A stretch of DNA of 64,000 bases from Parcubacteria group bacterium LiPW_30. Lineage in GTDB: Bacteria > Patescibacteriota > Minisyncoccia > Phycocordibacterales > VMEP01. The position numbers and the translations under genes are program-made. The stretch is taken from the NCBI GenBank assembly GCA_007375595.1, contig VMEP01000001.1:415184-479183 (forward strand), in the 5' to 3' direction. This document shows, piece by piece, positions 1-64,000 of this stretch. The stretch's first letter is position 1, and each line of letters starts with the position of its first letter. The notes below the pieces were generated by a model. It was given only the letters and a program-made list of their open reading frames with translations, was not told the origin of the DNA and made no database searches.

Positions 1-1251
1 ATTCGTGTGGTTAAGAAAAGTCTGGACACTTTGCGCGTTGAAGCAGAAAATGCTGAGATTCGCGCAGACCTAACTCGTGCGGCAGAAATTAGATACAGTA
101 AAATTCCTCTTCTTGAAAAAGATTTACAAACAAGAATGGCTCGACTAAAGAAACTCCAAAAAACACGACGTATCTTGCGTGAAGAAATTGTAGAAGAAGA
201 TATCGCAGATGTTGTGTCTCGTTGGACAAATATTCCAGTATCTAAAATGCTTGAAGAAGAAATCGAAAAACTTTCTCGAATGGAGGATGAATTGCGAAAG
301 AGGGTAATTGGGCAGGATGAAGCCATAAAGAAAGTTTCTGACGCAGTAAGACGCTCAAGAGCTGGTGTTTCCGATCCAAATCGTCCAATAGGCTCATTTA
401 TATTCCTAGGACCTACTGGTGTTGGTAAAACAGAGCTTACAAAAGCCTTGGCGCAATTTATGTTCAACGACGAGAGAGCTTTGATTCGCGTTGATATGTC
501 GGAATATATGGAGAGTCACTCAGTTTCAAAATTAATTGGTTCGCCTCCTGGATATATCGGACACGATGATTCCGGACAGCTAACAGAAGCTGTTCGTCAT
601 CGTCCATATTCCGTTATTCTTTTTGACGAAATTGAAAAAGCGCACCCAGAAGTATTCAACTTGTTACTTCAGGTTCTTGACGACGGAAGACTCACAGACG
701 CAAAGGGTCGTGTTGTTAACTTCAGAAACGCAGTGATTATTCTAACTTCAAATATTGGTTCACAGTTTATTTCTAAGATGGAATCAATGGGCTTTAGCTC
801 TAAAACAACTGCACAAGATTATTCTGGAACGAAAGAAAAAGTTTTGGGAACGTTGAAGGATTATTTCCGCCCAGAATTCTTGAACCGATTAGACGATATT
901 ATTGTCTTCGATATTCTCTCGGAGACGGCTATTCGTGAAATTGTTACCATCCAAACCGAAATTGTTCGTAAGCGCCTTGAAGCCAAAGAAATGAACTTGG
1001 AAATAAGCGAAGAAGCGCTTAAGTACTTGGCTCGTGAAGGATACAGCCCACATTATGGCGCACGACCATTGAAACGACTTATTCAGGAAAAAGTTTTGAA
1101 CAAGGTAGCAATGCTTATCATTTCAAAATCTATTTCGGCAGGGGACAAGGTTGTGGTTACGGAGAAAAACAATGATTTGGTTATTGAAATTAGCCGTGGA
1201 CGCATGAGCCCAATTAAAGGGAGAAGTACTCGCAAAAAAGTTACAGCGTAA
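1..1251 (+). CDS. clpB: ATP-dependent chaperone ClpB, C-terminal part (5' end outside window)
   Basis: Frame is open from position 1. It contains the end of the M-domain coiled coil and the complete second AAA+ domain (GPTGVGKTE Walker A, ILFDEIEKAH Walker B, sensor/arginine-finger region, C-terminal small domain). The sequence aligns closely to the bacterial ClpB D2 domain. Confidence 0.9.
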   Translation: MRVVKKSLDTLRVEAENAEIRADLTRAAEIRYSKIPLLEKDLQTRMARLKKLQKTRRILREEIVEEDIADVVSRWTNIPVSKMLEEEIEKLSRMEDELRKRVIGQDEAIKKVSDAVRRSRAGVSDPNRPIGSFIFLGPTGVGKTELTKALAQFMFNDERALIRVDMSEYMESHSVSKLIGSPPGYIGHDDSGQLTEAVRHRPYSVILFDEIEKAHPEVFNLLLQVLDDGRLTDAKGRVVNFRNAVIILTSNIGSQFISKMESMGFSSKTTAQDYSGTKEKVLGTLKDYFRPEFLNRLDDIIVFDILSETAIREIVTIQTEIVRKRLEAKEMNLEISEEALKYLAREGYSPHYGARPLKRLIQEKVLNKVAMLIISKSISAGDKVVVTEKNNDLVIEISRGRMSPIKGRSTRKKVTA

Positions 1252-1258
1252 TTCAATT

Positions 1259-1286
1259 AAAAAACCGGCATTATGCCGGTTTTTTA
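1259..1286 (+). terminator. rho-independent terminator of clpB
   Basis: Hairpin accggcattatgccggt followed by a TTTTT run. Confidence 0.7.
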
Positions 1287-1335
1287 ATTTTATATACAAA
1301 AATTTATTGCGAGCAGTACTATACTCTGCTAAAAT

Positions 1336-1716
1336 ATGGCTATGAATTCTAAAGAACGTGGTGACATTGCAGTTGGTCAGGCCATTAATTATTTTATGTC
1401 GCAAGGATATGAAGTTTGTTTGCCAATAGGCGATAAACGCCACTATGACATTATTGTTGAAAAAAATGGCACGTTAAACAGGGTGCAGATAAAGTTTGCC
1501 GGGTTATACAAAAGTAAAAATCAATGCCGAGTTGGTTTGAGAATTACCGGTGGTAATCAATCTTATTCTTATTCTAAAAAATACGATAACGATGCTTTTG
1601 ACTCACTTTTTGTATATACTGAGCGCGGGGAACGATATTTTATCCCCTGGAAAGAAGTGGATTGTCGAAACGAATTGACAATAGAGACCAATAAATATAA
1701 AACATATAGGGTTTAA
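1336..1716 (+). CDS. hypothetical protein, possible PD-(D/E)XK / Hjc-YraN-like nuclease fold
   Basis: 126-aa ORF. The pattern GDIAVGQAINYF..GYEV......YDIIVEKNG..NRVQIK resembles the G..E...L...G(Y/F).V..(D)IIa.k.g...IEvK core of Holliday-junction-resolvase-like nucleases. The ORF ends 2 nt before tRNA-Tyr. Confidence 0.4.
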   Translation: MAMNSKERGDIAVGQAINYFMSQGYEVCLPIGDKRHYDIIVEKNGTLNRVQIKFAGLYKSKNQCRVGLRITGGNQSYSYSKKYDNDAFDSLFVYTERGERYFIPWKEVDCRNELTIETNKYKTYRV

Positions 1717-1717
1717 T

Positions 1718-1804
1718 GCGTCGGTGGCGGAGTGGTCAATCGCAATAGACTGTAAATCTATCGGACTTAGTCCTTCGAAGGTTCGAATCCTTCCCGACGC
1801 ACCA
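1718..1804 (+). tRNA. tRNA-Tyr (GTA), type II with long variable arm, CCA encoded
   Basis: Acceptor stem GCGTCGG/CCGACGC. Anticodon stem ATAGA/TCTAT with loop CTGTAAA (anticodon GTA). Variable stem GGAC/GTCC. T arm GAAGG-TTCGAAT-CCTTC. Discriminator A followed by CCA. Confidence 0.85.
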
Positions 1805-1869
1805 TAAACAAATAAAGCTCAGTGTGAAAACATTTGGCTTTATTTGTTTTTAAAATTTTAAATTAAGAA

Positions 1870-1898
1870 AGGCTACCGCGGGGGTAGCCTTTTTGTTT
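1870..1898 (+). terminator. rho-independent terminator downstream of tRNA-Tyr
   Basis: Hairpin aggctaccgcgggggtagcct followed by TTTTGTTT. Confidence 0.6.
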
Positions 1899-1912
1899 GG
1901 GGTGTAGGGCTC

Positions 1913-2050
1913 TCAGAGTCCTGGAGGCATTTCCCGGTCGTGCGGTTTGACGCGCATCATCGTAAGCCAGAAAATAAACCAAGTGAAACCGCCGCTCGCC
2001 AAGAGTGCCAAGATGGCGATAACGAGCCCTTCTAGGAATTTGGGTTCCAT
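1913..2050 (-). CDS. small hydrophobic membrane protein (45 aa from the internal ATG)
   Basis: GGAGG RBS 7 nt upstream of ATG at 2050. One predicted TM helix (LVIAILALLASGGFTWFIFWL). No recognisable domain. Confidence 0.3.
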   Translation of the reverse strand: MEPKFLEGLVIAILALLASGGFTWFIFWLTMMRVKPHDREMPPGL

Positions 2051-2093
2051 GTTTTCCTCCAATGTTTGTCTAATTGAGACAATAAGGCACGCA

Positions 2094-2681
2094 CTAAAAG
2101 TTGTCAACAATACGCCCTAGCTTCTTAAATGACGCTTCAAACTGTTTCATTACTTTTGTCCCGCGCAAAGCGGCCGCAGGATGAAACATTGGAAATATTT
2201 TTCTGCCGTCGATTTCAAATATTTTTCCTTGGTCAACTGATATTTTTGCCGTTGGGAGAAAATAATTTGTTGCAAAACGACCAAGTGGAACGATAATTTT
2301 CGGATTGATAATCTCAATTTGTTTTGTGAGGTATGGTTTGAAACTTTCGATTTCTTTTTCATTTGGGTCGCGATTTAACAGCGGACGTTTTTTGACAATA
2401 TTTGTAATGTAAACGCCTCCACGCTTCCAATTGATTTTTTCCAGATTTTTGTTTATTAGTTGTCCGCTACGGCCAACAAAAGGTCTTTTTTCTAGGTCCT
2501 CGTTTTTTCCTGGAGCTTCGCCAATAAACATAACGGGGGAGTTGATGTCACCTTCGCCGAAAACGAGATTGCTCTTTTTTAGGGGGAGTTTGGTATTTGC
2601 CTCAATTTCTGACTTGAGCTTTTCCAGGGCCAGTTTCTTGTTCATTGGTTTATATTGTAATTCTTTTCTTTTAAATACCAA
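2094..2681 (-). CDS. uracil-DNA glycosylase, family 4
   Basis: GEGDINSPVMFIGEAPGKNEDLEKRPFVGRSGQLI matches the family-4 UDG motif GEAPG..E...G.PFvG.aG. HPAAALR is present near the C-terminus. An alternative start at Met-13 gives 2094..2645. Confidence 0.85.
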   Translation of the reverse strand: MVFKRKELQYKPMNKKLALEKLKSEIEANTKLPLKKSNLVFGEGDINSPVMFIGEAPGKNEDLEKRPFVGRSGQLINKNLEKINWKRGGVYITNIVKKRPLLNRDPNEKEIESFKPYLTKQIEIINPKIIVPLGRFATNYFLPTAKISVDQGKIFEIDGRKIFPMFHPAAALRGTKVMKQFEASFKKLGRIVDNF

Positions 2682-2759
2682 TACTCGCCCTTAAAATGCA
2701 TTACGGAGCCTGACGGATCTTCTCAAAAATATCAGTTGTATTTCTTTAAACACCCCCTA

Positions 2760-2848
2760 CTTTTCCCTTTAAAAACATTGCGCAGTGCGACCGGCACGAG
2801 CATAGCAAAAACTTAGCAAAGTTTTATGCGCGTTTTTAAAGGGAAAAG
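2760..2848 (-). repeat. MITE-like intergenic element, copy 1 (inverted relative to copies 2 and 3)
   Basis: Terminal 17-19 bp inverted repeats (t)acttttccctttaaaaac / gtttttaaagggaaaag(ta). The reverse-complemented core (..gctatgctcg..gcaatgtttttaaa) is homologous to the elements at 10712-10803 and 58364-58452. An extra partial copy, cattacggagcctgacgga, lies at 2698-2716. Confidence 0.6.
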
Positions 2849-2910
2849 TAAAAAGAAAGGCTGTTGCAAAATCTAGCGGATTATAGTATGCTCACGGGGA
2901 ATTAAATCAT

Positions 2911-3069
2911 ATGTCACAAGACCAACTTATAAAATTGTCGTGTACAACTTGTAAGCACACCAACTATTGGAGTCGCAAGAACCGCAAGAAAGTCGAACGA
3001 AAAATCGAGCTTAAAAAGTATTGCAAGTGGTGCGGAAAAGCTACAAAACATAAAGAATCGAAGAAATAA
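2911..3069 (+). CDS. rpmG: 50S ribosomal protein L33 (52 aa, below the ORF-track cutoff)
   Basis: MSQDQLIKLSCTTCKHTNYWSRKNRKKVERKIELKKYCKWCGKATKHKESKK. This is the L33 pattern (C-x2-C...Y.T.KNKR...KLELKKYC.xC.KHt.HKE.K) with a 4-Cys zinc ribbon. A terminator follows it. Confidence 0.8.
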   Translation: MSQDQLIKLSCTTCKHTNYWSRKNRKKVERKIELKKYCKWCGKATKHKESKK

Positions 3070-3071
3070 AA

Positions 3072-3098
3072 CAAAGCCCCCGAATGGGGTTTTTGTTT
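3072..3098 (+). terminator. rho-independent terminator of rpmG
   Basis: aaagcccccgaatggggtttttg. A near-identical hairpin, aaagccaccgaatggtggcttt, occurs at 3237-3260 on the other side of tRNA-Trp. Confidence 0.6.
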
Positions 3099-3104
3099 TA
3101 TTGG

Positions 3105-3178
3105 TGGCGGGCCCACGAGGACTCGAACCTCGGTCTGCTCTTTTGGAGAGAGATATTCTACCACTGAACTATAGGCCC
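3105..3178 (-). tRNA. tRNA-Trp (CCA)
   Basis: Reverse complement is GGGCCTATAGTTCAGTGGTAGAATATCTCTCTCCAAAAGAGCAGACCGAGGTTCGAGTCCTCGTGGGCCCGCCA. Anticodon loop CTCCAAA matches E. coli tRNA-Trp. Acceptor stem GGGCCTA/TGGGCCC, T arm CGAGG-TTCGAGT-CCTCG, CCA encoded. Confidence 0.75.
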
Positions 3179-3271
3179 TTGCTTTGCGAGTATATCAATT
3201 TACTAAAAGTGACGCCACTTTATAAATAAGACAAAGCCACCGAATGGTGGCTTTGTGGTTAAAACGGTGGC

Positions 3272-3556
3272 CTAATCCTCTACGCCGATAATTGTGTACG
3301 GCATTTCGTGTTGGTCGAAAACCAGAAATCCTTGATCGCCGAGTGGGTCTTGGAAAAATCGAACCCACCTGTCTGTTTCGGGAGAGAATCGAAAAACTAC
3401 CTCTTCTCCGTTTAAGAAATCAGACCTAATCCTGATTTGGTCGAGAACATCTGGCTCGAAGCCTTCATGCTGAACAGCTGTTACTCGTCCAGCATCAAAG
3501 AAGGCCTCGTTGGTGTCGTGTATCAACACCTTTTGTCCAACTTCAAGGTTTTCCAT
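3272..3556 (-). CDS. hypothetical protein (94 aa)
   Basis: Clean ORF with no recognisable motif. Compositionally somewhat more GC-rich than its neighbours. Confidence 0.45.
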   Translation of the reverse strand: MENLEVGQKVLIHDTNEAFFDAGRVTAVQHEGFEPDVLDQIRIRSDFLNGEEVVFRFSPETDRWVRFFQDPLGDQGFLVFDQHEMPYTIIGVED

Positions 3557-3594
3557 TTTGGACCTCCTGTGTGTGCTATTTAGCTATTTCAAGA

Positions 3595-4542
3595 CTACTT
3601 TTTTCTTTTTGATAAGTCAATTTTCAAAAACCTTCCCACTTCTTTTAAGATTTTTACCTTTTCATTAGGCCTAAACCATTTAATTTTCTTATCTCTTTTA
3701 AACCAAGTCGCTTGGCGTTTGGCGTATTGCCAGGTGTCTCTTTCTATACTCAAAAGCATTTCGTTTTTTGTGATTTTATTTTGAAGATAAAGTGATAAAT
3801 ATTTATATTCCAAACCGAGAGATTCTAGTCTTTTCCACGACAGACCATTTTTATGAAGATTCTTTGCTTCAGCCACCATCCCTTTTTTAATTCGCGAAAG
3901 TAGGCGAAGGTGAACTTTTTGTTTTAGCTCATCGTCTTTCAAATCAAGCCCAATTTTTAAAACATTAAATTTTGGAGGTGAAACCTCCAAAAGAGGGATA
4001 CTACCTAAAGCGGTGGCTATTTCGATGGCGCGGATAAGACGTCGTGGGTTGTTTGCGTCAATTTCTTTTGCACGACGTGAATCCAGTTTTTTTAAAATCA
4101 CAAATAATTGAGGTACGGTTTTTTTCTCAAGCTCTTTTCTTAATTTTTTATTTGGTGGCACTTCTGGTACTACAATATTTTTTAATACCGCGTCTATATA
4201 CAAACCCGTGCCACCGCAGATAATCGGTAGTTTTCCTCGAGAAATTATCTCGCCAATAGTTTTATCTGCAAGATTTTTATATTCCGAAACAGAAAATTGT
4301 TTTTTTGAGTCGGCAATATCTAATAAGTGGTGAGGGATACCTTTCATTTCACGTTTGGTTATTTTCCCCGTCCCTAAATCAAGGCCACGATAGATTTGGC
4401 GCGAGTCGGCTGAAATCACTTCGCCATCCCATTTTTTGGCAAGAAGAACAGCCAAGTCGCTTTTACCGGTTGCTGTTTTGCCTAAAATGGCGATAATCCA
4501 CGGTTTTTTTACATTCTTTTTCATTAAACCTAACGCTACCAT
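3595..4542 (-). CDS. miaA: tRNA dimethylallyltransferase
   Basis: P-loop IIAILGKTATGKSDLAVLLA. It also carries the MiaA motifs ISADSRQIYRGLDLGTGK, HHLLDI and PIICGGTGLYIDAVL. The start may be at Met-7 (4524). Confidence 0.9.
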   Translation of the reverse strand: MVALGLMKKNVKKPWIIAILGKTATGKSDLAVLLAKKWDGEVISADSRQIYRGLDLGTGKITKREMKGIPHHLLDIADSKKQFSVSEYKNLADKTIGEIISRGKLPIICGGTGLYIDAVLKNIVVPEVPPNKKLRKELEKKTVPQLFVILKKLDSRRAKEIDANNPRRLIRAIEIATALGSIPLLEVSPPKFNVLKIGLDLKDDELKQKVHLRLLSRIKKGMVAEAKNLHKNGLSWKRLESLGLEYKYLSLYLQNKITKNEMLLSIERDTWQYAKRQATWFKRDKKIKWFRPNEKVKILKEVGRFLKIDLSKRKK

Positions 4543-4627
4543 ATTTGTTGTTTTGCGCGATATCTAGCACCTGTATATAATGAGCAGATAAAAATTAAAA
4601 CATTATAAAAATTAATTAAAAAAATAT

Positions 4628-5164
4628 ATGAATCAAGAAGGAAAAAATGTTCCGAATGTAGTGTTCAAAACAAGGGTTCGTGACGAAGGTGTTGAAGGTC
4701 CAAATCCATATCGTTGGCAAGATGTCTCTTCAGACGATATTTTTAAAGGAAAGAAAGTTGTAGTTTTCGCTCTTCCTGGAGCATTTACCCCAACATGTTC
4801 TTCAACACACCTACCTGGTTATGAAGCAGCTTACGAGGAATTAAAAGCGCTTGGTGTTGATGAAGTTTATTGTCTTTCCGTTAATGATGCTTTTGTCATG
4901 TTTCAGTGGAGTAGACACCAGGGAGTAGAAAAGGTAAAGATGTTGCCTGATGGATCAGGGGAGTTTACTAGAGGAATGGGAATGCTTGTCAAAAAGGACA
5001 ACCTTGGTTTTGGTGAAAGATCTTGGCGTTATAGCATGTATGTTGAAGATGGCTTAATTAAGAAAATATTTTCTGAAGCAGGTTTTTCAAATAATTGCGA
5101 AACAGATCCATTCGAAGTTTCAGATGCGTTGACAATGGTTAATTATTTGAAAGAGAATAAGTAA
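4628..5164 (+). CDS. peroxiredoxin, Prx5-like (AhpC/TSA superfamily)
   Basis: VVFALPGAFTPTCS peroxidatic-Cys motif and overall similarity to Prx5/PrxD-type thiol peroxidases. Confidence 0.85.
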   Translation: MNQEGKNVPNVVFKTRVRDEGVEGPNPYRWQDVSSDDIFKGKKVVVFALPGAFTPTCSSTHLPGYEAAYEELKALGVDEVYCLSVNDAFVMFQWSRHQGVEKVKMLPDGSGEFTRGMGMLVKKDNLGFGERSWRYSMYVEDGLIKKIFSEAGFSNNCETDPFEVSDALTMVNYLKENK

Positions 5165-5174
5165 CAAACAAATT

Positions 5175-5207
5175 AAAAGACGCTCTAGAAAGAGCGTCTT
5201 TTAATTT
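5175..5207 (+). terminator. terminator of the peroxiredoxin gene; also the left copy of the tRNA-Leu-associated direct repeat
   Basis: Hairpin agacgctct-aga-agagcgtct followed by tttaatttt. Confidence 0.6.
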
Positions 5208-5229
5208 TCGGTGCCGGGAGGGAGAATCG
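5194..5229. repeat. 36-bp direct repeat (copy 1) identical to the 3' end and flank of the tRNA-Leu gene
   Basis: gcgtcttttaattttcggtgccgggagggagaatcg is identical to 5494-5529, exactly 300 bp away. A third partial copy, gtgccgggagggagaatcggtcac, lies at 5373-5396. Confidence 0.8.
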
Positions 5230-5493
5230 GTCACAACTCTTCTGCTTCGATAAATCTACGCGACGAAGGTCGTTACCACGCCTCACTGTCGCCTTGCGAC
5301 ATGTTCCGGCTTTCGATTCTCCCCGCGAGTGAAGCAGTTCACTCTCTCTCCCGTCCACTCACTTTGTTCGTTGTGCCGGGAGGGAGAATCGGTCACGCAT
5401 AATTTTCTGCTGAAAATTTGCGCGACCCCGCCTTGGCACGTCTGCCTCCGGCTTTCGATTCTCTCGCCAAAAATTAAAAAACACCCAAAGAGG

Positions 5494-5529
5494 GCGTCTT
5501 TTAATTTTCGGTGCCGGGAGGGAGAATCG
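5494..5529. repeat. 36-bp direct repeat (copy 2) overlapping the genuine 3' end of tRNA-Leu
   Basis: See copy 1. This copy contains the real acceptor/T-arm 3' half of the tRNA plus 18 nt of downstream flank. Confidence 0.8.
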
Positions 5530-5593
5530 AACTCCCATGGATTACTCCGCACGATTTTGAGTCGTGTGCGTCTACCAATTCCGCCATCCCGGC
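5512..5593 (-). tRNA. tRNA-Leu (CAA), type II
   Basis: Reverse complement is GCCGGGATGGCGGAATTGGTAGACGCACACGACTCAAAATCGTGCGGAGTAATCCATGGGAGTTCGATTCTCCCTCCCGGCA. Anticodon loop CTCAAAA, long variable arm. CCA is not fully encoded (CCG). Confidence 0.8.
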
Positions 5594-5742
5594 ATTTATC
5601 CTAAAAATAGGATTATCGATATTCTAGGGGACTAAAGCCCAAAAATCAATTTTTTGGATAAAATTTTTGTGATATAATAATCAACATAAAGAAAATTATA
5701 TTTTAGATATATTTTAATTTTCGCACCTTAATATTAAATTTT

Positions 5743-6744
5743 ATGTCCCAATTTCGTAATGACTCAGTTTTTTGGATAGAAGTTGAAAAAATCAAACCAA
5801 ATCCGTATCAACCACGACGGGAGTTTGATGAATTGAAACTAAAAGATCTCTCAGATTCTATTCGCCAATATGGAGTGCTTCAGCCGATTGTTATTACACG
5901 CCGTGAAATAGAGCGTGAAGACGGCGGTATTTCTGCAGAATACGAACTTGTTGCCGGCGAACGACGTTTGCGTGCGGCCAAAATGGCGGGGATTGCTCAA
6001 ATACCGGCTGTTATCCGCGCAGTTGAAGATGATGCTAAAACAAAACTTGAACTCGCTATTATTGAAAATCTTCAAAGAGAAGATTTAAATCCTGTTGATC
6101 GTGCTGTCGCCTTTGACCGTTTAAGGGAAGAATTTGGTTATAAGCACGCCGAGATTGCCCAAAAGGTTGGTAAGAGTCGTGAATATGTTTCAAACACAAT
6201 GCGACTCCTCTTACTTTCAGACGAAATGAGGCAAGGTTTGGCTCAGGGGAAAATTTCTGAAGGTCACACTCGTCCAATTTTAATGCTCGTTGATAGACCA
6301 GAAGAGCAGATGACACTTTATAAAGAAATTGTTTTTAAGCGCATTACTGTGCGCGAGGCAGAAAGTATTGCCCGTAAAATTGCTCACGACCGTGTTCGTA
6401 AAAAAGATATTATTTTTGATCCAGAAGCACTTGAGCTTGAAGGTAAAATTGCAGAAGCGCTCGGGACACGTGTTTCTCTTGAGAAAAGGGAGGTTGGGGG
6501 AAAGCTCGTGATTGATTTTTATTCAAACGACGACTTACGCGCAATCTTTCAATTGCTAAACGCAAACAAGGAAGACCGCCGAGAACTCCTAGAACAATTT
6601 ATTGAAGGGCGTGAACTTGAAAATAGTATAGTTGCTATAAGTGAAGCCGAAGCGGGGATTGAAGCGCCCCTCGACGATCGTTCAAAAGACGAAATACAAG
6701 AACAGGAAGAAGATTTATACTACGTGCGAAATTTCTCTCTTTAA
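5743..6744 (+). CDS. parB: chromosome partitioning protein ParB/Spo0J
   Basis: ParB N-terminal box (IVITRREIE..YELVAGERRLRAAKMAGI..IPAVIR) and an HTH (HAEIAQKVGKSREYVSNTMRLL). Confidence 0.9.
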   Translation: MSQFRNDSVFWIEVEKIKPNPYQPRREFDELKLKDLSDSIRQYGVLQPIVITRREIEREDGGISAEYELVAGERRLRAAKMAGIAQIPAVIRAVEDDAKTKLELAIIENLQREDLNPVDRAVAFDRLREEFGYKHAEIAQKVGKSREYVSNTMRLLLLSDEMRQGLAQGKISEGHTRPILMLVDRPEEQMTLYKEIVFKRITVREAESIARKIAHDRVRKKDIIFDPEALELEGKIAEALGTRVSLEKREVGGKLVIDFYSNDDLRAIFQLLNANKEDRRELLEQFIEGRELENSIVAISEAEAGIEAPLDDRSKDEIQEQEEDLYYVRNFSL

Positions 6745-8255
6745 CTTCCGCCCTTTAAAAACTTAGCGAATTGATTAGCTAACCCCTCTTGGGCGTGTAA
6801 TTTTATTTGTTTCCTAGCAAAAGCAGTTTTAGAAAATTCAAGCCACTTTGTTGATGGTTTGCTTCCTTCTTTGGTTATTATTTCCACAATGTCAGCATTC
6901 TTTAATTTGGTATTAAGCGCGACTAGTTTTCCATTAACTTTTGCTCCAAAGACGTGATTTCCAACATCAGAGTGAATTGCATACGCAAAATCAATTGGTG
7001 AGGATTCTTCTGGAAGCTCAATAACATCACCCTTTGGCGTGAAAACGAAAACGCGATTCTTAAAGAAATCTGTTTTTAAGTGTTCCAAAAATTCACCACT
7101 TTTAGAAACATTTTTTTGCCATTCTGTTAGTTCTTGAATCCACTCAAGTTTTTTACTCATGTGTTCCTCTTTTGATTTGTTTTTACCGACCTCTTTATAT
7201 CCCAAATGTGAGGCAATACCGAACTCTGCCTCTTCGTGCATTTCTTTTGTTCTTATTTGAATTTCCACCGTTCCCCCATCACCAGAAAAAACCGTTGTGT
7301 GAATACTTTGATACCCGTTTGGTTTTGGTAGGGCAATATAATCTTTTATTCTTCCAGGAAGGGGACGCCATTTTTTATGAATTACCCCAAGGGCACGATA
7401 ACAATCTTCAATTGTTGGCACGACAATACGTAAGGCAACAAGATCATATATCTTATCAATATCCATTTCGTGTCGTTTCAGTTTGAGATATAAGCTCCAA
7501 AGATGTTTTACGCGTGAATCAGTTTTAAAATTTTTTATTCCACTTATAGCCAACTCCTTTCTAAGAGAGCGTTTTATTTTTTCTGCTTCTAGCTCACTTG
7601 CCGTGGCGCGCTCCTTTAAAAGTTTTTTAACTTGTTCAAATTCTTTTGGGTACGCATATTCAAAAGAATAATCTTCGAGTTCTCCTTGAATTCTTCCGAT
7701 ACCAAGGCGATTGGCAATTGGGGCGTATATCTCAAGTGTTTCTAGTGCGATGCGTTTTCGTTTTGCCTCCGGTACGTGTTTTAAGGTACTTACGTTATGA
7801 AGACGGTCTGCGAGTTTAATAATAATAACTCGAGCATCTTGTCCCGTTGCAATAAAGAATTTACGAAGACTCTCAACGTGTCTTTCTACTCCGTGATACT
7901 TTAGTTTTCCGAGTTTGGTGACGCCCTTAACTAGAAAAGAAATTTCCGGACCAAACTCTTTTAATATTTCTTCGTCTGAAACATTTGAATCTTCAACCGT
8001 GTCATGAAGAAGTCCTGCGGCGATAGTTTTCGCATCCATATGAAGGAACGCAAGGTTTTTAGCAACTTCTACGACGTGAGATTCAAAATACGATTCTCCA
8101 GAAAAACGTTTTTGGTCGCCGTGTGATTTTTTTGCGAAAGAATAAGCCCTTTCAATAAGCGCCTCGTTTTCCTTGGTCCTTTTGGACATGTGATCGATAA
8201 TGTCTTTCGCAGAGCTCATAAAAACAATAGTAGAGCCTCGCGCTTGTTTTCGCAA
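6741..8255 (-). CDS. bifunctional (p)ppGpp synthetase/hydrolase RelA/SpoT family (short form without ACT)
   Basis: HD domain (HGDQKRFSGESYFESH..LLHDTVED). Synthetase domain (DLVALRIVVPTIEDCY..PGRIKDYIALPKPNGYQSIHTTV). TGS region (FVFTPKGDVIELPEESSPIDFAYAIHSDVG). Start may be at Met-13. Confidence 0.9.
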   Translation of the reverse strand: MRKQARGSTIVFMSSAKDIIDHMSKRTKENEALIERAYSFAKKSHGDQKRFSGESYFESHVVEVAKNLAFLHMDAKTIAAGLLHDTVEDSNVSDEEILKEFGPEISFLVKGVTKLGKLKYHGVERHVESLRKFFIATGQDARVIIIKLADRLHNVSTLKHVPEAKRKRIALETLEIYAPIANRLGIGRIQGELEDYSFEYAYPKEFEQVKKLLKERATASELEAEKIKRSLRKELAISGIKNFKTDSRVKHLWSLYLKLKRHEMDIDKIYDLVALRIVVPTIEDCYRALGVIHKKWRPLPGRIKDYIALPKPNGYQSIHTTVFSGDGGTVEIQIRTKEMHEEAEFGIASHLGYKEVGKNKSKEEHMSKKLEWIQELTEWQKNVSKSGEFLEHLKTDFFKNRVFVFTPKGDVIELPEESSPIDFAYAIHSDVGNHVFGAKVNGKLVALNTKLKNADIVEIITKEGSKPSTKWLEFSKTAFARKQIKLHAQEGLANQFAKFLKGGS

Positions 8256-8295
8256 ATTAATTATCCTATTTTCTTTCCCCCTTTCTTCTCTTCTA

Positions 8296-8357
8296 GTTTA
8301 TGCGGGTTATGCATTGGGCACGCTTTGTTACTACATCTTTCTGGAATTGTTTTTGGT
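8296..8357. repeat. intergenic duplicate of the 3' end of topA (62 bp, 1 mismatch)
   Basis: tagtttatgcgggttatgcattgggcaCgctttgttactacatctttctggaattgtttttg repeats 8492-8553, which encodes the topA C-terminus ..CPMHNPHKLAK. Confidence 0.8.
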
Positions 8358-8440
8358 CACAAGTCGGTTTTGTTCCGCCGAACAAAACCGCTTTCGACCC
8401 CGGCTCGCGATTTCGTCTGCTGACGAAATATCGCTCCGCC

Positions 8441-8470
8441 CCACAAAAACTAATTGCGTTTGCAACGCAA
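8441..8470 (-). terminator. rho-independent terminator of topA
   Basis: On the minus strand: hairpin ttgcgtt-gca-aacgcaa followed by ttagttttt. Two further hairpins follow: cggttttgttc-cgcc-gaacaaaaccg at 8366-8391 and cgatttcgtc..gacgaaatatcg near 8409-8437. Confidence 0.6.
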
Positions 8471-8480
8471 CACTGAACTC

Positions 8481-10736
8481 TTATTTCGCTAGTTTATGCG
8501 GGTTATGCATTGGGCATGCTTTGTTACTACATCTTTCTGGAATTGTTTTTGTGCCTTCCATCATTAGTGAATCGCAGAGCTTACAGATTTTACCTGTTGG
8601 TCTTGCCTTGATAGCGTTTTTACAGCCTGGATAGTCTGAACATGAATAGAAGACACCAAAACGGCCACGGCGTTCAATCATTTCTCCTTTTTTACATGTT
8701 GGACAAGTAACCCCAGTTTTTCCTTTGGCTTCTTCTTCGGCGCTTTTTTTAATGAATTTACACTTTGGATAATTTGCGCAAGCGATAAATTTACCGAAGC
8801 GTCCTTCACGCTCGATTAGCTTTCCTTTTCCGCAAGAAGGACAAATCTCTCCTGTTTCCTTTGGTCCTTCAAGTTCAGTCCCGTCTAATTTTCTTGCGCC
8901 AATACAATCTGGAAATTTTGAACAAGAAAGGAATTTTCCACTTTTACTTAGTTTTATAACCATTAAGCTTCCACACTTTGGACATTTAATGCTTGGGTCA
9001 GCGTCTCCTAGGTTTGTTAATTTGGCGATTTTATCTTTTGACTTTACGTCTTTAGAAAATGGTTTGTAGAAATCACGAAGAGTTTTTTCGTAATCACGTT
9101 TGCCGTCGGCAATATCATCCAACTTATCTTCCATTTCAGCAGTGAAAGAATCACTAATATAGTTTTCAAAATTTTGTTCAAGGAAAGTACTAACAACTTC
9201 GCCAACGTCTGTTCCGCGAAGAGATCGTCCTTCTTTTTCCACATACTCACGCTCAAGGATTGTTTTGATAATCGCCGCGTAAGTTGAAGGGCGACCGATT
9301 CCTCTTTTTTCGAGTTCTTTAATAAGACCAGCTTCTGTGTAGCGATTTGGTGGTTCAGTTTGTTTTTCTTCTTCGTCTATAGAGATGAGCGCTAGTGGTT
9401 CGTCCACCGAAGTTACCGGAAGCTCAACATCATCTTCTCTTGAATCTTTGTCTGCCTCGAGCCACCCCAAGAATAATATTCGGTGTCCCGTTGCAGTGAA
9501 ATCGGGAATATCACCCTTTTTTATGTTTGCTGTTATTTTAGTACGCAACATTACAGCATCTGTCATTTGAGAGGCGACGGTGCGTTGCCATATTAAATGA
9601 TAAAGTTTTTTCTCTGCATCGTTTGAACCACGCTCTTCAAAAGAAGCGTCAGTTGGACGAATTGCCTCGTGCGCCTCTTGGGCGTTTTTGCTTTTTGTTT
9701 TAAATACGCGGGCTGTTACAAATTTTTCTCCAAACCTCTTACCAACCATGGCAATGATTTGGGCTTGAGCTTCCTTTGATAGGTTTGGGCTATCGGTACG
9801 CATGTAGGTGATATAACCAGCTTCATAAAGTCGTTGAGCAAGAGACATCGTTCTTGATGGCGCAAAACCAAGTCTTGAGCTTGCCGCTTGTTGTAATGTC
9901 GATGTTATAAATGGTGGGCGAGGGGAGCGAGATGTTTCAGATTCTTCTAGTTTTTTTACAAACCAATCTCCTTTCTTTCCGGAAGTAAGAATTTTTTTAA
10001 CAACATCTTCATCTCGCGGTTCATCCACACACGTAACAGTAAGAGACGCTTTCTTCTTCGTTTTTACATCGGCTCGTATAACCCAGTATTTTTCTGGCAC
10101 AAATGCGCGGATTTCACGTTCGCGTTCAATTACAATACGCAAAGCAGGTGACTGCACGCGTCCAGCGGAAAGTCCGTAGCGAACCTTTTTCCAAATAAGA
10201 CCAGAAAGGTCGTAGCCGAAAAGTCGGTCTAGTACACGACGCGCTTCCTGCGCTTTTCGTAAATCTGTATCAATGTCACGTGGGTGCTTGAGAGCTTCCT
10301 TTACGGCCGTTTCGGTAATTTCATTAAAAACAATTCTTTTAATAGGGGTTTTCTTTTTTACCGACGACATCAAGATTTCCTTCACGTGCCAAGCAATAGC
10401 TTCTCCTTCACGGTCGGGGTCGGAAGCAAGGATTATTTCAGATGCCTTAGAAGCTTCTTTTTGGAGCTCAGCAACAACCTTTTCTTTGCCCTTAGATATT
10501 TCGTAACGAGGAATAAAACCACCCTCAATATCGATGGCGGTTTTGTTACTTTTTGGCAAATCTCGAACGTGTCCAACGCTCGCCAAAACGGTATAATCCT
10601 TCCCAACATATTTGGAAATTGTTTTTGATTTTGCTGGTGATTCAACTATAAGAAGTTTAGTCATTGACATAACTTGTACATTATTACATTTATTTTTGCA
10701 AATTTTTGAAATACTTTCGTTTTTAAAAACACGCAT
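8481..10736 (-). CDS. topA: DNA topoisomerase I with C-terminal zinc-ribbon repeats
   Basis: TOPRIM N-terminus LLIVESPAKSKTI..DPDREGEAIAWH. Active-site region GYITYMRTDS. Three or four C-terminal CPxCG zinc ribbons. The true start is probably MSMTKLL near 10670. Confidence 0.9.
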   Translation of the reverse strand: MRVFKNESISKICKNKCNNVQVMSMTKLLIVESPAKSKTISKYVGKDYTVLASVGHVRDLPKSNKTAIDIEGGFIPRYEISKGKEKVVAELQKEASKASEIILASDPDREGEAIAWHVKEILMSSVKKKTPIKRIVFNEITETAVKEALKHPRDIDTDLRKAQEARRVLDRLFGYDLSGLIWKKVRYGLSAGRVQSPALRIVIEREREIRAFVPEKYWVIRADVKTKKKASLTVTCVDEPRDEDVVKKILTSGKKGDWFVKKLEESETSRSPRPPFITSTLQQAASSRLGFAPSRTMSLAQRLYEAGYITYMRTDSPNLSKEAQAQIIAMVGKRFGEKFVTARVFKTKSKNAQEAHEAIRPTDASFEERGSNDAEKKLYHLIWQRTVASQMTDAVMLRTKITANIKKGDIPDFTATGHRILFLGWLEADKDSREDDVELPVTSVDEPLALISIDEEEKQTEPPNRYTEAGLIKELEKRGIGRPSTYAAIIKTILEREYVEKEGRSLRGTDVGEVVSTFLEQNFENYISDSFTAEMEDKLDDIADGKRDYEKTLRDFYKPFSKDVKSKDKIAKLTNLGDADPSIKCPKCGSLMVIKLSKSGKFLSCSKFPDCIGARKLDGTELEGPKETGEICPSCGKGKLIEREGRFGKFIACANYPKCKFIKKSAEEEAKGKTGVTCPTCKKGEMIERRGRFGVFYSCSDYPGCKNAIKARPTGKICKLCDSLMMEGTKTIPERCSNKACPMHNPHKLAK

Positions 10737-10803
10737 ATCTGTCTGCTGACAGATTGCTATACTCGCCTCGTCAGGCTCCGTAATGTTTTTAAAAACGAAA
10801 GTA
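10712..10803 (+). repeat. MITE-like intergenic element, copy 2
   Basis: 19-bp terminal inverted repeats tactttcgtttttaaaaac / gtttttaaaaacgaaagta, each containing the self-complementary 12-mer GTTTTTAAAAAC. Internal extended -10-like ttgcTATACTcgc (10758-10763), palindrome tctgtc-tgct-gacaga and conserved cgtcaggctccgtaatg. Confidence 0.65.
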
Positions 10804-10835
10804 TGGTGGTAGGAATTAGCCCTTTAAAATTAGTA

Positions 10836-10868
10836 ATAAAAAAACTCGCGTGAAGCGAGTTTTTTTAT
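10836..10868 (-). terminator. bidirectional rho-independent terminator (pilin gene / possible short plus-strand transcript)
   Basis: aaaaaaactcgcgtgaagcgagttttttt: a hairpin flanked by A-runs and T-runs. Confidence 0.65.
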
Positions 10869-10884
10869 TAAAGCCTATAAAAAA

Positions 10885-11349
10885 TTATGGCTTATAGTCA
10901 ACAATTAACGTAGGTGTATCGGCACCACTAAAATCAGCGCCGCTACCTGTGCAGGCAGTTCCTGCTGATGCATCGGCATCGCTTGCCAACGAATCATTTG
11001 CTCCTTCAAGTGTAGCTCCTAAGTGGTAGCTATCACATGTTGAACCTGTACCAAGACCTGCATACATGTACGGTGTTGATGTACTTGATGGGTCAACTGG
11101 AACAGCTGCCAAGAAACCACCCGTTACAAGACCTGAAAGGGCTGTAGGGTATTGCTTGTTTGTATCGAAGTAAAGCGTAAGAGCAGTTCGAACACTTCCT
11201 AAGTCACCAACGCGCTTTGCGTCACGGGCTTTGGCTCGAGCTGAGTTTAAGCTTGCCAAGACGATACTCGACAAAATTCCAATAATTGCAATCACGACTA
11301 ATAATTCTACGAGCGTAAAGCCGCTCTCGCTTTTTCTTGTTTTCATCAT
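10885..11349 (-). CDS. type IV pilin / pseudopilin (prepilin-type N-terminal cleavage-methylation domain)
   Basis: N-terminus MMKTRKSESGFTLVELLVVIAIIGILSSIVLASL carries the class III signal G/FTLVE and a hydrophobic helix. C-terminal Cys pair. The gene is GC-richer than the flanks. Confidence 0.8.
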   Translation of the reverse strand: MMKTRKSESGFTLVELLVVIAIIGILSSIVLASLNSARAKARDAKRVGDLGSVRTALTLYFDTNKQYPTALSGLVTGGFLAAVPVDPSSTSTPYMYAGLGTGSTCDSYHLGATLEGANDSLASDADASAGTACTGSGADFSGADTPTLIVDYKP

Positions 11350-11394
11350 AACTTAATTAGTATAGCAAATAAAAAGAACAATAACGCAAGGTTT

Positions 11395-12261
11395 TTAAGT
11401 TACCCTGTGGATTTCTCCAAATTGTTCTGAAATTAAACCTTTAATTTCAAGGAGAGAAATGATGGTGTTTAGTTGATGAATAGGGAAGTCTACATTTCTC
11501 GCGAGTTCGTCTCGTGATATAGGTTCCCTTAGAATCTCCAATACTTTTCTTTCTTCATTTGAACAATCAAGAAAAGCATTTTCATCCGACATCTTTTTTT
11601 CTACAGAAAATCCAAGGGCAGAAAGTAAATCCGCACTTTTAGTAATTGGTGTGGCGCCCTCGCGGATTAAACGATTTGTCCCGAAAGATGAAAATGAAAA
11701 AATATTTCCTGGAACAGCATAAACCTCACGATTGTAATCAAGAGCAAGTCGTGCGGTGATGAGTGTGCCAGATTTTTCTTCCGCTTCTATAATAAGTGTC
11801 GCTTTTGATACTCCAGCCATCAAACGATTTCTTTGGGGGAATGACCAAGTTGTGGCGCGGAAGTCTGGTTCGTGTTCGGAAATTAGCGCACCACCTGCTT
11901 TAACGATATCTTCAGCGAGTTGCACGTTAGTCGCTGGATATAAAACTTTTCTTGAAATACCAGAACCGGGAAAAGCGATTGTTTGAAGTCCTGATTTAAT
12001 TGCTGCGCGATGTGCAATGGAATCAAGGCCGAGGGCAAGACCAGAAACAATAACAATCGGATAGCCACGAAGCCCTTCAATTAATTTTTCGCATACCTCT
12101 CTTCCGTAAGAAGTATATTTCCTAGAGCCAACTACCGTGAGGAAAGTTTTAGATGAATCTGGAAATAATCCTTCTATAAAAAGATTTTTTGGTGGCTGTG
12201 GAATTTCTAGAATTTGCTTTGGAAATTCTTCTTTTGATAGTTTTCTTATGTTTTGAACCAT
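11395..12261 (-). CDS. dprA: DNA processing protein DprA (Smf)
   Basis: Rossmann-like DprA core VVGSRKYTSYGREV..IVSGLALGLDSIAHRAA..TIAFPGSGI..PQRNRLMAG..AVPGNIFS, plus a C-terminal winged-helix-like tail. Confidence 0.85.
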   Translation of the reverse strand: MVQNIRKLSKEEFPKQILEIPQPPKNLFIEGLFPDSSKTFLTVVGSRKYTSYGREVCEKLIEGLRGYPIVIVSGLALGLDSIAHRAAIKSGLQTIAFPGSGISRKVLYPATNVQLAEDIVKAGGALISEHEPDFRATTWSFPQRNRLMAGVSKATLIIEAEEKSGTLITARLALDYNREVYAVPGNIFSFSSFGTNRLIREGATPITKSADLLSALGFSVEKKMSDENAFLDCSNEERKVLEILREPISRDELARNVDFPIHQLNTIISLLEIKGLISEQFGEIHRVT

Positions 12262-12472
12262 ATTGGTTTAGTAAACAAAAAACAGTCCTTGTATTATAAC
12301 AAGTCATGATTATTTTTTATGTGTATTTCTTTTGTAATGTGTTTTGGGATATACTAAAAGTTAAGAAATAGGGCGTTTTTTTGTTATATAACATAACCCG
12401 CCCAAATTTTTGTTTACAAAAATTTATTTGAGTGGCGGTTTTTATAATCGCTTTACTCCTTAAAAATCAGCC

Positions 12473-13747
12473 ATGCTCGACATAAAATTCATCAAAGAAA
12501 ATCCAGACCTTATTCGTGAAGGTGCTCGCAAAAAACTTATCAATTTTAATGTTGATGATTTGCTCGCGGTTGAAGAAAAGCGCCTCGCAATCCTCCTTTC
12601 AGTAGAGAGCTTGCGCGCGGAGCAAAATCGAGCGAGCGACGAAGTCGCAAAAGGAATTGATCCTGCCGCGAGAGAGCTTTTGGTTTCTGAGATGAAGCTT
12701 TTAAAAGAGCAGTTGAAAATTAAAGAAGACGAACTAAAAGAAATAATGTCTTCTTGGCAATCGTTAATGCTTCAAGTACCAAACGTTCCAGACATGACTG
12801 TTCCCGACGGTTTAAGTGATGAAGATAACGAAGAGGTAAAAAAGTGGGGGAAAATTCCTGAGTTTAGTTTTGTGCCAAAAAACCACATCGACCTTATGCA
12901 ACAAAACGGAATGGTTGATTTTGAGCGCGGAGTTAAGGTCGCAGGCTTTCGTGGATATTTCTTAAAAGGAGACGGCGCGCTTCTTTCTTTTGCTGTCTGG
13001 CAATATGCTCAAAAATTTTTCTTAAGTAAGGGCTTCACTCCAATAATTGCTCCATCACTTGTTCGTAGGGAAGTATTTCTCGGCACTGGATATATTCCAC
13101 AAGGAGAAGAAGATTTGTATAAAACACAAGACGGTGATTTTTTGGCAGGAACTGCGGAAGTCGGAGTTATGGGTTATCACATGGACGAAGTTTTAAATAA
13201 AGAAGAATTCCCTAAAAAATATTTGGGATTTTCACCCTGTTTTAGGCGCGAAGCAGGAAGTCATGGCAAAGATACAAAAGGACTCATTCGTGTTCACGAG
13301 TTTTATAAATGGGAGCAAGTAATTTTGTGTGAAGCAAGCCACGAAGAATCGGTAAAACTGCATGAATGGTTAAATAGAAACACAGAAGAGTTCATCGAGT
13401 CTTTAGGTATCCCATATCACACTGTTGCCAATTGTGGTGGAGATTTAGGTTTAGGTCAGGTTAAAAAATATGATATTGAGCTTTGGGTTCCGGGCGAAAA
13501 TAAATATCGTGAAATCAGCTCCGCCTCATACTTCCATGATTTCCAGACGAGACGCCTCAATATTAAGTATAAAGACAGTGAAGGGAAGCTTCGTTTTGCG
13601 CACTCCTTAAATAGCACTGCTATCCCGACCCCTCGCATTTTAGTTTCAATCGTTGAGAATTTCCAAAATGTAGATGGTTCCATCACAGTTCCAGAAGCAC
13701 TTCGTCCATTTTTTGGAAAAGACACAATAAACAATATTAATAGCTAA
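12473..13747 (+). CDS. serS: seryl-tRNA synthetase
   Basis: N-terminal coiled-coil arm and class II core motifs FRREAGSHGKDTKGLIRVHEF and the motif-3 region. Typical length of 424 aa. Confidence 0.95.
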   Translation: MLDIKFIKENPDLIREGARKKLINFNVDDLLAVEEKRLAILLSVESLRAEQNRASDEVAKGIDPAARELLVSEMKLLKEQLKIKEDELKEIMSSWQSLMLQVPNVPDMTVPDGLSDEDNEEVKKWGKIPEFSFVPKNHIDLMQQNGMVDFERGVKVAGFRGYFLKGDGALLSFAVWQYAQKFFLSKGFTPIIAPSLVRREVFLGTGYIPQGEEDLYKTQDGDFLAGTAEVGVMGYHMDEVLNKEEFPKKYLGFSPCFRREAGSHGKDTKGLIRVHEFYKWEQVILCEASHEESVKLHEWLNRNTEEFIESLGIPYHTVANCGGDLGLGQVKKYDIELWVPGENKYREISSASYFHDFQTRRLNIKYKDSEGKLRFAHSLNSTAIPTPRILVSIVENFQNVDGSITVPEALRPFFGKDTINNINS

Positions 13748-13758
13748 TTTCAACTGCC

Positions 13759-14610
13759 ATGGAATTTGGGCGTAAGTTTAAAACAAAAACATCTACCGCC
13801 CGTCTACGCAGGCGGAAAGCATTAATTAAAAAAGCGATCATAGTGTCCGCTATTTCGTTTTTTATATTGATTGTTTTTGTTTTTATAGTAAATCTGTCTT
13901 CTTTGCGAATAGAAAAGACAGTTGTTTTTGGCACAAATATTCTTAAAGAAGATGACGTCCTTGAAGTGGTTAATGTTGGAATTTCTGGAAAATATCTTTT
14001 CCTTATCCCCAAAGACAGCATTTTCTTTTATCCAAAAGAAAGAATTAAAAATGCTTTGTTAAATAAATTTGGAAGAATTGAGGCCGTGTATCCAGCGCTT
14101 GATAATGGAAACGTGTTAGTAGTGTCTATTTCCGAACATTCTCCCAAATATTTATGGTGTGGGAATAAAAAGATAGAGGAGAATCAAGCGAGCGGGAATT
14201 GCTATTTTATGGATAAAACCGGACTAATTTTCGTTAAGTCTCCAGATTTTTCTTCAAACGTATTTTTCACTTTTTACGGACCACTTGCTTCAACGACAGA
14301 ACCAATCGGGGCGAGAATATTTTCAGTCGAAGAATTTGAGAGAGTTGTTTCGTTTAAAGATGCTGTTTCTAGGATGGGTTTTAAATCAAAAGGATTCGCG
14401 GTTTTAAATGATGGAGATTATGAGCTTAACCTTAGCCCCTCTGGAAAAATTCTTTTTAATACAAAAAACGATTTTGCAAAATCACTTGATAATATTCTTT
14501 TAGCTATTACCTCGCTCCCACTTTCCGATGAAATTAAAACAAAACTTGATTCACTTCTATATATAGATGTTCGTTTTGGTAATAAAGTTTTTTATAAGTT
14601 TGAAGATTAG
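13759..14610 (+). CDS. cell division protein FtsQ/DivIB-like (single TM + POTRA-like)
   Basis: Basic N-terminus, one TM helix (AIIVSAISFFILIVFVFIV), then an extracellular beta-rich region with POTRA-like start TVVFGTNILKEDDVLEVV. Assignment is by architecture only. Confidence 0.45.
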   Translation: MEFGRKFKTKTSTARLRRRKALIKKAIIVSAISFFILIVFVFIVNLSSLRIEKTVVFGTNILKEDDVLEVVNVGISGKYLFLIPKDSIFFYPKERIKNALLNKFGRIEAVYPALDNGNVLVVSISEHSPKYLWCGNKKIEENQASGNCYFMDKTGLIFVKSPDFSSNVFFTFYGPLASTTEPIGARIFSVEEFERVVSFKDAVSRMGFKSKGFAVLNDGDYELNLSPSGKILFNTKNDFAKSLDNILLAITSLPLSDEIKTKLDSLLYIDVRFGNKVFYKFED

Positions 14611-14673
14611 TCGAAATTGTCACCCCTTTTAATTTTTATGGGATTGTTGTAGTTTATCGAGAGCACAACTTCT

Positions 14674-15159
14674 TTGGAGAATTCCATGGGCAATATTGTT
14701 TCTTCTGGTTTCCCGATTCACCTTGCGTATACGCTCTCGGTCGCCATAGTTGAGGCGATGCAGGGCGGGCGCGATTTTGTCGGCAAGAACGACCTAAAGC
14801 GACTCCTTGAGTGGTATCAGGGCGCTGCTTATCCCTATAATGCCACCTTGTTTTCACGGGGCGGCGAAAGCGATGAGGGACAAGCGCTCTATATTTTGAT
14901 GCGACGCGCCCACGTGGAAAACGCCGTGAATGGGGTTCGAAGAAGGTCTTCGCTCTTTGGTCGTGTCATGGCGTTTATCCGTAGGTTTCCACGCGAAACA
15001 TATTCACATCACGATGCCTACTTCGCCCTCAACTTTTTCAATGACCTTGCTTCCGGAATAAGGGAGTACAGAGCTTCGGTTAGGCGGAGAAAGATGTTGG
15101 CGATGGCGCGGGGGAATGTTGTAAGGCTCAAAAACAGGATGGAACAGGCGCGAGTCTAA
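14674..15159 (+). CDS. hypothetical protein (GC-rich ORFan, ~55% GC)
   Basis: No motif. Strong GC3 bias, unlike the neighbours. Followed by a terminator. Confidence 0.45.
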   Translation: MENSMGNIVSSGFPIHLAYTLSVAIVEAMQGGRDFVGKNDLKRLLEWYQGAAYPYNATLFSRGGESDEGQALYILMRRAHVENAVNGVRRRSSLFGRVMAFIRRFPRETYSHHDAYFALNFFNDLASGIREYRASVRRRKMLAMARGNVVRLKNRMEQARV

Positions 15160-15177
15160 AATTCTGTAGATGTATAA

Positions 15178-15206
15178 AAGGGAGCACCAGTCGCTCCCTT
15201 TTTTAA
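15178..15206 (+). terminator. rho-independent terminator
   Basis: gggagcaccagtcgctccc followed by ttttttaatttt. Confidence 0.6.
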
Positions 15207-15240
15207 TTTTAAAAAAAGATTTTCAGCTTATGTTAATATC

Positions 15241-16209
15241 GTGGAAATGAAGGGATTTTGGAAAAATTTAAAAAAGCCATTTTTTGTTTTGGCGCCAATG
15301 GCCGATGTCACCGACGCGGCTTTTCGTCAGATTATTGCGAAGTATGGCAAACCTGATGTTTTTTGGACAGAGTTTGTTTCCGCTGATGGGTTGTGTAGCC
15401 CTATTGGTCGAGAGAAACTTTTAATTGATCTTGCTTACACAGAAGAAGAACGACCAATTGTTGCGCAAATTTTTTCGTCTAATCCAGATAATATCCGCGA
15501 GACGGCAAAACTAATTAAAGAGCTGGGTTTTGATGGGCTTGATATAAATATGGGTTGCCCAGATAGAACAATAGAAAAACAAGGCGCGGGAGCTTCTTTG
15601 ATGAAGAATCCAAAACTTGCACAAGAAATAATTCTTGCCGCCAAAGAAGGCGCAGGGGATATGCCAGTGTCTGTTAAAACTCGACTCGGATACAACAAAG
15701 ATATTTTGGAAGAGTGGTTGCCGGCGCTACTTGAAGCTCGCCCCGCGGTTATCACCGTGCACGCACGAAATAGAAAAGAGTTATCTGATTTTCCAGCGCG
15801 CTGGGAGATGGTTAAACGTGCCGTTGAAATTCGCGATGAGTTGAAAAGTGAAACGCTGATTATTGGCAATGGTGATGTTAAAGATATTAAGGACGCCGAA
15901 ATGAAAGTAAAAGAAACTGGCGCCGACGGCGTAATGCTTGGGCGGTCAATTTTTGGTAATCCGTTTCTTTTTAATCGTAAGCAAAAAGAAGTTGATATAA
16001 AAACGAGATTAGAAATTATGGTTGAGCATACAAAACTTTTCGAAGAGCTTTTCAATGGCAAGAAAAATTTTGCAGTAATGAAAAAGCACTATAAAGCATA
16101 TGCTCACGGATTTATCGGCGCTAAAGAGCTTCGAGTAGAACTAATGGAAACAAAAAACGCTAAAGAGGTGGAGGGGATTGTGGAGAAATTTCTAGGTGGT
16201 AGTCTGTAG
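15241..16209 (+). CDS. tRNA-dihydrouridine synthase
   Basis: LAPMADVTDAAFR, NMGCPDR..KQGAGASLM and VSVKTRLG..ITVHARNR match the Dus family TIM barrel, with a C-terminal helical domain. Confidence 0.9.
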   Translation: MEMKGFWKNLKKPFFVLAPMADVTDAAFRQIIAKYGKPDVFWTEFVSADGLCSPIGREKLLIDLAYTEEERPIVAQIFSSNPDNIRETAKLIKELGFDGLDINMGCPDRTIEKQGAGASLMKNPKLAQEIILAAKEGAGDMPVSVKTRLGYNKDILEEWLPALLEARPAVITVHARNRKELSDFPARWEMVKRAVEIRDELKSETLIIGNGDVKDIKDAEMKVKETGADGVMLGRSIFGNPFLFNRKQKEVDIKTRLEIMVEHTKLFEELFNGKKNFAVMKKHYKAYAHGFIGAKELRVELMETKNAKEVEGIVEKFLGGSL

Positions 16210-16234
16210 AAAGTAAAACGACGGAGGGTTCATT

Positions 16235-16762
16235 ATGAAATCAATTTTGACGCATCTTAATGGCGCGTTACAGCGCCTTGAGGAACGGCCTTATTTAGCC
16301 AATAGTATGTTTCCCGCCGAGATGGATAATTTCTGGAAGGGTGAAAAGCTTTTGTCTGCCGAGATTCAGATTCCTCGCTTAGAAAAATATTTGGAAAGCG
16401 AGGAAGGACAGATAGCCACTAACCTTTTCAAGCAGGTCTGGGAATTGTCCAGTACGATAAATTGGTGTCGACCCGAAAAGGAAGGGTGGTTACACTGGCG
16501 GGTTTTTCTGTATAGGGGTGAGCCACGCAGTGGCCTAAACAGGGCGGAAATAATTTGGTTTGGCGGAAACGGCCTGGAAATGTATTTTGCAGAAAGAGGG
16601 TCGCATAATTACCAAACCAAGCCCACAACTGCGCGCGAACTGGTTACTCGTGTTGCTTTCAATGATAGCAATTGGGACCAGGCTGGTATCTCAAGGCCAG
16701 AGCAAATTGTGCCCTACATCAGACTGAAGACGCTGGACTTGGTTCGTTACCTGAACCGCTAA
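16235..16762 (+). CDS. hypothetical protein (moderately GC-rich)
   Basis: 175-aa ORF with no motif, followed by a clear terminator. Confidence 0.5.
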   Translation: MKSILTHLNGALQRLEERPYLANSMFPAEMDNFWKGEKLLSAEIQIPRLEKYLESEEGQIATNLFKQVWELSSTINWCRPEKEGWLHWRVFLYRGEPRSGLNRAEIIWFGGNGLEMYFAERGSHNYQTKPTTARELVTRVAFNDSNWDQAGISRPEQIVPYIRLKTLDLVRYLNR

Positions 16763-16796
16763 AGCCAGATGTTCTTGTTGTTCTTGTGGAGAAAAG

Positions 16797-16836
16797 AAAC
16801 GGGGTTGCGCTAGTCGTACCCCGTTTTGTTTTTTTA
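16797..16836 (+). terminator. rho-independent terminator
   Basis: aaacggggttgcgctagtcgtaccccgttttgttttttt. Confidence 0.7.
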
Positions 16837-16896
16837 ATTAGAAAAATAAAAAGGTGTATAAGTCTATATTAGATTAACAATTTTTTTGTTATAATT

Positions 16897-17373
16897 TTGT
16901 TTATGAAAGAAAGGAATCTTTTTCTCGTTACTATAATCATAGTTGTTGGTGTTGTTTTGTTGTTTATATACAAAAAAGATTTAATTGAGAAAATTCAAGT
17001 TTTTAAAAAAGATACAACAGTTACGCAAGAGCCAGTAAGAACAGATTTTGGTTCTAATGTTCCCGCCGATTTTCCGGCAGACATTCCCATCGAAGAGGGG
17101 GTAAAAACCGAGCAGAGCTATAGCCTGAATTATGTCGGACAAAAACAACTGACTATTGTTTTTATTTCAACCAAGACAGTGAAAGAGAATTACGCGTTCT
17201 ACGCCGATTTTCTCGCGAAGCAGGGCTGGAACGTTTCCAATAAATTCGAAAGCCCGAAACTATCCTCTCTGTATGGCACGAAAGAGAGTAATGATATTAA
17301 CGTGACCATCAGCGAAAAGAAGTTAGATGCTTCAGTAAAATCACAAGTAAGTATTAGTTTCTTAAAAAAATGA
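16897..17373 (+). CDS. membrane-anchored hypothetical protein
   Basis: N-terminal TM helix LFLVTIIIVVGVVLLFI. Translationally coupled (ATGA overlap) to the following glycine-rich giant gene. Confidence 0.55.
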   Translation: MFMKERNLFLVTIIIVVGVVLLFIYKKDLIEKIQVFKKDTTVTQEPVRTDFGSNVPADFPADIPIEEGVKTEQSYSLNYVGQKQLTIVFISTKTVKENYAFYADFLAKQGWNVSNKFESPKLSSLYGTKESNDINVTISEKKLDASVKSQVSISFLKK

Positions 17374-19289
17374 TTAATATAATTCGTACAATTTTTGTTG
17401 GAATAATTCTATTTTTAATAAATCCAGGTGTTTCTTTTGGCGCATCAATTAAAACATACACTGATTCTTCTGGTTTAAACCCTCGTTCCTCCCCACCATA
17501 TGTTGGCGGCTATGTCGTAGAGACGTTTACTTCATCGGGGACTTTTACTCCACCTGCTGGAGTCACCTCCGTGGATTACCTTGTTGTTGCCGGTGGTGGA
17601 GGCGGAGGCTCTGTTAATGGTGGGGCTGGTGGGGCTGGTGGTTTTCGAACTGCTAGTAATTATGTTGTGGTACCAAATAACCCAGTGACCGTCGTTGTTG
17701 GGGCTGGTGGGGCGAAAGGTAATCCATACGGTGGGAATAATGGATATGATTCTATTTTTGATTCTATTATATCGATAGGTGGTGGCGGTGGCTCTGGTGG
17801 TGGAGGTGCTGTTGAGGCAAAGGTTGGTGGTTCTGGTGGTTCGGGTGGATATTGGGTTTCTGGCGCTGCTGGCACCTCGGGGCAAGGTTATGCGGGTGGC
17901 ACTGGTGCTGGTGGATATCCAATAACTGGTGCTGGTGGAGGTGGAGGTGCCGGGGAAGCAGGAGACTCCCCTTTGTATGATTACACAGCAACTGATGGGG
18001 GTAATGGGCTTTCTTCTTTTATATCCGGGGTTAATACTTATTATGCTGGCGGTGGTGGCGGATGGGGGTGGGAGCAAGAACTTAGTTTAGAAAGAGATGG
18101 ACTCGGGGGCTTGGGTGGTGGCGGTTCAGGTAGAGTTAGCGGAGATGCAGGCGATGGTAGCGTAAACACTGGCGGTGGTGGCGGTGGTTCAAGTGAAAGT
18201 GGTGGCAACGGCGGGTCCGGCATCGTCATATTGAGGTACCGTAGCCCAGGTACTGTAAACATTACCTCAAGTATTTCATCGTCTTGGGTGGTTACCGGCC
18301 CGGCGACGATTACCGGCTCGGGCACCTCGCAGTCCTCGCCATCACAGCCCGCAGGAACATACACCATCACCTGGGGCGAGGTGTCCGGTTACACCGCTCC
18401 TGCGACTCAGAGCCTCACACTCGCTTCTGCTGGCACAATCACGTTTAACGGTACTTATGTGGCATTAACACCACCAACTACCACTTTCTCTGCTTCGCCA
18501 GCAACTATTTCGTATAACACATCCTCAACACTTAATTGGAGTTCAACAGATGCAACATCTTGTACTGCCGGGGGTGATTGGTCGGGAACAAAAGATATAT
18601 CAGGTAGTGTTAGTACTGGAAATTTAACAACATCTAAAACATACACACTCTACTGTACGGGCCCTGGAGGAAATTCTGTTACACAATCAGCGGCGGTAAC
18701 AGTAGAATCAAACCCACCAACTACTTCAATCACTAGTCCAACAATCGACATCACAATCCCTGAAAACCAAGAGCAACAATTTACAGGAGAAGCAGTAGAC
18801 ACAGATGGGACGATAGTTGGATATCAATGGAGAATGGGAAATTGTACAACAGGTACCGTTCTTAGTTCTTTGATAAGTTTTGCCAGATCATTTACACCAG
18901 GAACATATGATGTTTATTTCAGGGCCCAAGATAACAACGGGTTTTGGTCATTAGATTGCCCGACACGCAGAATTGATGTTGTCGTAAGTAATCAAATACC
19001 TGGTGTTTGCGGGGCTTCTAATGGTGTGCCAACTCAAAAGAAACCAACGTCAAATCTTTGTAGTACAGTAGGCTTACCGGAACCCGTTGTCTCGCCGGAA
19101 AATATTAGTGTCTTACCAGAAAGCGGCAACCCTTCTTCATGGTCATGGACATGCTCTGGAGAAAACGGTGGCGCAGATGCTGCTTGTGGAACCGCGACTT
19201 CGTGTGGTGATAATAAATGCCAGGCATCTAAAGGAGAAAACCCCTCAACATGTAAGGCTGATTGCAAGATAAAGTTTTTTGAGTTTTAG
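17370..19289 (+). CDS. secreted glycine-rich repeat protein with Ig-like middle domains and a Cys-rich C-terminal module
   Basis: Signal peptide. Gly-rich block with VDYLVVAGGGGGGS..GGAGGAGG..GGNGGSGIVILRY (glycine-rich-protein type repeats). Then Thr/Ser-rich beta domains. C-terminus has 10 Cys (CGASNG..LCSTVG..WSWTCSGENGG..ACGTATSCGDNKC..CKADCK). Confidence 0.75.
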   Translation: MINIIRTIFVGIILFLINPGVSFGASIKTYTDSSGLNPRSSPPYVGGYVVETFTSSGTFTPPAGVTSVDYLVVAGGGGGGSVNGGAGGAGGFRTASNYVVVPNNPVTVVVGAGGAKGNPYGGNNGYDSIFDSIISIGGGGGSGGGGAVEAKVGGSGGSGGYWVSGAAGTSGQGYAGGTGAGGYPITGAGGGGGAGEAGDSPLYDYTATDGGNGLSSFISGVNTYYAGGGGGWGWEQELSLERDGLGGLGGGGSGRVSGDAGDGSVNTGGGGGGSSESGGNGGSGIVILRYRSPGTVNITSSISSSWVVTGPATITGSGTSQSSPSQPAGTYTITWGEVSGYTAPATQSLTLASAGTITFNGTYVALTPPTTTFSASPATISYNTSSTLNWSSTDATSCTAGGDWSGTKDISGSVSTGNLTTSKTYTLYCTGPGGNSVTQSAAVTVESNPPTTSITSPTIDITIPENQEQQFTGEAVDTDGTIVGYQWRMGNCTTGTVLSSLISFARSFTPGTYDVYFRAQDNNGFWSLDCPTRRIDVVVSNQIPGVCGASNGVPTQKKPTSNLCSTVGLPEPVVSPENISVLPESGNPSSWSWTCSGENGGADAACGTATSCGDNKCQASKGENPSTCKADCKIKFFEF

Positions 19290-19476
19290 TTCACAAAAGT
19301 ATTTATATTTCTAGTATTTTATTGCGTGGTTTTCGTTGTGTTGTTGATAGTAATGTTTTTTTGGGCGAACACCTTAAAAATAAAAAGGTGCATAAGTGGT
19401 GTTGTGATAAATTTTTGAAGTTATAGAATGAAGAGAGGAATTACCTATAACCTATAAAAAAGAGAGGAGCGACATT

Positions 19477-19905
19477 ATGCATACTGTGCGTAGGTCGGAA
19501 GAGGTGAAGTTCTTTGCCAGAGTCGAACGTCGCCGAGAAAGAATAATCGACTGTGTCGCCATTGTCACAGTCGTTAGGTCCCAGTACGGAATTCACACCG
19601 AGGTTGATGTCGTCTTATATCGCCTCAACCGGAGAGAAGTTCGTTTTGGAGGCAAAGAGACGTTCGAGTTGGTACGCTTTTTGCCACAGGACAAAGAGTT
19701 AGCTTTTAATTTCTTCCCACATGGACCACCGTTTTTGAACAGCGGTCCGGCGTGGAAGGAAACCACTGGCTGGCTTGCCCCTGTAATTGATTCGTACAGG
19801 ACAATTTATGACCCTGGTTTGGTGATAGTAGAAGAGTATCCTCAAAAAATACTACCCACACCTTTTAGGCCGAGTGCATGTCCAGATCTTCGCGTTTTAC
19901 GTTGA
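19477..19905 (+). CDS. hypothetical protein (GC-rich islet)
   Basis: ORF within the 19.47-20.94 kb segment of ~55-58% GC. No motif. Confidence 0.4.
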   Translation: MHTVRRSEEVKFFARVERRRERIIDCVAIVTVVRSQYGIHTEVDVVLYRLNRREVRFGGKETFELVRFLPQDKELAFNFFPHGPPFLNSGPAWKETTGWLAPVIDSYRTIYDPGLVIVEEYPQKILPTPFRPSACPDLRVLR

Positions 19906-20030
19906 AGACCCCAATTTTGTTTGCCGAGTTAATCGGTTAGCAGGGTTGGGGCTTTTTGTTTACAACTTTTGTATGTTGTGTTAGTATTTTTGCGGGAATG
20001 TTCCCATAATGAAAAAGAAGGAAGCTATTG

Positions 20031-20534
20031 ATGAAAAATCGTACAGTAGCAACGAACTCACTTTCCGTGACGCCAGCGGTGATGTTCGACCTCGAAAAGA
20101 GGATTGTGGCGTACATGAAGGGGGCCGAATGGCGGAAACTCATCCACCCGAATATCGGAGAAGATTTCTTTGTTCCGATGTGGAGGAAGGGGAAGGACGT
20201 CCATGGCGGTTTCGGCAAAAACGGGTTCATCGAAATCGAGAAGAATCCCGTTTTCGGGAAAAAGGACATTGTCCGCGTCGTCGCACTCAAGCAGGCGGTC
20301 GCGAACAGCATGGACCCGTCGATCTCCACCTTGGGCGGGAAGAAAGATATCGTTCAGGTCATCAAGGACTGGTCGCTTATCTCGATTCCCGATTCGGCCA
20401 AGATCAAGGTGATCGAGCACCGCGCTGAATGTGTCAAAGACAGCGCGAAGCGGGCGAAGTTGCCGTTGTCGGACCGCTCCGTTGCGTACAGTTCGCACGG
20501 TGGCACCTCCACCTCGGCGGGGATTACGGCTTAG
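20031..20534 (+). CDS. hypothetical protein (GC-rich islet)
   Basis: aagaaggaag RBS 8 nt upstream of ATG. This is one of several overlapping long ORFs in all frames caused by the high GC. This frame has the most protein-like composition and the RBS. Confidence 0.4.
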   Translation: MKNRTVATNSLSVTPAVMFDLEKRIVAYMKGAEWRKLIHPNIGEDFFVPMWRKGKDVHGGFGKNGFIEIEKNPVFGKKDIVRVVALKQAVANSMDPSISTLGGKKDIVQVIKDWSLISIPDSAKIKVIEHRAECVKDSAKRAKLPLSDRSVAYSSHGGTSTSAGITA

Positions 20535-20678
20535 CTTTCGAGCTTTAGCCGATCATTGGTCCGTCTCATCTTCTAGGTGAGGCGGGCCATTTCATTGCTT
20601 GCGCATATAATTGTTTTTGGTTAGTATATGCGCTTGCCGAAGTTCAACAGTAGTACAACCAGAAGAGGAGAAGCACAG

Positions 20679-20867
20679 ATGCATCAACAAGGTTCGGGTT
20701 CATCGCGCAGCTTCAATGCCCGTCGCGCGAACTATTTCGCGCGTCAGGGGACGCAAGCACAGCCGTTGTCGGGTGGAGCAGGGGTCGCCGCAAATGATCC
20801 CAAAGCCACTTCCGGCGAAGAAGAAATCGTCGTCGATTCCAAGGAGTCGTCGGCCAAAAAGCAATAA
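20679..20867 (+). CDS. small hypothetical protein (62 aa; GC-rich islet)
   Basis: gaggag RBS precedes the ATG. Low-complexity S/G/A-rich product. Followed by hairpin ccggccgtaggccgg. Confidence 0.3.
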   Translation: MHQQGSGSSRSFNARRANYFARQGTQAQPLSGGAGVAANDPKATSGEEEIVVDSKESSAKKQ

Positions 20868-20971
20868 CCGGCCGTAGGCCGGCAACAGGTCCGCAAATCG
20901 TCCTTCGACGAAGAGCGGGCCTTTTTCATTTGTCGTGGCGACCTGATATAATAATTTTTAACCAATAGATA

Positions 20972-22042
20972 ATGAAAAATTCTACTGAAAATAAGGCGAT
21001 GGAAAATGTCGCTTTCTATCGGAAATATCGTCCGCAGAAATTCGCCGATGTTTTAGGACAGGAGCACGTTATTTCGGTTATTGAAAATTCTCTCAAATCA
21101 GAAAGCATGGTGCACGCCTATCTTTTTGCGGGCTCGAGGGGCACGGGAAAAACATCTGTTGCTAGAATTCTTGCGCGCGAGCTCGGCACTTCCACAAACG
21201 ACCTATATGAAATAGACGCCGCTTCAAATCGTGGTATTGATGATGTTCGCGCGCTAAAAGAGTCGGTGCAGTCGCTTCCTTTTGATTCAAAATATAAAGT
21301 TTATATCATCGACGAAGTGCATATGCTCACCAAAGAAGCGTTTAACGCGCTTTTGAAAACTCTTGAAGAGCCACCTAAATATGTAATTTTTATTTTAGCG
21401 ACGACCGAAATTGAAAAATTGCCAGAGACCGTGGTGTCGCGTTGCCAGGTTTTTCAATTTAAAAAACCATCAATTGAAACATTGCGTGGGGTGATAGAAA
21501 AAATTGTTAAATCCGAAGGATATAAAATAGAGAAGTCGGCAGGGGAATTGATTGCGCTTTTGGGGGAAGGTTCATTTCGTGATACACAAGGAATACTTCA
21601 GAAAATAGTTGGGCTATCAAGCGACAAAGAAATTACTCGCGCAGAAGTTGAGAAAATAACCGGCGCGCCAAAAACAGAACTCGTTCGAGATTTTATTTCC
21701 GCGATTGCGACACACGATTTAGAACGCGGGCTTTCCGCCGTGGGCAACACGGGAAAAGAAAATCGCGATATGAAGGTATATATGAAGCTTGTTTTACGAC
21801 AGTTGCGCGCAGCGCTTTTGCTTAAATACGCGCCGGCAGGGGCGGGGAGTTTGCTTTCAGATTTCGACGAAGATGAAAAGAAATTTTTAAACACGCTCAT
21901 TAAAGAAAACGGGAAGAATATTACCTCAGGCGTATTAATAGAATTGCTCACCGCCTATCAGCTTCTCGACTATTCATATATTCCCGAACTTCCGCTAGAA
22001 CTTGCCCTGATTAAGATTGTCGGGCAAAATGACGCAAGTTAG
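20972..22042 (+). CDS. dnaX: DNA polymerase III subunit gamma/tau (short form)
   Basis: YRPQKFADVLGQEHV..AYLFAGSRGTGKTSVARILA..IIDEVHML..LKTLEEPP: clamp-loader AAA+ motifs. Start possibly at Met-10 (20999). Confidence 0.85.
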   Translation: MKNSTENKAMENVAFYRKYRPQKFADVLGQEHVISVIENSLKSESMVHAYLFAGSRGTGKTSVARILARELGTSTNDLYEIDAASNRGIDDVRALKESVQSLPFDSKYKVYIIDEVHMLTKEAFNALLKTLEEPPKYVIFILATTEIEKLPETVVSRCQVFQFKKPSIETLRGVIEKIVKSEGYKIEKSAGELIALLGEGSFRDTQGILQKIVGLSSDKEITRAEVEKITGAPKTELVRDFISAIATHDLERGLSAVGNTGKENRDMKVYMKLVLRQLRAALLLKYAPAGAGSLLSDFDEDEKKFLNTLIKENGKNITSGVLIELLTAYQLLDYSYIPELPLELALIKIVGQNDAS

Positions 22043-22064
22043 TTTAGTTTCGCGGGAAATACAT

Positions 22065-22135
22065 TGCCGGTTCGTCTAATGGTAGGACACCGCCCTTTGA
22101 AGGCGGGTATTGGGGTTCGAGTCCCTGACCGGCAG
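22065..22135 (+). tRNA. tRNA-Gln (TTG)
   Basis: TGCCGGTTCGTCTAATGGTAGGACACCGCCCTTTGAAGGCGGGTATTGGGGTTCGAGTCCCTGACCGGCAG. U1-A72 pair is typical of bacterial tRNA-Gln. Anticodon loop CTTTGAA, discriminator G. Followed by a T-run. Confidence 0.8.
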
Positions 22136-22202
22136 TTTTTGAGCGTAGTTCGAGAAGTGTTGTGTTTATATTAAACTCTAATCTGATATAATTAAGAAAA
22201 TT

Positions 22203-23027
22203 ATGTTAGTTACCAATAAAACAAAAATTCTTTCCCCTGTTAAACTAGCACCATATTTTCAAGAGGATAATTTTGTTCTATACAATAGCGACTCAATTAT
22301 TTTACTGAATCAATTACCAGAAAGTTCAGTAGATATGATATTTGCGGATCCTCCATACAATCTTTCGAATGACGGTTTTAGCGTACATGCTGGGCGAATG
22401 GTAAGTGTTAATAAAGGCGATTGGGATAAAAGTAAAGGATTCCAAGACGATTATGCCTTCCACTATCGTTGGATGGAAGCTTGTAGGCGAGTTCTTAAGC
22501 CAAACGGCACACTTTGGGTAAGCGGTACTTATCACTCAATTTACCAATGTGGACATGCCCTTCAATCACTCAGTTATCATATTTTGAATGATATAAGTTG
22601 GTTTAAACCAAACGCTTCACCGAATTTGAGCTGTAGATTTTTTACGGCAAGCCACGAGACACTTATTTGGGCGAGGAAAGAAAAAAAGGCAAAACATAAT
22701 TTTAACTATGATTTAATGAAAAACGGGGAATGGCCTGAGGATAAATTAAAGAAACCAGGTCTTCAAATGAGATCCGTTTGGTCTATGGGGACTCCTCGCC
22801 CCGAAGAGAAAAAATATGGTAAGCACCCAACACAAAAACCTCTAGATTTGCTCAAAAGAATAATTTTAGCAAGCACAAACAAAGGAGATGTTGTTTTAGA
22901 TCCGTTTACAGGTAGTTCTACTACCGGGATTGCGGCGGTGATGTACGAGAGAAAATTTATTGGAGTAGATCTTGAAAAAAAGTACCTTGATTTATCTGTT
23001 AAAAGATTTAATGATTTAAAAAAATGA
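22203..23027 (+). CDS. DNA methyltransferase, beta class (DPPY motif; N6-adenine or N4-cytosine)
   Basis: Motif IV IFADPPYNL precedes motif I VVLDPFTGSSTTG (the beta-class permutation). HPTQKP is also present. Confidence 0.85.
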   Translation: MLVTNKTKILSPVKLAPYFQEDNFVLYNSDSIILLNQLPESSVDMIFADPPYNLSNDGFSVHAGRMVSVNKGDWDKSKGFQDDYAFHYRWMEACRRVLKPNGTLWVSGTYHSIYQCGHALQSLSYHILNDISWFKPNASPNLSCRFFTASHETLIWARKEKKAKHNFNYDLMKNGEWPEDKLKKPGLQMRSVWSMGTPRPEEKKYGKHPTQKPLDLLKRIILASTNKGDVVLDPFTGSSTTGIAAVMYERKFIGVDLEKKYLDLSVKRFNDLKK

Positions 23028-23548
23028 TTAACAAAGGAAAAGGGGGAGGTAATACAATAACAGGACTTAATTTTGAAAAGGAAAAAGATATTCTTTCTCT
23101 TCTTAAAACTAAGAAAGGATATAGTGTTAAAGGAACAGCTATCTTTTATAACGGGAAGGAAGTTGCGAGGAACTATAAGAAAAATGCTCTATATAAATTT
23201 CTAGAATCTGAGAAGATAGATTACAAGAAAATTCTTTCTAAAAAACTTCTCCCCGATGAAGCTTTATATGTAATTGTTAATAACACCCTATTTATTATAG
23301 AGCTTAAGTTTCAGAAAGTAGCTGGGTCAGTCGATGAAAAATTACAGACATGTGATTTCAAAAGAAAACAGTATGCAAAATTGATGGCACCATTGAATAT
23401 AGAAGTTGAATATATCTATGTTTTAAGCGATTGGTTTAAAAAACCAGAATATAAAGATGTGCGAGATTATATAATTTCCGTAGGATGTCAGTATTATTTT
23501 GATTATCTTCCTCTACAAAAACTTGGGTTGCCTGTTCCACAAGATTAA
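23024..23548 (+). CDS. putative Type II restriction endonuclease (PD-ExK)
   Basis: Start overlaps the MTase stop (ATGA). PD..(E)xK signature LPDEALYVIVNNTLFIIELKFQK. 174 aa, otherwise novel. Confidence 0.5.
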   Translation: MINKGKGGGNTITGLNFEKEKDILSLLKTKKGYSVKGTAIFYNGKEVARNYKKNALYKFLESEKIDYKKILSKKLLPDEALYVIVNNTLFIIELKFQKVAGSVDEKLQTCDFKRKQYAKLMAPLNIEVEYIYVLSDWFKKPEYKDVRDYIISVGCQYYFDYLPLQKLGLPVPQD

Positions 23549-23574
23549 ATTTATTTTTTACAATCTTGGACGGA

Positions 23575-23615
23575 CAGTCTGTTTGAGATGGGTTCAGACT
23601 CTGAAGAAAATCGAA
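23575..23615 (+). promoter_or_regulatory. conserved upstream box (copy E): cagtctgtttgagatgggttcagactctgaagaaaatcgaa
   Basis: Homologous to 24852-24888 (tcagtttgagataagttcggactccgaagaacgtat). Both lie 5-15 nt before a start codon. It shares the YTCNGARGAAcgtcg core with the boxes at 24115 and 25813. Confidence 0.4.
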
Positions 23616-23619
23616 AAAC

Positions 23620-24105
23620 ATGGCGCAAATAATCAAAAAAGTATTTCATTGGCTTGGAACATTCCTTTGGAAGGATAAAACTTTAGCAATTATGGGTATT
23701 GTAATTGGGGTACTCGGCATTTATTTAGCTATAGATGCAAATAAAAGAACGGAAAAAGCTGAGGTTTTGCAAAAAATATCAGAGAAAAGCTATTTCGAGA
23801 CGACCTATAAGAAGATTTTCTTCAGTATTCCAATAGGAAATGGAATAGAAGATTTTAAAAAATTACCTAAAGAAACAGTAAATTCAATTCTGAATGACGC
23901 ACTCAGCGACATAGAATCGCAAATGAATAATAAATATCTTATTTCTAATACCGACTGCTTTAATAGTTGGAAGAGTTTTCAAGAATTTTTATATTTAGCC
24001 ATCAGATCTCCGGAAACTTTTGATTCTATGGGACCAGAACATAGCATCGCAAAGAACTATTACGCAAAATTGGATCCGCTATTGAATTATTGCCATAGTC
24101 TATGA
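23620..24105 (+). CDS. hypothetical membrane-anchored protein
   Basis: One TM helix (LAIMGIVIGVLGIYLAI). No motif. Confidence 0.5.
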   Translation: MAQIIKKVFHWLGTFLWKDKTLAIMGIVIGVLGIYLAIDANKRTEKAEVLQKISEKSYFETTYKKIFFSIPIGNGIEDFKKLPKETVNSILNDALSDIESQMNNKYLISNTDCFNSWKSFQEFLYLAIRSPETFDSMGPEHSIAKNYYAKLDPLLNYCHSL

Positions 24106-24153
24106 TTTTACCTATTCTGAGGAACGTCGGAGGGGCGGAATAAAAGTAATCAA

Positions 24154-24198
24154 AAAAGCCTTGTGGAGTTTGGTGGTATAATTTACGAGACCGAGGAG
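24154..24198 (+). promoter_or_regulatory. conserved promoter-like module P (copy A) with extended -10 TGGTATAAT
   Basis: aaaagccttgtggagtttggtggTATAATttacgagaccgaggag, preceded at fixed 26-nt spacing by box ttctgaggaacgtcgga (24115-24131). Confidence 0.5.
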
Positions 24199-24275
24199 AT
24201 CATCTTAAAACGACAACAGGCAATAGGAGGCCTTCGAGATTCGAGAGGAGATTCTAGTCATAAGTTTGTGTATAA

Positions 24276-24821
24276 TTGTCTATTATGGCAATCAAAAAAA
24301 CATCAGAGATTGGTAGTAAAGTAATCCGCTCTCGATCAAAAGAAGTTGAAAAAATAACTTCTTTGAGAGTTAAGAAAATAATAGTTGATCTCGTGGATAC
24401 TATGAGACATGTGAATTTGGTTGGTATGGCGGCACCCCAAATTGGAATAGGAAGTAGAATTTTTGTTACTGAAATTAGGAAAACAATAACACGAAAAAAT
24501 ATTTCTAAACCTGACCCACTTAAGGTTTTTATCAACCCCGAAATAACTAAGACATCAAAGAAACTTGTTGATGGATATGAGGGTTGCGGAAGCGTCGCCT
24601 CGGGGGGATTATTTGGAATCGTGAGAAGACCAGAAACTGTTTCCGTTCGAGCTTTTGATGAAACAGGTGAAGAATTTGAGTTAGAGACTTCTGGGTTGTT
24701 AGCAAGAATTATTCAACATGAGATTGACCATCTTGATGGAATTTGTTTTATTGATAAGGTTACAGACACTAAAAAATTGTTAGGTCGTCAAGAATATATC
24801 AAAATGGGAAGAAAAAAGTAG
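24276..24821 (+). CDS. def: peptide deformylase
   Basis: All three PDF motifs: GMAAPQIG, EGCGS, HEIDHLDG. Confidence 0.9.
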   Translation: MSIMAIKKTSEIGSKVIRSRSKEVEKITSLRVKKIIVDLVDTMRHVNLVGMAAPQIGIGSRIFVTEIRKTITRKNISKPDPLKVFINPEITKTSKKLVDGYEGCGSVASGGLFGIVRRPETVSVRAFDETGEEFELETSGLLARIIQHEIDHLDGICFIDKVTDTKKLLGRQEYIKMGRKK

Positions 24822-24851
24822 GCCGGACTTTTTTTAGAGAAAAGAATCTAA

Positions 24852-24888
24852 TCAGTTTGAGATAAGTTCGGACTCCGAAGAACGTATA
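24852..24888 (+). promoter_or_regulatory. conserved upstream box (copy F)
   Basis: See copy E. Follows the def terminator ggccggacttttttt. Confidence 0.4.
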
Positions 24889-24892
24889 TTTT

Positions 24893-25795
24893 ATGGAACT
24901 AAATCTTGGTTACAGAAACAAAATACTTATTTTAGGCGCGGGTGCGTCTAAAGACTATGGGCTACCAATCTGGAAAGAGTTGGATTCTTTGATAAAGGAG
25001 AGACTGAAAGATGGTGGAGAAAATCAATATTCACGCGCAAAGGATGTTTTGGCTTGGCTAGATAAGGTGGGAGAAAAAAACGAATATAAAACTATTGATG
25101 AATGCATTGAAAAGGAATCAGTAACAGGAATCTATCATTCAGATGGAGATAGTGTGGAAAACGATCTATTCTCGTCAGTCAAAGATATCTTCAACGAAGT
25201 TTATAAAGAAAATAACGAAGGTTGGATAACAAGGTTGAGTAATAAAATTTTACATAACTCTGAAAACCGATTGGAAGAGAGAGTGGCTTTCATAAATTAT
25301 AATTACGATAATGTTTTAGAGAAAAACCTCTTAAGATTTGGTCATCTGCCAGGGAAACATTTGCGTCTCAATAATAAACCTAGACTAGACCAGTTATCGT
25401 CGGTGCAGGTACCTGTTTTGTATGCTCATGGGAATCTTTATAAGAAATCTGAGGTACCCTTAGGGTCCCATACGGATAGATATTACAAAACCATGAAGAG
25501 TGGTTTCGTTGGGTATATAGATGTTGTTTCGTGTTATGAAAGCCACAACCATACAGTTAATCACGAGTTAGATGCCGACGAACTTGAAATGTATATTTTA
25601 GGATTGGGCGGGGGTCTTAAATTCAATCTTAGTAAACTTAATATTTCCAAGAAAGTGTCGCAAATTTCTGTGACAATTAGTAATGCTCATGACGATGAAG
25701 AAATTATAAAATTTTTAAGTACAAAATTTAAAGTTCCAGTAGAGAAAATTTTTATATATAGATCTTGTGCTGAGTTAATTGATACATGCTTCTAG
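24893..25795 (+). CDS. SIR2-like (SIR2_2 family) protein, stand-alone; putative NAD+-depleting defense effector
   Basis: N-terminus KILILGAGASKDYGLPIWKELDSLI matches the SIR2_2 signature (lFlGAGvS...GlPsW..L) used by ThsA/DSR-type antiphage proteins. 300 aa, no other domain recognised. Confidence 0.65.
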   Translation: MELNLGYRNKILILGAGASKDYGLPIWKELDSLIKERLKDGGENQYSRAKDVLAWLDKVGEKNEYKTIDECIEKESVTGIYHSDGDSVENDLFSSVKDIFNEVYKENNEGWITRLSNKILHNSENRLEERVAFINYNYDNVLEKNLLRFGHLPGKHLRLNNKPRLDQLSSVQVPVLYAHGNLYKKSEVPLGSHTDRYYKTMKSGFVGYIDVVSCYESHNHTVNHELDADELEMYILGLGGGLKFNLSKLNISKKVSQISVTISNAHDDEEIIKFLSTKFKVPVEKIFIYRSCAELIDTCF

Positions 25796-25851
25796 TAATA
25801 AATCGACTCTCATTCAGAGGAACGTCGAAATGGTACGATTAGAGATGTCAG

Positions 25852-25897
25852 AAAAGCCTTGTGGGGCTTGATGGGCAAATATACGAGACCGAAGAGG
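25852..25897 (+). promoter_or_regulatory. conserved promoter-like module P (copy B)
   Basis: aaaagccttgtggggcttgatgggcaaatatacgagaccgaagagg, preceded at 26-nt spacing by box ttcagaggaacgtcgaa (25813-25829). Confidence 0.45.
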
Positions 25898-26005
25898 CCA
25901 GTTTTTGAGCTGTTTTCTAGGGGTTATTCGTGCGAGGAATGATAAAGTAGTACTATAAAGCGACAAAGTTGTGTGTTTCGTTTGATAAACTTTTGGAATA
26001 AATTT

Positions 26006-26287
26006 ATGAACAATAAAGAAGCTAAAGCACGAATCAGAATAAACAGTCTACTCCAACAGTCTGGCTGGAGGTTTTTTGATGACGAAAACAGCAAGGCAAA
26101 CATTGCTCTAAATAAACTTTCAAAAAAATCAGTTGATGAATTAGGAAACGATTTTGAAAAAACAAAGAACAATTTTACCGATTTTCTTCTTCTTGATGAA
26201 AAAGGTTTCCCCTATGTTGTGTTTGCTGCAAAATCAAGCGCCGAACTGTTCGAGTTAAAAATAAAATCAAAAATCGATGAATTATGA
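26006..26287 (+). CDS. small HsdR_N-like (type I restriction R-subunit N-terminal nuclease-like) domain protein, catalytic Glu apparently replaced
   Basis: EAKARIRINSLLQQSGW and DFLLLDEKGFPYVVFAAK align to the EcoKI HsdR N-terminal motifs ESRFLIDAQLRKAGW and DYVLFVGLKPIAVVEAK. The ExK glutamate aligns to Ala. Start taken at the ATG at 26006. Confidence 0.5.
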   Translation: MNNKEAKARIRINSLLQQSGWRFFDDENSKANIALNKLSKKSVDELGNDFEKTKNNFTDFLLLDEKGFPYVVFAAKSSAELFELKIKSKIDEL

Positions 26288-26300
26288 GGAGAATAATTAT

Positions 26301-26483
26301 ATGAGCAGTAACATTATCAAACAACATTTAGCAGAGATGGTAAAAGACAAGAAACTGGATGCCGAGTTCATCCAGCTTTTGTCTGGTTCGAACGACAACA
26401 ACGAGGAAGGCAGAGATACTGCTATAAAGATTCTGTTTGCGATAAAAAAACGCTATGTTGAAAGTAAAAAAGATAACTCTTAG
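26301..26483 (+). CDS. small hypothetical protein (60 aa) inside the putative defense operon
   Basis: GAGGAG RBS 9 nt upstream of ATG at 26301. Overlaps the next gene by 29 nt. Helical, charged. Confidence 0.35.
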   Translation: MSSNIIKQHLAEMVKDKKLDAEFIQLLSGSNDNNEEGRDTAIKILFAIKKRYVESKKDNS

Positions 26484-28902
26484 TGGCTTCCGAGGGATTC
26501 TCAAACCTCAAGACCTAATCCTTACAGAAAAAGGAGACTCAAATCCGCACTCACTTGTTTTGTACGGACTCAATAGTTCTGGTAAAACTTCTTTCGTTGA
26601 CGGCATTGAGTGGTTTTTATCCGAAGAGAATAAGGTTGAATGGCTCACGCGTGAAGATGCCGAAGAGAAAGCCTACCCCCATTTAGCAGCCGACTCCAAA
26701 AAGGTTGAGAGCTTTGTAGAGTTGCAGTTCAATGACACAGACAAAAAGTTAGATTCTCTTCGCAAGACATACAGTCACAAAAAGATAACGCAACCCACAC
26801 TATCGTCCGAGAGTGATTTTGAAAACGTTTATAAGGTGTTCGTGATAAAGCCTTATCTTCGTTATCTGGAAGTTATAGATTTCGTTTATAACCACACGGG
26901 GCTAAAGAAGTATCAAAGGCTCGCGAATTGGATGGGATTTGAAAGTGAGCAGGCATTTCAAGAAAAGCTCGCCCTAAAGATACTCCCAGAGCTGAAAAGA
27001 AGAAAAGAAGAGTTATCAAATACCGTCGAAACTCTCGGCAGTCATCTATCGCGACTGACAGGAAGCAGCGACATATCGGAAATAGAGATTTTGAGAGTAA
27101 GTAATGGGATTTTAGCCTTGCATAAAATCGCCGAAAAGAAGAACGTTAGTGAGCTTATGGATTACATTCCAGAGTTTGCAAAGCTCCGTGCTATCTCCTC
27201 TGTAGGAATCACGGTAGATAAACTTACCCAAGCAGAAACCAATATTAGCTTGTTTGCTATAAATAAGACACTTCTTGAATCTCTTGCGGATGCAAAGAAA
27301 AAAGTTGATGACTTTAGTAAAGAACTAAAGAAAATTGAACAGATTAATGTCATCGGACTCTACGATCAGGCTTTAGAGGTTTTGAATAAGCAAACAGAGT
27401 CGGCAACTGTTTGTCCTGTATGCGGCACCAGTTGGAAGAAAGATGAGCTGGTAAAACATATCCAAGACGAACTGGGGTTACTCACAAAGGTAAAAGAAGA
27501 CAAAGAAGCGCTTGAGCTAACAGTTAGTCGACTCAAATCGGCAGTAAGAACTGAAATAACCGCAACAGAGAGACTGGTTTCAAAATACGATGACGTTCAA
27601 AAAATAATTCCAGTTCTTACATACGAAAAGGTAAAATCGTATAAAGATGCTCTGTCCATAATGGAGAGCGGTTGGCTAACTAAACCTCTGGGCAGTAATA
27701 CTGAAATAACACTCACACAGGAACTTCGCGACCAGAGTGAAGAAGAGCAGCAACAAATACTAAAGACCATCACTGCTGAAAAGACGAAGATTCAGCCATC
27801 AGAGAAAGACATCAAGATTGCAGAGGATATTGAAAAACTGACTCAAATACGGACGAAGCTCATAGAAGTCAAAGATGCCGAAGCTGAACGGGAGTTTACG
27901 GAAAAGGAGATTGAAAAGTTCATTGCAGTAAGCAATAAGCTCGTCACTTTGATTCAAGAGAACATCAAGTCTCGATTCAATGAGATTTCCGAGCGCATTG
28001 GCAAATACTTTTCAATTTTGAGGAACGATAAAGATATAAAAAACATCGAGATTGTCTTGAACGAAGAAAAAGGACGTGCGGCGGGGCGTTCAGCAGAGAT
28101 ACAGCTCCACTACTACGATGTGACCGTAAAGCCCGCCTATAAAGTTTTGAGTGAGTCATTGTTAAACAGTTTGGGGTTGGCGGTGTATTTCACCTGCATC
28201 AAGCAGTTCAATCAGGACTGCAAGTTTATAGTGCTTGACGATATAATGAACAGCCTCGACATAGATAAAAGAGACACACTACTTGATTTGATTGAGCAGG
28301 AGTTCGGTGATTATCAGGTTATTCTTTTCACACACGATTATTATTGGTTTCAAAAGATATTGAGACGATTTCCAAAATGGATACGAAAGAAAATAAAAAG
28401 TTGGGGCTACGAAACAGGCGCCCTTATTGATGTTGCTGCAACAACTCAAGGAGAGATTGAGGAATGTCTGGCGGATGCAACCAAGATTGAGGATGCTGGC
28501 TGGAAACTCGGAAGATATGTTGAGAGCACGCTAAACGAGTTTTGCGAGAATCTGTGGGCAAAAGTTCGCTACCGCTATACAAAGAACGACCCGCCCGCAA
28601 TGGAAGAGCTATTTGATGCACTGTGCGGGCGCCTAAAAGACAAGCTGAACGAACACCCAGTAGTAAAACAAATACAGGAGGCTAAAAAATATGAACCTAT
28701 ACTGCGCAATTTTGTGTCTCACGCAAGAACAAATAGTGGCTCTACGGTTTCGCCTCAAGAGATAAAACGAGCAGCGAAAGAATGGTTCAAACTTGAGAGT
28801 CAACTTTGGTGTAACGACTGTAGTCAATTCGTTGAATATCATAAAACCAAATCGTCAATCGAATGTCACTGCGGGAAGTTGAAACTGGAGAAAGTAAAAT
28901 GA
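26455..28902 (+). CDS. Rad50/SbcC/RloC-like ABC ATPase with coiled-coil zinc hook and C-terminal extra domain
   Basis: N-terminal ITLSGFRGI..LYGLNSSGKTSFVDGIEW (Walker A). Roughly 500 aa of coiled coil containing a CxxC hook (TVCPVCGTSW, ~res 320). Walker B/D-loop FIVLDDIMNSLD. H-loop ILFTHD. Then a ~190-aa C-terminal domain ending in a C-x2-C..C-x-C ribbon. Confidence 0.8.
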   Translation: MLKVKKITLSGFRGILKPQDLILTEKGDSNPHSLVLYGLNSSGKTSFVDGIEWFLSEENKVEWLTREDAEEKAYPHLAADSKKVESFVELQFNDTDKKLDSLRKTYSHKKITQPTLSSESDFENVYKVFVIKPYLRYLEVIDFVYNHTGLKKYQRLANWMGFESEQAFQEKLALKILPELKRRKEELSNTVETLGSHLSRLTGSSDISEIEILRVSNGILALHKIAEKKNVSELMDYIPEFAKLRAISSVGITVDKLTQAETNISLFAINKTLLESLADAKKKVDDFSKELKKIEQINVIGLYDQALEVLNKQTESATVCPVCGTSWKKDELVKHIQDELGLLTKVKEDKEALELTVSRLKSAVRTEITATERLVSKYDDVQKIIPVLTYEKVKSYKDALSIMESGWLTKPLGSNTEITLTQELRDQSEEEQQQILKTITAEKTKIQPSEKDIKIAEDIEKLTQIRTKLIEVKDAEAEREFTEKEIEKFIAVSNKLVTLIQENIKSRFNEISERIGKYFSILRNDKDIKNIEIVLNEEKGRAAGRSAEIQLHYYDVTVKPAYKVLSESLLNSLGLAVYFTCIKQFNQDCKFIVLDDIMNSLDIDKRDTLLDLIEQEFGDYQVILFTHDYYWFQKILRRFPKWIRKKIKSWGYETGALIDVAATTQGEIEECLADATKIEDAGWKLGRYVESTLNEFCENLWAKVRYRYTKNDPPAMEELFDALCGRLKDKLNEHPVVKQIQEAKKYEPILRNFVSHARTNSGSTVSPQEIKRAAKEWFKLESQLWCNDCSQFVEYHKTKSSIECHCGKLKLEKVK

Positions 28903-29378
28903 CCTGGTATCAAAAGACGTTAAAGAAATACGGGAAAGAAATCCTGACAGGGGCAATCTTTTCTGTTATCTGTACACTCGCATTCCTACTCTGGATTTAT
29001 GGAATGGGTAAGACGTTCACATGGACAGATATCAGTCCAATAGATCCGCCTTCAATCTTTGTCAGATTTCTCTATAGCGCTCTTACATTTGTCACCTTAG
29101 GGCGAATTTTGTATGTCACAGGCTTTTACAAAGCCTTGTATCAAATCATTGGCGATTGGCAGTCATTCAAGGAGGCGAAAGTAATTATTTGGTTATTACT
29201 TATGGGCGCTATGTTCTTCGTGATTGTTCCTACTATCGTAGATATACTCAATGGCATTCTCTCAGTCGGATATAACTTGTTCGCTTTGATACTTTACGCA
29301 TTTCCACCAGTAGGCGTCTCATTAATCTTTTTTGTATTTTACTTCTATTTCAAAAGGAAACTCCGACCGATATCCTAA
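28899..29378 (+). CDS. 4-TM membrane protein translationally coupled to the ABC ATPase
   Basis: ATG overlaps the ATPase TGA (ATGA). Four predicted TM helices. No known domain. Confidence 0.6.
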   Translation: MTWYQKTLKKYGKEILTGAIFSVICTLAFLLWIYGMGKTFTWTDISPIDPPSIFVRFLYSALTFVTLGRILYVTGFYKALYQIIGDWQSFKEAKVIIWLLLMGAMFFVIVPTIVDILNGILSVGYNLFALILYAFPPVGVSLIFFVFYFYFKRKLRPIS

Positions 29379-29412
29379 GGGGACTGTTATTTTTATCACT
29401 TTTTATAAAACT

Positions 29413-29874
29413 ATGAAATATTTTGCTTACGGATCAAATATGCTGCAGGGTCGTCTTGAAGACCAAAAGAATGTTCGAGACGAAAGCATTGGCTCGGTTC
29501 AGGACATAGGAACAGCTAGTCTGCCAGATTATCGATTGGTTTTTAATAAAATCGGTAAGAAGGATGGAATAAGTGGTAAGGCGAATATAGTTCAAGAGCA
29601 AGGCGCAGAGACACTAGGAGTTGTGTATGAATTGTCCAATGAGCAAATCAATCTTTTGGATAGTATTGAGGGAAAGGGCTACAAAAGAATTCCAGTTGGT
29701 ATTAATTTCAATGGCGAACAGCTTGAGATTGATACTTATGTTGCTCAAGCTAATAGTGTTCAAGAAGGACTATCACCAACAAGAGAGTATTTGAACTTTG
29801 TAATTCAAGGCGCTGTAATTCATGGCTTTCCAGAAGCGTACGTTTCGTTCCTCAGATCTATCAAAGTTCAATAA
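29413..29874 (+). CDS. gamma-glutamyl cyclotransferase-like (AIG2/GGCT fold) protein
   Basis: MKYFAYGSNM..RL N-terminal signature (YGSN motif) and catalytic Glu candidate (GVVYEL). 35 nt downstream of the membrane-protein gene. Confidence 0.65.
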   Translation: MKYFAYGSNMLQGRLEDQKNVRDESIGSVQDIGTASLPDYRLVFNKIGKKDGISGKANIVQEQGAETLGVVYELSNEQINLLDSIEGKGYKRIPVGINFNGEQLEIDTYVAQANSVQEGLSPTREYLNFVIQGAVIHGFPEAYVSFLRSIKVQ

Positions 29875-29963
29875 TTAGGGGCGCACGAGACGCGTCGTTC
29901 TGATAAACTAAGATTAGTAAAGGCTATTACAAGTAACATCAAAACGATAAAAGAAAAGTGATC

Positions 29964-30009
29964 AAAAACCTTGTGGGGCTTGATGGTATAATTTATGAGA
30001 CCGAGGGGG
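29964..30009 (+). promoter_or_regulatory. conserved promoter-like module P (copy C)
   Basis: aaaaaccttgtggggcttgatggTATAATttatgagaccgaggggg. A fourth partial copy, aaaaagccttgtgtgg, lies at 30558-30573. Confidence 0.5.
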
Positions 30010-30035
30010 TCAGTAAATTATCGTAGAATAATATA

Positions 30036-30482
30036 ATGAATGAAATAACACTTCACAATCAATGGGTCGTTAAAGCTCCGATAGATGACGTATTCAGAAT
30101 AATGACCGACTTTGAAAAATTTCCAGAACATTTTCCAAAGGTTGCCGAGGTGGTAGAGATTAAAAAGCGGGAAGGAGACTATCTCGAGATAGAAGCAATA
30201 GTAAGATCCTTCGGTAAAAAATTTCAGGTGAAAATGAAGACTCGAATTCTTCCGGGGAAAGGATTCATCTCAGATAATGATAGCTATCAGTTTGGGACTT
30301 CTGGACATGAAGAGGTGTTGTTATCTCCACACGCCGAAGGAACTTTGATTGACTATACCTATCAAGTCACTATTCATAAAAAATGGCTACGTATAGTTGC
30401 TGTGCCACTATTACGCTGGTATTCGATGAAATACTGGGAAAAAGCAGTTATTCAGGAGCTTAAAAAGATTCTGGAGAAATAA
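30036..30482 (+). CDS. SRPBCC (START/Bet v1/polyketide-cyclase-like) family protein
   Basis: W.V.APIDDVFRIMTDFEKFPEHFP N-terminal signature of the polyketide_cyc2 / SRPBCC fold. Confidence 0.65.
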   Translation: MNEITLHNQWVVKAPIDDVFRIMTDFEKFPEHFPKVAEVVEIKKREGDYLEIEAIVRSFGKKFQVKMKTRILPGKGFISDNDSYQFGTSGHEEVLLSPHAEGTLIDYTYQVTIHKKWLRIVAVPLLRWYSMKYWEKAVIQELKKILEK

Positions 30483-30590
30483 AAATGGGTGCAACCATAA
30501 CTACAAATATGTAGGTTTCAAAGAGTGGTAAAATAAAAATTTTAGAATAAAAATAATAAAAAGCCTTGTGTGGTTTTTGAAAAATAAAGT

Positions 30591-30842
30591 ATGGTTAAAA
30601 AAGAAATTGCTACTGGTACGATACATAAATTACCTGATGATTTAAAAAAGGCGCTTCTTTCCGCACCGCAGTCGCTAGTAACATGGGAAGAAACCACACC
30701 GCTTGCACGCAATGAATGGATTTGTTGGGTTACATCGGGTAAAAAAGCGGAGACGAGAAATATTCGTATTGAAAAAGCTCTTTCAAAGCTTAAGGGTGGA
30801 ATGCGTAGACCTTGTTGCTGGGCGGGCTGTACTCATCGCTAG
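30591..30842 (+). CDS. YdeI/OmpD-associated family protein
   Basis: LPDDLKKAL...P.....W..TTPLARNEWICWVTSGKKAETRNIRIEKAL matches the YdeI_OmpD-associated pattern (..rrey..WI..AKK.ETR..RI). Confidence 0.6.
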   Translation: MVKKEIATGTIHKLPDDLKKALLSAPQSLVTWEETTPLARNEWICWVTSGKKAETRNIRIEKALSKLKGGMRRPCCWAGCTHR

Positions 30843-30917
30843 AATTAACACTCGTAATTTGTGATAAAGAAGTTGGTTATCTAACATTTTGGTTATAACT
30901 TTCGTTATAACGTCTAT

Positions 30918-31238
30918 ATGAAGAAATCATTTCTATACGCATCATCGGCTATTTTATATATTGTCGGTTTAGTTTCTCTTGTGAATCTTGCGGTTCATGC
31001 TCTACAAGATAAACCAGAAACTATACTCATTCCGATGACCATGTTGAGTTTGTTTGTATTATCGGCATCTATCATGGGATTTTTGTTTTTATCTGAACCG
31101 CTAAGTCTGCTTATAGAAAACAAAAAGCACGAGGCTGTTGTTTGCTTTGCCCAAATTGTCGGATTCTTTGCCTGTTTTGTCGCCCTTTTTATACTTTTAC
31201 TTTTCTTCAGTCCAATTCCTTTCCCGCAGGGTTTTTAG
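30918..31238 (+). CDS. small membrane protein (3 TM), hypothetical
   Basis: Hydrophobic 106-aa ORF. Confidence 0.45.
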   Translation: MKKSFLYASSAILYIVGLVSLVNLAVHALQDKPETILIPMTMLSLFVLSASIMGFLFLSEPLSLLIENKKHEAVVCFAQIVGFFACFVALFILLLFFSPIPFPQGF

Positions 31239-31276
31239 AAAGTACATCAGACTAGAACTTTGATATAATAGTTTTA

Positions 31277-31411
31277 ATGAAAGTATATATTGCTGCGCCG
31301 TTATTCAACGAGTTTGAAAAAAATCGCAATGTCGAAATAAGTGAGTATTTGAATAGTGTAGGCATTTATACTTATTTACCCCAGAAAGACGAAAAAATCT
31401 ATATTTTTTGA
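31277..31411 (+). pseudogene. N-terminal remnant (44 codons) of a nucleoside 2-deoxyribosyltransferase-family gene
   Basis: MKVYIAAPLFNEFEKNRNVEISEYLNSVGIYTYLPQKDE matches the Rcl/NDT N-terminus (YlAGPlF..e......l...L...g..v.lPq.d). The ORF stops after 44 codons, whereas full-length proteins are ~140-160 aa. Confidence 0.45.
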
Positions 31412-31459
31412 TAAAATGTAAAAAGTATTAAAATAAGTAATAATCTTTAATGTATAAAA

Positions 31460-32152
31460 ATGTTTAATTTTACTTCAAAAATTCAAAAAGTTATTGCGAT
31501 TAACGACCTTAATGTGCGTATCGGTGAACCTTCAACAACAGCGAGTTCGTCTCCATTCCCGAAAGGAACAATTTTCGACGTTATAGGGTTTATTTCTAAT
31601 GGAGACACCGTACGAGAAAATTCTGTTTGGTATAAGTGTGATAATGGTAGTTATCTTTGGTCTGGTAACGTCAAAGTGATTGACGATGTACAAAAAATAT
31701 TAACTTCCCCTCTCCCGTATTTAGTTTGTACTCAAAAGTTTGGGGAACGCCCTGAGGTATATAAAAATTACGGATCTCCAAAGGGGCATAATGGACTTGA
31801 TTTTCGCACGTGGGTAAATAATGATCCGCATAATTTCAAGCAAGATGTTTTCTCTGTTTTAGATGGTAAAGTAACTGAGGCAGATTTTGATCAGGTATTT
31901 AAGGGGAACTTTATTCGTATAAAACATGAGAAATATGAATCAATTTACCTTCATTTATCTCGCCTAGATGTGAAAAGTGGAGATCTAGTAAAAGCAGGAC
32001 AACAGATTGGAAAGGCAGGGAACACGGGGTCAGTTAGCGAAGCCCCACATTTACATTTTGGAGTTCGCCCAATTAACTTTGATAAAAATAATGGCTATAT
32101 GGGGTATATAGATCCTAGTCTTCTTTTTGTCGATGAAATAAAATATGTGTAA
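31460..32152 (+). CDS. M23 family metallopeptidase with N-terminal SH3b-like domain (peptidoglycan hydrolase)
   Basis: HNGLDF...H.H (HLHFGVRP) LytM/M23 motifs. N-terminal SH3b-like GTIFDVIGFISNGDTVRENSVWYKCDNGSYLW. Confidence 0.85.
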   Translation: MFNFTSKIQKVIAINDLNVRIGEPSTTASSSPFPKGTIFDVIGFISNGDTVRENSVWYKCDNGSYLWSGNVKVIDDVQKILTSPLPYLVCTQKFGERPEVYKNYGSPKGHNGLDFRTWVNNDPHNFKQDVFSVLDGKVTEADFDQVFKGNFIRIKHEKYESIYLHLSRLDVKSGDLVKAGQQIGKAGNTGSVSEAPHLHFGVRPINFDKNNGYMGYIDPSLLFVDEIKYV

Positions 32153-32201
32153 TTCATGTTTTTGGTATTGATAACTATTTTTGAGATAACACAAAAATCA
32201 T

Positions 32202-32666
32202 ATGTCTTTAGAAGAAACACCTATAGAAAAAAATAAACACGAAGTAATGGAAAGCACAGAAGAAGAGTCTGATGTGATTGAGCGTTATGTTGATATTAGG
32301 GCAGAAGTTTTTCGTGTAGATATGACAAGAGAAGAAAGAAGTGATTTTGCTCAAAAAATTATTGACGTTGTAAAAAGTTTAAATGAATCAAAAAATATAG
32401 ACTCGTCTTTTAGGGAAGAAATACTACAGCAAATAAAAGCTGTAGAAGAACAATATTTGGCATTTAGAAAAGCAGTGGAACTGGTTAAACAATTAGAAAG
32501 AGAAAGCCGTGGTGGAATTCTTGTTCCTAATTTGTATGAACAAGCTGTGGAGGCTGGTAAAAAAGCAATTGAGGCTGGCGTTCCTGCCGATAACCTTAAT
32601 TCACTACGTGAAATTCTCAATGAATATTTGGCGACGGTAAGAAGGTTGGCAACGGGTCAAAAGTAA
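32202..32666 (+). CDS. hypothetical acidic coiled-coil protein
   Basis: 154-aa ORF, helical, no motif. Confidence 0.5.
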   Translation: MSLEETPIEKNKHEVMESTEEESDVIERYVDIRAEVFRVDMTREERSDFAQKIIDVVKSLNESKNIDSSFREEILQQIKAVEEQYLAFRKAVELVKQLERESRGGILVPNLYEQAVEAGKKAIEAGVPADNLNSLREILNEYLATVRRLATGQK

Positions 32667-32699
32667 AATAAAAAAAGATACTCGTTAGGAAAAAATAAA

Positions 32700-34619
32700 A
32701 TGGAACACGACCACTCAAATCATCACAAACAACCAGAATCACACAATAAACACGACGGGCATAATACAGTAGATTTTTTAAAGAAGTTTTGGATCTCTTT
32801 AGTTATTACCATACCCATCTTTTTTTATTCTGAGATGGCAAAAGAGGTTTTTAATATTCGTGGTCCCGAGTTTGATGGCTGGCAATATGTTCTGCTTGTT
32901 CTCGGATCAATTATTTATTTTTATTGTGGTTTAACATTTCTTCAAGGTGCTTATCGTGAATTAAAAGAACGTTTGCCTGGGATGATGGTACTTATTTTTA
33001 TCGCCGTTACATCTGCGTATGCGTATAGTGTCTTCTCAATATTTTTTGGGGGAATGCATGATTTGATGTTTGAGCTTGCTTCACTTATCACAATTATGCT
33101 CCTTGGTCATTGGATAGAGATGAAGTCGGTTATGGGCGCTCAGGGGGCTCTTAAAGAACTATCAAAGCTTTTGCCTGATAAAGCAGAAGTTTTTAGTGGT
33201 AACACAATTATGGTCGTCCCTCTTTCTCAACTTAAGGTTGGTGATATCGTGTTAATCAGACCTGGTTCTAAAGTTCCCACTGATGGAAAAGTTATTGAAG
33301 GTCAGTCAAGCGTAAACGAAGCTATTTTAACAGGAGAATCAAAACCTGTTCATAAAAATATCGGTAGTGCAGTTATTGCTGGTTCAATCAACGGCGAAGG
33401 AAGTCTTAAAGTGGAGGTTGGTAGTATTGGAGAAAAAACATTTCTCGCGGGGGTAATGCGGTTGGTCGCAGAAGCACAGGCTTCAAAATCACGTCTACAA
33501 ATACTTTCGGATCGAGCTGCTTTCTATCTTACTATAATCGCTATTGTTGGAGGTGGAATTACTTTTGTCGCGTGGCTAGCAGTTGGGGCTGGGACTATAA
33601 CTGCGGTAGAGCGTTTAGTTGCTGTTTTGGTTATTACTTGTCCTCACGCACTCGGATTGGCTGTTCCATTAGTAGCGTCAATTTCTACAACAATGGCGGC
33701 GCGAAATGGCCTTTTGGTTCGTGAACGAATAGCTCTTGAAGAAGCTCGAAAGATTGACGTGGTGTTATTTGATAAAACAGGAACACTCACGAAAGGTGAA
33801 TTTGGCGTTGTTTCCGTGACTTCTGATGAAGTGCTCGCGCTTGCCGCTGCCGTTGAAACGCACTCCGAACATCCGATTGGCAAGGCAATTTTAAAAGAAG
33901 CCCAAAAAAGAAATCTTCAGATTGGAGAGATGCGTGATTTTAAAACAATCGCTGGAATAGGAGCGGAAGCAAACGTTGATGGAGACACAGTGTTTGTTGG
34001 GCACCGTGGTGGCCGAGATATAGTTGTTGAAAAAAACGGTGAACAAGTGGGTGCGATAATAGTTGCCGATGTTGTTCGCCCCGAAGCAAAAGAAGCAGTA
34101 TTAAAACTTAAACAAGCTGGACTTTCTGTTTCAATGATTACTGGAGATTCAGAGGAGGTTGCAAAAGAGGTTGCAGAAGAACTTGGTATTGATGAATATT
34201 TTGCACGAGTTCATCCGGGAGATAAATCTGAAAAAGTTAAGTTGCTTCAAAGCAACGGTCGCAAGGTCGCGATGGTTGGTGACGGGGTAAACGATGCGCC
34301 AGCTCTTGTTCAAGCAAATCTTGGAATTGCTATTGGAGCAGGAACGAATGTTGCTATTGAATCTGCGGGAATAATTCTTGTAAAAAATGATCCGCGAGAT
34401 ATTTCAAAAATATTTAATTTATCAAGACTTACTTATAATAAAATGGTTCAAAATCTATTTTGGGCAACTGGTTATAATGTGGTTGCGATTCCGCTTGCGG
34501 CGGGAGCGCTAGCTTCAAACGGCATTATATTGCAACCATGGCTCGCAGCAGTGTTTATGTCTGTCTCTACAGTTATCGTGGCTATTAACGCTATGTTTCT
34601 TCGCAACAAAATATTATAA
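32700..34619 (+). CDS. P1B-type heavy-metal (copper, CopB-like) transporting ATPase
   Basis: His-rich N-terminus MEHDHSNHHKQPESHNKHDGHN. CPH metal-binding motif in TM6 (ITCPHAL). DKTGTLT phosphorylation site, GDGVNDAPAL hinge. Confidence 0.9.
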   Translation: MEHDHSNHHKQPESHNKHDGHNTVDFLKKFWISLVITIPIFFYSEMAKEVFNIRGPEFDGWQYVLLVLGSIIYFYCGLTFLQGAYRELKERLPGMMVLIFIAVTSAYAYSVFSIFFGGMHDLMFELASLITIMLLGHWIEMKSVMGAQGALKELSKLLPDKAEVFSGNTIMVVPLSQLKVGDIVLIRPGSKVPTDGKVIEGQSSVNEAILTGESKPVHKNIGSAVIAGSINGEGSLKVEVGSIGEKTFLAGVMRLVAEAQASKSRLQILSDRAAFYLTIIAIVGGGITFVAWLAVGAGTITAVERLVAVLVITCPHALGLAVPLVASISTTMAARNGLLVRERIALEEARKIDVVLFDKTGTLTKGEFGVVSVTSDEVLALAAAVETHSEHPIGKAILKEAQKRNLQIGEMRDFKTIAGIGAEANVDGDTVFVGHRGGRDIVVEKNGEQVGAIIVADVVRPEAKEAVLKLKQAGLSVSMITGDSEEVAKEVAEELGIDEYFARVHPGDKSEKVKLLQSNGRKVAMVGDGVNDAPALVQANLGIAIGAGTNVAIESAGIILVKNDPRDISKIFNLSRLTYNKMVQNLFWATGYNVVAIPLAAGALASNGIILQPWLAAVFMSVSTVIVAINAMFLRNKIL

Positions 34620-34683
34620 CCATATCTTTGGCCGGATATATTTAACCAAAAAACAAAAAAGAGACCTTTAGTTCGGTCTCTTT

Positions 34684-35046
34684 TCAAGCCGCCTTTCGGT
34701 CGGCCCTTTCTCTTTCTCTATCCTCTTTTTCCCACTCACGTCTCATTTCTTCTTCAAGGTCTCGGAGACGTTCTGGGTATTCAGGGTAGTGGCGTTTTTC
34801 TACCCACACGTGACTTTTTTCTCCGTTTTGTTTCGATACGTAGACATAAGCCTCGTAGTAATCGCCAGGGCTTATGGATTCGTTGCAGTACGAGCAGTCG
34901 TGGTGTTGCCATGCGATTCGATCGTAACGACGGAGAAGACGAGTGTAGTTTCTGTATGATCGGTCATTGGCCTCAGATGGAGAATCCCAGCTTTGGATAT
35001 CTACACGAAGTGGTTTTGCCACTTCATGCAAAATGATTTCATGCAT
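34684..35046 (-). CDS. hypothetical protein (GC-rich ORFan)
   Basis: 120 aa, ~50% GC, C-terminal charged ERERADRK tail. No motif. Confidence 0.4.
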   Translation of the reverse strand: MHEIILHEVAKPLRVDIQSWDSPSEANDRSYRNYTRLLRRYDRIAWQHHDCSYCNESISPGDYYEAYVYVSKQNGEKSHVWVEKRHYPEYPERLRDLEEEMRREWEKEDRERERADRKAA

Positions 35047-35148
35047 GGTGGCTACTCCTAAAAAGAACGAAACTGTTCGAAAAACACTTTACCACAACAT
35101 CAGAAATTTAAAATTATGAAGAATCCCGCCGAGTATCGGCGGGATGGT

Positions 35149-35652
35149 TTAGGGCTTCTCCACGGGCTTTCTTTGGAGAAATGTTTTTGCTTTTTCGAGA
35201 ACTTTCAGGCCGTACCTTGTGACGGGCGAAAGGATTTCGCTGTCACCAAGCTCAAAGCGAACGCCAGAACGATTGGCTGTAGTTACGAACCAGTCAATCG
35301 TGAGAAAGGTGTACCCATTCCAGTCTTTTTCTGGCATCGTGAGCAAGGGCGTCGTCCAGAGATTCAACAGCCGAAGTCTGAGGCTTTCGGTCGTAATCCA
35401 AGACTGCTCACTTCGCGAGAAGGTGAAGCTTCCTGCACCAGGAAAGCCAATTCGTTTTTTATCGAGAATGAAACGAACGGTTTTTGTGTCGGTGTTGTTG
35501 TGCTTGGAGAACGGGCCATACTGGGGTGAACACTCGAAAATGTCCTCGCGGGCGATTAACCCATCAAGAAAATCATATTGAGAAAAGCTTTGTCCCAATG
35601 CCAAGATTGGCAGTGACGGTATTACAGCAATATCGTTCATGGGTCCCCCCAA
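35149..35652 (-). CDS. hypothetical protein (GC-rich ORFan)
   Basis: 167 aa. Followed on the minus strand by hairpin cccgccgatactcggcggg. Confidence 0.4.
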   Translation of the reverse strand: MGGPMNDIAVIPSLPILALGQSFSQYDFLDGLIAREDIFECSPQYGPFSKHNNTDTKTVRFILDKKRIGFPGAGSFTFSRSEQSWITTESLRLRLLNLWTTPLLTMPEKDWNGYTFLTIDWFVTTANRSGVRFELGDSEILSPVTRYGLKVLEKAKTFLQRKPVEKP

Positions 35653-35767
35653 ATTAAAAAAATGGAAAAGAAGTTACTGCCAAAACTTTATACTGATTAT
35701 GGATTGTTGTAAACACGAAATAAAAATCTTTTTAGTGGAATTTTATGTAAGTGATATAATTTTCGAA

Positions 35768-36517
35768 ATGAAACGAGTTATCGTAAAAATTGGAACAAGA
35801 GTTTTGTCTAAAGAAGATGGAACGTTAGATTTAAATTTTTTGGAACATATTGTCGAGCAGATTGTAGAGCTTCGAAAAATGGGAATACAGGTTGTGCTTG
35901 TGACTTCCGGCGCCGTCGGCGCCGGAAAGAGTTTGATTTCTCTTCCGGAGGTAAAATCGGATGTTGTGCGGAAACAAGCTTTTGCTGCGGTTGGACAAGT
36001 GAAATTAATGAATACTTATTCTGAGTTTTTTGCAAAGCATAATTATTATTGCGCTCAAGTGCTGGCAACCAAGGAAGATTTTCGTGACGAAACGCACTAC
36101 TTAAATATGAAAAATTGTTTTGAAGGTCTGCTTTTAGACAACGTGATTCCAGTGGTGAATGAAAACGACGTTGTCGCGATTGCAGAACTTCTCTTTACCG
36201 ACAACGACGAACTCGCGGGGCTTGTGGCAAAACAACTTGAAGTTGATGCAGTGATAATCCTCACAGGCACAGACGGAATCTTGGATGAAAAAAATAAAAC
36301 TGTGCCTGAAGTTAATACTTCAAATATTGATGAAGTTGCCTCACTTATCAGTATTAATAAGTCGGCATCTGGGCGAGGTGGTATGGTTTCTAAGTTTTCT
36401 GTTGCAAAAGAATTGTCGCAAAAAGGAATAACTGTGCACATAGTTGTTGGGAAAAGAAAAAATATTTTAGTTGACGTGGTGCGTGGAGAAAAAGTCGGCA
36501 CTCGGTTTGTATCTTAA
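35768..36517 (+). CDS. proB: amino-acid kinase family protein, glutamate 5-kinase-like
   Basis: KRVIVKIGTRVL...VVLVTSGAVGAGK N-terminal signature of glutamate-5-kinase/AAK fold. No PUA domain. Start at the ATG at 35768 (the ORF-track start is upstream junk). Confidence 0.7.
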   Translation: MKRVIVKIGTRVLSKEDGTLDLNFLEHIVEQIVELRKMGIQVVLVTSGAVGAGKSLISLPEVKSDVVRKQAFAAVGQVKLMNTYSEFFAKHNYYCAQVLATKEDFRDETHYLNMKNCFEGLLLDNVIPVVNENDVVAIAELLFTDNDELAGLVAKQLEVDAVIILTGTDGILDEKNKTVPEVNTSNIDEVASLISINKSASGRGGMVSKFSVAKELSQKGITVHIVVGKRKNILVDVVRGEKVGTRFVS

Positions 36518-36558
36518 TTGCGTTCGGTATTTGCGGTTTGTTTTGATATGATTTAAAA

Positions 36559-36777
36559 ATGGAAAATAAATCAATTGAGACACATCACCGTTCGGCAATA
36601 AAATCTATTAGTTATCGCGCGCTATCTGTTAGTGTTGATTCTACTGTCGCCTATTTTTTCACACACAATATAGCTCTCTCTGCTGGAATTGTTCTTTTTG
36701 TAAATTTATACAGCACTTTACTTTATTATTTTCACGAACGAGCTTGGGCTCGTGTGCGTTGGGGGAGCCGAAGCTAG
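36559..36777 (+). CDS. DUF2061-like small membrane protein
   Basis: YR..SVSVDSTVAYFFTHNIALSAGIVLFVN...LYYFHERAW pattern. Confidence 0.55.
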   Translation: MENKSIETHHRSAIKSISYRALSVSVDSTVAYFFTHNIALSAGIVLFVNLYSTLLYYFHERAWARVRWGSRS

Positions 36778-36786
36778 TTGATGTTT

Positions 36787-37404
36787 TTACCTTTCAATTA
36801 GTGGAACAAAAGCAAAGCCGTGATGTTTTTCTATTTCTAGATTTCCGCTAGCTTCTTTTTCAATTTTCCAAATATCATTGCCGATAGGCGCCACCATAAC
36901 CCCGCCAATTTTAAGCTGATCAATTAAAGCTTTTGGAATTTTCCCCGCAGAAGCAGAAACGAGTATTTTGTCGTAAGGAGCTTCCTCGGGGATTCCTAAT
37001 GTATCGCCGGCTTGTTTTATTTCGGCATTTGTAAAATTATATTTACTCAAATTATTTCTTCCTAAAGTAACAAGCTCGGGAATAATCTCCACGCCAACGA
37101 TTTTGCCAGCATTTCCAACCAGATGAGAAAGAAGGGCTGTTGTGTATCCCGATCCAGAACCAACATCAAGCACATGCTCGCCCTTTTGTGGTTTGAGAAG
37201 TTCCAATATAAACGCAATCGTGAAGGGTTGGGAAATTGTTTGCTCTCCGCCGATAGGGAGAGGACTATCTTCGTAGGCAAAGCTGAGGAATTCTTCTTTT
37301 ACAAAATCTTTTCGGTCAATTTCTTTGAACGCATTAATAATAGACTCGGTGCGTAACACCCTGGTCTGTTTTAGGTGGGCAATTAATGATTCGAGTGAGT
37401 TCAT
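36787..37404 (-). CDS. pcm: protein-L-isoaspartate O-methyltransferase
   Basis: DRKDFV..E.LSFAYEDSPLPIGGEQTISQP and SAM motif VLDVGSGSGY. Confidence 0.9.
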   Translation of the reverse strand: MNSLESLIAHLKQTRVLRTESIINAFKEIDRKDFVKEEFLSFAYEDSPLPIGGEQTISQPFTIAFILELLKPQKGEHVLDVGSGSGYTTALLSHLVGNAGKIVGVEIIPELVTLGRNNLSKYNFTNAEIKQAGDTLGIPEEAPYDKILVSASAGKIPKALIDQLKIGGVMVAPIGNDIWKIEKEASGNLEIEKHHGFAFVPLIER

Positions 37405-37520
37405 ATTTTAAGTATATTCCTTTTCTTTTTTTGAAACATCATTTTTGTGATGGAAAAGAGCCCGAAATTAGAATTCCCCAAAAGACAAGACAAAAATTAA
37501 TAATCTGCTATCTTTTAGAT

Positions 37521-38207
37521 ATGGAAAGACAAAAAGCTGGAATTATAGAGGAAACCTTGGAAAAGGAGCTCAGTAAAGAAGCGCAGGTCGTTTATGCTGA
37601 GATTATAAAAAAGCCAGAAATTCTTGAGGCTTTTGCCATACTCGACCAATTACCGGGCGAACTCCACTATCACAACAAGACTCACACAGAAGATGTTATT
37701 CGTGAGGCAATTTTGTTTGCTCTTGCCGATGGTGCAAGTAGGGAGACAATAGAACAGCAAGCTGTCGCTGCCGCGTGGCACGACGTTGGTTTTATTAAGG
37801 AATATCAAAAGAACGAACCTATCGCTGTAGAATTATTTAAACAAAGCGAGGCCTATAAAACATTATCCGAAGAAGCACGAGAAGAAGTTATCGCAAATAT
37901 TTTAGATACACAAATTGTTGTTGATGGGGGGATCCCGTCGTTATCTCACGAGAGAAGTAGTAATAGATATATCTTAGACGCTGATGTTAGTAATTTTGGT
38001 AGAGACGATTTTTTTGTTAATAGAAAAAAAATTGCAGACGAGCTTAAGATTGATTTATCTGACCCGGCAGCGAAAAAAGGTTTTTATAGTTTTGCCTTAG
38101 ATCTTTTGAAAAACCACAAATGGGAAACAAATTCCGCAAGAATGTTGAGGCAAGCAAAGAAAGATGAGAACTTAAGAAAAGCGGAAGAAGAATTCGCTAG
38201 TTTATAG
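37521..38207 (+). CDS. HD-domain phosphohydrolase
   Basis: H..HTEDV...A......D.......VAAAWHDVG: HD-motif spacing. Start taken at the ATG at 37521. Confidence 0.7.
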   Translation: MERQKAGIIEETLEKELSKEAQVVYAEIIKKPEILEAFAILDQLPGELHYHNKTHTEDVIREAILFALADGASRETIEQQAVAAAWHDVGFIKEYQKNEPIAVELFKQSEAYKTLSEEAREEVIANILDTQIVVDGGIPSLSHERSSNRYILDADVSNFGRDDFFVNRKKIADELKIDLSDPAAKKGFYSFALDLLKNHKWETNSARMLRQAKKDENLRKAEEEFASL

Positions 38208-38355
38208 TTTTTGCAATAATTATTTGACATTATATTTTTGTCATGTAATATAGCCCAGTCGACCAATGGTGGTCGATTTCATTTGTTCCCAGGTGGGAGC
38301 ATTTGAATGTACATTCCGTTTCAATTCTTTCGTCAATTTTCTGGAGGTATTACCC

Positions 38356-38676
38356 ATGAATTCGAAAACCACCACCGGCCACGGCCAAAATGGCACTGTT
38401 GCGCACCCGAAGCTTTCCGTCATCTTCGCCAACGGCGCCGCCGGCTTCTCCGATCGCTCGATCCTCAAGCACGATGGCTGGAAGAAGCACTCCGGCAAGG
38501 CGCCGGTTTCCGGCACGATGGTCCATACGCTGCACAGCCAGAAGATCGAAGGGACCGATTCGTTCGCCATTTGTCGTGAAGGCGACCAAATCGACGGCCA
38601 GGTCCTCTCTGCCACCAAGGCCGAACTCGAGGTCCTGATGGCCGGCTTCGGCTACGAGCTCAAGCTCAAAGCTTGA
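38356..38676 (+). CDS. hypothetical protein (106 aa; ~60% GC islet)
   Basis: GGAGG RBS 8 nt upstream. Very strong GC3 codon bias, foreign to this genome. Followed by a terminator. Three other overlapping frames are also open because of the GC content. Confidence 0.45.
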   Translation: MNSKTTTGHGQNGTVAHPKLSVIFANGAAGFSDRSILKHDGWKKHSGKAPVSGTMVHTLHSQKIEGTDSFAICREGDQIDGQVLSATKAELEVLMAGFGYELKLKA

Positions 38677-38717
38677 CGAAGAACGAAACCACCCGTCGAT
38701 AGAAATATCGGCACCCC

Positions 38718-38746
38718 CAAGACGCCCAAGGCGTCTTTTTTTGTTT
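38718..38746 (+). terminator. rho-independent terminator
   Basis: aagacgcccaaggcgtctttttttg. Confidence 0.65.
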
Positions 38747-38788
38747 CAAATTTAAAACAGCGAAAAGTTTGGTATATAATGCCTGTAT

Positions 38789-39751
38789 ATGAACCCAATA
38801 CTTAAACAAATCTTAGTTCTTGTTGCGGTAATTATTATTTTATTATTAGGGATGAAGTTTTTACCACCACCAAGCAATTCCAATCTAAAAAATGGTGATG
38901 TTCCAAGGATACAACCTGCTTCAAGTTATCTTGATGCGATATATATTATTGAAGGAAAAGAGGTCACTTTAGCAAACGGCGTGTCAGAGATTGAAGTTGT
39001 TCCAGGTTCGGTCTCAAAAATAGTTACCCGTTTTTTTGGTAGTGAAGTTAAACACGATTTTAATGATGACGGAAGAGAAGACATCGCTTTTCTTTTAACC
39101 CAAGAGACGGGCGGTAGTGGTGTATTCTTTTACGTTGTTGCCGCACTAAATACTCCTGATGGGTATATTGGCTCACATGCTGTTTTATTGGGTGACCGTA
39201 TTGCCCCACAGACAATGCACATGGAGGAAGGGAATACAGTTATGGGGACGAGTAGGCAAAACGTTATTGTTGTTAATTATGTCGTTCGTCTTCCTGGAGA
39301 ACCAATGACAGTACGTCCGTCTTTAGGAAAAAGTATTTGGTTGAAGCTTGATCCAAAAACAATGCAATTTGGTGAAGTTGCTCAAAATTTTGAAGGAGAA
39401 GCGAATACACCGCAAATGACACTTGGAATGAAGAAGTGGTCATGGTCCTCGACCTCTTATAATGATGGTAAAAAAATATTACCAAACAAAGAAAATACTT
39501 TTATTCTTGTTTTAAAAGATGATGGAAATTTTTCAGCGACAACAGATTGCAACACTATAAACGGCAGATATTCAACGAAAGGAAATAAAATAACATTTAG
39601 CGAAATGTTTTCTACTTTGATGTATTGCGAAGGTTCACAAGAAGCTCTATTTTCTAAAATGCTCACCGAAACGGAAAGCTATCACTTTACTGCAAAAGGG
39701 GAATTGGTTTTTGGGCTAAAGCTTGATAGTGGTTCATTTATTTTTCGATAA
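38789..39751 (+). CDS. membrane-anchored protein with C-terminal META (HslJ-like) domain
   Basis: N-terminal TM helix. The C-terminal ~110 aa (MTLGMKKWSWSS..TDCNTINGRYSTKGNKITFSEMFSTLMYC) fits the META/DUF306 pattern. Confidence 0.65.
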   Translation: MNPILKQILVLVAVIIILLLGMKFLPPPSNSNLKNGDVPRIQPASSYLDAIYIIEGKEVTLANGVSEIEVVPGSVSKIVTRFFGSEVKHDFNDDGREDIAFLLTQETGGSGVFFYVVAALNTPDGYIGSHAVLLGDRIAPQTMHMEEGNTVMGTSRQNVIVVNYVVRLPGEPMTVRPSLGKSIWLKLDPKTMQFGEVAQNFEGEANTPQMTLGMKKWSWSSTSYNDGKKILPNKENTFILVLKDDGNFSATTDCNTINGRYSTKGNKITFSEMFSTLMYCEGSQEALFSKMLTETESYHFTAKGELVFGLKLDSGSFIFR

Positions 39752-39868
39752 AATAAATCTGTACGGCATAAATTGACAGAGCGCAGATTTGCGGTAGTTT
39801 ATGCTTAGTTGTAATTGCTCTGCGACATTCTGTCGTGTTGGCAACCTTTATATACAGGAGGTCGAAAG

Positions 39869-40396
39869 ATGAAGAAAAGAGTCGAAATTCTTGTCGGCGC
39901 CAAAGAAGCTTTTTTCCATGCGATGTCGCTTGGATGGGCATCTGGGTCAAAGGCCGCCGCAAAGGTGGTGGATGTTTTGGGAAGTTCTGGTGGCGAGGAA
40001 ACCGCCTACATCACAGGACTTCTGTACAAGAATGAGTGGTTCCGCGTCGTTGACCGCTACTGTGTTTCAGAGGCGGGTAAGTCTGCCGGCACAACGACCA
40101 TTTGGTTCCACAATGATCCAGTTTGGTTTATGAGCTACGGCGGTTCCTACCTGAAGGAGGATATCCCTTTTCTGAAGGATGCACTCATGCGTGTTTACTC
40201 CACGAAGCAGTTTTTCGGAGGGCGAGGTCCGACTAGTCTTGCCCAAGGGGTACCGCATCTCAAGAGTGGCGTCCTTGTCTACGCAAACGAAATCGAGAAG
40301 GATAGCACTTTCGACAAGTTTCGTGGAAAAGAGGCGATCATCGGCCCAGTCGGTATTCGTGGTCAACATGATTACTGGGGGATGGCCCTTATCTAG
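39869..40396 (+). CDS. hypothetical protein (GC-rich ORFan, ~52% GC)
   Basis: AGGAGG RBS 8 nt upstream of the ATG at 39869. Followed by a terminator. Confidence 0.45.
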   Translation: MKKRVEILVGAKEAFFHAMSLGWASGSKAAAKVVDVLGSSGGEETAYITGLLYKNEWFRVVDRYCVSEAGKSAGTTTIWFHNDPVWFMSYGGSYLKEDIPFLKDALMRVYSTKQFFGGRGPTSLAQGVPHLKSGVLVYANEIEKDSTFDKFRGKEAIIGPVGIRGQHDYWGMALI

Positions 40397-40425
40397 TTCT
40401 CCGTTCGCCACGTTTTTGTTTTATT

Positions 40426-40457
40426 GCGCCCCGGTTTATCCGGGGCGCTTTTGTTTT
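40426..40457 (+). terminator. rho-independent terminator
   Basis: gcgccccggtttatccggggcgc followed by ttttgtttt. Confidence 0.7.
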
Positions 40458-40489
40458 AGGTAATCTAAATAGTAGGGTATTATATTTAT

Positions 40490-40885
40490 ATGGATAACTT
40501 CTCTTCTTATCAGGAATTAATTAGACCAACTTGGGCGCCACCCGCATGGATTTTCGGACCAGTGTGGAGTGTTCTCTATATTCTGATAGCTATTTCTTTT
40601 GGAAAAGTTTTTTTGATGTTGTGGCAAAAACAGATTACTTTAATAGTTGCTTTGCCTTTCATCTTAAACCTAATTTTTAATTTTTCTTTTACTTGGATTC
40701 AGTTTGGTTTAAAAAACAATATCCTCGCATCAGTAGATATTCTTTTAGTTCTCGCAACACTTATTTGGGCGATGTTTTCTATTTGGCCAAAAGCCCGATG
40801 GATTGCTTTAATAAATATTCCATATCTTTTCTGGGTTTCTTTCGCGACAATTCTTCAATTAACCATAACGTTTTTAAATAAATAG
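40490..40885 (+). CDS. tspO: TspO/MBR family (tryptophan-rich sensory protein) membrane protein
   Basis: RPTWAPPAWIFGPVWSVLYILIAISF matches the TspO N-terminal signature (kPsWaPP.w.FgpVW..LY). Five TM helices. Confidence 0.75.
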   Translation: MDNFSSYQELIRPTWAPPAWIFGPVWSVLYILIAISFGKVFLMLWQKQITLIVALPFILNLIFNFSFTWIQFGLKNNILASVDILLVLATLIWAMFSIWPKARWIALINIPYLFWVSFATILQLTITFLNK

Positions 40886-40888
40886 ATT

Positions 40889-40966
40889 ATGAATATTATG
40901 ATGATAATAATTTTAGTTGTTGTGATAGGGGTAGTAGCTTTTATTTTAATTGGAGACAAAAAATGA
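40889..40966 (+). CDS. possible 25-aa hydrophobic micropeptide (MNIMMIIILVVVIGVVAFILIGDKK), stop overlapping the next start
   Basis: ATG..TGA frame with ATGA overlap to the DUF1653 gene. Single TM-like peptide. Speculative. Confidence 0.2.
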   Translation: MNIMMIIILVVVIGVVAFILIGDKK

Positions 40967-41178
40967 ACGACGAAATTGAACTAGGGAAGTATAGGCATTA
41001 CAAAGGTGGTCTGTATGAGGTTATTGGGATAGCAAACCATAGCGAAACGATTGAAAAGATGGTTGTATACAAACATTTAGATGATGATGGTGGTTTGTGG
41101 GTGAGACCACTTGCGATGTTTAAGGAATTTATAGAAAAAGACGGCGAAAAAATACCAAGATTTAAAAAGGTTGATTAA
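40963..41178 (+). CDS. DUF1653 family protein
   Basis: YRHYKGGLYEV...A.HSET.E.MVVYK...DG.LWVRPL.MF pattern. Confidence 0.65.
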   Translation: MNDEIELGKYRHYKGGLYEVIGIANHSETIEKMVVYKHLDDDGGLWVRPLAMFKEFIEKDGEKIPRFKKVD

Positions 41179-41223
41179 ACAAAAAAACCGCACGATATTA
41201 GGTGCGGTTTTTTATTGTTTTGT

Positions 41224-41859
41224 TTAATTAACAAATTCAACAACTTCGTCAAAATCTCGGCGAGCTTTTGGTAATTCTGCAAAAGAATCATCCCCCCTGT
41301 GTCCTAAAGCAAGCATTGTCACTGTTGCTAGGTTTTTCTCTTTTAGTCCTAGTATGTTGTCGATTTCGGTTGCAGTGAATCCTTCCATTGGTCCAGTGTC
41401 TATCCCTAAAAGCGCTGCTGTTTCAAGCATCATTCCAAGTGGAATATATGTTTGAGATTGTGCCCAAGCGCTCAATGTTTCGTCTGATTTGTATGAGATT
41501 GCTCCATTAACCATGTCTTCCAACCCCTTCAACTCAGAAACATCTTTCCCTTGAGCTTTTGCGGTTCTTTCTACAAGTTCACGGGTAATGTTTTCGCGGA
41601 TATCTGTACGGCGAGCAATCACTATCAAATGAGAAGCGTCGGTTACTTTTGTTTGATCATAACTAACGGCTCTTATTTTTGCTCTGATTTCTGGATTAGA
41701 GACAACGATAAATTTCCAAGGTTCTACACCAAAAGAACTAGGTGCCATACGGGCACTTTCTAGGATGGTGTTAACCTCTGATTCACTTAATTTTTTAGAG
41801 GAATCAAATGTTTTAACTGCGTAACGCCAAGAAAGCGCTTTCTTTATTTCATCTTGCAT
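41224..41859 (-). CDS. NAD(P)H nitroreductase family protein
   Basis: RYAVKTFD..KLSESEVNTILESARMAPSSFGVEPWKFIVV matches the nitroreductase fold signature. Divergent from the HxlR regulator. Confidence 0.85.
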   Translation of the reverse strand: MQDEIKKALSWRYAVKTFDSSKKLSESEVNTILESARMAPSSFGVEPWKFIVVSNPEIRAKIRAVSYDQTKVTDASHLIVIARRTDIRENITRELVERTAKAQGKDVSELKGLEDMVNGAISYKSDETLSAWAQSQTYIPLGMMLETAALLGIDTGPMEGFTATEIDNILGLKEKNLATVTMLALGHRGDDSFAELPKARRDFDEVVEFVN

Positions 41860-41939
41860 AATTTTAATTTTATTGTACGATATTGTTATTGCTAATATTT
41901 TTATAGTACTATAAAAACTATAGTATTCTATTTAAAACA

Positions 41940-42287
41940 ATGAGTCAAGTAATTTCTAAAAAAACTGATAAAAAAATAAAAAACGAGCCAGTTTGTGGTA
42001 AAGCTTTAGCTCGTGGTTTGAAGATATTTGGAGATACTTGGACTCTTTTTATAATAAATTCACTGTCTTCCGGGGAAAAACGTTTTTGTGAACTACAACG
42101 TGAGGTTGGCGATTTGAATCCTGTCACTTTAACAAACAGACTAAAGACTCTTGAAGGCGAAGGTTTTATCGATAGAAAAAAAGAAGCTATAGATAAGCTT
42201 TCGGTTTCTTATCTTTTAACAAAAAAAGGTCGTGGAATGTTACCAGTACTTAAAAAAATAGAATCTTTTGCTAAACAATATGTCTAA
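41940..42287 (+). CDS. HxlR-family transcriptional regulator
   Basis: C.....L...GD.WTLFIINSL..G.KRFCELQREV..LNPVTLTNRLKTLEGEGFIDR: HxlR winged-helix pattern. Confidence 0.8.
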   Translation: MSQVISKKTDKKIKNEPVCGKALARGLKIFGDTWTLFIINSLSSGEKRFCELQREVGDLNPVTLTNRLKTLEGEGFIDRKKEAIDKLSVSYLLTKKGRGMLPVLKKIESFAKQYV

Positions 42288-43161
42288 ATATATGAGAAAC
42301 AGCATAATTGGGATTTTGGTTTTGATTTTCGTGGCTATCGCTATGGCTGTGTATTTTACTGAAAACAAAAAAATAGTGACGGTAAGTAGCTTTGAAGAAT
42401 GTGCTTCTTTGGGTGGGCCAATTATGGAAAGTTATCCACGCCAATGTAGATACGACGGACAGACGTTTTCTGAAAATATCGGAAATGAATTGGATAAAGC
42501 AAATTTAATCGTTGTTGATTCACCTCGTCCGAATCAAACTATAAGTAGCCCGCTTGTGATTAAAGGAAAAGCTAGAGGGAATTGGTTTTTTGAGGCGAGT
42601 TTTCCTGTTGTCTTAACCAATTGGGATGGACTTATAATCGCGAGCGGAATTGCGACAGCAGAAGGAGATTGGATGACGACAGAGTTTGTTCCGTTTACGG
42701 CTGAGCTTCGATTTGAAAATCCTGATTATAAAAATAATGGATTTTTGATTTTAAAGAAAGATAACCCTTCTGGTTTACCAGAAAATGACGAGGCTCTTGA
42801 AATTCCAGTATTATTTGAAAAAATAAATAACTCCGCTGGTATCTTGCCATTTAAATCTGGAGTTAATGGAAAGGTTTTACTCGGACCAACTTGTCCTGTG
42901 ATACAAAACCCAGCTGATTCAAAGTGTGATGATAAGCCATATCAAACAAACATCTCTGTGCGCCACGTCGACGCAAGCTCTGTGTTCGTTGTTGGTAGAT
43001 CAGACGAGAACGGCATTTTTAATTTCTCCCTTCCGCCTGGGTCATATGTCATTTCTGCTTCTAGTGGAGAAAAATTTCCCAATTGCGTTGATACAGAAAC
43101 TACTATTTCCCCAGATAAATATACAGACGTAATAATTTCTTGCGATACGGGTATTCGTTGA
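42268..43161 (+). CDS. membrane-anchored protein with Gmad2 (Ig-like, germination-associated) domain
   Basis: TM helix, then a Gmad2-like segment IVVDSPRPNQTISSPLVIKGKARGNWFFEASFPVVLTNWDGLIIASGIATAEGDWMTTEFVPFTAEL. Confidence 0.6.
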   Translation: MLNNMSKYMRNSIIGILVLIFVAIAMAVYFTENKKIVTVSSFEECASLGGPIMESYPRQCRYDGQTFSENIGNELDKANLIVVDSPRPNQTISSPLVIKGKARGNWFFEASFPVVLTNWDGLIIASGIATAEGDWMTTEFVPFTAELRFENPDYKNNGFLILKKDNPSGLPENDEALEIPVLFEKINNSAGILPFKSGVNGKVLLGPTCPVIQNPADSKCDDKPYQTNISVRHVDASSVFVVGRSDENGIFNFSLPPGSYVISASSGEKFPNCVDTETTISPDKYTDVIISCDTGIR

Positions 43162-43204
43162 GACAAACAGTTGAGAGAGGGGAAACGTGGTAGACTTTAC
43201 TTAA

Positions 43205-43855
43205 ATGAAGAGAAATATTGCTATCTTTATTGTTCTCGTCGCCTTTGCTGTTGTTTTTGTTGCATTAACTTTATTTCAAACAGATTTTAGTAAAGTAGAA
43301 AATGCTGTTAGCTCTTATATTATCGAGAATGAAATAATCGGAGTGGTTGTTTTCATTTTCTTTGCGGCTTTCTCCGCAGTGCTTTCACCGCTTTCTAGTA
43401 TTCCCGCGGTGCCGTTCGCAGTTTTAGCTTGGGGTGAAACATTAACATTTATTTTTCTCATTGTTGGCTGGATTATCGGGGCTCTCATCTCTTATGCAGT
43501 TGGAAAATACGGTTTACATGTTCTTTTTAGGCGCGTTCTTCCTCTTAAAAAAATGGAGATATATCAGAAAAAATTTTCTGAACATTCCGAGTTTATTTTG
43601 GTCGTACTTTTCCGTTTAGCCTTACCGTCTGAAGTGACAGGTCTTGTCTTGGGAAGCTTGCGTTATAACTTTACTAAATATCTCGCAGCAACAATTATTT
43701 CTGAAATACCATTTGCTCTTGTCGTGGTGTATTCAAGTGGAGCTCTCATCTTTAGTGATTTTTGGGGACTTTTTTTATGGATTGCCATAGGAGTTACTTG
43801 TTTTTTTGCCGCAGCGGCAATTTTTAGAAAAAAAATTCGCGGTAGTTCTAACTAG
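43205..43855 (+). CDS. TVP38/TMEM64 (DedA-like, SNARE-associated) family membrane protein
   Basis: Multi-TM with the VLSPLSSIPAVPFAVLAWGE and LALPSEVTGLVLG re-entrant-loop-like motifs typical of the family. Confidence 0.7.
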   Translation: MKRNIAIFIVLVAFAVVFVALTLFQTDFSKVENAVSSYIIENEIIGVVVFIFFAAFSAVLSPLSSIPAVPFAVLAWGETLTFIFLIVGWIIGALISYAVGKYGLHVLFRRVLPLKKMEIYQKKFSEHSEFILVVLFRLALPSEVTGLVLGSLRYNFTKYLAATIISEIPFALVVVYSSGALIFSDFWGLFLWIAIGVTCFFAAAAIFRKKIRGSSN

Positions 43856-43891
43856 GCTCAAAAAGAAAGGCTATTTTGAGGAGGTGGGTGT

Positions 43892-44608
43892 TTGGGTTTC
43901 ATAATGATATATAATATTCGTATGAAGAAAGTCGCTATTTTTGATATAGATGGAACAATTTTTCGTTCTAGTCTTTTAATTGAGCTTATGGAGGTGCTTA
44001 TTGAGCGAGGGAATATAGATGAGTCGGTACGTAAAGAATACGAAAGAGAGCACAAACATTGGCTTGTGCGTAAAGGAGACTACGGTGCATATATTGGTGC
44101 GGTGGTTAAATCGTTCGAAGAACACATTAAAGGGGTTTATTATGCTGATTTTGCTGAAGCATCGGAGACGGTGATAGAGAGATATCAAAATCATACTTAT
44201 CGTTATACTCGCGATTTAATCGCCAAACTAAAAAAAGAAAAATATTTTCTTTTGGCAATCACTCACTCGCCAAAAGGAATCGCCGAAAAGTTTTGTAAGG
44301 GACTAGGTTTTGATAAGGTTTACGGTCGACTTTTAGAAATAGGTCCGACAGACAGGTTTACAGGAAAATCAATTGATGAGCACTTAATTATGAATAAGGC
44401 CAACATTGTGAAGCGTGCAGTGGAAAAAGAAAACTTAACGCTTGATGGGTCAATCGGCGTTGGTGACACAGAGAGTGACATTCCACTTTTGGAGAGCGTA
44501 GAAATCCCAATTTGTTTCAATCCAAATATGAAATTATATAAACATGCACAACGTAATGGGTGGAAAATAATTGCGGAGAGAAAGGATGTTGTTTATGAAA
44601 TAGATTAA
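43892..44608 (+). CDS. HAD-superfamily hydrolase (subfamily IB-like)
   Basis: KKVAIFDIDGTIF (motif I DxDGT) and a later GDTESD (motif IV). Start possibly at Met-11 (43922). Confidence 0.75.
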   Translation: MGFIMIYNIRMKKVAIFDIDGTIFRSSLLIELMEVLIERGNIDESVRKEYEREHKHWLVRKGDYGAYIGAVVKSFEEHIKGVYYADFAEASETVIERYQNHTYRYTRDLIAKLKKEKYFLLAITHSPKGIAEKFCKGLGFDKVYGRLLEIGPTDRFTGKSIDEHLIMNKANIVKRAVEKENLTLDGSIGVGDTESDIPLLESVEIPICFNPNMKLYKHAQRNGWKIIAERKDVVYEID

Positions 44609-44666
44609 AAAGATCCCCCGATTTTAAGATACTGTCTTTTTGTGAAGATTTAATAGATGAGCTACA

Positions 44667-45614
44667 TTGACACAGTGCTATTTTTGTGCTAGTTTGTCGA
44701 TAGAGATCTTAACATTCGATTTATTTTTTGAGGAGAGTCCTTTGTTAGACACACAACTTGAGGCGTTAACTCAAAGGGTCCGCGAGACACTTTTGGCCGG
44801 TCGTGTCGTCGTGATTATGGGGTGGAGAGTAAACCATCACACCCCATTTACTAAAAGTTTGCCGGAAAGAAAGGTTCGATTTTATCTAAATGACAGGCCA
44901 CCGAAATCACTTAGTGGTACGGTTGGCCTAGTGCTTTATCCCGAATATTTGTCACACCGTGATGTGGAACGGCTAAAGAGAGGGTTAAACAGTAGGATAG
45001 TTTATCCGATTGTAGTGCATTATCGGACAATCATATCAACAATAGAATCCTGTAAGGATTTGATGGTTGTTCAGCCATGCACTTGCGCCAACCTCCAGTG
45101 CGACGAAACAAGAGCGGTGACCAAAGTAGAGCCCGCGGTCGGAGCGATACCTTTGATTCAGGATTTGAGCGAAGATGTTCTTGATTTTTTGACAACTCCA
45201 CCTTTGAAGGAGAAACACGAAATGAACAAAATGGAATGTTTTGCTAAAGCGTTTCTAGAAGCTGCCACGTCCGACGGCGAAGGCCGTGTTGGCAAGGTAA
45301 CACTGGGGAAACTTCGCACGCAGTGTGGTGTTGAAGAATCCGTTTCGAAACTTATCCGCGATGGCTGGCTTGAGTCGGTCGTAACGCCGGGTAAGCAAAA
45401 GGCTGGCTGGTATAAGGCCGGCCAGACGATGCTTCAAAGCAGTGCTGATCAGAAGAATGTTGAACCCGAAGATCCGTACGAGCTGGCGAAATTTCTTGTC
45501 GCCCAGAAACCTGGGGTTCTTGCCGAGTTCGCCGAAGCTGAAAAAAAGCTCGCAAGGATTGAACTTGCGGAAAAAGTACTCGAACAGCTAGCCGGCCTCA
45601 AGAAGTCGGAATAG
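44667..45614 (+). CDS. hypothetical protein (GC-rich ORFan, ~50% GC)
   Basis: Long ORF with no motif. A possible internal TTG start after a GAGGAG RBS near 44740. Followed by a terminator. Confidence 0.4.
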   Translation: MTQCYFCASLSIEILTFDLFFEESPLLDTQLEALTQRVRETLLAGRVVVIMGWRVNHHTPFTKSLPERKVRFYLNDRPPKSLSGTVGLVLYPEYLSHRDVERLKRGLNSRIVYPIVVHYRTIISTIESCKDLMVVQPCTCANLQCDETRAVTKVEPAVGAIPLIQDLSEDVLDFLTTPPLKEKHEMNKMECFAKAFLEAATSDGEGRVGKVTLGKLRTQCGVEESVSKLIRDGWLESVVTPGKQKAGWYKAGQTMLQSSADQKNVEPEDPYELAKFLVAQKPGVLAEFAEAEKKLARIELAEKVLEQLAGLKKSE

Positions 45615-45639
45615 TGCCACAAGCCCGCACCAAATGAAG

Positions 45640-45673
45640 AGCCCGCCTCTTTTTTATTGGGGCGGGTTTTTTG
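45640..45673 (+). terminator. rho-independent terminator
   Basis: cccgcctcttttttattggggcggg followed by ttttttg. Confidence 0.7.
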
Positions 45674-45840
45674 TTGAAAGGATGAATTATTGTGTAAAAA
45701 AATACAAAGAATATTTTGATTTGATATACTTAATGTATTAAAAATTAATCTAAAAATTTAAATTTTATGGCAAAAGGAAACGATCGCCCACGTAAGGAAA
45801 AAAAGAAACCAAAGAAGAATAAGTAGTAATGATAGGAACA

Positions 45841-45911
45841 GAAAATCCGCCCAGCACTTAATTTTCAAATCGAGTTTGTCTAATTTAAAATTAAGTGCTG
45901 GGCGGATTTTC
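45841..45911 (+). other. perfect 25-bp inverted repeat (long hairpin, 21-nt loop) followed by a T-run
   Basis: gaaaatccgcccagcacttaatttt ...21 nt... aaaattaagtgctgggcggattttc, then ..gattttttacgg. It lies downstream of a 19-codon basic sORF (45767-45826) and upstream of cspA. Confidence 0.7.
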
Positions 45912-46017
45912 TAATTCTTGATTTTTTACGGCTTTTATGTTATACATATAGGCAAGCACAGGAGCAGAGTCGAGTTTCGTAGTAGCAATTTAAGCAGCAA
46001 TAAATATAGAAATCAAT

Positions 46018-46215
46018 ATGCAAGGAACAATCAAGACTATCACGGATAGAGGATTTGGATTCATTTCTCGCGAAGGCGAGGCAAAGGATCTTTTCTTTCA
46101 TTCGAAAGAATTGAATGGTGTCACATTTGACGAACTAAAAGTTGGCGATGTCGTTAGCTTTGAAGTTGTTGACGGTGAAAAAGGACCATCAGCTACAAAC
46201 GTATCACGCGTATAG
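46018..46215 (+). CDS. cspA: cold-shock protein (CSD)
   Basis: GTIKTITDRGFGFISREG..DLFFH: RNP1/RNP2 motifs of the cold-shock domain. Confidence 0.9.
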   Translation: MQGTIKTITDRGFGFISREGEAKDLFFHSKELNGVTFDELKVGDVVSFEVVDGEKGPSATNVSRV

Positions 46216-46302
46216 GCGTCCGTTTGGAAGAAGGCACCTCGATCACTCGGGGTGCTTTTCTTTTTAGGGTGTAATAATTTTTATGTGGTAGAGTAATATT
46301 TT

Positions 46303-47766
46303 ATGGCAAAAGCAGACAGTATAATTTCATTTGAAAAAGTATCTTTTGAGTACGGGCCAAACAAGCCTATTTTAGACACGGCCGATTTTGTCATTCGTCG
46401 TGGAACGAAGATTACTTTGATGGGACAAAATGGCGCAGGGAAAAGCACCATTTTTGGTCTTATTACAAAAGCGCTTACACCAGAAAGTGGAAAAATAAAT
46501 ATCGTTAATAATCTATCAATCGCATTGTCTAGACAGGTTATTCCAAGAGAGGATTTAGATCTTACGGTGCGCGCTTTTTTTGAAAAATGTTTTACCAGCA
46601 AGGTTTATGATATTGATCCTCGGATTGATGAAGTTTTAGAAGTTGTTAATTTAAAGGGTCATGAAAAATTACATGAAAGAATAGTGAGATCTTTTTCTGG
46701 CGGACAACAAGCGCGCCTACTCCTTGCTTCAGCCTTAATCCAGAATCCAGATTTGCTTCTTTTAGACGAGCCGACTAACAACTTAGACACAGCGGGAATT
46801 GAACATCTTACAAAGTTTCTTGTTGATTATAAAAAGACGGTTATTGTTATTTCTCACGATGCTGAATTTTTGAATTCATTTTCTCATGGTGTTTTGTATC
46901 TTGATTTGTATACACGAAAGGTTGAACAATACGCCGGCAATTATTTTGACGTGGTTAAGGAAATTTCAGCACGTATTGAAAAAGAAAACAGAAAGAATGC
47001 TCAACTCGCGAAAGAAATTCAAGAGAATAAAGATAAATCAAACTTTTTCGCACACAAAGGAGGGCAAATGCGTCTTGTTGCTAAGAAAATGAGAGAAAGA
47101 GCAGAAGCGCTTGAAGAAGAAATGGTTGATGTTCGTAAAGAAGATAAGACAATACGTTCGTTCATTATTCCCGCGCAAGATGGAGTTGTTGGGGAAGTTT
47201 TGAATATAACCTCTTTTTCCGTTATTGGTAAAAACCATAAACCAGTTGAAAGGAAAGCCAAACTTTCTCTAAAGCGCGGACAGCACCTACTACTTAAGGG
47301 ACCAAATGGAATTGGAAAAAGTACGCTACTTGAAGCGCTTGCTGGTGGAAAAGCCAAGGGTGCTGTTATCGCAAAAGGGGTGAAGGTTGGTTATTACCGA
47401 CAAGATTTTTCAACACTTAATTTCAATGACACAGTTTTTGATTCTTTGATGGAAGTGATGGACACGAAAGACGAAGACAAAATGCGAAGCGTTGCAGCGG
47501 GGTTCCTTTTGACTGGAGAGGTTGTACGTACAAAAATAGGAAGTTTATCTGAAGGGCAGAAAGGACTTGTTGCTTTTGCGCGATTGGTTCTTGAAAGACC
47601 GGGACTTCTTATTTTAGACGAACCAACAAACCACATAAATTTCCGACACATTCCAATTATTGCGCAGGCTCTAGATAAATATCTCGGGGCGATGATTATT
47701 GTTTCTCACGTGCCAGAGTTTGTGGAACAGATTCGTATTGATGAAACTTTAGATTTGGAGAAATAG
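46303..47766 (+). CDS. ABC-F family ATPase (tandem NBDs, no TMD; translation-associated EttA/Uup-like)
   Basis: Two Walker A motifs (GQNGAGKST, GPNGIGKST). Two signature motifs (LSGGQQARL, LSEGQKGLV). Two Walker B motifs (LLLDEPTN). An inter-domain linker is present. Confidence 0.9.
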   Translation: MAKADSIISFEKVSFEYGPNKPILDTADFVIRRGTKITLMGQNGAGKSTIFGLITKALTPESGKINIVNNLSIALSRQVIPREDLDLTVRAFFEKCFTSKVYDIDPRIDEVLEVVNLKGHEKLHERIVRSFSGGQQARLLLASALIQNPDLLLLDEPTNNLDTAGIEHLTKFLVDYKKTVIVISHDAEFLNSFSHGVLYLDLYTRKVEQYAGNYFDVVKEISARIEKENRKNAQLAKEIQENKDKSNFFAHKGGQMRLVAKKMRERAEALEEEMVDVRKEDKTIRSFIIPAQDGVVGEVLNITSFSVIGKNHKPVERKAKLSLKRGQHLLLKGPNGIGKSTLLEALAGGKAKGAVIAKGVKVGYYRQDFSTLNFNDTVFDSLMEVMDTKDEDKMRSVAAGFLLTGEVVRTKIGSLSEGQKGLVAFARLVLERPGLLILDEPTNHINFRHIPIIAQALDKYLGAMIIVSHVPEFVEQIRIDETLDLEK

Positions 47767-47797
47767 AATATTTACTTTATCACCATGTGCTTCTTAT

Positions 47798-47825
47798 ATT
47801 CTAGTATTTTGCAAAATACTAGAAT
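47798..47825. promoter_or_regulatory. 28-bp perfect palindrome, putative ArsR-family operator overlapping the -35 of the arsR-like gene promoter
   Basis: attctagtattttgcaaaatactagaat. A -10 ggTGtATAATtt follows 18 nt downstream, and the regulator gene starts at 47870. Confidence 0.6.
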
Positions 47826-47869
47826 AGATAAACGGGGTGGTGTATAATTTATTTACTAAATATAAATAG

Positions 47870-48142
47870 ATGGCTATCAATTACCGGAAAATTGAAAGAA
47901 TTATTAAAGGGTTTGCCAACCATAGGCGGATTCAAATTCTCGATGTATTGAAAAAAGAACCAGAGCTTTCAGTGGACGATATAGCAAAGAAGCTTAATAT
48001 AGGGTATATGAACGCATCAGACCACGTACGCAAGATGACCATTTCTGGACTAGTCATAAAACGTAGCGATGGTAACAGTGTTCGCCACAAGTTAACACCA
48101 TTAGCAGAATCTATTCTAGTATTTTGCAAAAAACTAGAATGA
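47870..48142 (+). CDS. ArsR/SmtB-family transcriptional regulator
   Basis: FANHRRIQILDVLKKEPELSVDDIAKKLNIGYMNASDHVRKMTISGLV: ArsR HTH pattern. Confidence 0.8.
   Translation: MAINYRKIERIIKGFANHRRIQILDVLKKEPELSVDDIAKKLNIGYMNASDHVRKMTISGLVIKRSDGNSVRHKLTPLAESILVFCKKLE
48113..48139. promoter_or_regulatory. second copy of the operator palindrome (1 mismatch) inside the 3' end of the regulator gene, immediately before the flavoprotein start
   Basis: attctagtattttgcaaaaaactagaat. The regulator TGA (48140-48142) overlaps the downstream ATG (48139). Confidence 0.55.
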
Positions 48143-49392
48143 CTGTAAAAAATAAAAAAATAATTGATGTTGTTGTAATCGGTGGAGGACCAGCTGGGAT
48201 GATGGCTGCGGGGCGTGCGGCCGAACTTGGGCGTTCGGTTGTCCTTCTTGAAAAAAATCAGACACTCGGCAAAAAACTTTTAATTACTGGTGGCGGGAGG
48301 TGTAACGTCACAAACAACAAGAAAGATGTTCGCACCATGCTTTCTAAATACAAAGGAAGTGATAAATTTCTTTTCTCTGCTTTTTCTCGGTTTGGAGTGA
48401 GAGAGACTTTGGAATTCTTCAATAAACGAGGAATGGAAACTAAAGAGGAAAATGAAGGTAGAATTTTTCCAGCTTCAAATAAATCTCAATCTGTCTGGGA
48501 TGTTTTAGTAAAATATATGAAAGAAGGTAAGGTGAGAGTGCAGACAGACGCAGATGTTTCCGGGATATCTTTGGATAAAAAAACGAAGGATTTCTGTATC
48601 AAATTGAAAGACGGGCAAGAAATAATTGCGAAAAAATGTATTTTAGCAACCGGCGGAACTTCACACCCAGAAACAGGGTCAACCGGGGAAGGCTTCTCTT
48701 GGCTTAAAAAGTTGGGACATAAAACATCGGGGAGTAACGTGGCCCTTGTGCCTGTCCGTCTTAAAGATTTTTGGACAAAAGAATTAAGTGGAATAACTTT
48801 GTCTGATATTAAACTTACTGTATTTCAAAACAACGAAAAACGCGGAGTAGAAAAAGGGAAGTTATTGTTTACCCACTTTGGTATTAGTGGACCAACAGTT
48901 TTAAACATGAGCAAAGACATAGGTGAATATGTTCAGTATGGTGAAGTTCGGATTGATATTGATTTATTTCCAAAACTAGACCACAAGGAGTTAAAGAAAA
49001 AACTCCAAGATATCTTGGTAAAAGAGAGTAATAAAAAATTAAAAAATACTATCGACAAATTAGTTCAATCGGCACTCGGAAAAGCTATACTCGAAATCGC
49101 AAAGATAGATGGCGAAACTTTTAACCACAGCGTGAGTAGTGAAGACAGAATTAAATTGGTAGCAATAATGAAAGCTCTCTCACTCAATGTTAAAGGACTA
49201 CTTGGTGCTGACAAGGCTATTGTTACGTCTGGTGGAGTTTCTTTAGAGGAAGTTGATTTTAAAACAATGCAATCGCGAATAGTGCCAAACCTTTATTTGG
49301 TTGGGGATGTTTTAAATATTGATAGGCCGTCAGGAGGGTATAGCCTCCAGATTTGTTGGACCAGCGGGTATGTCGCAGGAAGTAATTGCTAA
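48139..49392 (+). CDS. FAD-dependent flavoprotein, HI0933/BaiN family
   Basis: DVVVIGGGPAGMMAAGRAAELGRSVVLLEKN..GKKLLITGGGRCNVTN N-terminal signature. The ORF track starts at an upstream TTG (48124); the ATG at 48139 is preferred. Confidence 0.85.
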   Translation: MTVKNKKIIDVVVIGGGPAGMMAAGRAAELGRSVVLLEKNQTLGKKLLITGGGRCNVTNNKKDVRTMLSKYKGSDKFLFSAFSRFGVRETLEFFNKRGMETKEENEGRIFPASNKSQSVWDVLVKYMKEGKVRVQTDADVSGISLDKKTKDFCIKLKDGQEIIAKKCILATGGTSHPETGSTGEGFSWLKKLGHKTSGSNVALVPVRLKDFWTKELSGITLSDIKLTVFQNNEKRGVEKGKLLFTHFGISGPTVLNMSKDIGEYVQYGEVRIDIDLFPKLDHKELKKKLQDILVKESNKKLKNTIDKLVQSALGKAILEIAKIDGETFNHSVSSEDRIKLVAIMKALSLNVKGLLGADKAIVTSGGVSLEEVDFKTMQSRIVPNLYLVGDVLNIDRPSGGYSLQICWTSGYVAGSNC

Positions 49393-49437
49393 CGCTTAAA
49401 TTGAAATCAGACATGTCTATAAGTTAGAATATTAATT

Positions 49438-49800
49438 ATGAACGAACAACTTTCCACACAATTTGAAAAGAAAAGCGACCTTGAAGAGGCCGCATATGAC
49501 GCTAGATTAAGAAAAGATGTTATTTTGCCGAAAGAGGGAACTGGGGCTTATGAAGCTTTAGAAAAAACATGCAATGATTATTCAAATATTGTTGCTCAAG
49601 AAATGACTGCTTCTTCCCTTAAGTTTTTTGAGATAAGTGGTAAAAATAGAAGAGCTCTGCACGCAGAGCTCTGTGTAAAACTTTATGGCACGTCTTGGCA
49701 GGAAACCTCCCGAGACGATACTGACGCTGCTAGACGTTTTGCCCACTATGTCGCTGGGCGTCCTTCGTTTGCAGAGGACTTAAACACTGGCGGGCATTGA
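49438..49800 (+). CDS. hypothetical protein
   Basis: 120 aa, no motif. Stop shares the palindromic TGATCA with the convergent gene. Confidence 0.45.
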   Translation: MNEQLSTQFEKKSDLEEAAYDARLRKDVILPKEGTGAYEALEKTCNDYSNIVAQEMTASSLKFFEISGKNRRALHAELCVKLYGTSWQETSRDDTDAARRFAHYVAGRPSFAEDLNTGGH

Positions 49801-50046
49801 TCAGCACTCCACTTCGTCGCCGATGTATTGAAACCTCTTGCCTTCGACCGTGACAACGGTCTTGAAAGTGCCGTCGCCCTGGTCAACGTTGAGCTGGCAG
49901 GTGTCGTACTTGGCTGAGCACAAGAGGAAACGCAGTTCCTCAAGCTCAATCCAGTAGCTTTTCTTGCTCCCGTTTTCATTGACGCGATTGCGGAGCTTTT
50001 CAAGCAATTTCTCCAGCTTTTTCTTGTCACCATGCGTCGTTGCCAT
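49801..50046 (-). CDS. hypothetical protein (GC-rich ORFan)
   Basis: 81 aa, ~52% GC. Confidence 0.4.
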   Translation of the reverse strand: MATTHGDKKKLEKLLEKLRNRVNENGSKKSYWIELEELRFLLCSAKYDTCQLNVDQGDGTFKTVVTVEGKRFQYIGDEVEC

Positions 50047-50178
50047 TTATGCCTCCTCGAAAAAGATCACGTTGAGTAACTAATTAAAAGGATATAACAC
50101 ATATCAAATATTGTCAATACACTTAAAATTTGTAAGATTTTAGTGGAAAAGTAAGGTAAATTGAGATAAAATCGATAC

Positions 50179-50571
50179 ATGTCATACAGAACTAACATCC
50201 TCAAACAAACAGAAGAAAATATAAATTTTCGAAAAGTTGTTTTTACTGGTGGAAAAAGCCAACTTGTTGTTATGGATATTCCTGTTGGTGGTGAGATTGG
50301 TGAAGAAAAACACGAACACGTGGAACAGACTTTATTTTTTATGAGTGGAAACGGAAAGGCGGTTTTAAATGGAGAAGAAAGCGCTGTTAATTCTGGAGAT
50401 GTGGTTGTTGTTACTCCAGGTACAACGCACAATTTTGTGAACACAGGGAACGAACCATTAAAGGTTTATACTATTTATGCCCCAGCAAACCATATTGATG
50501 GCCGTATTCATAAAACAAAAAATGACGCAGATAATGATAAAGAAGACGAAGCGTTTGGTCACGCTGTTTAA
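50179..50571 (+). CDS. cupin-domain protein
   Basis: G.E.GEEKHEH.EQTLFFMSGNGKAVLNGEE..V..GDVVVVTPGTTHNFVNTGNEPLKV: cupin_2 two-motif pattern. Confidence 0.75.
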   Translation: MSYRTNILKQTEENINFRKVVFTGGKSQLVVMDIPVGGEIGEEKHEHVEQTLFFMSGNGKAVLNGEESAVNSGDVVVVTPGTTHNFVNTGNEPLKVYTIYAPANHIDGRIHKTKNDADNDKEDEAFGHAV

Positions 50572-50598
50572 TTATTAGTTAATTTTAAAATCATTTTT

Positions 50599-50907
50599 AT
50601 GAAAGGATTTTTAGATTTTATTCGTGAGCAAGGGGTTGTCGGGTTAGCTGTTGGTTTTATTTTAGGCGGAGCTGTTTCTAAGGTTGTTGCTGGTTTGGTC
50701 ACAGACATTATTAATCCGATTATAGGTGTTGCCTTAGGCGCAGCAGGTGAGCTTAAGAGTGCGACGTTTGCGATTGGCCCAGTTCAGATTCTTTGGGGAG
50801 ATTTCGTGAGTATTTTGATTGATTTTGTAATTATTGCGCTTGTTGTTTATTTTGGAGTTAAGTTTATCGGTCTTGATAAGTTAGATAAAAAGAAGGAAAA
50901 CGCCTAA
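50599..50907 (+). CDS. mscL: large-conductance mechanosensitive channel
   Basis: MKGFLDFIREQGVVGLAVGFILGGA..DIINPIIG: classic MscL N-terminus/TM1. Confidence 0.9.
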   Translation: MKGFLDFIREQGVVGLAVGFILGGAVSKVVAGLVTDIINPIIGVALGAAGELKSATFAIGPVQILWGDFVSILIDFVIIALVVYFGVKFIGLDKLDKKKENA

Positions 50908-50967
50908 CCAAAGCTTAACTAAAGGATTTTTTTAAGTAAGAAAAGCCGTTTTTGTTCGTCTTAACCA

Positions 50968-51477
50968 ATGGAGAAGAATATAAAATATATTGAAAATATT
51001 TTTTTTGACGCGCACTCTATGTACGCAGATGCTATTTTTCGTTACTGCTACTTTAAGGTTGGGGACAGGGAGGTCGCCAAAGATATCACCCAAGATGTTT
51101 TTGTAAAAATTTGGGAGTTTTTAGTAAAAGGTGAAAATATAGAAAACATGAAGGCGTATTTATATAAAGTAGCCCATAATGCGGTAATTGATTTTTGGAG
51201 AAAGAGTAAATCAATTCCGGATAGTAATTTATCTCCTTTAGTTTTTGAAAATGCTCAAGCAAGTGAAAAAACAGAATTGCGGGCAGAATATTCGGTTTTT
51301 CTTTCAATGTTGAAGAAAATATCAGAGGAAGACAGGGATTTAATTGTTATGAGATATGTTGAAGACATGACCCCAGGAGAAATTGCTCAAGTTTTAGGAG
51401 TTCGAGAAAATACAATTTCTGTAAGAATCACACGTGCTGTATCTCGTCTGCGTGATATAGCAGATGGCAACAAATGA
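50968..51477 (+). CDS. RNA polymerase sigma-70 factor, ECF subfamily
   Basis: Region 2 (ITQDVFVKIWEF..YLYKVAHNAVIDFWRK) and region 4 HTH (MTPGEIAQVLGVRENTISVRITRAVSRLR). Confidence 0.85.
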   Translation: MEKNIKYIENIFFDAHSMYADAIFRYCYFKVGDREVAKDITQDVFVKIWEFLVKGENIENMKAYLYKVAHNAVIDFWRKSKSIPDSNLSPLVFENAQASEKTELRAEYSVFLSMLKKISEEDRDLIVMRYVEDMTPGEIAQVLGVRENTISVRITRAVSRLRDIADGNK

Positions 51478-51483
51478 AATAAT

Positions 51484-52734
51484 ATGAGTCAAGATTTTGA
51501 GAAAAACTTAAGAAATTTAAAAAACATTTCCCTCTCGGAAAACGAGAAGGTTCTTATGCGTGATAACCTTGAGATACATATTAAAAACACGACTCCATCT
51601 AAAGTTGAATCAAGTGTAAGAAAAGGTATTGAAGAACGTCTAAATAACTGGAGGGATTTAAAAGGTCCTAAATTATCAATTATAAGTTTATATTTTAATC
51701 AATTCAAAAATATGCCAGCATTAATTATCGCACTCATAGTAGCCCTCTCAGGGGGAACATCAGCCGTCGCCGTTAACTCATTACCAGGTGATATGTTGTA
51801 TCCGGTTAAGGTTTCAGTAAATGAGCCTATTGCCGGATTGTTTACTGTTTCTCAAGAAGCAAAAACGGTTCGACAAGGAAAGCTCGCAGAACGTAGGTTA
51901 CAGGAAGTAGAAGAGCTTGTCGCTAACGGTGTTTTTGACGAAGAAAAAAGAAGTGAAATAGAAGCCAGGTTAAACGACCACATTAATAAGTTTTCTGTAA
52001 ATGCATCAATACTTGCATCTGATAAAAATAAAGCTATTAGTTCGTCAGAGCTTACAGCTAGACTTGAAGCAGCGTTGATAGCACACCAAGACGTTCTTGG
52101 TAAGGTAACGATCAAGATTGATACCTCAACAAGCACAAGAGAAGAACTAGTTGCGATTATTTCTTTATTAAAAAAATCTGAAGGAGATGTTAAGGGTCAT
52201 CGTGAAAAAATTGACTTAAAACTCGGAGAGGACTCTTCTGATGAAGATGATAATGCCACTACTACAAAAGCCACCACCACAAAAGAAAGTTTACTCGGTA
52301 AACAAGGTGCGGCAGAGAACGTTTTAGCTTCAGCATTGAGAGCTTATGAAAGAGTTAAGCCAGAGCTATCTTCAGAAGTTAACTTTAAGGCTAGTGAAAT
52401 CTTTGCGAAAGCCACAAGTACTCTTGCGGAAGGTAAAGCTAAGGCAGAAAAAGGTGAGTATGCCGATGCTTCAGAAAAATTTCATGAAGTTATTAAATTA
52501 GCTAATAATGGTCGGGTCATTGTTTTATCGAACTCAATTTCTCGCAAAATAGAAGGATCTGACGATAAGGGCCGAAAAGATGAGTTTAGAAAAGATAAAG
52601 AAAGAGATGGTGAAGATAAAGGAAACGCATCATCTACTAGAATTCGTGATAACAACGACGATAATGATGACGACAACGACAGCGACAGTGAAAGAGATAG
52701 TGCTAATAGAGAAAGAGAAGAAGGACGTAGATAA
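51484..52734 (+). CDS. putative membrane-anchored anti-sigma-factor-like protein (DUF5667-like extracytoplasmic domain, acidic low-complexity tail)
   Basis: Immediately downstream of the ECF sigma gene. One TM helix (LIIALIVALSGG). LPGDMLYPVKV...NEPI segment. Long coiled coil. C-terminal D/N-rich tail. Confidence 0.45.
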   Translation: MSQDFEKNLRNLKNISLSENEKVLMRDNLEIHIKNTTPSKVESSVRKGIEERLNNWRDLKGPKLSIISLYFNQFKNMPALIIALIVALSGGTSAVAVNSLPGDMLYPVKVSVNEPIAGLFTVSQEAKTVRQGKLAERRLQEVEELVANGVFDEEKRSEIEARLNDHINKFSVNASILASDKNKAISSSELTARLEAALIAHQDVLGKVTIKIDTSTSTREELVAIISLLKKSEGDVKGHREKIDLKLGEDSSDEDDNATTTKATTTKESLLGKQGAAENVLASALRAYERVKPELSSEVNFKASEIFAKATSTLAEGKAKAEKGEYADASEKFHEVIKLANNGRVIVLSNSISRKIEGSDDKGRKDEFRKDKERDGEDKGNASSTRIRDNNDDNDDDNDSDSERDSANREREEGRR

Positions 52735-52840
52735 TATTTATAGATATACAAAAAACACCCTAGCCATATCTAGGGTGTTTTTTGTATATTGTATTTTTTA
52801 CGGTAAAATTACGGCTTAAATATTAATTAGTTGTTTTTAT

Positions 52841-53236
52841 ATGAAGAATATTTTAATTGGAGTAATTGTTATTATTGTTTTAGGCGGCCTTGGTTTTTAT
52901 ATCGTGAAAAATAAAGACGCAAGTAATTATGGTGGTGGTTCACTTCTAAGCCAAAACACAGAAACTTCTCAAACACCAACAACTACGGCATTAAAAGAAA
53001 AAACCTACACATTGGCAGATTTTTCCACACATAACTCAAAAGAGAGTTGTTGGTCAGTTATCAATGGAAAAGTTTATGATTTAACACCTTGGGTTTCAAA
53101 GCACCCAGGCGGGGAAAGTGCGATACTTTCTATTTGTGGTAAGGACGGCACAGACAACTTTCTTGGTAAACATGAGGGAGACGAAAAACCAGAAGCAAAA
53201 TTAGCCACGTTTTATATCGGAGTTCTTGCTCAGTAA
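52841..53236 (+). CDS. membrane-anchored cytochrome b5-like heme-binding domain protein
   Basis: H....CW..I.GKVYDLT.W...HPGG......CGKDGT..F...H: cyt-b5 fold signature. Confidence 0.75.
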   Translation: MKNILIGVIVIIVLGGLGFYIVKNKDASNYGGGSLLSQNTETSQTPTTTALKEKTYTLADFSTHNSKESCWSVINGKVYDLTPWVSKHPGGESAILSICGKDGTDNFLGKHEGDEKPEAKLATFYIGVLAQ

Positions 53237-53260
53237 TTTTTATTAGTATAAATTATAAAT

Positions 53261-53689
53261 ATGTCTATTTCAGACATCGTCGCCCCAATACACGTTGCAG
53301 CCCTTGTTTTTTCCGTAGTCGGGATTTTTTTGGCTGACCACCAAGCCTTCAACTGGATTTTGGGAAAGACGCCAACTCTCGACAAGAAAACACTTTTGAA
53401 ATATCACCACTGGGTTCTTTTAGGTTTATTTTTAATGATTATTACGGGGGCCATCCTTTTTTGGCCAATGCGAGAATATTTACTTCAGGACTTTGTTTTT
53501 GGTATAAAAATGTTTTTTGTTGCAGTCCTAATTGTTAACGGGTTCTTTATTGGGAAACTAATGAATGTTGCAATTGAAAAGCCGTACTCAACACTTAGTA
53601 ATAGAGAGCGTTTTCCGTTAATGTTAAGTGGAGCCGCCTCAACTACTGGTTGGCTAGGAGCATTCATCGCAGCAAACTTTTTGTTTTAG
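53261..53689 (+). CDS. hypothetical 4-TM membrane protein
   Basis: Hydrophobic, no motif. A terminator (ggccgaggcggcc + T-run, 53736-53759) follows. Confidence 0.45.
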   Translation: MSISDIVAPIHVAALVFSVVGIFLADHQAFNWILGKTPTLDKKTLLKYHHWVLLGLFLMIITGAILFWPMREYLLQDFVFGIKMFFVAVLIVNGFFIGKLMNVAIEKPYSTLSNRERFPLMLSGAASTTGWLGAFIAANFLF

Positions 53690-53769
53690 GAGATATTGCA
53701 GGAACTCGCAAAGTGTGTTAATGTCTATCTATATTCGGCCGAGGCGGCCTATTTTTTTGTTTAAATAAT

Positions 53770-55560
53770 ATGGAAATTAGAAATATAGCTATTATCGCCC
53801 ACGTTGACCACGGCAAGACCACCTTGACCGATGCTTTGATGCGTCAAACTGGTGTTATGAAGGAAGGTGTCACAATGGACTCAAATGCGCTTGAACTTGA
53901 GCGCGGGATTACTATTTATGCAAAGAATACATCAGTTCCATATAAAGGAACGAAAATAAATATTGTTGATACTCCAGGACACGCCGATTTCGGATCTGAA
54001 GTTGAGCGAGTTTTGCGTTCTATAGACTCAGTGCTTTTGGTCGTAGACGCTCAGGAAGGACCAATGCCACAGACTCGTTTCGTTTTGAAAAAATCTCTTG
54101 AGCTTGGATTAAAGCCAATTGTTGTTATTAATAAAATTGATAAACCAGCTGCAGACCCAAAGCACTGTGAAGATTTGGTATTAGAGCTTTTCTTGGAACT
54201 TGGGGCCAATGATGAGCAAGCAGATTTTCCAATTGTGTACGCAATAGGTAGACAAGGTATCGCCAAGACAAATTTAAACGACGATTCTAAAGACCTCACT
54301 CCGTTACTTGATACAATTTTGGAGAAAGTTCCAGCAGCTTCATCTGCCGATTTAATAAACAAGACTCTAGAATTTCAACCATTCAATTTAGGTTACGATA
54401 ATTTCCTTGGACGCCTTGCAGTAGGACGTGTTTATCAAGGGGTGCTTAAGACAAATACAAATTTGTTTATAAAAAAACCAACAGGAGAAACACGAACTGG
54501 AAAAGTTTTAAAAATTTTTACGTTTAACGGGACTGATCGCGTGGAAGAAAAAGAGGCGGTGGCTGGCGATATTGTCTTAATTTCTGGTTTGCCAGATATT
54601 TATATTGGAGAAACAATCACAGACGACACAAATTCTGAGCCTCTTCCTGCAATAAATATTGATGAGCCAACAATTGCTCTTTCTTTTTTGGTTAATAATT
54701 CTCCTTTTGCTGGGCGCGAGGGTAAATATGTTACATCACGACAAATACGTGAGTACTTGGAACGAGAGCTTGAAGTTAACGTCGGGCTAAAGGTTGATTT
54801 TGACTCAGCTGGTGGTGATAGCTTCCGTGTTTTTGGTCGTGGTGAATTACACATTTCTATTTTGCTCGAAAACATGCGACGCGCTGGATATGAAGTGCAG
54901 GTTTCCCAACCACAGGCAATCATTCGAGAAATAAATGGCGAGAAACAAGAACCATTTGAGGAAGTTGTTGTTGATACCCCCAGTGAATTTCAGGGAGCAA
55001 TTATTGAGCGCTTGAGCATGAGAGGTTTTCTTATGAAGAATATGCACCACGCTGAGAAAACAGTGCGCATGATTTTTGAAGGACCAACGCGTGGCCTTTT
55101 GGGTTATCGCGGACAGTTTGTTATTGATACAAAAGGGGAGGGTATTTTGGCCGCACATTTTATTGGATTTAAACCATATGCAGGAGAAATAAAGAAACGC
55201 GCAGTAGGCTCAATGATTTCTATGGCAGCTGGCAAAACACTTGGTTTTTCATTATGGACACTACAAGAACGCGGTGTTTTGTATATTAGTCCCGCAACTG
55301 AAGTTTACGAAGGAATGGTTATTGGAAATACTTCTAAGGGAGAAGAAATGAACGTTAACCCAACAAAAGGAAAACAACTTTCAAACATGCGTTCGTCTGG
55401 TACAGATGAAGCCATTAACTTGGTGCCACCATTTACGCTCTCTATTGAAAGAGGGCTTGAGGTTATGGCGGAAGATGAATATTTGGAAATTACCCCGGGG
55501 AATGTGCGTTTACGAAAACAGTTTTTAACAGAAAACGATCGTACAAAATCACGTCGATAA
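53770..55560 (+). CDS. typA: GTP-binding protein TypA/BipA
   Basis: [19 protein letters not shown] (G1), DTPGHADF (G3), NKIDK (G4). Full EF-G-like domain layout at the length typical of BipA. Confidence 0.95.
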
Positions 55561-55569
55561 AAATATCAA

Positions 55570-55602
55570 ACAAAAACCCTCGCCTATGCGAGGGTTTTTG
55601 TT
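55570..55602 (+). terminator. rho-independent terminator of typA
   Basis: aaaaaccctcgcctatgcgagggtttttgtttg. Confidence 0.7.
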
Positions 55603-55621
55603 TGATAATATTGCTTGATTA

Positions 55622-55640
55622 TATACCCCCTAGGGGTATA
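55622..55640. promoter_or_regulatory. putative CsoR operator (TACCC-N-GGGGTA-type inverted repeat) overlapping the -10 of the SHOCT-csoR operon promoter
   Basis: tataccccctaggggtata sits between -35 ttgatt (55615-20) and -10 tataat (55637-42). It closely resembles the B. subtilis copZA CsoR site ATACCCTACGGGGGTAT. Confidence 0.55.
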
Positions 55641-55673
55641 ATGGGACTATATTAAATTTAATTATTTTTTATT

Positions 55674-55904
55674 ATGATGTATTACTATGGTAATTTTTTC
55701 CCGTTTGATTGGTTAGGTTTTGGTTTAATGCCTGTGCTAATGATTTTATTTTGGGGTTTGGTTGTTTACGGGGTAGTTCTTTTGTTTCGCGGATTTTCAA
55801 ACAAAGACAATAATAACCGTTCGATTGATATAATTAAGGAGCGTTACGCCAAAGGCGATATCACAAAAGAACAATTTGAGTCGATGAAGAAGGATCTTGG
55901 TTAG
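55674..55904 (+). CDS. SHOCT-domain small membrane protein
   Basis: Two TM helices plus the C-terminal RYAKGDITKEQFESMKKDL (SHOCT motif). Confidence 0.6.
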   Translation: MMYYYGNFFPFDWLGFGLMPVLMILFWGLVVYGVVLLFRGFSNKDNNNRSIDIIKERYAKGDITKEQFESMKKDLG

Positions 55905-56169
55905 TATGAGTCCTAAGAAATCAAAATTAATTCGACGGCTCAATATTATCGAAGGGCAGGTACGTGGCTTGAGGGAGATGATAGAGAAAGATAAGTATTG
56001 TATTGATATAATTACTCAAAGTTCTGCTGTTAAACAGGGTCTTTCGAGTGTAGAGGATATACTTATGGAAGAACATTTATCAGACTGCACTATAAAGCAA
56101 ATAAAAAGTGGTAACTCCAAGAAAGCAATTGGTGAAATTATTGAAGTTTATAAATTGAAGAGAAAATAA
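55897..56169 (+). CDS. csoR: CsoR/RcnR/FrmR-family metal-sensing transcriptional repressor
   Basis: RL..IEGQVRGL..M.E....C.DI..Q..A...AL....L....HL..C: the DUF156 four-helix pattern with conserved Cys/His. Confidence 0.8.
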   Translation: MVSMSPKKSKLIRRLNIIEGQVRGLREMIEKDKYCIDIITQSSAVKQGLSSVEDILMEEHLSDCTIKQIKSGNSKKAIGEIIEVYKLKRK

Positions 56170-56172
56170 ATT

Positions 56173-56994
56173 ATGCCTAACCCAGACTCTACAATTAAAG
56201 AAAATAAAAGTATCAAATGGGGGGAGTTCACTTACGCGCTCCCGATTGCCGTGTTGGTTATTTTTGGATTCGTTATTTTACAAAAGGCAGGGTTGGCTAA
56301 CTTTATTAATTCATCTGATATTGGTTACGGCACGGCTTTTGTTATTGGTCTTATCGCGTCTGTTTCAACCTGTCTTGCTGTTGTTGGTGGGGTTGTCTTG
56401 TCTTTATCGGCCAACTCAGCAAAAAGCGGGGGAACATGGCGTCCACAGGCTCTTTTCCACGCGGGACGACTTGTTGGGTTTTTTGTTCTCGGTGGAATAA
56501 TCGGGCTTATTGGTAGTACATTTCATTTTAGTATTACAGCCAATGTCGTTCTTGGAATTATTGTTGGAGTGGTAATGCTTATTTTGGGAATAAACCTTCT
56601 TGATGTTTTTAGTCCTATAAAGAAGTTTCAGTTGCGATTACCCAAAAGTTTTTCGCGTTATGTAATGAATATAAGCGAGCGGGATTATTATTTTGCCCCA
56701 GCGTTATTTGGAGTTGGCACTTTCTTTTTGCCGTGTGGTTTCACTCAGTCTATGCAAGTATATGTTTTAACAACGGGAAGTTTTATTGAAGGGTCTATGA
56801 TTATGTTTATTTTTGCGTTAGGGACTTTTCCAATGTTAGCCCTACTTTCTTTTGGTTCTCTTAATATTTCTAATAGTTCTTGGAGGGGAACATTCTTTAA
56901 GACTGCCGGTATTTTGGTTATTGCACTTGCTCTCCTTAATATCATGAATTCTCTTGCAGTTCTAGGGATTATGGCGCCACTTTTTAATTTTTAA
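56173..56994 (+). CDS. DsbD_2/CcdA-like multi-TM protein with two intramembrane Cys
   Basis: Seven or eight TM helices. Conserved Cys in TM segments (VSTCLAVVGG, FLPCGFTQS). Within the csoR cluster. Confidence 0.45.
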   Translation: MPNPDSTIKENKSIKWGEFTYALPIAVLVIFGFVILQKAGLANFINSSDIGYGTAFVIGLIASVSTCLAVVGGVVLSLSANSAKSGGTWRPQALFHAGRLVGFFVLGGIIGLIGSTFHFSITANVVLGIIVGVVMLILGINLLDVFSPIKKFQLRLPKSFSRYVMNISERDYYFAPALFGVGTFFLPCGFTQSMQVYVLTTGSFIEGSMIMFIFALGTFPMLALLSFGSLNISNSSWRGTFFKTAGILVIALALLNIMNSLAVLGIMAPLFNF

Positions 56995-57001
56995 ATACTA
57001 T

Positions 57002-57394
57002 ATGAATAAACAAATAATTTTAGCTCTTATGGTAACCGCACTTCTTGTCGGAGGAGCGGTTGTTTTTACAAAAAGTGATTCTCCAGAGAAGACTTTAGGA
57101 GAAGTTTATTCGGCGACAATTGTGGAGGGGAAACAAATTATAGAAATTAAGGCAAATAGTGGTTATTCCCCACGCCTTATTAGTGCAAAAGCGGGGATAC
57201 CAACGACCATTAAAATGGAAACTCTTAACACTTTTGATTGTTCAGCAAGTTTGGTTATCCCAGAAATTTCTTACCAGAAGTTCTTAAAACCAACTGGGAC
57301 CGAAGAAATAGAAATTCCGGCTGAAAAAGCTAAAGGTACAATGCAAGGACTATGTTCAATGGGCATGTATAGTTTTCAGATTGAGTTCATCTAA
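57002..57394 (+). CDS. secreted cupredoxin-like small protein (possible Cu-binding)
   Basis: Signal/TM anchor then a ~100-aa beta domain with candidate ligands C..H-less C/M pair (GLCSMGMYSF). Assignment is tentative. Confidence 0.4.
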   Translation: MNKQIILALMVTALLVGGAVVFTKSDSPEKTLGEVYSATIVEGKQIIEIKANSGYSPRLISAKAGIPTTIKMETLNTFDCSASLVIPEISYQKFLKPTGTEEIEIPAEKAKGTMQGLCSMGMYSFQIEFI

Positions 57395-57432
57395 AGGTTG
57401 CTTTTCGGTTTTATGGCGGTAGAATCTTTTAA

Positions 57433-58353
57433 ATGAGAAACAATACTTCAGTCTTTGTGCTTACATCATTTATCTTTATTTTTAGCGCTTTTGGGTTGAG
57501 CGCTAGCGCGGTGACGCTACCGACCGTTGATAGCCTTATTAACGATACGGCTTCTCAGATATATGTTGATCGTGATGGTCACGCCATTATTGGCGGAGTT
57601 AAGGTTACGCAAGTTGCAGGGGTTACTTACTTTTCTCGTTTAATATGGGGAGAAAGTTTTATTAGGCTTACGGTAAAAACAAATAGTAAGACTAAGTTTG
57701 CAAATAAATTTGGTGAACCTATTTCGGCGAAAGAACTTAAAGAAGGAGATATTTTGGTTGTTGAAGGTGAGCTCGAATCGGCGTCTCAAACAATGACAAT
57801 TATTCCGAGAACTGTGCGCAATATTTCGAATCAGACAGAAAATAATGAATTTTCTGGAACGGTAAGTAATATTCGTTTTGATTCTGATACCTTTACTCTT
57901 ACCACAAAGACTAAAGGGCCAATTACAATTTCGGTAAATAACGGCACTACGACTGAAATAAAAAAAGGGAGCCGAATAATTAATCTTTCCTCGTTGCGTA
58001 GCGGAGATAAGGTGACCAAAGTAGACGGAGTGTTGAATCATGCAACAAACCAGATGGTTGCTAAAAACATTGTCGTTTATGTTGATATGAATACTTTTAA
58101 GCCAAGAAATTTTCAGGGTGTTATTAAAGAAATCTCTGGGGCAACACTTCCCTTAAACTTTACCGCGACAATCGGTGGGGCTGATTATCTCGTTAAGTTG
58201 AATGAAAAAACCACTATTTTAAATAATCTTAAGAATAGCGCAAAATTATCACGCTTTGAGGCTGGAGATAGAGTTCGTTTTTATGGGGCGATAGAAGAAT
58301 CGGACTCCTTAATTGTTGGGAAAGTTGAGGTGTTGAGGAACCTTGATTTATAG
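57433..58353 (+). CDS. secreted hypothetical protein with internal duplication
   Basis: Signal peptide. Repeated ~90-aa segments (..FSGTVSNIRFDSDTFTLT.. / ..FQGVIKEISGATLPLNFTAT..). Confidence 0.5.
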   Translation: MRNNTSVFVLTSFIFIFSAFGLSASAVTLPTVDSLINDTASQIYVDRDGHAIIGGVKVTQVAGVTYFSRLIWGESFIRLTVKTNSKTKFANKFGEPISAKELKEGDILVVEGELESASQTMTIIPRTVRNISNQTENNEFSGTVSNIRFDSDTFTLTTKTKGPITISVNNGTTTEIKKGSRIINLSSLRSGDKVTKVDGVLNHATNQMVAKNIVVYVDMNTFKPRNFQGVIKEISGATLPLNFTATIGGADYLVKLNEKTTILNNLKNSAKLSRFEAGDRVRFYGAIEESDSLIVGKVEVLRNLDL

Positions 58354-58363
58354 GAGATATTTT

Positions 58364-58452
58364 GGCTTTTGTTTTTAAAAACACGATAAAATTCTGTTGA
58401 ATTTTTCTATACTCGCGCCAAGCGCTCCGTAATGTTTTTAAAAATAAAAGCC
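58364..58452 (+). repeat. MITE-like intergenic element, copy 3 (upstream of the glycerate kinase gene)
   Basis: Terminal IRs ggcttttgtttttaaaaac / gtttttaaaaataaaagcc (17/19). Internal ttctATACTcgc (58408-58413) and gctccgtaatgtttttaaaaa shared with copy 2. Confidence 0.65.
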
Positions 58453-58509
58453 TAGGGAATAAAGACAAGATAAGAAAAATTCACGTATAAATATGTTACA
58501 ATTTGCGGA

Positions 58510-59826
58510 ATGCAGAAGGTAGAGGTTGGTAAAATTAAAAATTTTAAAGAACTTGCGATAAACGATTCGCGAAAGGTTGCCTTAGAAATCGCCGAGGCTG
58601 GTCTTTTTGCTATTGATACAAAAATGGCGGTACATAACTTTATTACTGTAGATAAGAATCAAATAGTTTTTGGGAATGGTTTAGTGGTGAAATCTCTTGA
58701 TGTTGGTAAAAGAATTTTTTTTATCGGGATTGGTAAATGTGCTTATGATGCAGCGGTTGCCGTTGAGGAAATTTTGGGGGACAAATTGACTGGCGGAATT
58801 GTTTTTGACGTGAATCTTCCTGAAGTGAATACTCTGAAATATATTAGAAGTTTTGTTGGCACCCACCCTTTCCCTTCAGAAGGAAATGTTGCTGTTTCTA
58901 AAGAGATTGTTCATTTACTAAAAGACCTCTCAGAAGACGATTTTGTGATTATGGCTATTTCTGGCGGTGGTTCAACTTTACTTTGCCTTCCACACAATAA
59001 TCGCACTTGTCTTGATGAGAAATTGATTATTGAAGAACTCTTTAGCGTTGGCGCAACTATTCAGGAAATTAATACAATAAGAAAGCATATCTCCAGTGTT
59101 CGTGGTGGTTTTTTAGCAAAACACGCATACCCAGCTCGAGTTGTTTCCCTTATTTTCTCTGACGTGCCAGGGAATAACCCCGGGTTTATTTCTTCGGGTC
59201 CCACTATTAGAGATGAAACTACAGTGGGAGATGCAATAGAGATTTTTAATCGTTATAAAATGACGATGCCAGACGAAATAGGAGAGATATTACTTGAAAC
59301 ACCAAAGGAAACTAAATATTTTGAAAATGTTTATAATACAATAGTTGTCTCAAATGACGTTGCCTTAAGGGCAATGGAAAAAAGAGCTAATGAGCTTTTA
59401 TTTGAGGCTAGAATTGTGGACGATAAGTTGACTGGGGAGGCAAGAGAGGTTGGTCCTAAAATATTGGAAACTATCAGGAAGGCGCACGGACGGGCTGTAT
59501 TTTTGTACGGAGGGGAAACAACCGTTAAAGTGAGCGGTCTTGGTTCTGGTGGCAGGAACCAAGAACTTGTTTTAAGTGTGCTTCCTGATATCAGATTTGG
59601 CGAAGTCGTACTGTCTTTTGCGTCCGATGGACGCGACAACGGTGAGTATATGGGGGCGATTGCCGATAATGTTTTAAAGAAAGAAGCCGAAAAGCTGTCA
59701 TTAAAACCAGAGGAATTTTTAGACAAGAACGACAGCACTTCTTTTTTTAAGAAAACAGGGGGTTTACTGAAGTCGGGGTATACTGGTTCAAACGTTTCAG
59801 ATTTGATTATAGGAATAAAATTTTAA
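58510..59826 (+). CDS. glycerate kinase (MOFRL/glycerate 2-kinase family)
   Basis: DUF4147 N-domain and MOFRL C-domain pattern (ISGGGSTLL..IRKHISSVRGG..FLYGGETTVKV..GSGGRNQE). Confidence 0.8.
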   Translation: MQKVEVGKIKNFKELAINDSRKVALEIAEAGLFAIDTKMAVHNFITVDKNQIVFGNGLVVKSLDVGKRIFFIGIGKCAYDAAVAVEEILGDKLTGGIVFDVNLPEVNTLKYIRSFVGTHPFPSEGNVAVSKEIVHLLKDLSEDDFVIMAISGGGSTLLCLPHNNRTCLDEKLIIEELFSVGATIQEINTIRKHISSVRGGFLAKHAYPARVVSLIFSDVPGNNPGFISSGPTIRDETTVGDAIEIFNRYKMTMPDEIGEILLETPKETKYFENVYNTIVVSNDVALRAMEKRANELLFEARIVDDKLTGEAREVGPKILETIRKAHGRAVFLYGGETTVKVSGLGSGGRNQELVLSVLPDIRFGEVVLSFASDGRDNGEYMGAIADNVLKKEAEKLSLKPEEFLDKNDSTSFFKKTGGLLKSGYTGSNVSDLIIGIKF

Positions 59827-59838
59827 TGAGATAAATAT

Positions 59839-62274
59839 ATGAGTGAGATGAATGAAAATAAATATGTTGTCTGGATGGAAGATGTTGGTATCGAAGATGT
59901 CGCAACAGTTGGAGGAAAAAATGCTTCGCTTGGCGAAATGATAAAAAACTTAGGCGAGAAAGGTGTTGCTGTGCCATCTGGTTTTATTATTACAGCCGAC
60001 GGATATCGTTACTTCATGGAAGAGACTGGAATGGAGCAATTTGTAAAAACTGCGCTTAAAGGATTGGATACAAAAAATTTAAAAGATTTATCAAAGCGCG
60101 GTAAATTGGTTCGCGAAAGTATTATCGCAACGAAAGTGCCAGTTGAACTAGATAGACAAATTGCGCTTTGTTATGAAATGATGGAGAAGAGATACGGCAA
60201 AAATATTGACGTTGCTGTGCGTTCTTCTGCTACCGCCGAAGATTTACCAGGGGCATCATTTGCGGGAGAACACGAAACATATTTAGGAATTCGCGGAGCA
60301 AAGGATGTGACACAAGCTACAAAAGCGGCGTTTGCTTCCCTTTTTACCAATCGCGCTATCTCATATCGTGTTGATAAGGGTTTTGATCATTTCACAATCG
60401 CGCTTTCTGTCGGAGTTCAAAGAATGATTCGTTCTGATAAGGGCGTGTCAGGTGTGATGTTTACCGTTGATACTGAATCTGGTTTTAGAGATACAGTTGT
60501 TATAAATGGATCTTACGGTCTTGGGGAGATGGTTGTTCAAGGGCAAGTGACACCAGATGAATTTTTTGTTTTTAAAAATACAATAGAGACGGCGCCAAAA
60601 GCCATTATCTCAAAAACGCTTGGAGAGAAGGCTGATAAAATGATTTATGTTGCAGGCGCAAAAGGAATTCGACCTGTAAAAATTATTAAAACAACTCCGG
60701 CCGAACGAAGTAAATTCTGTCTTTCTGATGAAGAAATTTTAAAACTTGCCCGTTGGGGAATGATTATTGAGAAACATTATTCAGATAAAGGTGGGAAGTG
60801 GACACCGATGGATATGGAGTGGGCCAAAGATGGTAATACTGGTGAACTTTTTATTGTTCAAGCAAGACCAGAGACAGTACAGGCTTTAAGAGATTTTTCA
60901 AAGGTTAAAGAATATATTCGCAAAGAAGAAGGCAAGGTTCTAACAGCGGGGGTGTCGGTTGGAAGTTCCATTGCTGTTGGAAAAGCTCGTATTATTATGG
61001 ATGCTAAAAAAATTGGTGAATTCAAGCACGGCGAAGTCTTGGTTACCGACATGACAGATCCAGATTGGGAGCCAATTATGAAAATTGCTTCGGCTATTAT
61101 TACGGATAAAGGTGGACGCACATCGCACGCTGCGATTGTCGCTCGTGAACTTGGAATCCCAGCAGTTGTCGGGTCAGGCGATGCAACTCGAAAAATAAAA
61201 ACTGGAATGACGGTGACTGTTGATACAACTGGTTCAGATGGCGTTGTTATGTCCGGGGCGCTCAAATTTGATATAGTCACGCACGACTTAAAGACGATAC
61301 CTAAAACAAAAATAAAAATTGCGCTTAATATTGCAACCCCAGATACTGCCTTTGAAAAATCATTTTTACCGGCGGATGGTGTTGGGCTTGCGCGCGAGGA
61401 GTTTATAATTGCTTCAGAGATTGGTATTCATCCACTCGCTTTACTTAATTACAAGAAGTTGTCGCCTGCGCTTCGTAAAAAAATTGATGCGAAAACGATT
61501 GGTTATACCGACAAGACTCAGTTTTATGTTGATCGTCTTGCTTACGGAATTGGTAAAATTGCAGCTGCTTTTTATCCAAGAGAAACAATCGTTCGTTTTT
61601 CCGACTTTAAAACGAATGAATACAGAACTCTTTTGGGTGGAGATGCTTATGAGCCAGCGGAAGAAAACCCAATGATAGGGTGGCGCGGGGCGTCTCGTTA
61701 TTACGATCCTAAGTTTAAAGAGGCCTTTAAACTTGAATGTTTGGCAATCAGAAAGGTCCGCGAAGAGATGGGACTTGATAACGTTACTCCAATGGTTCCG
61801 TTCTGTCGTACAGTTGAGGAAGGGAAACAAACACTTCAAATTATGGCCGAAGCCGGACTTGTCGCAAAATCTATGGCAAAGGCGGGGCAAAAAGGTGTGC
61901 CTGTTTATGTGATGTGCGAGATTCCGTCCAATGTCATGTTGGCTGATGAGTTTTTGGACATCTTTGATGGTATGTCTATTGGTTCTAATGATCTTGCTCA
62001 ATTAACACTTGGTTTGGACAGAGATTCAGGAATTGTTAGTCATGTCGCAAATGAAAATAACGAAGCGGTAAAGAAGATGATTAGTGAGGCGATAAAGAAA
62101 TGCCGCGCGCGAGGTAAATATGTTGGTATTTGCGGACAGGCGCCATCGGATTACCCAGATTTCGCGGCATTTTTGGTTGAAGCAGGAATTGAAAGTATGT
62201 CACTTAATCCAGACACAATCATAAAAACAAGGGGGGTGGTCGCAGAAAAAGAAAAGGCGCTTCAAATTAATTAA
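59839..62274 (+). CDS. ppsA: phosphoenolpyruvate synthase (pyruvate, water dikinase)
   Basis: PEP-utilisers mobile domain GGRTSHAAIVARELGIPAVVG, N-terminal ATP-grasp-like region, C-terminal TIM-barrel PEP-binding domain. 811 aa. Confidence 0.95.
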   Translation: MSEMNENKYVVWMEDVGIEDVATVGGKNASLGEMIKNLGEKGVAVPSGFIITADGYRYFMEETGMEQFVKTALKGLDTKNLKDLSKRGKLVRESIIATKVPVELDRQIALCYEMMEKRYGKNIDVAVRSSATAEDLPGASFAGEHETYLGIRGAKDVTQATKAAFASLFTNRAISYRVDKGFDHFTIALSVGVQRMIRSDKGVSGVMFTVDTESGFRDTVVINGSYGLGEMVVQGQVTPDEFFVFKNTIETAPKAIISKTLGEKADKMIYVAGAKGIRPVKIIKTTPAERSKFCLSDEEILKLARWGMIIEKHYSDKGGKWTPMDMEWAKDGNTGELFIVQARPETVQALRDFSKVKEYIRKEEGKVLTAGVSVGSSIAVGKARIIMDAKKIGEFKHGEVLVTDMTDPDWEPIMKIASAIITDKGGRTSHAAIVARELGIPAVVGSGDATRKIKTGMTVTVDTTGSDGVVMSGALKFDIVTHDLKTIPKTKIKIALNIATPDTAFEKSFLPADGVGLAREEFIIASEIGIHPLALLNYKKLSPALRKKIDAKTIGYTDKTQFYVDRLAYGIGKIAAAFYPRETIVRFSDFKTNEYRTLLGGDAYEPAEENPMIGWRGASRYYDPKFKEAFKLECLAIRKVREEMGLDNVTPMVPFCRTVEEGKQTLQIMAEAGLVAKSMAKAGQKGVPVYVMCEIPSNVMLADEFLDIFDGMSIGSNDLAQLTLGLDRDSGIVSHVANENNEAVKKMISEAIKKCRARGKYVGICGQAPSDYPDFAAFLVEAGIESMSLNPDTIIKTRGVVAEKEKALQIN

Positions 62275-62291
62275 TGTAGTAAAATACACAC

Positions 62292-63311
62292 ATGACAAAA
62301 ATTTCATTTTACGGAGTTAAACAGTGGGAAAGAGAATATCTACAGGAGAAAGTGGCACAAGTTGCAGGAGATGCAGAAATTCTGTTTTCTGAAGAAATTC
62401 TAGATAAGAGCCATGTTCCAACAGACACTAGCGCTGATATTGTTTCGGTGTTTGTTGACTCAACTCTTGATAATGAGGTTTTATCAAAATTTCCTAACTT
62501 AAAATTTATTGCGACTCGTTCAACTGGATATGACCATGTTGATTTAGCCACATGTAAAGAAAGAGGTATTGTTGTTTCGTCCGTTCCGTCCTACGGAGAA
62601 AATACTGTCGCCGAATTTGCCTTTGCTTTAATTTTGTCACTTTCCCGAAAAATTTTTGAAGGATACGACAGAATTAAAGAAAAAGGGAGTTTTAGTTTTG
62701 ACGGGCTACAAGGTTTTGATTTGATGGGGAAAACAATTGGAGTTGTTGGAGCAGGACACATTGGGCAGTTTTCTATAAAAATTGCTAAAGGTTTTGGGAT
62801 GAAAGTTGTTGCTTATGATCCATATCCAAATGAAAATTTAGCGAAAGAGCTTGGTTTTGAATACAAAGATTTTGATGAGTTACTTAAAGAAAGTGATGTA
62901 ATAACAATTCATGTTCCTTATCTTAAAACAACACACCATCTTTTTAGCGAAGAGAAGTTTTCACTAATGAAGAAAACAGCAATTCTTGTTAATACTAGTC
63001 GTGGACCAATTATTGATACCCAAGCTTTAGTGAGCGCGCTTAAAGATGGGAAGATTGCCGGAGCTGGACTAGATGTTCTTGAAGAGGAGTCTGTGATAAA
63101 AGATGAGATGGAGTTTTTGAAAAAGGGTAATGGTGAAGGACATGATTTAAAAACAATTATCGCAAACCACGTACTCGTTGATTTGCCGAATGTTGTCATG
63201 ACTCCGCACAATGCGTTCAATACAGGAGAAGCTCTTCGCCGTATCTTGGACACTACGATTGAAAACATTAAGGGTTATTTAGCGGGCACACCAATAAATT
63301 TAGTTAAATAA
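62292..63311 (+). CDS. D-isomer-specific 2-hydroxyacid dehydrogenase (glycerate/lactate/phosphoglycerate DH family)
   Basis: NAD-binding GVVGAGHIGQ. Catalytic R/E/H arrangement (NTSRG..MTPHNAF). Confidence 0.9.
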   Translation: MTKISFYGVKQWEREYLQEKVAQVAGDAEILFSEEILDKSHVPTDTSADIVSVFVDSTLDNEVLSKFPNLKFIATRSTGYDHVDLATCKERGIVVSSVPSYGENTVAEFAFALILSLSRKIFEGYDRIKEKGSFSFDGLQGFDLMGKTIGVVGAGHIGQFSIKIAKGFGMKVVAYDPYPNENLAKELGFEYKDFDELLKESDVITIHVPYLKTTHHLFSEEKFSLMKKTAILVNTSRGPIIDTQALVSALKDGKIAGAGLDVLEEESVIKDEMEFLKKGNGEGHDLKTIIANHVLVDLPNVVMTPHNAFNTGEALRRILDTTIENIKGYLAGTPINLVK

Positions 63312-63313
63312 AA

Positions 63314-64000
63314 ATGTACGAGATAGACGACATCACAGCCAGAATTATCCTCGACTCTCGAGGTGAAAAAACAATAGAGGCAATGGTCAGACTCTCTGAT
63401 GGTTCAGTTGCCTCAGCTTCTGTTCCGCAAGGGAAAAGCCGTGGCTCTGGTGAGGCGACTTATGTTTCCGTAGAACAGGCAATGATTAATATTAAGGAAT
63501 TAGTTTTACCTGCCCTTAAGAATTCTTTAAGCATTATGCAAAAAGAAATTGACGGGCGACTTAAAATTCTCGACGGAACAGCAAATAAAGAACGTCTTGG
63601 GGCAAACACTATTCTTGCTGTTTCTATCGCTGTCGCGCGCGCTGCAGCTAATGCTCGTGGTATTCCGCTTTGGGCTCACCTTCGTGAAATGGCAGGGGTG
63701 CCAATATTAGAGGCAAGCCACCCTCGTCTTTTTGTTAATTTAATAAATGGAGGAGAACACGCAAAAAATAAGCTTGCTTTTCAAGAGTACTTAGCGATTA
63801 TTGACGGTGCTAATTTTACAGAAATGATTGAAATACAAGCATCTCTTTGGAGTAATCTAAAGAAAATGTTTAATGATCAGTACGGTGATGCATTGCCACT
63901 AGGAGATGAGGGCGGTTTTGCCCCAGAGATTAGTGATAACCTTGAACCGTTCCGCTTAATTAAATTGGCAGCCGGAGAGCTTATAGAGGACGGATTTGTT
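63314..64000 (+). CDS. eno: enolase, N-terminal part (3' end outside window)
   Basis: MYEIDDITARIILDSRGEKTIEAMV..SASVPQGKSRGSGEA: enolase N-terminus. Frame open to the window edge. Confidence 0.9.
   Translation, partial: MYEIDDITARIILDSRGEKTIEAMVRLSDGSVASASVPQGKSRGSGEATYVSVEQAMINIKELVLPALKNSLSIMQKEIDGRLKILDGTANKERLGANTILAVSIAVARAAANARGIPLWAHLREMAGVPILEASHPRLFVNLINGGEHAKNKLAFQEYLAIIDGANFTEMIEIQASLWSNLKKMFNDQYGDALPLGDEGGFAPEISDNLEPFRLIKLAAGELIEDGFV

Follow-up and report, generated by a model that had tools for sequence, protein, structure and literature searches.

The best explanation we can offer, and a tentative one, for the modules repeated in front of genes in the 64-kb stretch of Parcubacteria group bacterium LiPW_30 DNA analyzed here (the window) is that they mark the boundaries within an array of gene cassettes whose starting point was the 3′ end of a tRNA-Gln gene. 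The module and the box upstream of it form a single gapless element of ~95 nt, here named B, with the order B1-mid-B2-B3. A cassette would consist of a leader with a ribosome-binding site (box A), one or several ORFs, and B, in which B1 is followed by an A-rich middle and by B2/B3, which may fold as an imperfect hairpin. The link to tRNA-Gln and the almost letter-perfect conservation of B among very distant members of the CPR (Patescibacteria), a group of ultra-small bacteria, are the key facts, and both lay beyond the reach of the preliminary description of this DNA.

The window contains three full copies of the module and one partial copy, and each box occurs in two copies. The preliminary description had counted four modules, the fourth of them as partial; this one spans 30527-30576. 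A repeat search of the window returns a 49-nt family at 24154, 25852, and 29964 (80-86% identity). Allowing ≤3 mismatches, a 43-mer of the module is found at 24154 and 29964; the 21-nt core within it is found at 24156, 25854, and 29966, and 100 shuffles gave no match. An 85-nt repeat pair (24114/25812, 74%) includes both the YTCNGAGGAACGTCGRA box and the module with fixed spacing between them, as had been described for two modules. This box had been interpreted as a separate operator; it is instead B1, the 5′ block of gapless B, and resembles a Shine-Dalgarno plus start site.

B copy 1 (24111-24208, + strand; covariance model 82.8 bits, E = 8e-16) comprises B1 at 24114-24134, a candidate hairpin at 24158-24200, TGGTATAAT at 24174-24182, and B3 at 24185-24204. 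Copy 2 (25809-25906, + strand; 100.6 bits; candidate hairpin at 25856-25898) is the window copy nearest the family consensus and lacks TATAAT, with GGGCAAAT in its place. Copy 3 (29923-30018, + strand; 80.5 bits) has a degenerate B1 and carries TGGTATAAT at 29984-29992. The fourth, also on the + strand, is a true partial copy that consists of mid and B2 only, without B1 and B3. It was recognized by a 49-nt local alignment to copy 3 and by a weak nhmmer match at 30558-30576, and it ends 15 nt upstream of a YdeI/OmdA ORF (30591-30842). No additional copies were found by covariance-model search in the remaining ~57 kb of the window. Identity between copies 1 and 2 is 71%, but reaches 80% and 84% when they are compared with copies from other lineages, a pattern that favors separate arrivals over duplication in place.

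A second, related box had been placed upstream of two starts and read as part of the same regulatory module. It is present at both positions, and proves to be a 5′ leader bearing the Shine-Dalgarno of the next ORF, 8-12 nt upstream of the ATG; in other genomes it adjoins the tRNA-Gln 3′ end. Box A copy 1 (23575-23615, + strand; nhmmer E = 1.3e-6), which reads ...CAGTCT|GTTTGAGATGGGTTCAGACTCTGAAGAAAATCG, supplies the leader and Shine-Dalgarno-like region of ORF161, and copy 2 (24852-24889, + strand; nhmmer E = 3.2e-8) those of ORF300. A degenerate box A lies at the tRNA junction (22136-22165), and a degenerate box-A-like leader, its similarity read from the sequence, precedes the peptide deformylase gene (24205-24284). 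Homologues of box A were found in loci L004, L020, L033, L035, and L052.

The array is anchored at a tRNA-Gln (UUG) gene on the + strand (22065-22135 by Rfam, 22064-22136 by ARAGORN). Of 20 loci scanned, 14 have a co-oriented tRNA-Gln gene 0.3-3.7 kb upstream of B, as does the window, and L053 and L054 show the linkage too. When 13 tRNA-Gln genes were compared, 7 had box A directly adjoining their ...GCAGCCA end, and the same holds for L054. B3 itself aligns without gaps to the segment of tRNA-Gln that runs from the T-loop to CCA, agreeing at 13 of 21 positions by hand count and at all of the final six (CAGCCA); the variant in L054 bears a closer resemblance to the tRNA. In L033, L019, L054, and L056, B3 is followed by box A, and these B3|boxA junctions mirror the tRNA|boxA junctions. 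The window shows the same correspondence in a 12-nt repeat, CAGTTTTTGAGC, whose exact sequence occurs only twice in 64 kb, at 22133 and 25899 (chance expectation ~0.008, from 4^12), both times on the + strand. The left copy (22133-22144) spans the tRNA end and the start of the degenerate box A, and the right copy (25899-25910) spans the B3|boxA-like junction of B copy 2. Over the whole element, the similarity of B to tRNA-Gln is weak (z 0.7-3.6), and junctions within a genome are not significantly more alike than junctions between genomes (p = 0.2). Partial-tRNA repeats also occur at tRNA-Leu in the same genome and were counted as a precedent for the cassette-boundary reading.

Behind the tRNA, each array unit is one gene or a multi-gene block, and the earlier statement that nearly every gene carries its own module was too strong. 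The first block (22203-23548, + strand) encodes a type II N6/N4 DNA methyltransferase (22203-23027) and a PD-(D/E)XK nuclease-like ORF (23024-23548). It is followed, all on the + strand, by the cassette of ORF161 (23620-24105), a peptide deformylase (def) cassette (24285-24821) with its own TATAAT at 24271-24276, the cassette of the SIR2/AbiH-like ORF300 (24893-25795), a multi-gene block (26006-29874), and an SRPBCC/polyketide-cyclase-like cassette ORF (30036-30482); the YdeI/OmdA ORF follows the truncated B. The multi-gene block contains two small ORFs, an LmuB-like SMC/AAA ATPase (26455-28902), a membrane ORF, and a GGACT/AIG2-like ORF (29413-29874). ORF161 encodes an orphan protein whose sole match is itself, in Parcubacteria bacterium LiPW_30, with no Pfam or PADLOC match. 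The cargo is mostly of the defense type.

Gene content behind the tRNA varies between relatives. Synteny of the window with L050, a close relative with 83% nucleotide identity in dnaX, stops exactly at the tRNA-Gln 3′ end, the alignment reaching window position 22137; L050 continues with other genes, one of them Mrr-like as judged from a GDGGIDG motif. A relative with 65% DnaX identity has the order tRNA-Gln|boxA-DUF4177-B-NUDIX.... Homologues of ORF300 with 73-77% identity are likewise flanked by box A and B; in L053 and L054 they occupy the first slot behind tRNA-Gln, and in L056 they sit far down an array that contains CBASS. Homologues with 45-50% identity have neither box A nor B. B does not simply travel with its ORF, since the copies beside orthologous ORF300 genes are strongly diverged.

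B occurs in ~40 loci from Saccharibacteria, Parcubacteria, Doudnabacteria, and Paceibacterota MAGs. A scan for the exact pattern located it in 9 CPR MAGs from at least four classes and in 26 metagenome contigs, of which one (L031) is a chance match; among 185,579 GTDB species genomes, the number with the exact pattern is 9. So patchy an occurrence of so highly conserved an element fits horizontal movement. Thirty unique copies align over 94 nt without any gap, and the identity of B between classes stays at 85-99%, whereas the tRNA-Gln genes of these classes diverge by an estimated ~30%. B lies between small genes, begins 1-36 nt past the upstream stop codon and, in nearly all loci, shares the orientation of both neighbors. 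The flanking proteins are unrelated across loci (NUDIX, methyltransferase, DEAD helicase, GIY-YIG, RT-like, PD-(D/E)XK, and others), and arrays of co-oriented, unrelated ORFs, each followed by B, are present in the window, L019, L033, L052, and L056. The sub-blocks are modular, with B1, B2/B3, and optional 5′ prefixes found alone or combined. No match to B was found in the literature; only four tRNAs in the window reach the gathering threshold of Rfam 15, and Rfam searches of the region and of single elements at E ≤ 5-10 returned nothing credible. The near-invariance of 40+ nt exceeds that of most att arms and could reflect an RNA or protein-binding role instead.

In the cassette-boundary model, the 3′ end of B3 would be a copy of the T-loop-to-CCA end of tRNA-Gln, and the junction B3...CAGCC(A)|GTTTGAG... 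box A is equivalent to the junction tRNA-Gln...CAGCCA|GTTTGAG... box A. This composite junction may act as an attachment or exchange site at which cassettes are inserted, lost, and shuffled. The data show how B is conserved and placed, its linkage to tRNA-Gln, the equivalence of the junctions, and differing content among relatives, from which we infer both recombination at the B|boxA sites and its mode. A Pfam search of the window from 17.4 to 43.2 kb identified no integrase or other recombinase, none recurs among 122 neighboring ORFs from 22 loci, and motif scans of all loci detected none. Because no recombinase lies nearby, exchange is proposed to occur in trans, by a function encoded elsewhere in the genome. 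A site-specific recombinase would be the likeliest candidate, and RecA-mediated exchange after DNA uptake, with the conserved flanks as substrate, would be the fallback. Neither a circular junction nor an exactly matching pair of empty and occupied sites was seen, and spacers that contain only B1 (L052 at 15177, L035 at 989, L019 at 2603) make the exchange point ambiguous. A broader proposal, which we regard as possible yet doubtful, is that the CPR possess an integron-like, mechanistically distinct form of gene capture, in which cassettes of one gene or a small operon carry a ~130-nt composite site, made of a tRNA-Gln-derived hairpin element and a leader box, and are inserted one after another at the tRNA-Gln 3′ end by a trans-encoded recombinase, spreading defense and accessory genes between CPR classes. 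B might at the same time serve as a signal for RNA processing that mimics a tRNA and renders every captured gene expressible.

The main rival explanation places the function of B in the transcript. As a tRNA-Gln-derived RNA punctuation or expression module, the B2/B3 hairpin and its ...CAGCCA tail would mimic the acceptor/T-arm minihelix of tRNA-Gln, and tRNA-processing enzymes (RNase P, 3′ processing) would cut polycistronic transcripts at the position where they cut behind the genuine tRNA. The resulting mRNAs would start at box A, with a hairpin and the Shine-Dalgarno setting translation, and the variable genes would merely lie between these marks. The candidate B2/B3 hairpin is imperfect and forms on the sense strand only, because of four G-U pairs, with z = -2.5 for the sense-strand fold as against z = -0.4 for the full-length antisense element. 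Its outer helix, GCCUU/GGAGGC, is replaced on both sides by GCUUU/GAAGC in L054, GCUCU/AGAGC in L053, and CGUUAC/GUGACG in the upstream copy of L056. Six pairs are changed on both sides as compared to 1.7 ± 1.1 in shuffles, where six was reached in 0 of 500, and 89.5% of cells are paired as compared to 35-56% with the partners slid, these counts being taken from an alignment that was itself fitted to the hairpin structure. A role in RNA is also consistent with the co-orientation of B with its genes, with the placement of the box A Shine-Dalgarno, and with the identity of the B 3′ end to the tRNA-Gln end, the same box lying downstream of both. Box A copy 1 can form a small hairpin (UUCAG-ACU-CUGAA), which shows a compensatory change between the two box A copies (TTCAG-ACT-CTGAA versus TTCGG-ACT-CCGAA). 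However, RNAalifold yields only -4 to -7 kcal/mol, essentially without a covariation term, and prefers a different pairing, and a reading of the alignment shows the outer helix broken in ~8 of 30 F1 copies (the GAGTCAGTC and GAACAGG variants). B has no Rfam match, ARAGORN reports nothing, and the Rfam tRNA covariance model misses it even at E ≤ 10. The RNA module also leaves the gene-content differences between relatives and the sporadic distribution across the CPR unexplained. We consider it possible, if on the unlikely side, and compatible with the cassette-boundary reading. The AAGCC/GGCTT mini-hairpin noted earlier is not conserved. B as a tRNA or tRNA-like structure in its own right was rejected; no cloverleaf was detected, and inspection of the sequence shows that pairing between the 5′ end of B1 and the 3′ end of B3 is not possible.

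Homologous recombination could also act alone, with B and tRNA-Gln/box A serving as homology arms through which RecA would let incoming DNA add or replace genes in these competent cells, no dedicated site-specific enzyme being involved. The lack of a recombinase near any locus would then be expected, as would the ~100-nt near-identical flanks on either side of a variable ORF and the mixing of B halves, exemplified by the GAGTCAGTC allele of B3, which occurs in the F1 and F2 subfamilies alike. Relatives also carry dprA in the neighborhood that corresponds to the window. This explanation is nevertheless improbable, as it accounts neither for the conservation of B across classes with diverged tRNA-Gln genes nor for its gapless architecture and possible hairpin, and active exchange would tend to homogenize copies within a genome, which here stand at 71%.

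The preliminary description had favored a regulon, in which an extended -10 promoter and an operator box allow one transcription factor to co-regulate the island genes. We judge this very unlikely. The extended -10 holds for copies 1 and 3, whose perfect TGGTATAAT is the genome's usual TGnTATAAT form and which lie 44-103 nt ahead of the SRPBCC ORF and def start codons, but copy 2 has TGGGCAAAT. The fixed spacing between box and module also speaks for the regulon model. Across the 30 unique copies, however, variation is greatest in the -10-like 8-mer (GTAAAT, TAGAAT, AGATTT, GGGAAT, and others) and its flanks are nearly invariant, so the promoter is not the conserved core. The -10 is absent from diverged B elements (the L056 upstream copy and the F2 subfamily), and no -35 was found in the B family. 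Furthermore, conserved B3 would fall downstream of the transcription start, ordinary promoters in this genome are placed 5-25 nt ahead of the ATG, a separate TATAAT precedes def, and no regulator gene is linked. The regulon reading is unsupported because the genes flanking B are functionally unrelated across the 40 loci. The modules are nonetheless specific to the island rather than generic promoters: TGnTATAAT, the generic motif of this genome, occurs 10 times on the + strand, twice inside modules. A sigma-70 extended -10 promoter was rejected as the member-defining feature, the TGnTATAAT-like -10 being perfect only in copies 1 and 3; these two have drifted to TGGTATAAT and probably also act as promoters, a secondary, lineage-specific use. 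A riboswitch or cis-regulatory leader was rejected as well, as the proteins downstream of B are all unrelated.

That B is a selfish MITE-, REP-, or BOX-like repeat copying itself into intergenic regions is highly improbable: it is short, intergenic, multi-copy, and built of modular sub-blocks, but it lacks terminal inverted repeats, is orientation-specific, is tied to a single locus type behind tRNA-Gln with no other copy in 57 kb, diverges within a genome as much as between classes, and has no transposase nearby.

Among known systems, pneumococcal BOX, Neisseria Correia, and enterobacterial REP/BIME elements are dispersed genome-wide, restricted to species, and often found in both orientations. 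B shares with them its modular sub-blocks, its intergenic position just past stop codons, and possible promoter or processing side effects, but it is locus-specific, fixed in orientation, and conserved across classes. Assignment to the MITE/REP type was rejected, the copies being co-oriented with genes and none lying outside the island in the window. Signals for mRNA processing that resemble tRNAs include the t-elements of plant mitochondria, and RNase P cleaves bacterial polycistronic mRNAs. B, with its candidate hairpin, would likewise be a tRNA-derived, non-tRNA hairpin between cistrons that ends like a tRNA 3′ end; in contrast, B fails every tRNA detector, and signals of the t-element type are not tied to variable gene content. 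IMEX elements at dif and the pdif modules of Acinetobacter plasmids lack recombinases and use host enzymes in trans at 28-bp XerC/D sites with inverted arms. The array would resemble them in having small cargo modules between short conserved recombination sites, mobilized in trans, whereas B|boxA shows no evident core of this palindromic kind; all it contains is an imperfect inverted pair, GAGWCCGAR, with a separation of 23 nt.

The tycheposons of Prochlorococcus form islands beside tRNA genes with partial tRNA copies as boundaries; successive integrations move older material inward, and the elements are kilobases long with their own tyrosine recombinase and replication genes (bioRxiv 10.1101/2020.12.28.424599). 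Seeding next to a tRNA gene and defense or adaptive cargo in streamlined genomes are common to both, as would be boundaries marked by partial tRNA copies and the inward displacement of older material. In contrast, the units here are often a single ORF without a mobility gene, and the repeat is a separately conserved 95-nt element common to several classes rather than a plain local copy of the tRNA end. As in tRNA-targeting islands generally, the array lies at a tRNA 3′ end and its content differs between relatives, but an island-encoded integrase is lacking.

The cassette-like organization proposed in the preliminary description is borne out, and it resembles integron arrays with clear differences. 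In both, functionally unrelated ORFs, mostly one per unit, stand in a row with the same orientation, and behind each lies a conserved site of about 60-140 nt that may form a hairpin; this site adjoins the start of the following cassette, and content varies between relatives. Membership among integrons was rejected, there being no adjacent IntI, no R''-L''...L'-R' inverted repeats, and no G|TTRRRY crossover box. The array has no adjacent IntI-type integrase or attI/Pc platform and begins instead at a tRNA gene, and its junction, CCA|GTTTGAG, does not fit GTTRRRY. The B1 and B3 end blocks are direct repeats of CCGAGGAG, whereas the R''/R' boxes of integrons are inverted. B is conserved in sequence, whereas attC is conserved mainly in structure, and the cassettes here carry their own leader and Shine-Dalgarno in the form of box A.

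The repeated modules that the preliminary description placed in front of the island genes are present. The 43-mer matches at 24154 and 29964, its core also occurs at 25854, and shuffled sequence gives 0 matches. A repeat search of the window returns a 49-nt family of three copies with 80-86% identity. The YTCNGAGGAACGTCGRA box had been placed at a fixed spacing from the module; the spacing holds, and an 85-nt pair at 24114/25812 joins box and module. We treat them as one ~95-nt element, B, with the order B1-middle-B2-B3 and copies at 24111-24208, 25809-25906, and 29923-30018. The proposed fourth copy (30527-30576) is present but is a truncated fragment, comprising the middle and B2. The second box, box A, is found at 23575-23615 and 24852-24889. 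A covariance model built from the family detects no extra copy elsewhere in the 64-kb window. Copies 1 and 2 of B are 71% identical to each other and up to 80% and 84% identical to B copies of other lineages; thus, the array did not grow by local duplication.

To define the distribution of B, an exact pattern on the module's conserved positions was scanned against 185,579 GTDB species genomes. The pattern occurs in 12, nine of which are CPR MAGs (Saccharibacteria, Parcubacteria, Doudnabacteria, and Paceibacterota); three matches lie within coding regions and are attributed to chance. A metagenome scan adds 26 contigs. In every true match of the scan, the upstream box accompanies the module at an unchanged distance. 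An alignment of 30 unique copies is gapless over ~94 nt, with the consensus cATTCCGAGGAGcGTCrAAATGgtagaatAAAAgtaatcaaAAAAgCCTTGTGGGGCTTGATGGgtAAATtTACGAGACCGAGGAGGcCAGCc. The least conserved stretch is the presumed "-10" 8-mer, and its flanks are nearly invariant, including positions that the search pattern left free. An extra 5' prefix, GTGTCGCATTTGTCGCTTTTGA, occurs in some copies, and the family also includes copies that are more diverged and a separate subfamily, F2. Rfam contains no match at gathering or permissive thresholds, and our literature searches on CPR integrons, cassette systems, or the motif returned nothing relevant, leaving B undescribed in them. In CPR bacteria, B is thus far an undescribed element, conserved at the junctions of a variable gene slot or array that is linked to tRNA-Gln.

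Several features of the variant copies are recorded here. The optional prefix contains two ~11-nt direct repeats (GTGTCGCATTT GTCGCTTTTGA; ATTGTCACTATTGTCACTTTT in L056) and is found in loci L003, L006, L010, L022/L039, L037, and L056; pairing between this prefix and the 3' part of B1 (UUUUGACC/GGUCAAAA) is seen in some copies. No tRNA-Gln lies within the fetched flank of L003, L006, L010, L037, or L039. F2 (L020, 9043-9168; L033, 4700-4815) has a different center, CCCTTACAAGGTCTCAAGTTGTGAGGTTCTAGACC, and GACUGA on its 5' side can pair with UCAGUC on its 3' side, as in an acceptor stem. In L020, a 120-nt insert with a tRNA-like end (...TCGATTCCAAGTCCGCCAGCCA) separates F2 from box A.

In 14 of the 20 loci scanned with ARAGORN, B is preceded at 0.3-3.7 kb by a co-oriented tRNA-Gln gene, as it is in the window, L053, and L054. 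Those of the tRNA-Gln genes that encode CCA end in ...GCAGCCA. In seven of 13 genes compared, and also in L054, box A constitutes the bases right after tRNA-Gln (GTTTGAGATAGGTTCGGACTCCGAGGAGCAT-N-ATG). Because it directly follows tRNA-Gln and precedes an ATG, box A serves both as the tRNA-Gln trailer and as the leader of the following ORF. The Shine-Dalgarno sequence, 8-12 nt ahead of the ATG, is provided by the 3' half of box A, and in window copy 1 the small hairpin of box A is changed on both sides. Behind the window tRNA-Gln (22065-22135), box A is degenerate.

The 3' end of B resembles the end of this tRNA. B3 (CGAGACCGAGGAGGCCAGCCA) aligns without gaps to the tRNA-Gln segment from the T-loop to CCA (CGAATCCAAGTCCCGCAGCCA) with 13 of 21 positions matching by hand count, the last six being identical; the diverged B3 of L054 (CCGAATCCGAGGAAGCCAGCA) is still closer to the tRNA-Gln end. 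Box A lies right behind B3 in L033, L019, L054, and L056, and variants of it do so in L006, L036, L018, L021, L027, and L030. Another right-hand box that recurs, TAAGTCAGG, is found behind tRNA-Gln in L020 and behind B3 in L052, L016, and L010. The window has just two exact copies of the 12-mer CAGTTTTTGAGC, one at 22133, the tRNA junction, and one at 25899, the 3' junction of B copy 2, and they bracket 3.8 kb. A global test of whether junctions are more alike within than between genomes was not significant (p=0.2). Every ORF has B1-like sequence on both sides, since the 3' half of box A resembles B1, and B1-only spacers occur in L052, L035, and L019. These flanks and spacers make the exchange point ambiguous.

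The genes between these junctions vary. B has the orientation of both neighboring genes in nearly all loci, starting 1-36 nt past the upstream stop codon, which it sometimes overlaps, and 20-120 nt ahead of the next start. The flanking genes are small accessory or defense-type genes, and the proteins encoded up- and downstream are mutually unrelated, with no shared family. In the window, which comes from a low-GC CPR genome, they include a type II R-M pair, SIR2/AbiH-like, LmuB-like ATPase, peptide deformylase, GGACT, and SRPBCC genes. A relative with 94% identical DnaX (83% at the nucleotide level) is syntenic with the window to the final base of tRNA-Gln and then carries two different genes, the first ORF starting 2 nt past the tRNA; one of the two is judged Mrr-like from a GDGGIDG motif. 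A relative with 65% DnaX identity reads tRNA-Gln|boxA-DUF4177-B-NUDIX-...-B1-ORF-....

Homologues of ORF300 (24893-25795) with 73-77% identity are likewise framed by box A and B and occupy different slots. The homologue is the first cassette behind tRNA-Gln in L053 and L054/55; in L056/57 it lies deep in the array beside a CBASS system, with another B before it and a GGACT gene after it. A 65% homologue in L058 starts immediately past the tRNA and has neither box A nor B, and homologues at 45-50% identity occupy other locations without box A or B. Another window cassette gene, ORF161 (23620-24105), is an orphan found only in Parcubacteria bacterium LiPW_30 and is uninformative for such context comparison. 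As further observations, L056 carries a CBASS-like pair (CD-NTase_C and Cap15) and other defense genes at 2501-4020 within the B/boxA-punctuated array of the ORF300 homologue, and a GGACT gene follows that homologue there as in the window.

The best-supported reading of B and box A is a cassette array seeded at tRNA-Gln. Each cassette would be bounded by B at its 3' side, with box A at the 5' side of the next, and the composite B3|boxA junction would be the equivalent of the tRNA|boxA one. At 17.4-43.2 kb of the window, no transposase and no recombinase of the tyrosine or serine type was found, none recurs among 122 B-flanking ORFs from 22 loci (the recurrent families are DnaX/HolB and NUDIX), and motif scans of the loci detected none; cassette exchange would be catalyzed in trans. 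Elsewhere in the window, tRNA-Leu(CAA) (5510-5593, minus strand) is followed, within 5170-5593, by two repeats of its final ~20 nt (CGATTCTCCCTCCCGGCAC), one at 5400-5373 and another at 5240-5211 that shares the terminator hairpin of the tRNA. They resemble partial-tRNA att scars left by old integrations, and such plain repeats would thus give tRNA-end integration a precedent in this genome.

The main rival, which is compatible with a cassette array, is a role at the RNA level. As a hairpin that mimics tRNA-Gln and has a ...GCCA tail, B would punctuate polycistronic transcripts, and the box-A-led mRNA would be passed to the ribosome. B2/B3 of the sense strand can fold into an imperfect 15-bp hairpin, in which consensus positions 60-78 face positions 85-102, with a predicted energy of -17.1 kcal/mol (z=-2.5); the antisense strand cannot, because four of the pairs are G-U. 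Diverged copies keep the hairpin with two-sided changes (L054, GCUUU/GAAGC; L053, GCUCU/AGAGC), and the upstream copy in L056 has a clean 16-bp stem. In a 36-copy alignment fitted to the model, six pairs show double changes versus 1.7 +/- 1.1 in shuffled data (0/500), and pairing holds in 89.5% of cells versus 35-56% with slid partners. RNAalifold gives only -4 to -7 kcal/mol and favors another pairing, and the outer helix is broken in ~8 of 30 copies. The modeled B2/B3 hairpin is likely real but not established. Whole B is weakly similar to tRNA-Gln (z 0.7-3.6), and no tRNA detector recognizes it. The AAGCC/GGCTT mini-hairpin proposed earlier is mismatched in copies 1 and 3 and shows a single compensatory case (L005) by eye in the alignment of 30 copies. 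A single B1 hairpin (CCAUUCCGAGG-AG-CCUCGGAAUGG) is perfect in L010 but is not conserved in the other copies.

The interpretation of the module as a regulon promoter fails, as the -10 8-mer is the most variable part of B and the neighboring proteins are unrelated. A generic promoter is likewise rejected: TGnTATAAT occurs 10 times on the plus strand, the modules share only its -10 part, and the promoter scanner calls none of them. All that is left of the promoter reading is a probable secondary role for copies 1 and 3 of this genome. Ordinary promoters in the window are TGnTATAAT-like and lie 5-25 nt ahead of the start codon (e.g., 20944, 22184, 16887, and 5670), so that many genes would have mRNAs with no leader or a very short one; cassette genes, by contrast, have box-A leaders with GAGGA(G/A).

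An antisense terminator or RNA (weak antisense fold, z=-0.4; all genes on the sense strand), a small conserved peptide (mini-ORF mostly MVE-stop, its ATG changed to ACG, ATC, or similar in about one-third of copies), and a phage origin (no B in IMG/VR, where the box A pattern occurs only by chance in coding regions) were also rejected. A 13-codon ORF (M...K/N-P-C-G-A-stop) that starts at the ATG of B1 and stops at the TGA within GCTTGATGG is present in window copy 2 (25843-25884) and ~6 other copies; it is not conserved, most copies reading MVE-stop.

The window holds other repeats. A 63-nt direct repeat (98% identity; 8293-8355 and 8489-8551) lies within a 751-aa minus-strand ORF. At 17595-18204, 13 copies of 31-nt GGT/GGC-rich repeats, irregularly spaced by multiples of 3 nt, code for the glycine-rich domain in a protein of 639 aa (Gly_rich_2 and PKD). 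The 16.2-19.5 kb block is missing from the 83%-identical relative L050.

The repeats are real and of more interest than the preliminary description could know, on grounds other than those it claimed. CPR/Patescibacteria are episymbiotic, with tiny genomes and few recognizable mobile elements, and how they acquire and exchange defense and accessory genes is poorly understood. As a conserved and easily searchable marker of ~95 nt, B points to a slot for variable genes behind tRNA-Gln in several CPR classes and would give direct access to their flexible gene pool. The marker could be used to catalogue cassettes from metagenomes, to seek the partner recombinase by co-occurrence, and to test gene capture without a linked integrase outside integrons. 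If the RNA-level role is correct, B is a new conserved tRNA-mimic signal for processing or translation; either reading is new biology in a major uncultured lineage.

The closest analogues are tycheposons and integron cassettes. Tycheposons have been described as tRNA-anchored island growth with partial-tRNA repeats (bioRxiv 10.1101/2020.12.28.424599). The B array has no linked integrase and no attC architecture, and for these reasons it stands outside both tycheposon-type islands and integrons.

Follow-up and report, generated by a model that had tools for sequence, protein, structure and literature searches.

Gene organization of the locus

The window analysed in this paper is a stretch of 64,000 nt from Parcubacteria group bacterium LiPW_30. 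Within it, a tRNA-Gln gene is followed by an N6/N4 methylase, a PD-(D/E)XK protein, a 161-aa gene, def and a SIR2-like gene, in that order, and the distance from tRNA-Gln to the SIR2-like gene is 2.76 kb. An 815-aa ATPase starts 0.66 kb downstream of the SIR2-like gene (26455) on the same strand. The tRNA was the only Rfam match between 19 and 32 kb of the window. The features to which the text refers are as follows.

22064..22136, + strand: tRNA-Gln(ttg), anchor of the locus (ARAGORN and Rfam)
24855..24882, + strand: module B, GTTTGAGATAAGTTCGGACTCCGAAGAA, candidate promoter or operator, ending 10 nt before the ATG of the SIR2-like gene
24893..25795, + strand: SIR2-like gene, encoding a 300-aa single-domain SIR2-fold (SIRim-type) protein (ORF, homologues, AlphaFold, PDB fold matches)
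24935..24949, + strand: GAGAS loop (residues 15-19), dinucleotide-binding loop following strand beta1 (conservation; KomC 'GAGVS' aligned)
25091..25117, + strand: TIDECIEKE motif, family-specific (T67, D69, C71, E75; member alignment)
25301..25309, + strand: N137-Y138-D139, the SIR2 'NYD' catalytic/NAD-ribose motif (112/112 members)
25427..25432, + strand: H179-G180, with the putative catalytic His (alignment to KomC H146)
25601..25615, + strand: GLGGG (residues 237-241), second Gly-rich loop behind a late beta-strand (member alignment)
25812..25896, + strand: module A, copy 2, right after the stop of the SIR2-like gene, start of the next (RloC-like) unit

In the ORF listing of the window, 24893..25795 is a single ATG-initiated frame of 300 aa on the + strand, and the start positions of homologues agree with the ATG at 24893. 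By translation, KILILGAGASKDYGLPIWKEL corresponds to residues 10-30 (nt 24920-24982). Both the frame and this N-terminal motif are as the first-pass annotation had described them. Seven columns of the motif (G15, A16, G17, S19, Y22, P25 and W27) are identical in all 112 full-length members of the family alignment, and the motif is therefore far above chance. The same annotation described a protein of 300 aa with no fused sensor. This was borne out by the AlphaFold2 model built from the family alignment, in which a single compact domain can be seen (pLDDT 93.8, pTM 0.91).

A family of CPR bacteria

In a word-indexed search, 98 of 5.8 billion proteins matched the SIR2-like protein, 97 of them at E<=1e-39, and nearly all of these homologues are 285-320 aa long with a query coverage of 96-100%. 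When 1.84 billion cluster representatives were searched exhaustively with a profile, 38 clusters scored at E<=1e-30; the number rose to 71 at E<=1e-10 and to 885 at E<=1e-3. The family comprises at least 112 full-length, single-domain members of about 300 aa (range 280-360 aa), the ORF is intact in all homologues, and all sources checked give every member the annotation "hypothetical protein". The gene is real, and its product belongs to an unannotated family of CPR bacteria. Members come nearly throughout from Patescibacteria, the named ones from Magasanik-, Gracili-, Kaiser- and Paceibacteria.

The family is sparsely distributed: 185,579 species genomes (one genome per species) contain about 20 core-family loci. 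No relatives were found among IMG/VR viral contigs, PLSDB plasmids or GenBank phages, and a structure search of BFVD with the model gave no significant match. Between genomes, the SIR2-like proteins are 73-79% identical, whereas the housekeeping proteins shared by those genomes are 25-59% identical and synteny is absent, suggesting horizontal spread of the gene.

Conserved residues

Thirty-five columns are invariant in the family, and they include the whole predicted NAD pocket. The NYD motif aligns with N107-Y-D109 of KomC, the NADase of the Kongming system, and with positions 2-4 of the Pfam SIR2_2 model. Position 179 is His in 107 of the 112 members and Asn or Tyr in the other five; the column of KomC H146, to which it aligns, holds Asn or Ala in the inactive PDB entries 9xvc (H146N) and 8zsi. 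The earlier SIR2 assignment had been made to depend on the retention of the catalytic Asn, Asp and His, and all three are kept, with N137 and D139 conserved at 100% and H179 at 96%. The TIDECIEKE motif is nearly as constant, D69 being present in 112/112 members and invariant also in wider stand-alone relatives, and C71 and E75 in 111/112. In the second Gly-rich loop and beyond, G237, G241, N245 and T261 are found in 112/112 members and G239 in 111/112, and the LGxG...N...T pattern persists in the outer relatives of the family. The further family-specific conserved residues comprise W27, W111, D69, C71, C214, C292, G237-x-G239-x-G241, N245 and T261.

The five replacements of the His could be taken as signs of a catalytically silent NAD(P)/ADP-ribose binder, serving as sensor or regulator, or of a decaying island remnant. 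However, the intact ORFs and the 35 invariant columns, with the whole NAD pocket among them, argue for a selected enzymatic site, and we consider a silent binder or remnant very unlikely.

Placement in the SIR2 superfamily

Two Pfam models match the protein, AbiH with 21.1 bits (E=3.8e-4, residues 68-208) and SIR2_2 (PF13289) with 17.7 bits (E=3.9e-3, residues 132-190), and neither reaches its cut-off (30.9 and 24.5 bits, respectively). The SIR2_2 model aligns from the NYD motif onward only, covering NYD and HG. Of 32 family members, 6 match SIR2_2 at E<=0.1, none of them above the cut-off, and 1 matches AbiH. Since no core-family member attains the SIR2_2 cut-off, the protein is not a textbook PF13289 member. 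The first-pass annotation had called the N-terminus a near-textbook SIR2_2 signature. It was right about the superfamily and the intact Asn/Asp/His, and too confident about SIR2_2 itself, the score being 17.7 against 24.5 bits and AbiH being matched slightly better. It had also proposed a search against PF13289, with the lack of any match past the N-terminal 25 residues to count against it; the search yielded the weak match at residues 132-190, below the cut-off, and remote homology emerged through intermediates.

These intermediates are outer relatives, stand-alone proteins of about 300-350 aa, which match SIR2_2 far more often than AbiH (41 against 6 of 85; best SIR2_2 E=1e-7). A distant relative in locus L031 exceeds the SIR2_2 cut-off with 27.2 bits. 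The core family aligns with the outer relatives over the full length (hhalign, 100% probability, E=2e-39), with the GAGAS, TID, W, NYD, HG, LGxG, N and T motifs in register. The PADLOC 'SIR2' model matches the protein at E=6e-6 over residues 9-143. Profile matches were sought in NCBIfam and PHROGs and none was found. There was likewise no match to the sirtuin model PF02146 at E<=1, and no CxxC pairs were found in the sequence, so that it holds no CxxC...CxxC zinc module. With a broader profile of the family, the KomC NADase is matched at E=2.8e-7, and in that alignment N137, D139 and H179 correspond to KomC N107, D109 and H146.

The predicted structure leads to the same group of proteins. The best 20 Foldseek matches in the PDB are all defence SIR2s (SPARSA, SIR2-HerA, ThsA, DSR2 and KomC), with the SIR2-APAZ protein of SPARSA at E=2.4e-4 and human SIRT2/3 ranked below them; the TM-scores are modest (0.35-0.47). 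SIRim proteins have been separated from sirtuins by a Rossmann sheet of seven or more strands and by the lack of the sirtuin Zn site (bioRxiv 10.1101/2024.09.18.613514). In the model of the SIR2-like protein, 10 DSSP strands can be counted over the whole chain, sheet membership aside; together with the missing zinc module, this would be in keeping with the immune branch. The SIRim hallmarks, namely the equivalents of ThsA N112 and H152 and the Gly-rich NAD loop, are present as N137 in 112/112, H179 in 107/112 and GAGxS in 112/112 members. By transitive profile links, fold and KomC alignment, the protein sits in the SIR2 superfamily, and within it in the defence-type branch (SIRim: SIR2_2, AbiH, KomC and similar).

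Comparison with known SIR2 systems

By sequence, the closest solved protein is KomC of the Kongming system KomABC (PDB 8zsf, 9xvc; 264 aa), the protein matched at E=2.8e-7. KomC is likewise small and SIR2-only, with GAGxS, W, NYD and HG in register. KomC is described as working with KomA and KomB and as being switched on by a nucleotide signal (bioRxiv 10.1101/2024.12.20.629578). Unlike KomC, the present family has no conserved partner, and no neighbour of any kind recurs in the 38 loci. It also differs in the additional conserved D69, C71, C214, C292 and GLGGG, and the Foldseek TM-score between the two is about 0.38.

Among stand-alone proteins, AbiH of Lactococcus (PF14253, about 346 aa) is similar in being a chromosomal, single-gene, SIR2-fold protein of comparable size, and it is the best Pfam match, yet a sub-threshold one. 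AbiH was described as sirtuin-like, and an NAD-depleting mechanism was proposed for it (PMC13064643). AbiH occurs in Firmicutes on ICEs, whereas the present family occurs in CPR bacteria beside tRNA-Gln. A second stand-alone protein, sole-Sir2, of about 440 aa, is supervised by CRISPR. Its activity in vitro yields ADPR from NAD+, and one of its homologues confers protection from T2 and T4 (bioRxiv 10.1101/2024.12.27.630466), from which it follows that one-gene SIR2 defences exist. As compared by description, sole-Sir2 has an extra N-terminal region, a proposed sensor, and a DSR2-like SIR2 domain, which the present protein lacks.

The best structural matches are SIR2-HerA (Nezha), SPARSA, ThsA and DSR2 (Foldseek E=2e-4 to 1e-2, probability up to 1.0), and these share the catalytic Asn/His logic. 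All four need a sensor or partner (HerA; pAgo/APAZ; SLOG plus ThsB; a large C-terminal domain), whereas the SIR2-like protein has none. The SLOG/Macro fusion of Thoeris is absent from the single 300-aa domain, and no adjacent TIR protein recurs. A protein of about 1000 aa with a large C-terminal sensor, as in DSR1/DSR2, was not encountered among members of 280-360 aa. Housekeeping sirtuins (CobB, SIRT) share the Rossmann-type NAD-binding superfold, but the present protein differs from them by the missing PF02146 match, the missing zinc module and more than six beta-strands in the model. Precedents exist for the fold, for the probable chemistry and for the idea of a single-gene system. Because the family misses the SIR2_2 and AbiH cut-offs, has motifs of its own, is restricted to CPR bacteria and is linked to tRNA-Gln, it is best filed as a new family of the known stand-alone, defence-type SIR2 kind (compare AbiH and sole-Sir2).

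Sequence modules around the gene

Two repeated modules flank the SIR2-like gene. Module A, a promoter-like repeat (consensus AAGCCTTGTGGrGyTTGrTGG, followed by TATAAT in two copies), occurs three times in the 64 kb (24156, 25854 and 29966) against an expectation of 0.01; TGGTATAAT is present in copies 1 and 3 and degenerate in copy 2. The copies stand before def, directly behind the SIR2-like gene and before the gene at 30036. These positions bracket two units, one made of def and the SIR2-like gene and the other of the RloC-like block.

Module B has the consensus GTTTGAGATnnGTTCrGACTCyGAAGAA and holds a 13-bp palindrome, TTCGGAcTCCGAA. A second copy (23581-23608; 0 matches expected by chance) precedes the gene at 23620, and the two copies end 10-11 nt ahead of the ATG of that gene and of the SIR2-like gene. 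By alignment, diverged versions of module B precede the family gene in loci L003 and L005, which otherwise show no synteny with the window, and G:C to A:T exchanges in them preserve the palindrome. The exact module A and B patterns were absent from all collected homologous loci. In the 71-nt gap upstream of the SIR2-like gene, no canonical sigma-70 promoter was found. Module B as a structured RNA leader was considered and left unsupported by z-scores of -0.9 to +0.8. We treat module B as a putative promoter or operator element moving together with the SIR2-like gene. The conserved promoter module that the first-pass annotation attributed to the gene was therefore only partly right: the TATAAT-bearing module A is not directly upstream, and the position is occupied by the different, 28-nt module B, which is conserved in L003/L005.

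The downstream ATPase

The downstream ATPase belongs to a family of its own of about 815 aa. Conserved in at least 95% of 107 homologues are the Walker A motif, a C320-P-x-C323 zinc hook, D595-D596 and H627, together with a HEPN motif (R751-N752-x3-H756) and a C-terminal Cys cluster. Zinc hook, HEPN and Cys cluster together make up the layout known from the anticodon nuclease RloC (PMC2610378, PMC3458546, PMC3710099). In all 4 homologue loci examined, an ORF of about 60 aa precedes the ATPase gene and overlaps its start by 15-29 nt, and the same arrangement exists in the window (26277-26483 against 26455). In three of these 4 loci an R-M system (type I, MmeI-like or type III) comes before the ATPase homologue, and a SIR2-like neighbour was sought in the 4 and found in none. 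In the window, the 104-aa ORF at 25973-26287 gave weak REase/EcoRI matches and resembles what would be left of the N-terminal nuclease domain of an HsdR protein, which fits an RloC-like module that has lost its R-M companion there. Module A and this remnant stand between the SIR2-like gene and the ATPase unit.

The ATPase also matches PADLOC LmuB (E=9e-25), and a Lamassu subtype with a SIR2 effector exists, being listed in bioRxiv 10.1101/2024.09.18.613514. Considering that the two genes are close and on the same strand, the SIR2-like protein could be thought to be an LmuA-like, Lamassu-type effector of this SMC-like ATPase, or otherwise its partner. However, an ATPase homologue accompanies none of the 38 homologous loci, and the ATPase homologues, each with its own ORF of about 60 aa, lack a SIR2-like neighbour in 4/4 loci. 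Additionally, the ATPase carries a HEPN effector of its own in the RloC architecture, module A and the HsdR-like remnant separate the two units, and the 300-aa protein bears no extra LmuA-type domain. The ATPase is a separate, self-contained RloC-like effector despite the LmuB match. Since it adjoins the SIR2-like gene in the window only (1/38 loci), Lamassu membership is effectively refuted, and any partnership with the ATPase is extremely improbable.

Neighbours of the family gene

For the question of partners, 38 distinct core-family loci were assembled from species-representative genomes and metagenomes, genes were called in them and the neighbours were clustered. No recurrent partner protein family was found over these loci. 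Like the ATPase, def adjoins the SIR2-like gene in the window only (1/38 loci), and a partnership with def was rejected. Neither gene recurs beside homologues, and the cooperation with one of them that the first-pass annotation had suggested is not supported. This corrects the first reading of the locus, in that the ATPase is a separate, R-M-associated RloC-like module and def is a bystander. The SIR2-like protein probably acts without def or the ATPase and has no conserved partner. A NUDIX gene was considered as a partner and is adjacent only in L016 and L044 and three genes off in L051, too few cases to call.

Pfam and PADLOC censuses covered 154 neighbours within three genes of the family gene. 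Defence and mobile functions among them include type II/III R-M, GmrSD-HNH, Abi_2, TIR_2 (1 of the 154), RhuM/Fic, an SLFN-type helicase with MazG, and integrases. Housekeeping neighbours comprise CTP synthase, RuvB, H+-PPase, ArgJ and PBPs. HerA, Piwi and APAZ families are absent from the window and, among the matches listed, from the censuses; deaminase and Ham1-type families were not among the matches listed, which give the 25 commonest families per census.

In several loci (L001/L002, L007, L046 and L049/50/52) a same-strand DNA methylase, from one of two unrelated families, lies directly upstream of the family gene. In L050, the gene is placed inside a type III R-M operon in the order Mod-T-99aa-Res, where T is the SIR2-like gene and the junctions are 4-5 nt. 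The window itself has a type II R-M pair upstream of the gene and the R-M-associated RloC-like module downstream. Such arrangements would be expected of a PrrC-like guard, an NADase silenced by an R-M or methylase partner and released when a phage anti-restriction factor disables that partner. Against this, the methylase-adjacent loci (L001, L007, L046 and L050) all belong to one subclade with 67-74% identity and may thus represent one or a few events, about 80% of the loci have no adjacent R-M gene, and clustering with R-M is generic for defence islands. A guard of this type appears improbable for the family.

Linkage to tRNA genes

One feature does recur beside the family gene. A tRNA-Gln gene detected by ARAGORN lies directly upstream of the family gene on the same strand, at gaps of 3-244 nt, in eight loci (L003, L004, L006, L008, L012, L015, L016 and L061). 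Its position is taken by tRNA-Asn in L011 and L014 and by tRNA-Ser in L053. A same-strand tRNA within 250 nt upstream is found for 11 of 34 family genes (8 with tRNA-Gln) against 4 of 516 other genes of the same loci (Fisher p=1e-11; tRNA-Gln alone p=4e-9), and the linkage extends over the entire family tree, the deepest branches included. In L017, L047 and the window, tRNA-Gln is 1.3-2.8 kb upstream with other genes in between.

Integration hotspots are classically found at tRNA 3' ends. In L003, the 3' end of the tRNA is repeated perfectly over 18 nt between the tRNA and the family gene, and a degenerate tRNA 3' remnant precedes module B in L005. These att-like scars point to insertion of integrating elements into the space that separates the tRNA from the family gene. 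In the window, a downstream repeat of the tRNA-Gln 3' end was sought and none was found, so that no far boundary of an island is defined by this means. The GC content of the region is 0.305-0.37, compared to about 0.40, and the low-GC region begins behind tRNA-Gln; the designation of the region as an island is reasonable on these grounds. The rarity of the gene, and its high identity between genomes without synteny, lead to its reading as an accessory gene at a tRNA-Gln hotspot, which may be exchanged with the conserved tRNA as an anchor.

The same linkage could also point to a CPR-specific, NAD-dependent cellular enzyme, a deacylase, an ADP-ribosyltransferase or an RNA-directed enzyme, tied to and co-transcribed with tRNA-Gln. 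It would account for the same-strand tRNA-Gln directly upstream across the family tree, and for gaps down to 3-48 nt behind it, which leave little space for a separate promoter. The very high sequence conservation and uniform length, the many housekeeping neighbours and the absence of the gene from the phages and plasmids searched are also in its favour. However, a gene with about 20 core-family loci in 185,579 species genomes, to which Patescibacteria contribute thousands of species, is a poor fit to a core tRNA-linked function. Moreover, tRNA-Asn and tRNA-Ser can occupy the same position, tRNA 3' ends attract integration and an att-like repeat is present in L003, and R-M operons enclose the gene in one clade. 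Among known folds, immune SIR2s are closer than sirtuins, the sirtuin zinc module is missing, and the contrast of 73-79% protein identity with 25-59% for housekeeping proteins suggests horizontal spread. We judge such a cellular enzyme unlikely, although it deserves some weight.

A more specific variant takes tRNA-Gln and the SIR2-like gene as an ancient co-transcribed CPR unit in which the function of the enzyme is linked to the tRNA or to the tRNA locus, and little probability is given to it. If it were true, the activity might report tRNA-Gln transcription, cleavage or island integration, via tRNA processing, or the enzyme might use NAD+ to modify RNA or a component of translation. In either version, the protein would not be a generic NAD-depleting Abi effector.

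Proposed function

The reading favoured by the evidence for the SIR2-like gene is that of a minimal single-gene NADase defence, one of the possibilities named at first annotation. The protein would be a minimal SIRim-type enzyme that binds and hydrolyses NAD+ and acts alone as an effector of the abortive-infection type, a proposal whose chances we regard as about even. The analysis establishes the gene and its family, a SIR2-like fold, the conservation of the catalytic positions, the lack of a conserved partner and the significance of the tRNA linkage, while NAD+ binding, NADase chemistry, a role in defence and a trigger are inferred. The GAGAS loop and the NYD/HG pocket would bind NAD+, which would most likely be hydrolysed to ADP-ribose and nicotinamide, without the participation of def or the downstream ATPase. 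The gene itself would be an accessory one in a tRNA-Gln-linked hotspot, a place in which R-M and further defence cassettes gather, and its likeliest role would be that of a one-gene abortive-infection or defence effector, which on being triggered would deplete NAD+. By analogy with ThsA, KomC and SIRanc, whose activity depends on assembly into higher-order structures, the protein is probably inactive until an infection cue drives its oligomerisation; alternatively, control might be transcriptional, through module B.

CPR bacteria are tiny, mostly uncultured episymbionts, and to our knowledge few defences beyond R-M have been recognised in them. The SIR2-like protein, a chain of about 300 aa that lacks both a sensor domain and a partner, would be one of the smallest SIR2-type effectors known. 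Should it prove to be an NADase, the question arises of how a bare SIR2 domain stays off and is then turned on, and its compact build would suit it as a scaffold in structural studies. The linkage to tRNA-Gln marks a hotspot of defence and integration in CPR genomes, which could be mined for further systems.

R-M genes and att-like scars around the SIR2-like gene

tRNA-Gln and, directly after it, a type II-like R-M pair occupy window 22064-23548; the two genes of the pair overlap:

22203-23027, N6/N4 methylase
23024-23548, 174-aa PD-(D/E)XK protein

The arrangement of tRNA-Gln and R-M pair looks like the classic insertion of an island at a tRNA 3' end. In L003, one of the loci fetched from other genomes and metagenomes, the 3' end of tRNA-Gln (GAGTCCCTGACCCGCAGC) is found as a perfect 18-nt direct repeat (4690-4707 and 4847-4864), flanking about 140 nt of the interval from the tRNA to the SIR2-like gene. 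This direct repeat is an att-like scar. A degenerate tRNA 3' remnant, without an intact tRNA, lies 5' of module B, a repeat element, in L005.

In some other loci, R-M genes adjoin the SIR2-like gene. In L049, L050, and L052, a type III R-M operon carries, inserted between mod and res, the SIR2-like gene together with a 99-aa ORF, the junctions measuring 4-5 nt; the L050 operon (2191-7881) encodes a mod of 587 aa and a res of 901 aa. In the related loci L001, L007, and L046, an EcoRI-type methylase is located directly 5' of the SIR2-like gene. All of the methylase-linked loci (L001, L007, L046, and L050) belong to a single subclade. Additionally, NUDIX hydrolase genes were found in 3 loci (L016 11010-11474, L044 4155-4547, and L051 3198-3731), directly downstream of the SIR2-like gene in 2 and three genes downstream in the other. 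A link to ADP-ribose handling could exist, the 3 cases being too few for a verdict.

Repeat modules and the deformylase gene

Gene blocks of the island are bounded by copies of a second repeat element, module A (50-85 nt), of which exactly 3 exist in the 64 kb:

23581-23608, second copy of module B, 11 nt 5' of the gene for the 161-aa protein
23620-24105, 161-aa predicted membrane protein
24114-24198, module A, copy 1
24276-24821, def (deformylase), adjoining the SIR2-like gene
25812-25896, module A, copy 2
29964-30012, module A, copy 3

An extended -10 (TGGTATAAT) is present in copies 1 and 3, and the module A copies may represent either promoters that were duplicated or junctions between cassettes. 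Searches of Pfam, PADLOC, NCBIfam, and PHROGs gave no family match for the 161-aa protein, and none of the other fetched loci encodes a homologue of it. The def gene may be an ordinary chromosomal def instead of island cargo; in L090, the locus of an RloC-like ATPase homologue, a def-fmt pair (3647-5010) lies upstream of the RloC-like module at a distance similar to that of def in the window.

The RloC-like module

Downstream of the SIR2-like gene, a two-gene RloC-like module of small ORF and ATPase (26277-28902) follows a 104-aa ORF:

25973-26287, 104-aa ORF, HsdR-N-terminal/PD-(D/E)XK-like sequence, including DFLLLDEKGFPYVVFAAKS
26277-26483, 68-aa ORF, overlapping the ATPase gene
26455-28902, 815-aa RloC-like SMC/Rad50-type ATPase
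27412-27423, zinc hook CPVC of the ATPase
28705-28722, C-terminal HEPN motif RNFVSH of the ATPase

Zinc hook, HEPN motif, and Cys cluster of the ATPase are each at least 95% conserved among 107 homologues. The PADLOC label of this ATPase, LmuB (the Lamassu SMC-like ATPase), looks like a misassignment. In other CPR genomes, the pair of small ORF and ATPase is located directly 3' of type I, MmeI-like, or type III R-M genes. The 104-aa ORF, with Ala in place of the usual Glu of the PD-(D/E)XK-like sequence, is probably the leftover of an R-M gene normally found 5' of the module.

Other features of the window

In a 639-aa secreted-looking protein (17370-19289), long Gly-rich (GGxGG) tracts occur together with beta-like repeats rich in Ser/Thr, and the C-terminus is rich in Cys. 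Near its gene, the stretch 19300-20970, without an Rfam match, shows raised GC (up to 0.52) and contains only short ORFs, which overlap in several frames.

What the first reader, a model, noticed from the sequence alone, without database searches (positions are those of the whole stretch)
25973..29874. Candidate undescribed defense module: degenerate HsdR_N-like protein + 60-aa protein + RloC/Rad50-like ABC ATPase with zinc hook + coupled 4-TM protein (+ GGCT-like enzyme)
Five co-oriented, tightly packed genes sit inside an accessory island. Gene C overlaps gene B by 29 nt, and gene D is ATGA-coupled to gene C. The 815-aa ATPase has the unusual architecture Walker A - long coiled coil with a central CxxC hook - Walker B/H-loop - ~190-aa C-terminal domain ending in a Cys ribbon. 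This layout is characteristic of the anticodon nuclease RloC ('restriction-linked ORF'), and more loosely of Rad50/SbcC and Lamassu/PARIS-type sensors. Consistent with 'restriction-linked', the first gene encodes an HsdR N-terminal nuclease-like domain whose ExK glutamate appears replaced by Ala. In place of any known partner the ATPase is coupled to a small 4-TM protein, a candidate membrane-disrupting effector, and is followed by a GGCT/AIG2-fold enzyme. I do not recognise this five-gene combination as a described system.
Basis: partly seen in the sequence, partly recalled or inferred. Interest (0 to 1): 0.85.

Follow-up and report, generated by a model that had tools for sequence, protein, structure and literature searches.

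The report
Restriction-linked zinc-hook ATPase–HEPN gene pair
The five-gene "module" is really a conserved two-gene cassette: a 60-aa protein plus a Rad50/SMC-like zinc-hook ATPase fused to a probable HEPN RNase, a kind of unit that usually rides inside restriction-modification operons, and here it sits beside the deletion scar of a lost type I restriction system and two unrelated neighbour genes.

Summary
The five genes are not one system.

- **Gene A** is a deletion scar. It joins the first ~77 codons of a type I hsdR to the last ~13 codons of an hsdM-S gene. About 4.75 kb present in an 81%-identical relative is missing.
- **Genes B and C are the conserved core.** A B-like ORF abuts the ATPase start in 51 of 52 assessable, de-duplicated loci, usually with the same 29-nt overlap.
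- **Gene D (membrane protein)** follows C only in the closest relative. Its ~80%-identical homologues occur without any such ATPase.
- **Gene E (GGCT)** never co-occurs with B-C.

B-C is co-oriented with and abuts type I, ISP, IIG, IIS or III restriction genes in 23 of 54 contexts. A restriction gene lies within 4 kb in 33 of 54.

Best reading: an uncharacterised PrrC/RloC-like second-line RNase module, orphaned here. It is a new variant of a known kind, of moderate interest.

The parts
26006..26287 (+). Gene A: a 93-aa ORF that is the deletion scar of a type I restriction system, not a functional partner. 26015-26221 is the hsdR 5' end and 26247-26287 is the hsdM-S 3' end.
   Evidence: blastn: window 26015-26221 matches L001 830-1045, and window 26247-28898 matches L001 5793-8444, so ~4.75 kb is absent. 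Residues 4-77 are 74% identical to HsdR residues 6-82 of L001, with LEAKS changed to FAAKS. The L001 genes are HSDR_N+ResIII (841 aa) and N6_Mtase+Methylase_S (833 aa).
26301..26483 (+). Gene B: the conserved 60-aa partner protein. Its last 29 nt overlap the start of C. No Pfam, NCBIfam or PADLOC family matches it.
   Evidence: GAGGAG lies 8 nt upstream of the ATG. A B-like ORF abuts the ATPase in 51 of 52 assessable clusters. The alignment keeps register down to the 27%-identity archaeal clade. No significant family hit.
26455..28902 (+). Gene C: an 815-aa Rad50/SMC/LmuB-like ABC ATPase with a zinc hook, a C-terminal HEPN-like domain and a Zn ribbon.
   Evidence: PADLOC LmuB 9e-25 over residues 33-647; Pfam SMC_N and AAA_21. 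AF2 model pLDDT 84.9. Foldseek: Rad50 5.5e-11, SMC heads, LmuB 1.7e-8.
26455..26934 (+). C residues 1-160: N-terminal half of the ABC head, with Walker A G38-x-N40-x2-G43-K44-T-S46.
   Evidence: Invariant columns in alignments A1 and A3. Strand/helix pattern in the model.
26941..28020 (+). C residues 163-522: antiparallel coiled-coil arms with the hook hairpin at residues 317-328 (window 27403-27438).
   Evidence: Helices 163-311 and 329-522 flank a beta hairpin at 317-328. C320, P321 and C323 are invariant. CPxC is present in 76 of 76 full-length superfamily representatives. The profile weakly hits Rad50 hook structures.
28036..28434 (+). C residues 528-660: C-terminal half of the ABC head, with signature PAYKVLSES, Walker B FIVLDD and H-loop THD.
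   Evidence: Invariant columns; model.
28444..28806 (+). C residues 664-784: HEPN-like helical domain. The R751-N752-x3-H756 motif lies at window 28705-28722.
28810..28884 (+). C residues 786-810: C-terminal Cys ribbon, C786-x2-C789...C804-x-C806.
   Evidence: C786, C789 and C804 are invariant. Short beta strands in the models. Weak Zn_ribbon_19 hit.

Best explanation
The functional unit is a two-gene operon, B (26301-26483) plus C (26455-28902). C is a Rad50/SMC/LmuB-type ABC ATPase. Its coiled-coil arms end in a CPxC zinc hook. Its C-terminus carries a HEPN-like domain with an intact R-N-x3-H site, followed by a zinc ribbon. B is an obligate 60-aa helical partner whose translation is coupled to that of C.

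This cassette normally sits at the 3' end of, or inside, restriction-modification operons of many types. In this genome it was attached to a type I system. Nearly all of hsdR and hsdM-S was then lost in a single ~4.75-kb deletion. Gene A is what remains, and the B-C cassette is intact and orphaned. D and E are unrelated neighbours.

Inferred mechanism, by analogy with PrrC and RloC:
1. The ATPase/hook part senses a DNA-level signal of infection or restriction failure, such as DNA ends or an altered restriction complex.
2. This releases the HEPN RNase, which cuts tRNA or other RNA and shuts down translation. That gives a second-line, abortive defence.
3. B acts as an inhibitor or antitoxin, or as a LmuC-like specificity adaptor.

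Shown: gene structure, conservation, the deletion scar, domain architecture and restriction linkage. Inferred: RNase activity, the trigger, and the role of B.
For: - **B-C co-conservation.** A B-like ORF is found directly upstream of C, usually with a 29-nt overlap, in 51 of 52 assessable clusters after 95% de-duplication. This covers ATPase identities from 89% down to 26%. A small upstream ORF also persists in 23-25%-identical plasmid copies in cultured Alphaproteobacteria.
- **The scar.**, with L001 annotated as type I HsdR plus HsdM-S.
- **Restriction linkage.** Neighbours include type I (L001, L038, L089, L098), type ISP (L006, L008, L029, L044-L048, L062), IIG (L010, L028, L070), AlwI IIS plus methyltransferases (L004, L076), type III (L017, L021, L035, L043) and EcoRI-MTase plus GmrSD (L020, L050). 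A co-oriented restriction gene lies within 700 nt in 23 of 54 contexts, and any restriction gene within 4 kb in 33 of 54.
- **Architecture.** AF2 full-length model pLDDT 84.9. Foldseek matches to Rad50, SMC and LmuB. PADLOC LmuB 9e-25.
- **Distant relation to RloC-like proteins.** hhalign against PF13166-positive proteins carrying an R-x3-E...(S/T)H pattern gives probability 99.5% over 665 columns. The CPVCG hooks align, and the first C-terminal helix aligns.
- **Literature.** ABC-HEPN fusions (PrrC, RloC and others) are restriction-linked abortive RNases (PMC3710099, PMC2610378).
Against: - HEPN is supported only by fold and motif. No Pfam, PADLOC or NCBIfam HEPN profile hits the domain.
- The sequence profile against PDB finds nothing. 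Foldseek is not significant, best E 0.19.
- The R...H loop has low model confidence: pLDDT is below 50 at residues 755-760.
- A sister clade has lost the Arg of the motif, so catalysis may not be universal.
- 21 of 54 contexts show no recognised restriction gene, and the plasmid copies stand alone. Restriction linkage is therefore frequent but not obligate.
- No experiment exists for any member. The function of B is unknown.
Confidence: 0.6

Rival explanations
1. One reading: A-B-C-D-E form one five-gene defence system. A is a degenerate HsdR_N partner, the 4-TM protein D is a membrane-disrupting effector coupled to the ATPase, and the GGCT enzyme E is an accessory.
For: The genes are co-oriented and tightly packed. 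C and D share ATGA. D also follows C in the closest relative, L024/25, at 54% identity.
Against: A is a deletion scar. D is absent after C in L001 (81% identity) and in every other locus examined. D homologues of ~80% identity stand alone among Dsb genes or follow a recombinase plus SNF2 helicase, and only the D gene itself is shared at the DNA level. E is found in no related locus.
Confidence: 0.04
2. B-C is an accessory sensor subunit of the adjacent restriction enzymes, Lamassu- or SbcC-like. It detects DNA ends and modulates the restriction nuclease. The C-terminal helical domain is a non-catalytic docking or regulatory domain, not an RNase.
For: The best PADLOC hit is LmuB. Foldseek hits LmuB and Rad50. 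B occupies the position that LmuC or the SbcD C-terminal domain takes before LmuB or SbcC (PMC12663957). A few members give weak Pfam hits to ABC-3C CTD1. The sister clade lacks the Arg. The cassette is operonic with restriction genes.
Against: R-N-x3-H is invariant in this clade, which argues for a catalytic site. The cassette accompanies mechanistically unrelated restriction types and also occurs alone on plasmids. That fits an autonomous module better than a dedicated subunit.
Confidence: 0.17
3. B-C is mainly a toxin-antitoxin or addiction cassette, with B the antitoxin and C the toxin. It stabilises restriction cassettes and mobile elements rather than sensing phage.
For: A small upstream gene overlapping a large toxin-like gene is the classic antitoxin-first layout. 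Copies lie on plasmids next to rep and transposon genes. Integrases or recombinases are often nearby. The cassette has been retained intact here after loss of the restriction system.
Against: An 815-aa ATPase with a hook is far more elaborate than needed for a simple toxin. No test of B neutralising C exists. This reading overlaps with, and is not exclusive of, the abortive-defence model.
Confidence: 0.15
4. C is a housekeeping DNA-repair SMC-like protein (SbcC, Rad50 or RecN).
For: The top structural matches are Rad50 and SMC heads. The sequence profile hits SMC at 1.5e-6.
Against: No Mre11/SbcD-type partner is found in any neighbourhood. Distribution is patchy across Patescibacteria, Omnitrophota, Desulfobacterota, Spirochaetota and archaea. 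It sits in restriction and defence islands. It has an extra HEPN-like domain. NCBIfam RecF and ASRP scores are far below their cut-offs.
Confidence: 0.03

Closest known systems
RloC (zinc-hook ABC ATPase plus C-terminal anticodon nuclease; Davidov & Kaufmann 2008, PMC2610378)
   Same: About 800 aa. Walker A, then a coiled coil with a central CX2C hook, then signature, Walker B and H-loop, then a C-terminal HEPN-class domain with Ser-His. It is sometimes inserted in type I or III restriction loci. hhalign against PF13166-positive RloC-like proteins gives 99.5% probability with the hooks aligned.
   Different: No Pfam AAA_13 hit. The R-x3-E-x36-52-H triad is replaced by N694-x3-E698, then 57 residues, then H756, plus a classical R751-N752-x3-H756 motif. 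It has an extra C-terminal Cys ribbon. It has an obligate 60-aa upstream partner, which is not reported for RloC. It is far more often restriction-embedded: RloC 8 of 72, versus 23-33 of 54 here.
PrrC (anticodon nuclease inside the EcoprrI type Ic hsd locus)
   Same: An ABC ATPase plus HEPN RNase encoded inside a restriction-modification operon. Some relatives (L089, L098) even show the order hsdM-hsdS-B-C, as with prrC after hsdS. The PrrC second-line defence logic is the model for the mechanism proposed here.
   Different: PrrC is about 400 aa with no coiled coil, hook or Zn ribbon, and it is tied to type Ic systems only. This cassette accompanies types I, ISP, IIG, IIS and III.
Lamassu / ABC-3C (LmuA effector, LmuC, LmuB SMC-like ATPase)
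   Same: The best PADLOC profile is LmuB (9e-25). There is a structural match to LmuB 9hqx_B. A small gene immediately precedes the ATPase, as LmuC precedes LmuB (PMC12663957). Long LmuB proteins also carry CxxC.
   Different: No separate LmuA gene. The putative effector is fused in cis to the ATPase C-terminus. B is only 60 aa with no detectable similarity to LmuC. HEPN is not among the LmuA effector types named in the text I read (Cap4, Mrr, protease, Sir2).
Other ABC-HEPN fusions (APECO1_4465 and ERFG_01251 families; Anantharaman et al. 2013, PMC3710099)
   Same: An ABC ATPase with a C-terminal HEPN domain. ERFG_01251 is described as having a 'classical' Rx4-6H HEPN. Both are defence-island associated.
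   Different: They are described as prophage- or CRISPR-linked, and ERFG_01251 has an N-terminal HEPN/Toprim-NTD1 domain. No zinc-hook coiled coil, Zn ribbon or small partner is reported. I had no sequences for either family, so direct comparison was not possible.

Membership tests
RloC | ABC ATPase motifs (Walker A, signature, Walker B/D-loop, switch His) | tested here: met
   Invariant G38-N40-G43-K44-S46, PAYKxLSES, LDD and THD.
RloC | Coiled-coil insert with a central CX2C zinc hook | tested here: met
   Helices 163-311 and 329-522 flank a hairpin carrying invariant C320-P-x-C323. The CPVCG motifs align with those of PF13166-positive proteins.
RloC | C-terminal catalytic triad Arg-x3-Glu-x36-52-His (PMC2610378) | tested here: not met
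   The aligned positions are N694-x3-E698, and H756 lies 57 residues later. The catalytic-looking Arg is R751, in an R-N-x3-H motif.
RloC | Match to Pfam AAA_13 (PF13166), the model that hits the RloC-like proteins found here | tested here: not met
   No AAA_13 hit at E<=0.1 for the window protein. Only sub-threshold hits in distant superfamily members, best 30.7 bits against a cut-off of 36.
RloC | tRNA anticodon cleavage with wobble-nucleotide excision | not testable with these tools
   Requires biochemistry.
PrrC | Gene embedded in a type I hsd operon | tested here: inconclusive
   True for relatives (L001, L038, L089, L098). In the window only the hsd scar remains. Many relatives sit in other restriction types instead.
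PrrC | Compact ~400-aa ABC-HEPN protein without a coiled-coil insert | tested here: not met
   815 aa with a ~360-residue coiled coil and hook.
Lamassu (LmuB) | SMC-like LmuB ATPase | tested here: met
   PADLOC LmuB PDLC03859, E 9.2e-25, residues 33-647. Foldseek to LmuB 9hqx_B, 1.7e-8. The same profile also hits unrelated-looking ABC relatives equally well, so it is not specific.
Lamassu (LmuB) | Separate LmuA effector gene with a C-terminal docking domain in the operon | tested here: not met
   No conserved third gene was found. Only B and C cluster across loci. The nearby SIR2-like gene is not conserved with B-C.
Lamassu (LmuB) | LmuC gene preceding LmuB | tested here: inconclusive
   B is in that position. 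It is only 60 aa and matches no profile.
HEPN superfamily | Four-helix up-down bundle fold | tested here: met
HEPN superfamily | Rx4-6H motif with a polar residue after the Arg | tested here: met
   R751-N752-F-V-S-H756. R and H are invariant in 59 sequences. The motif is present in about 50 of 76 wider representatives.
HEPN superfamily | Sequence-profile match to a described HEPN family | tested here: not met
   No Pfam HEPN model hits. Only DUF4145 at 0.048 in 2 of 39 members. The PDB profile search is empty.
Rad50/SbcC housekeeping repair | Adjacent Mre11/SbcD nuclease partner and core-genome distribution | tested here: not met
   No such neighbour in about 80 clusters. Phyletic spread is patchy.
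Type I HsdR (gene A) | Full-length protein with PD-(D/E)xK nuclease plus SF2 helicase domains | tested here: not met
   Only residues 4-77 align, to HsdR residues 6-82 of an 841-aa homologue. The catalytic Glu is changed to Ala. The helicase part is deleted.

The most novel reading that the evidence does not exclude
B-C represents a large, so far unnamed family: 514 clusters at 50% identity share the C-terminal domain, and almost all full-length members are ~800 aa with the same layout. On this reading it is a generalised 'restriction guardian'. A zinc-hook SMC-like sensor is fused in cis to a HEPN RNase and controlled by an obligate 60-aa partner. It plugs into type I, ISP, IIG, IIS and III restriction operons in candidate-phyla bacteria, other bacteria and archaea. 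It fires when restriction fails or when aberrant DNA ends appear. That would extend the PrrC principle from one type Ic system to restriction systems in general, through a Lamassu/Rad50-like sensing mechanism.
Probability: 0.35. Interest if true: 0.7.

Novelty: new variant of a known kind. Interest (0 to 1): 0.45.

Why it matters
If the inference holds, this is an uncharacterised and fairly large branch of the ABC-ATPase/HEPN abortive-defence theme. It combines features of RloC (hook plus HEPN in one chain), PrrC (embedding in restriction operons) and Lamassu (an SMC-like sensor preceded by a small gene).

It accompanies at least five mechanistically different restriction types. That makes it a good system for asking how a second-line RNase is coupled to first-line DNA restriction without a dedicated protein-protein interface.

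It also adds a candidate defence system for Patescibacteria, whose immune repertoires are poorly known. Distant copies on plasmids of cultured Alphaproteobacteria (Brucella anthropi, Aliiroseovarius, Phaeobacter) and haloarchaea make it experimentally tractable.

For this window specifically, the result is a correction. The 'five-gene system' is a two-gene cassette, a pseudogene scar and two bystanders.

Tried and rejected
- **D as a coupled membrane effector: rejected.** It is conserved after C only in L024/25. Its ~80%-identical homologues stand alone or follow other genes.
- **E (GGCT) as part of the system: rejected.** tblastn finds it in none of the related loci then held, L001-L027.
- **The upstream SIR2/AbiH-like gene (24893-25795) as a Lamassu LmuA: rejected.** The hits are weak. 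It is not found near B-C elsewhere. The now-deleted hsd genes originally separated it from B.
- **B as an hsdR fragment: rejected**.
- **Sequence searches of the C-terminal domain** against Pfam, NCBIfam, PADLOC and PDB gave nothing significant.
- **phmmer of C against PDB** gave only a marginal SMC hit.
- **The promoter/terminator scan** gave nothing above shuffled expectation.
- **tblastn against the phage collection** gave no match.
- **The afdb50 fold library** was unavailable.
- **The Krishnan et al. 2020 ABC-ATPase classification paper** is not held in the library. I could not check whether this clade is named there.
- **Literature searches** for a HEPN/zinc-hook/Rad50-like defence protein found no description of this family.
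- **Synteny with L003** beyond the peptide deformylase gene was not found.

Full report
**1. Observation**

The five co-oriented ORFs exist as described.
- A: 25973/26006-26287.
- B: 26301-26483.
- C: 26455-28902.
- D: 28899-29378.
- E: 29413-29874.

B and C overlap by 29 nt. The C stop and D start form ATGA. E begins 34 nt after D. B has a GAGGAG Shine-Dalgarno sequence 8 nt upstream of its ATG.

C carries Walker A, a C320-P-V-C323 hook, the PAYKVLSES signature, Walker B, the THD H-loop and a terminal Cys ribbon. E matches the GGCT/AIG2 Pfam families at about 1e-12. The window comes from Parcubacteria group bacterium LiPW_30; a public protein is 100% identical to C.

**2. Which genes belong together**

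The ATPase has more than 110 full-length homologues at 27-89% identity, all about 810-830 aa. They come from Patescibacteria, Omnitrophota and archaea and from Thermodesulfobacteriota, Spirochaetota and others.

I collected about 100 loci carrying a homologue. After merging ATPases at least 95% identical, 80 clusters remained.

*Gene B.* A B-like ORF lies directly upstream of C in 51 of 52 assessable clusters. In most, the 29-nt overlap is the same. The B alignment keeps register down to the 27%-identity archaeal clade. Plasmid copies at 23-25% identity in Brucella anthropi and Aliiroseovarius still have a 71-73-aa ORF overlapping the ATPase start.

*Gene A.* It has a homologue in only one of the 16 genome-derived loci searched. 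That homologue is an 841-aa HSDR_N+ResIII protein in L001, followed by an 833-aa N6_Mtase+Methylase_S fusion, then B and C.
- At the DNA level, window 26015-26221 matches L001 830-1045.
- Window 26247-28898 matches L001 5793-8444.
- So about 4.75 kb of hsdR and hsdM-S is missing between two points 25 nt apart in the window.
- Residues 4-77 of A are 74% identical to HsdR residues 6-82. The catalytic LEAKS has decayed to FAAKS.

A is therefore a deletion scar.

*Gene D.* It follows C only in the closest relative, L024/25 (ATPase 89% identical, D 54% identical). It is absent from L001 and from all other loci. D has 45 homologues of 54-86% identity.
- One at 81% identity sits behind a serine recombinase and an SNF2 helicase, with no B-C.
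- One at 80% identity stands alone among DsbA/DsbB genes.
- Only the D gene itself (28897-29398) is shared at the DNA level.

*Gene E.* It is found in none of the 27 related loci searched for it.

The unit is therefore B plus C.

**3. Anatomy of C**

The full-length AF2 model has pLDDT 84.9 and gives this layout:

| Residues | Element |
|---|---|
| 1-160 | N-terminal half of the ABC head |
| 163-311 | coiled-coil arm |
| 317-328 | hairpin carrying the two hook cysteines |
| 329-522 | return arm |
| 528-660 | C-terminal half of the ABC head |
| 664-784 | helical domain |
| 786-810 | small beta ribbon with the terminal cysteines |

Foldseek against PDB returns Rad50 (5.5e-11), SMC, cohesin and condensin heads, Lamassu LmuB 9hqx_B (1.7e-8), MukB, JetC, SbcC and RecN. 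PADLOC's best profile is LmuB, E 9e-25 over residues 33-647. The same profile hits distant ABC relatives equally well, so it marks a broad SMC-like class rather than Lamassu membership.

*The C-terminal domain.*
- Modelled alone it has pLDDT 77.
- Foldseek ranks HEPN structures first but without significance.
- No sequence profile in Pfam, NCBIfam, PADLOC or PDB recognises it.
- R751 and H756 are invariant. N752 and E690 are invariant in the 21-sequence alignment and at least 90% conserved in the 59-sequence one. These residues form R-N-x3-H plus an acidic residue in the first helix, as in catalytic HEPN domains (motif definition in PMC3710099).

*How widespread the domain is.* A profile of this domain finds 514 representative clusters at 50% identity. 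Nearly all full-length hits are 785-850 aa with the domain at the C-terminus. Of 76 such proteins, 76 have CPxC, 73 have the Walker A motif, and about 50 have RN-x3-H. A sister clade, which includes the plasmid copies, has xN[IL]xSHDN instead. It has lost the Arg and kept the Asn and His.

**4. Genomic context**

B-C is repeatedly the last gene pair of a restriction-modification operon, or embedded in one. The intergenic gaps are a few nucleotides.
- Type I (L001, L038, L055, L089, L098).
- Split type ISP (L006, L008, L029, L044-L048, L054, L056, L060, L062, L065).
- Type IIG MmeI/Eco57I-like (L007, L010, L028, L067, L070).
- AlwI plus Dam or N4/N6 methyltransferases (L004, L051, L076).
- Type III Mod-Res (L017, L021, L035, L043).
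- EcoRI-methylase plus GmrSD (L020, L050).
- An N6_N4 methyltransferase in the archaeal locus L022.

My reference-based detection gives a lower bound. On that count, 23 of 54 assessable clusters have a co-oriented restriction gene within 700 nt, and 33 of 54 have one within 4 kb. I did not compute a matched random-gene control. That these rates exceed background rests on my general knowledge that restriction genes are a small percentage of prokaryotic genes. Other neighbours are also defence or mobility genes: OLD-like ATPase, pPIWI-associated nuclease, reverse transcriptase, integrases and recombinases.

**5. Mechanism**

*Shown:* an intact, conserved, translationally coupled B-C operon; an SMC/Rad50-like ATPase with a hook; a HEPN-like domain with an intact Rx4H site; frequent restriction embedding; and loss of the type I partner in this genome.

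*Inferred:* the mechanism follows PrrC and RloC, where an ABC ATPase holds a HEPN anticodon nuclease in check until restriction is compromised or DNA is damaged (PMC3710099, PMC2610378). It also draws on Lamassu, where LmuB senses DNA ends (PMC12663957). On this view, C senses a DNA-level signal through its heads and hook and then unleashes its RNase to stop translation. B is either an inhibitor or antitoxin, or a LmuC-like adaptor.

*Confidence:* about 0.9 for the genomic and structural description, and about 0.5 for the RNase/abortive mechanism.

**6. Comparison with known families**

The closest family by architecture is RloC. hhalign between this family and PF13166-positive proteins that carry R-x3-E...(S/T)H gives 99.5% probability over 665 columns. 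The CPVCG hooks align, and the first helix of the C-terminal domain aligns.

The window protein nevertheless fails RloC's own criteria.
- It has no AAA_13 hit.
- The triad positions read N694-x3-E698, then 57 residues, then H756, with the Arg supplied by a classical Rx4H motif.
- It also adds a Zn ribbon and an obligate partner gene.

PrrC shares the restriction embedding but not the size or the hook. Lamassu shares the ATPase class and the small preceding gene, but has a separate LmuA effector.

I found no paper describing this family. Public annotations read 'AAA family ATPase' or 'hypothetical protein'. I could not consult Krishnan et al. 2020.

**7. Verdict**

The RloC-like, restriction-linked ATPase is right. 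The five-gene system, the membrane effector and the GGCT role are wrong.
- The real feature is a new variant of the known ABC-HEPN restriction-linked defence theme.
- Interest is moderate, 0.45.

Noticed in passing
window 24893-25795 (+): A 300-aa protein with weak SIR2/AbiH-like hits (Pfam AbiH 3.8e-4, SIR2_2 3.9e-3; PADLOC SIR2 6e-6). It may be a separate stand-alone defence gene. It is not conserved next to B-C elsewhere.
   Followed up: partly
window 22065-23548 (+): A tRNA (22065-22135) is followed by an N4/N6 DNA methyltransferase (22203-27, Pfam 2.5e-59). That gene overlaps by 4 nt a 174-aa protein with a weak PDDEXK_11 hit. This is probably a type II restriction-modification pair at a tRNA, at the start of a low-GC stretch (GC 0.31-0.37 over 23-26 kb).
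   Followed up: no
window 28899-29378 (+); L024, L031-L034, L115-L118: The small multi-TM protein D is well conserved in related Patescibacteria (45 homologues, most 65-86% identical). Different cargo ends right at its start codon: B-C here and in L024; a recombinase plus SNF2 helicase in L031-34; nothing in L115. Its upstream side looks like a recurrent insertion point.
   Followed up: partly
L007, L067, L071, L081, L083, L086 (after C); L028 (before B): A PDDEXK_1/Cas4-like nuclease of about 225-255 aa recurs directly next to B-C in one sub-clade. It may be a lineage-specific third component, or part of the adjacent IIG/ISP restriction system.
   Followed up: no
L011 8481-9143; L017/L018 10485-11117: A 210-220-aa protein with no Pfam or PADLOC match lies directly downstream of C in two ATPase sub-clades that are only about 50% identical. 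The two copies share a region of clear sequence similarity near the N-terminus.
   Followed up: no
P0237-P0306; plasmid loci L119 7001-9400 and L120 4417-6813: A sister clade of the ATPase family has xN[IL]xSHDN instead of R-N-x3-H: the Arg is lost and the Asn and His are kept. It still has the CPxC hook, the Zn ribbon and a 71-73-aa upstream ORF. It occurs on plasmids of cultured Alphaproteobacteria and haloarchaea.
   Followed up: partly
window 24276-24821 (+): A peptide deformylase gene (NCBIfam 9.5e-43) sits inside the otherwise accessory-looking stretch, between the type II restriction pair and the SIR2-like gene. L003 also has a deformylase gene about 2 kb upstream of its B-C copy.
   Followed up: partly
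L089/L090, L091/L098: In the most distant clade (26-29% identity) the gene order is hsdM-hsdS-(small ORF)-C. This mirrors the position of prrC after hsdS in the E. coli prr locus.
   Followed up: no
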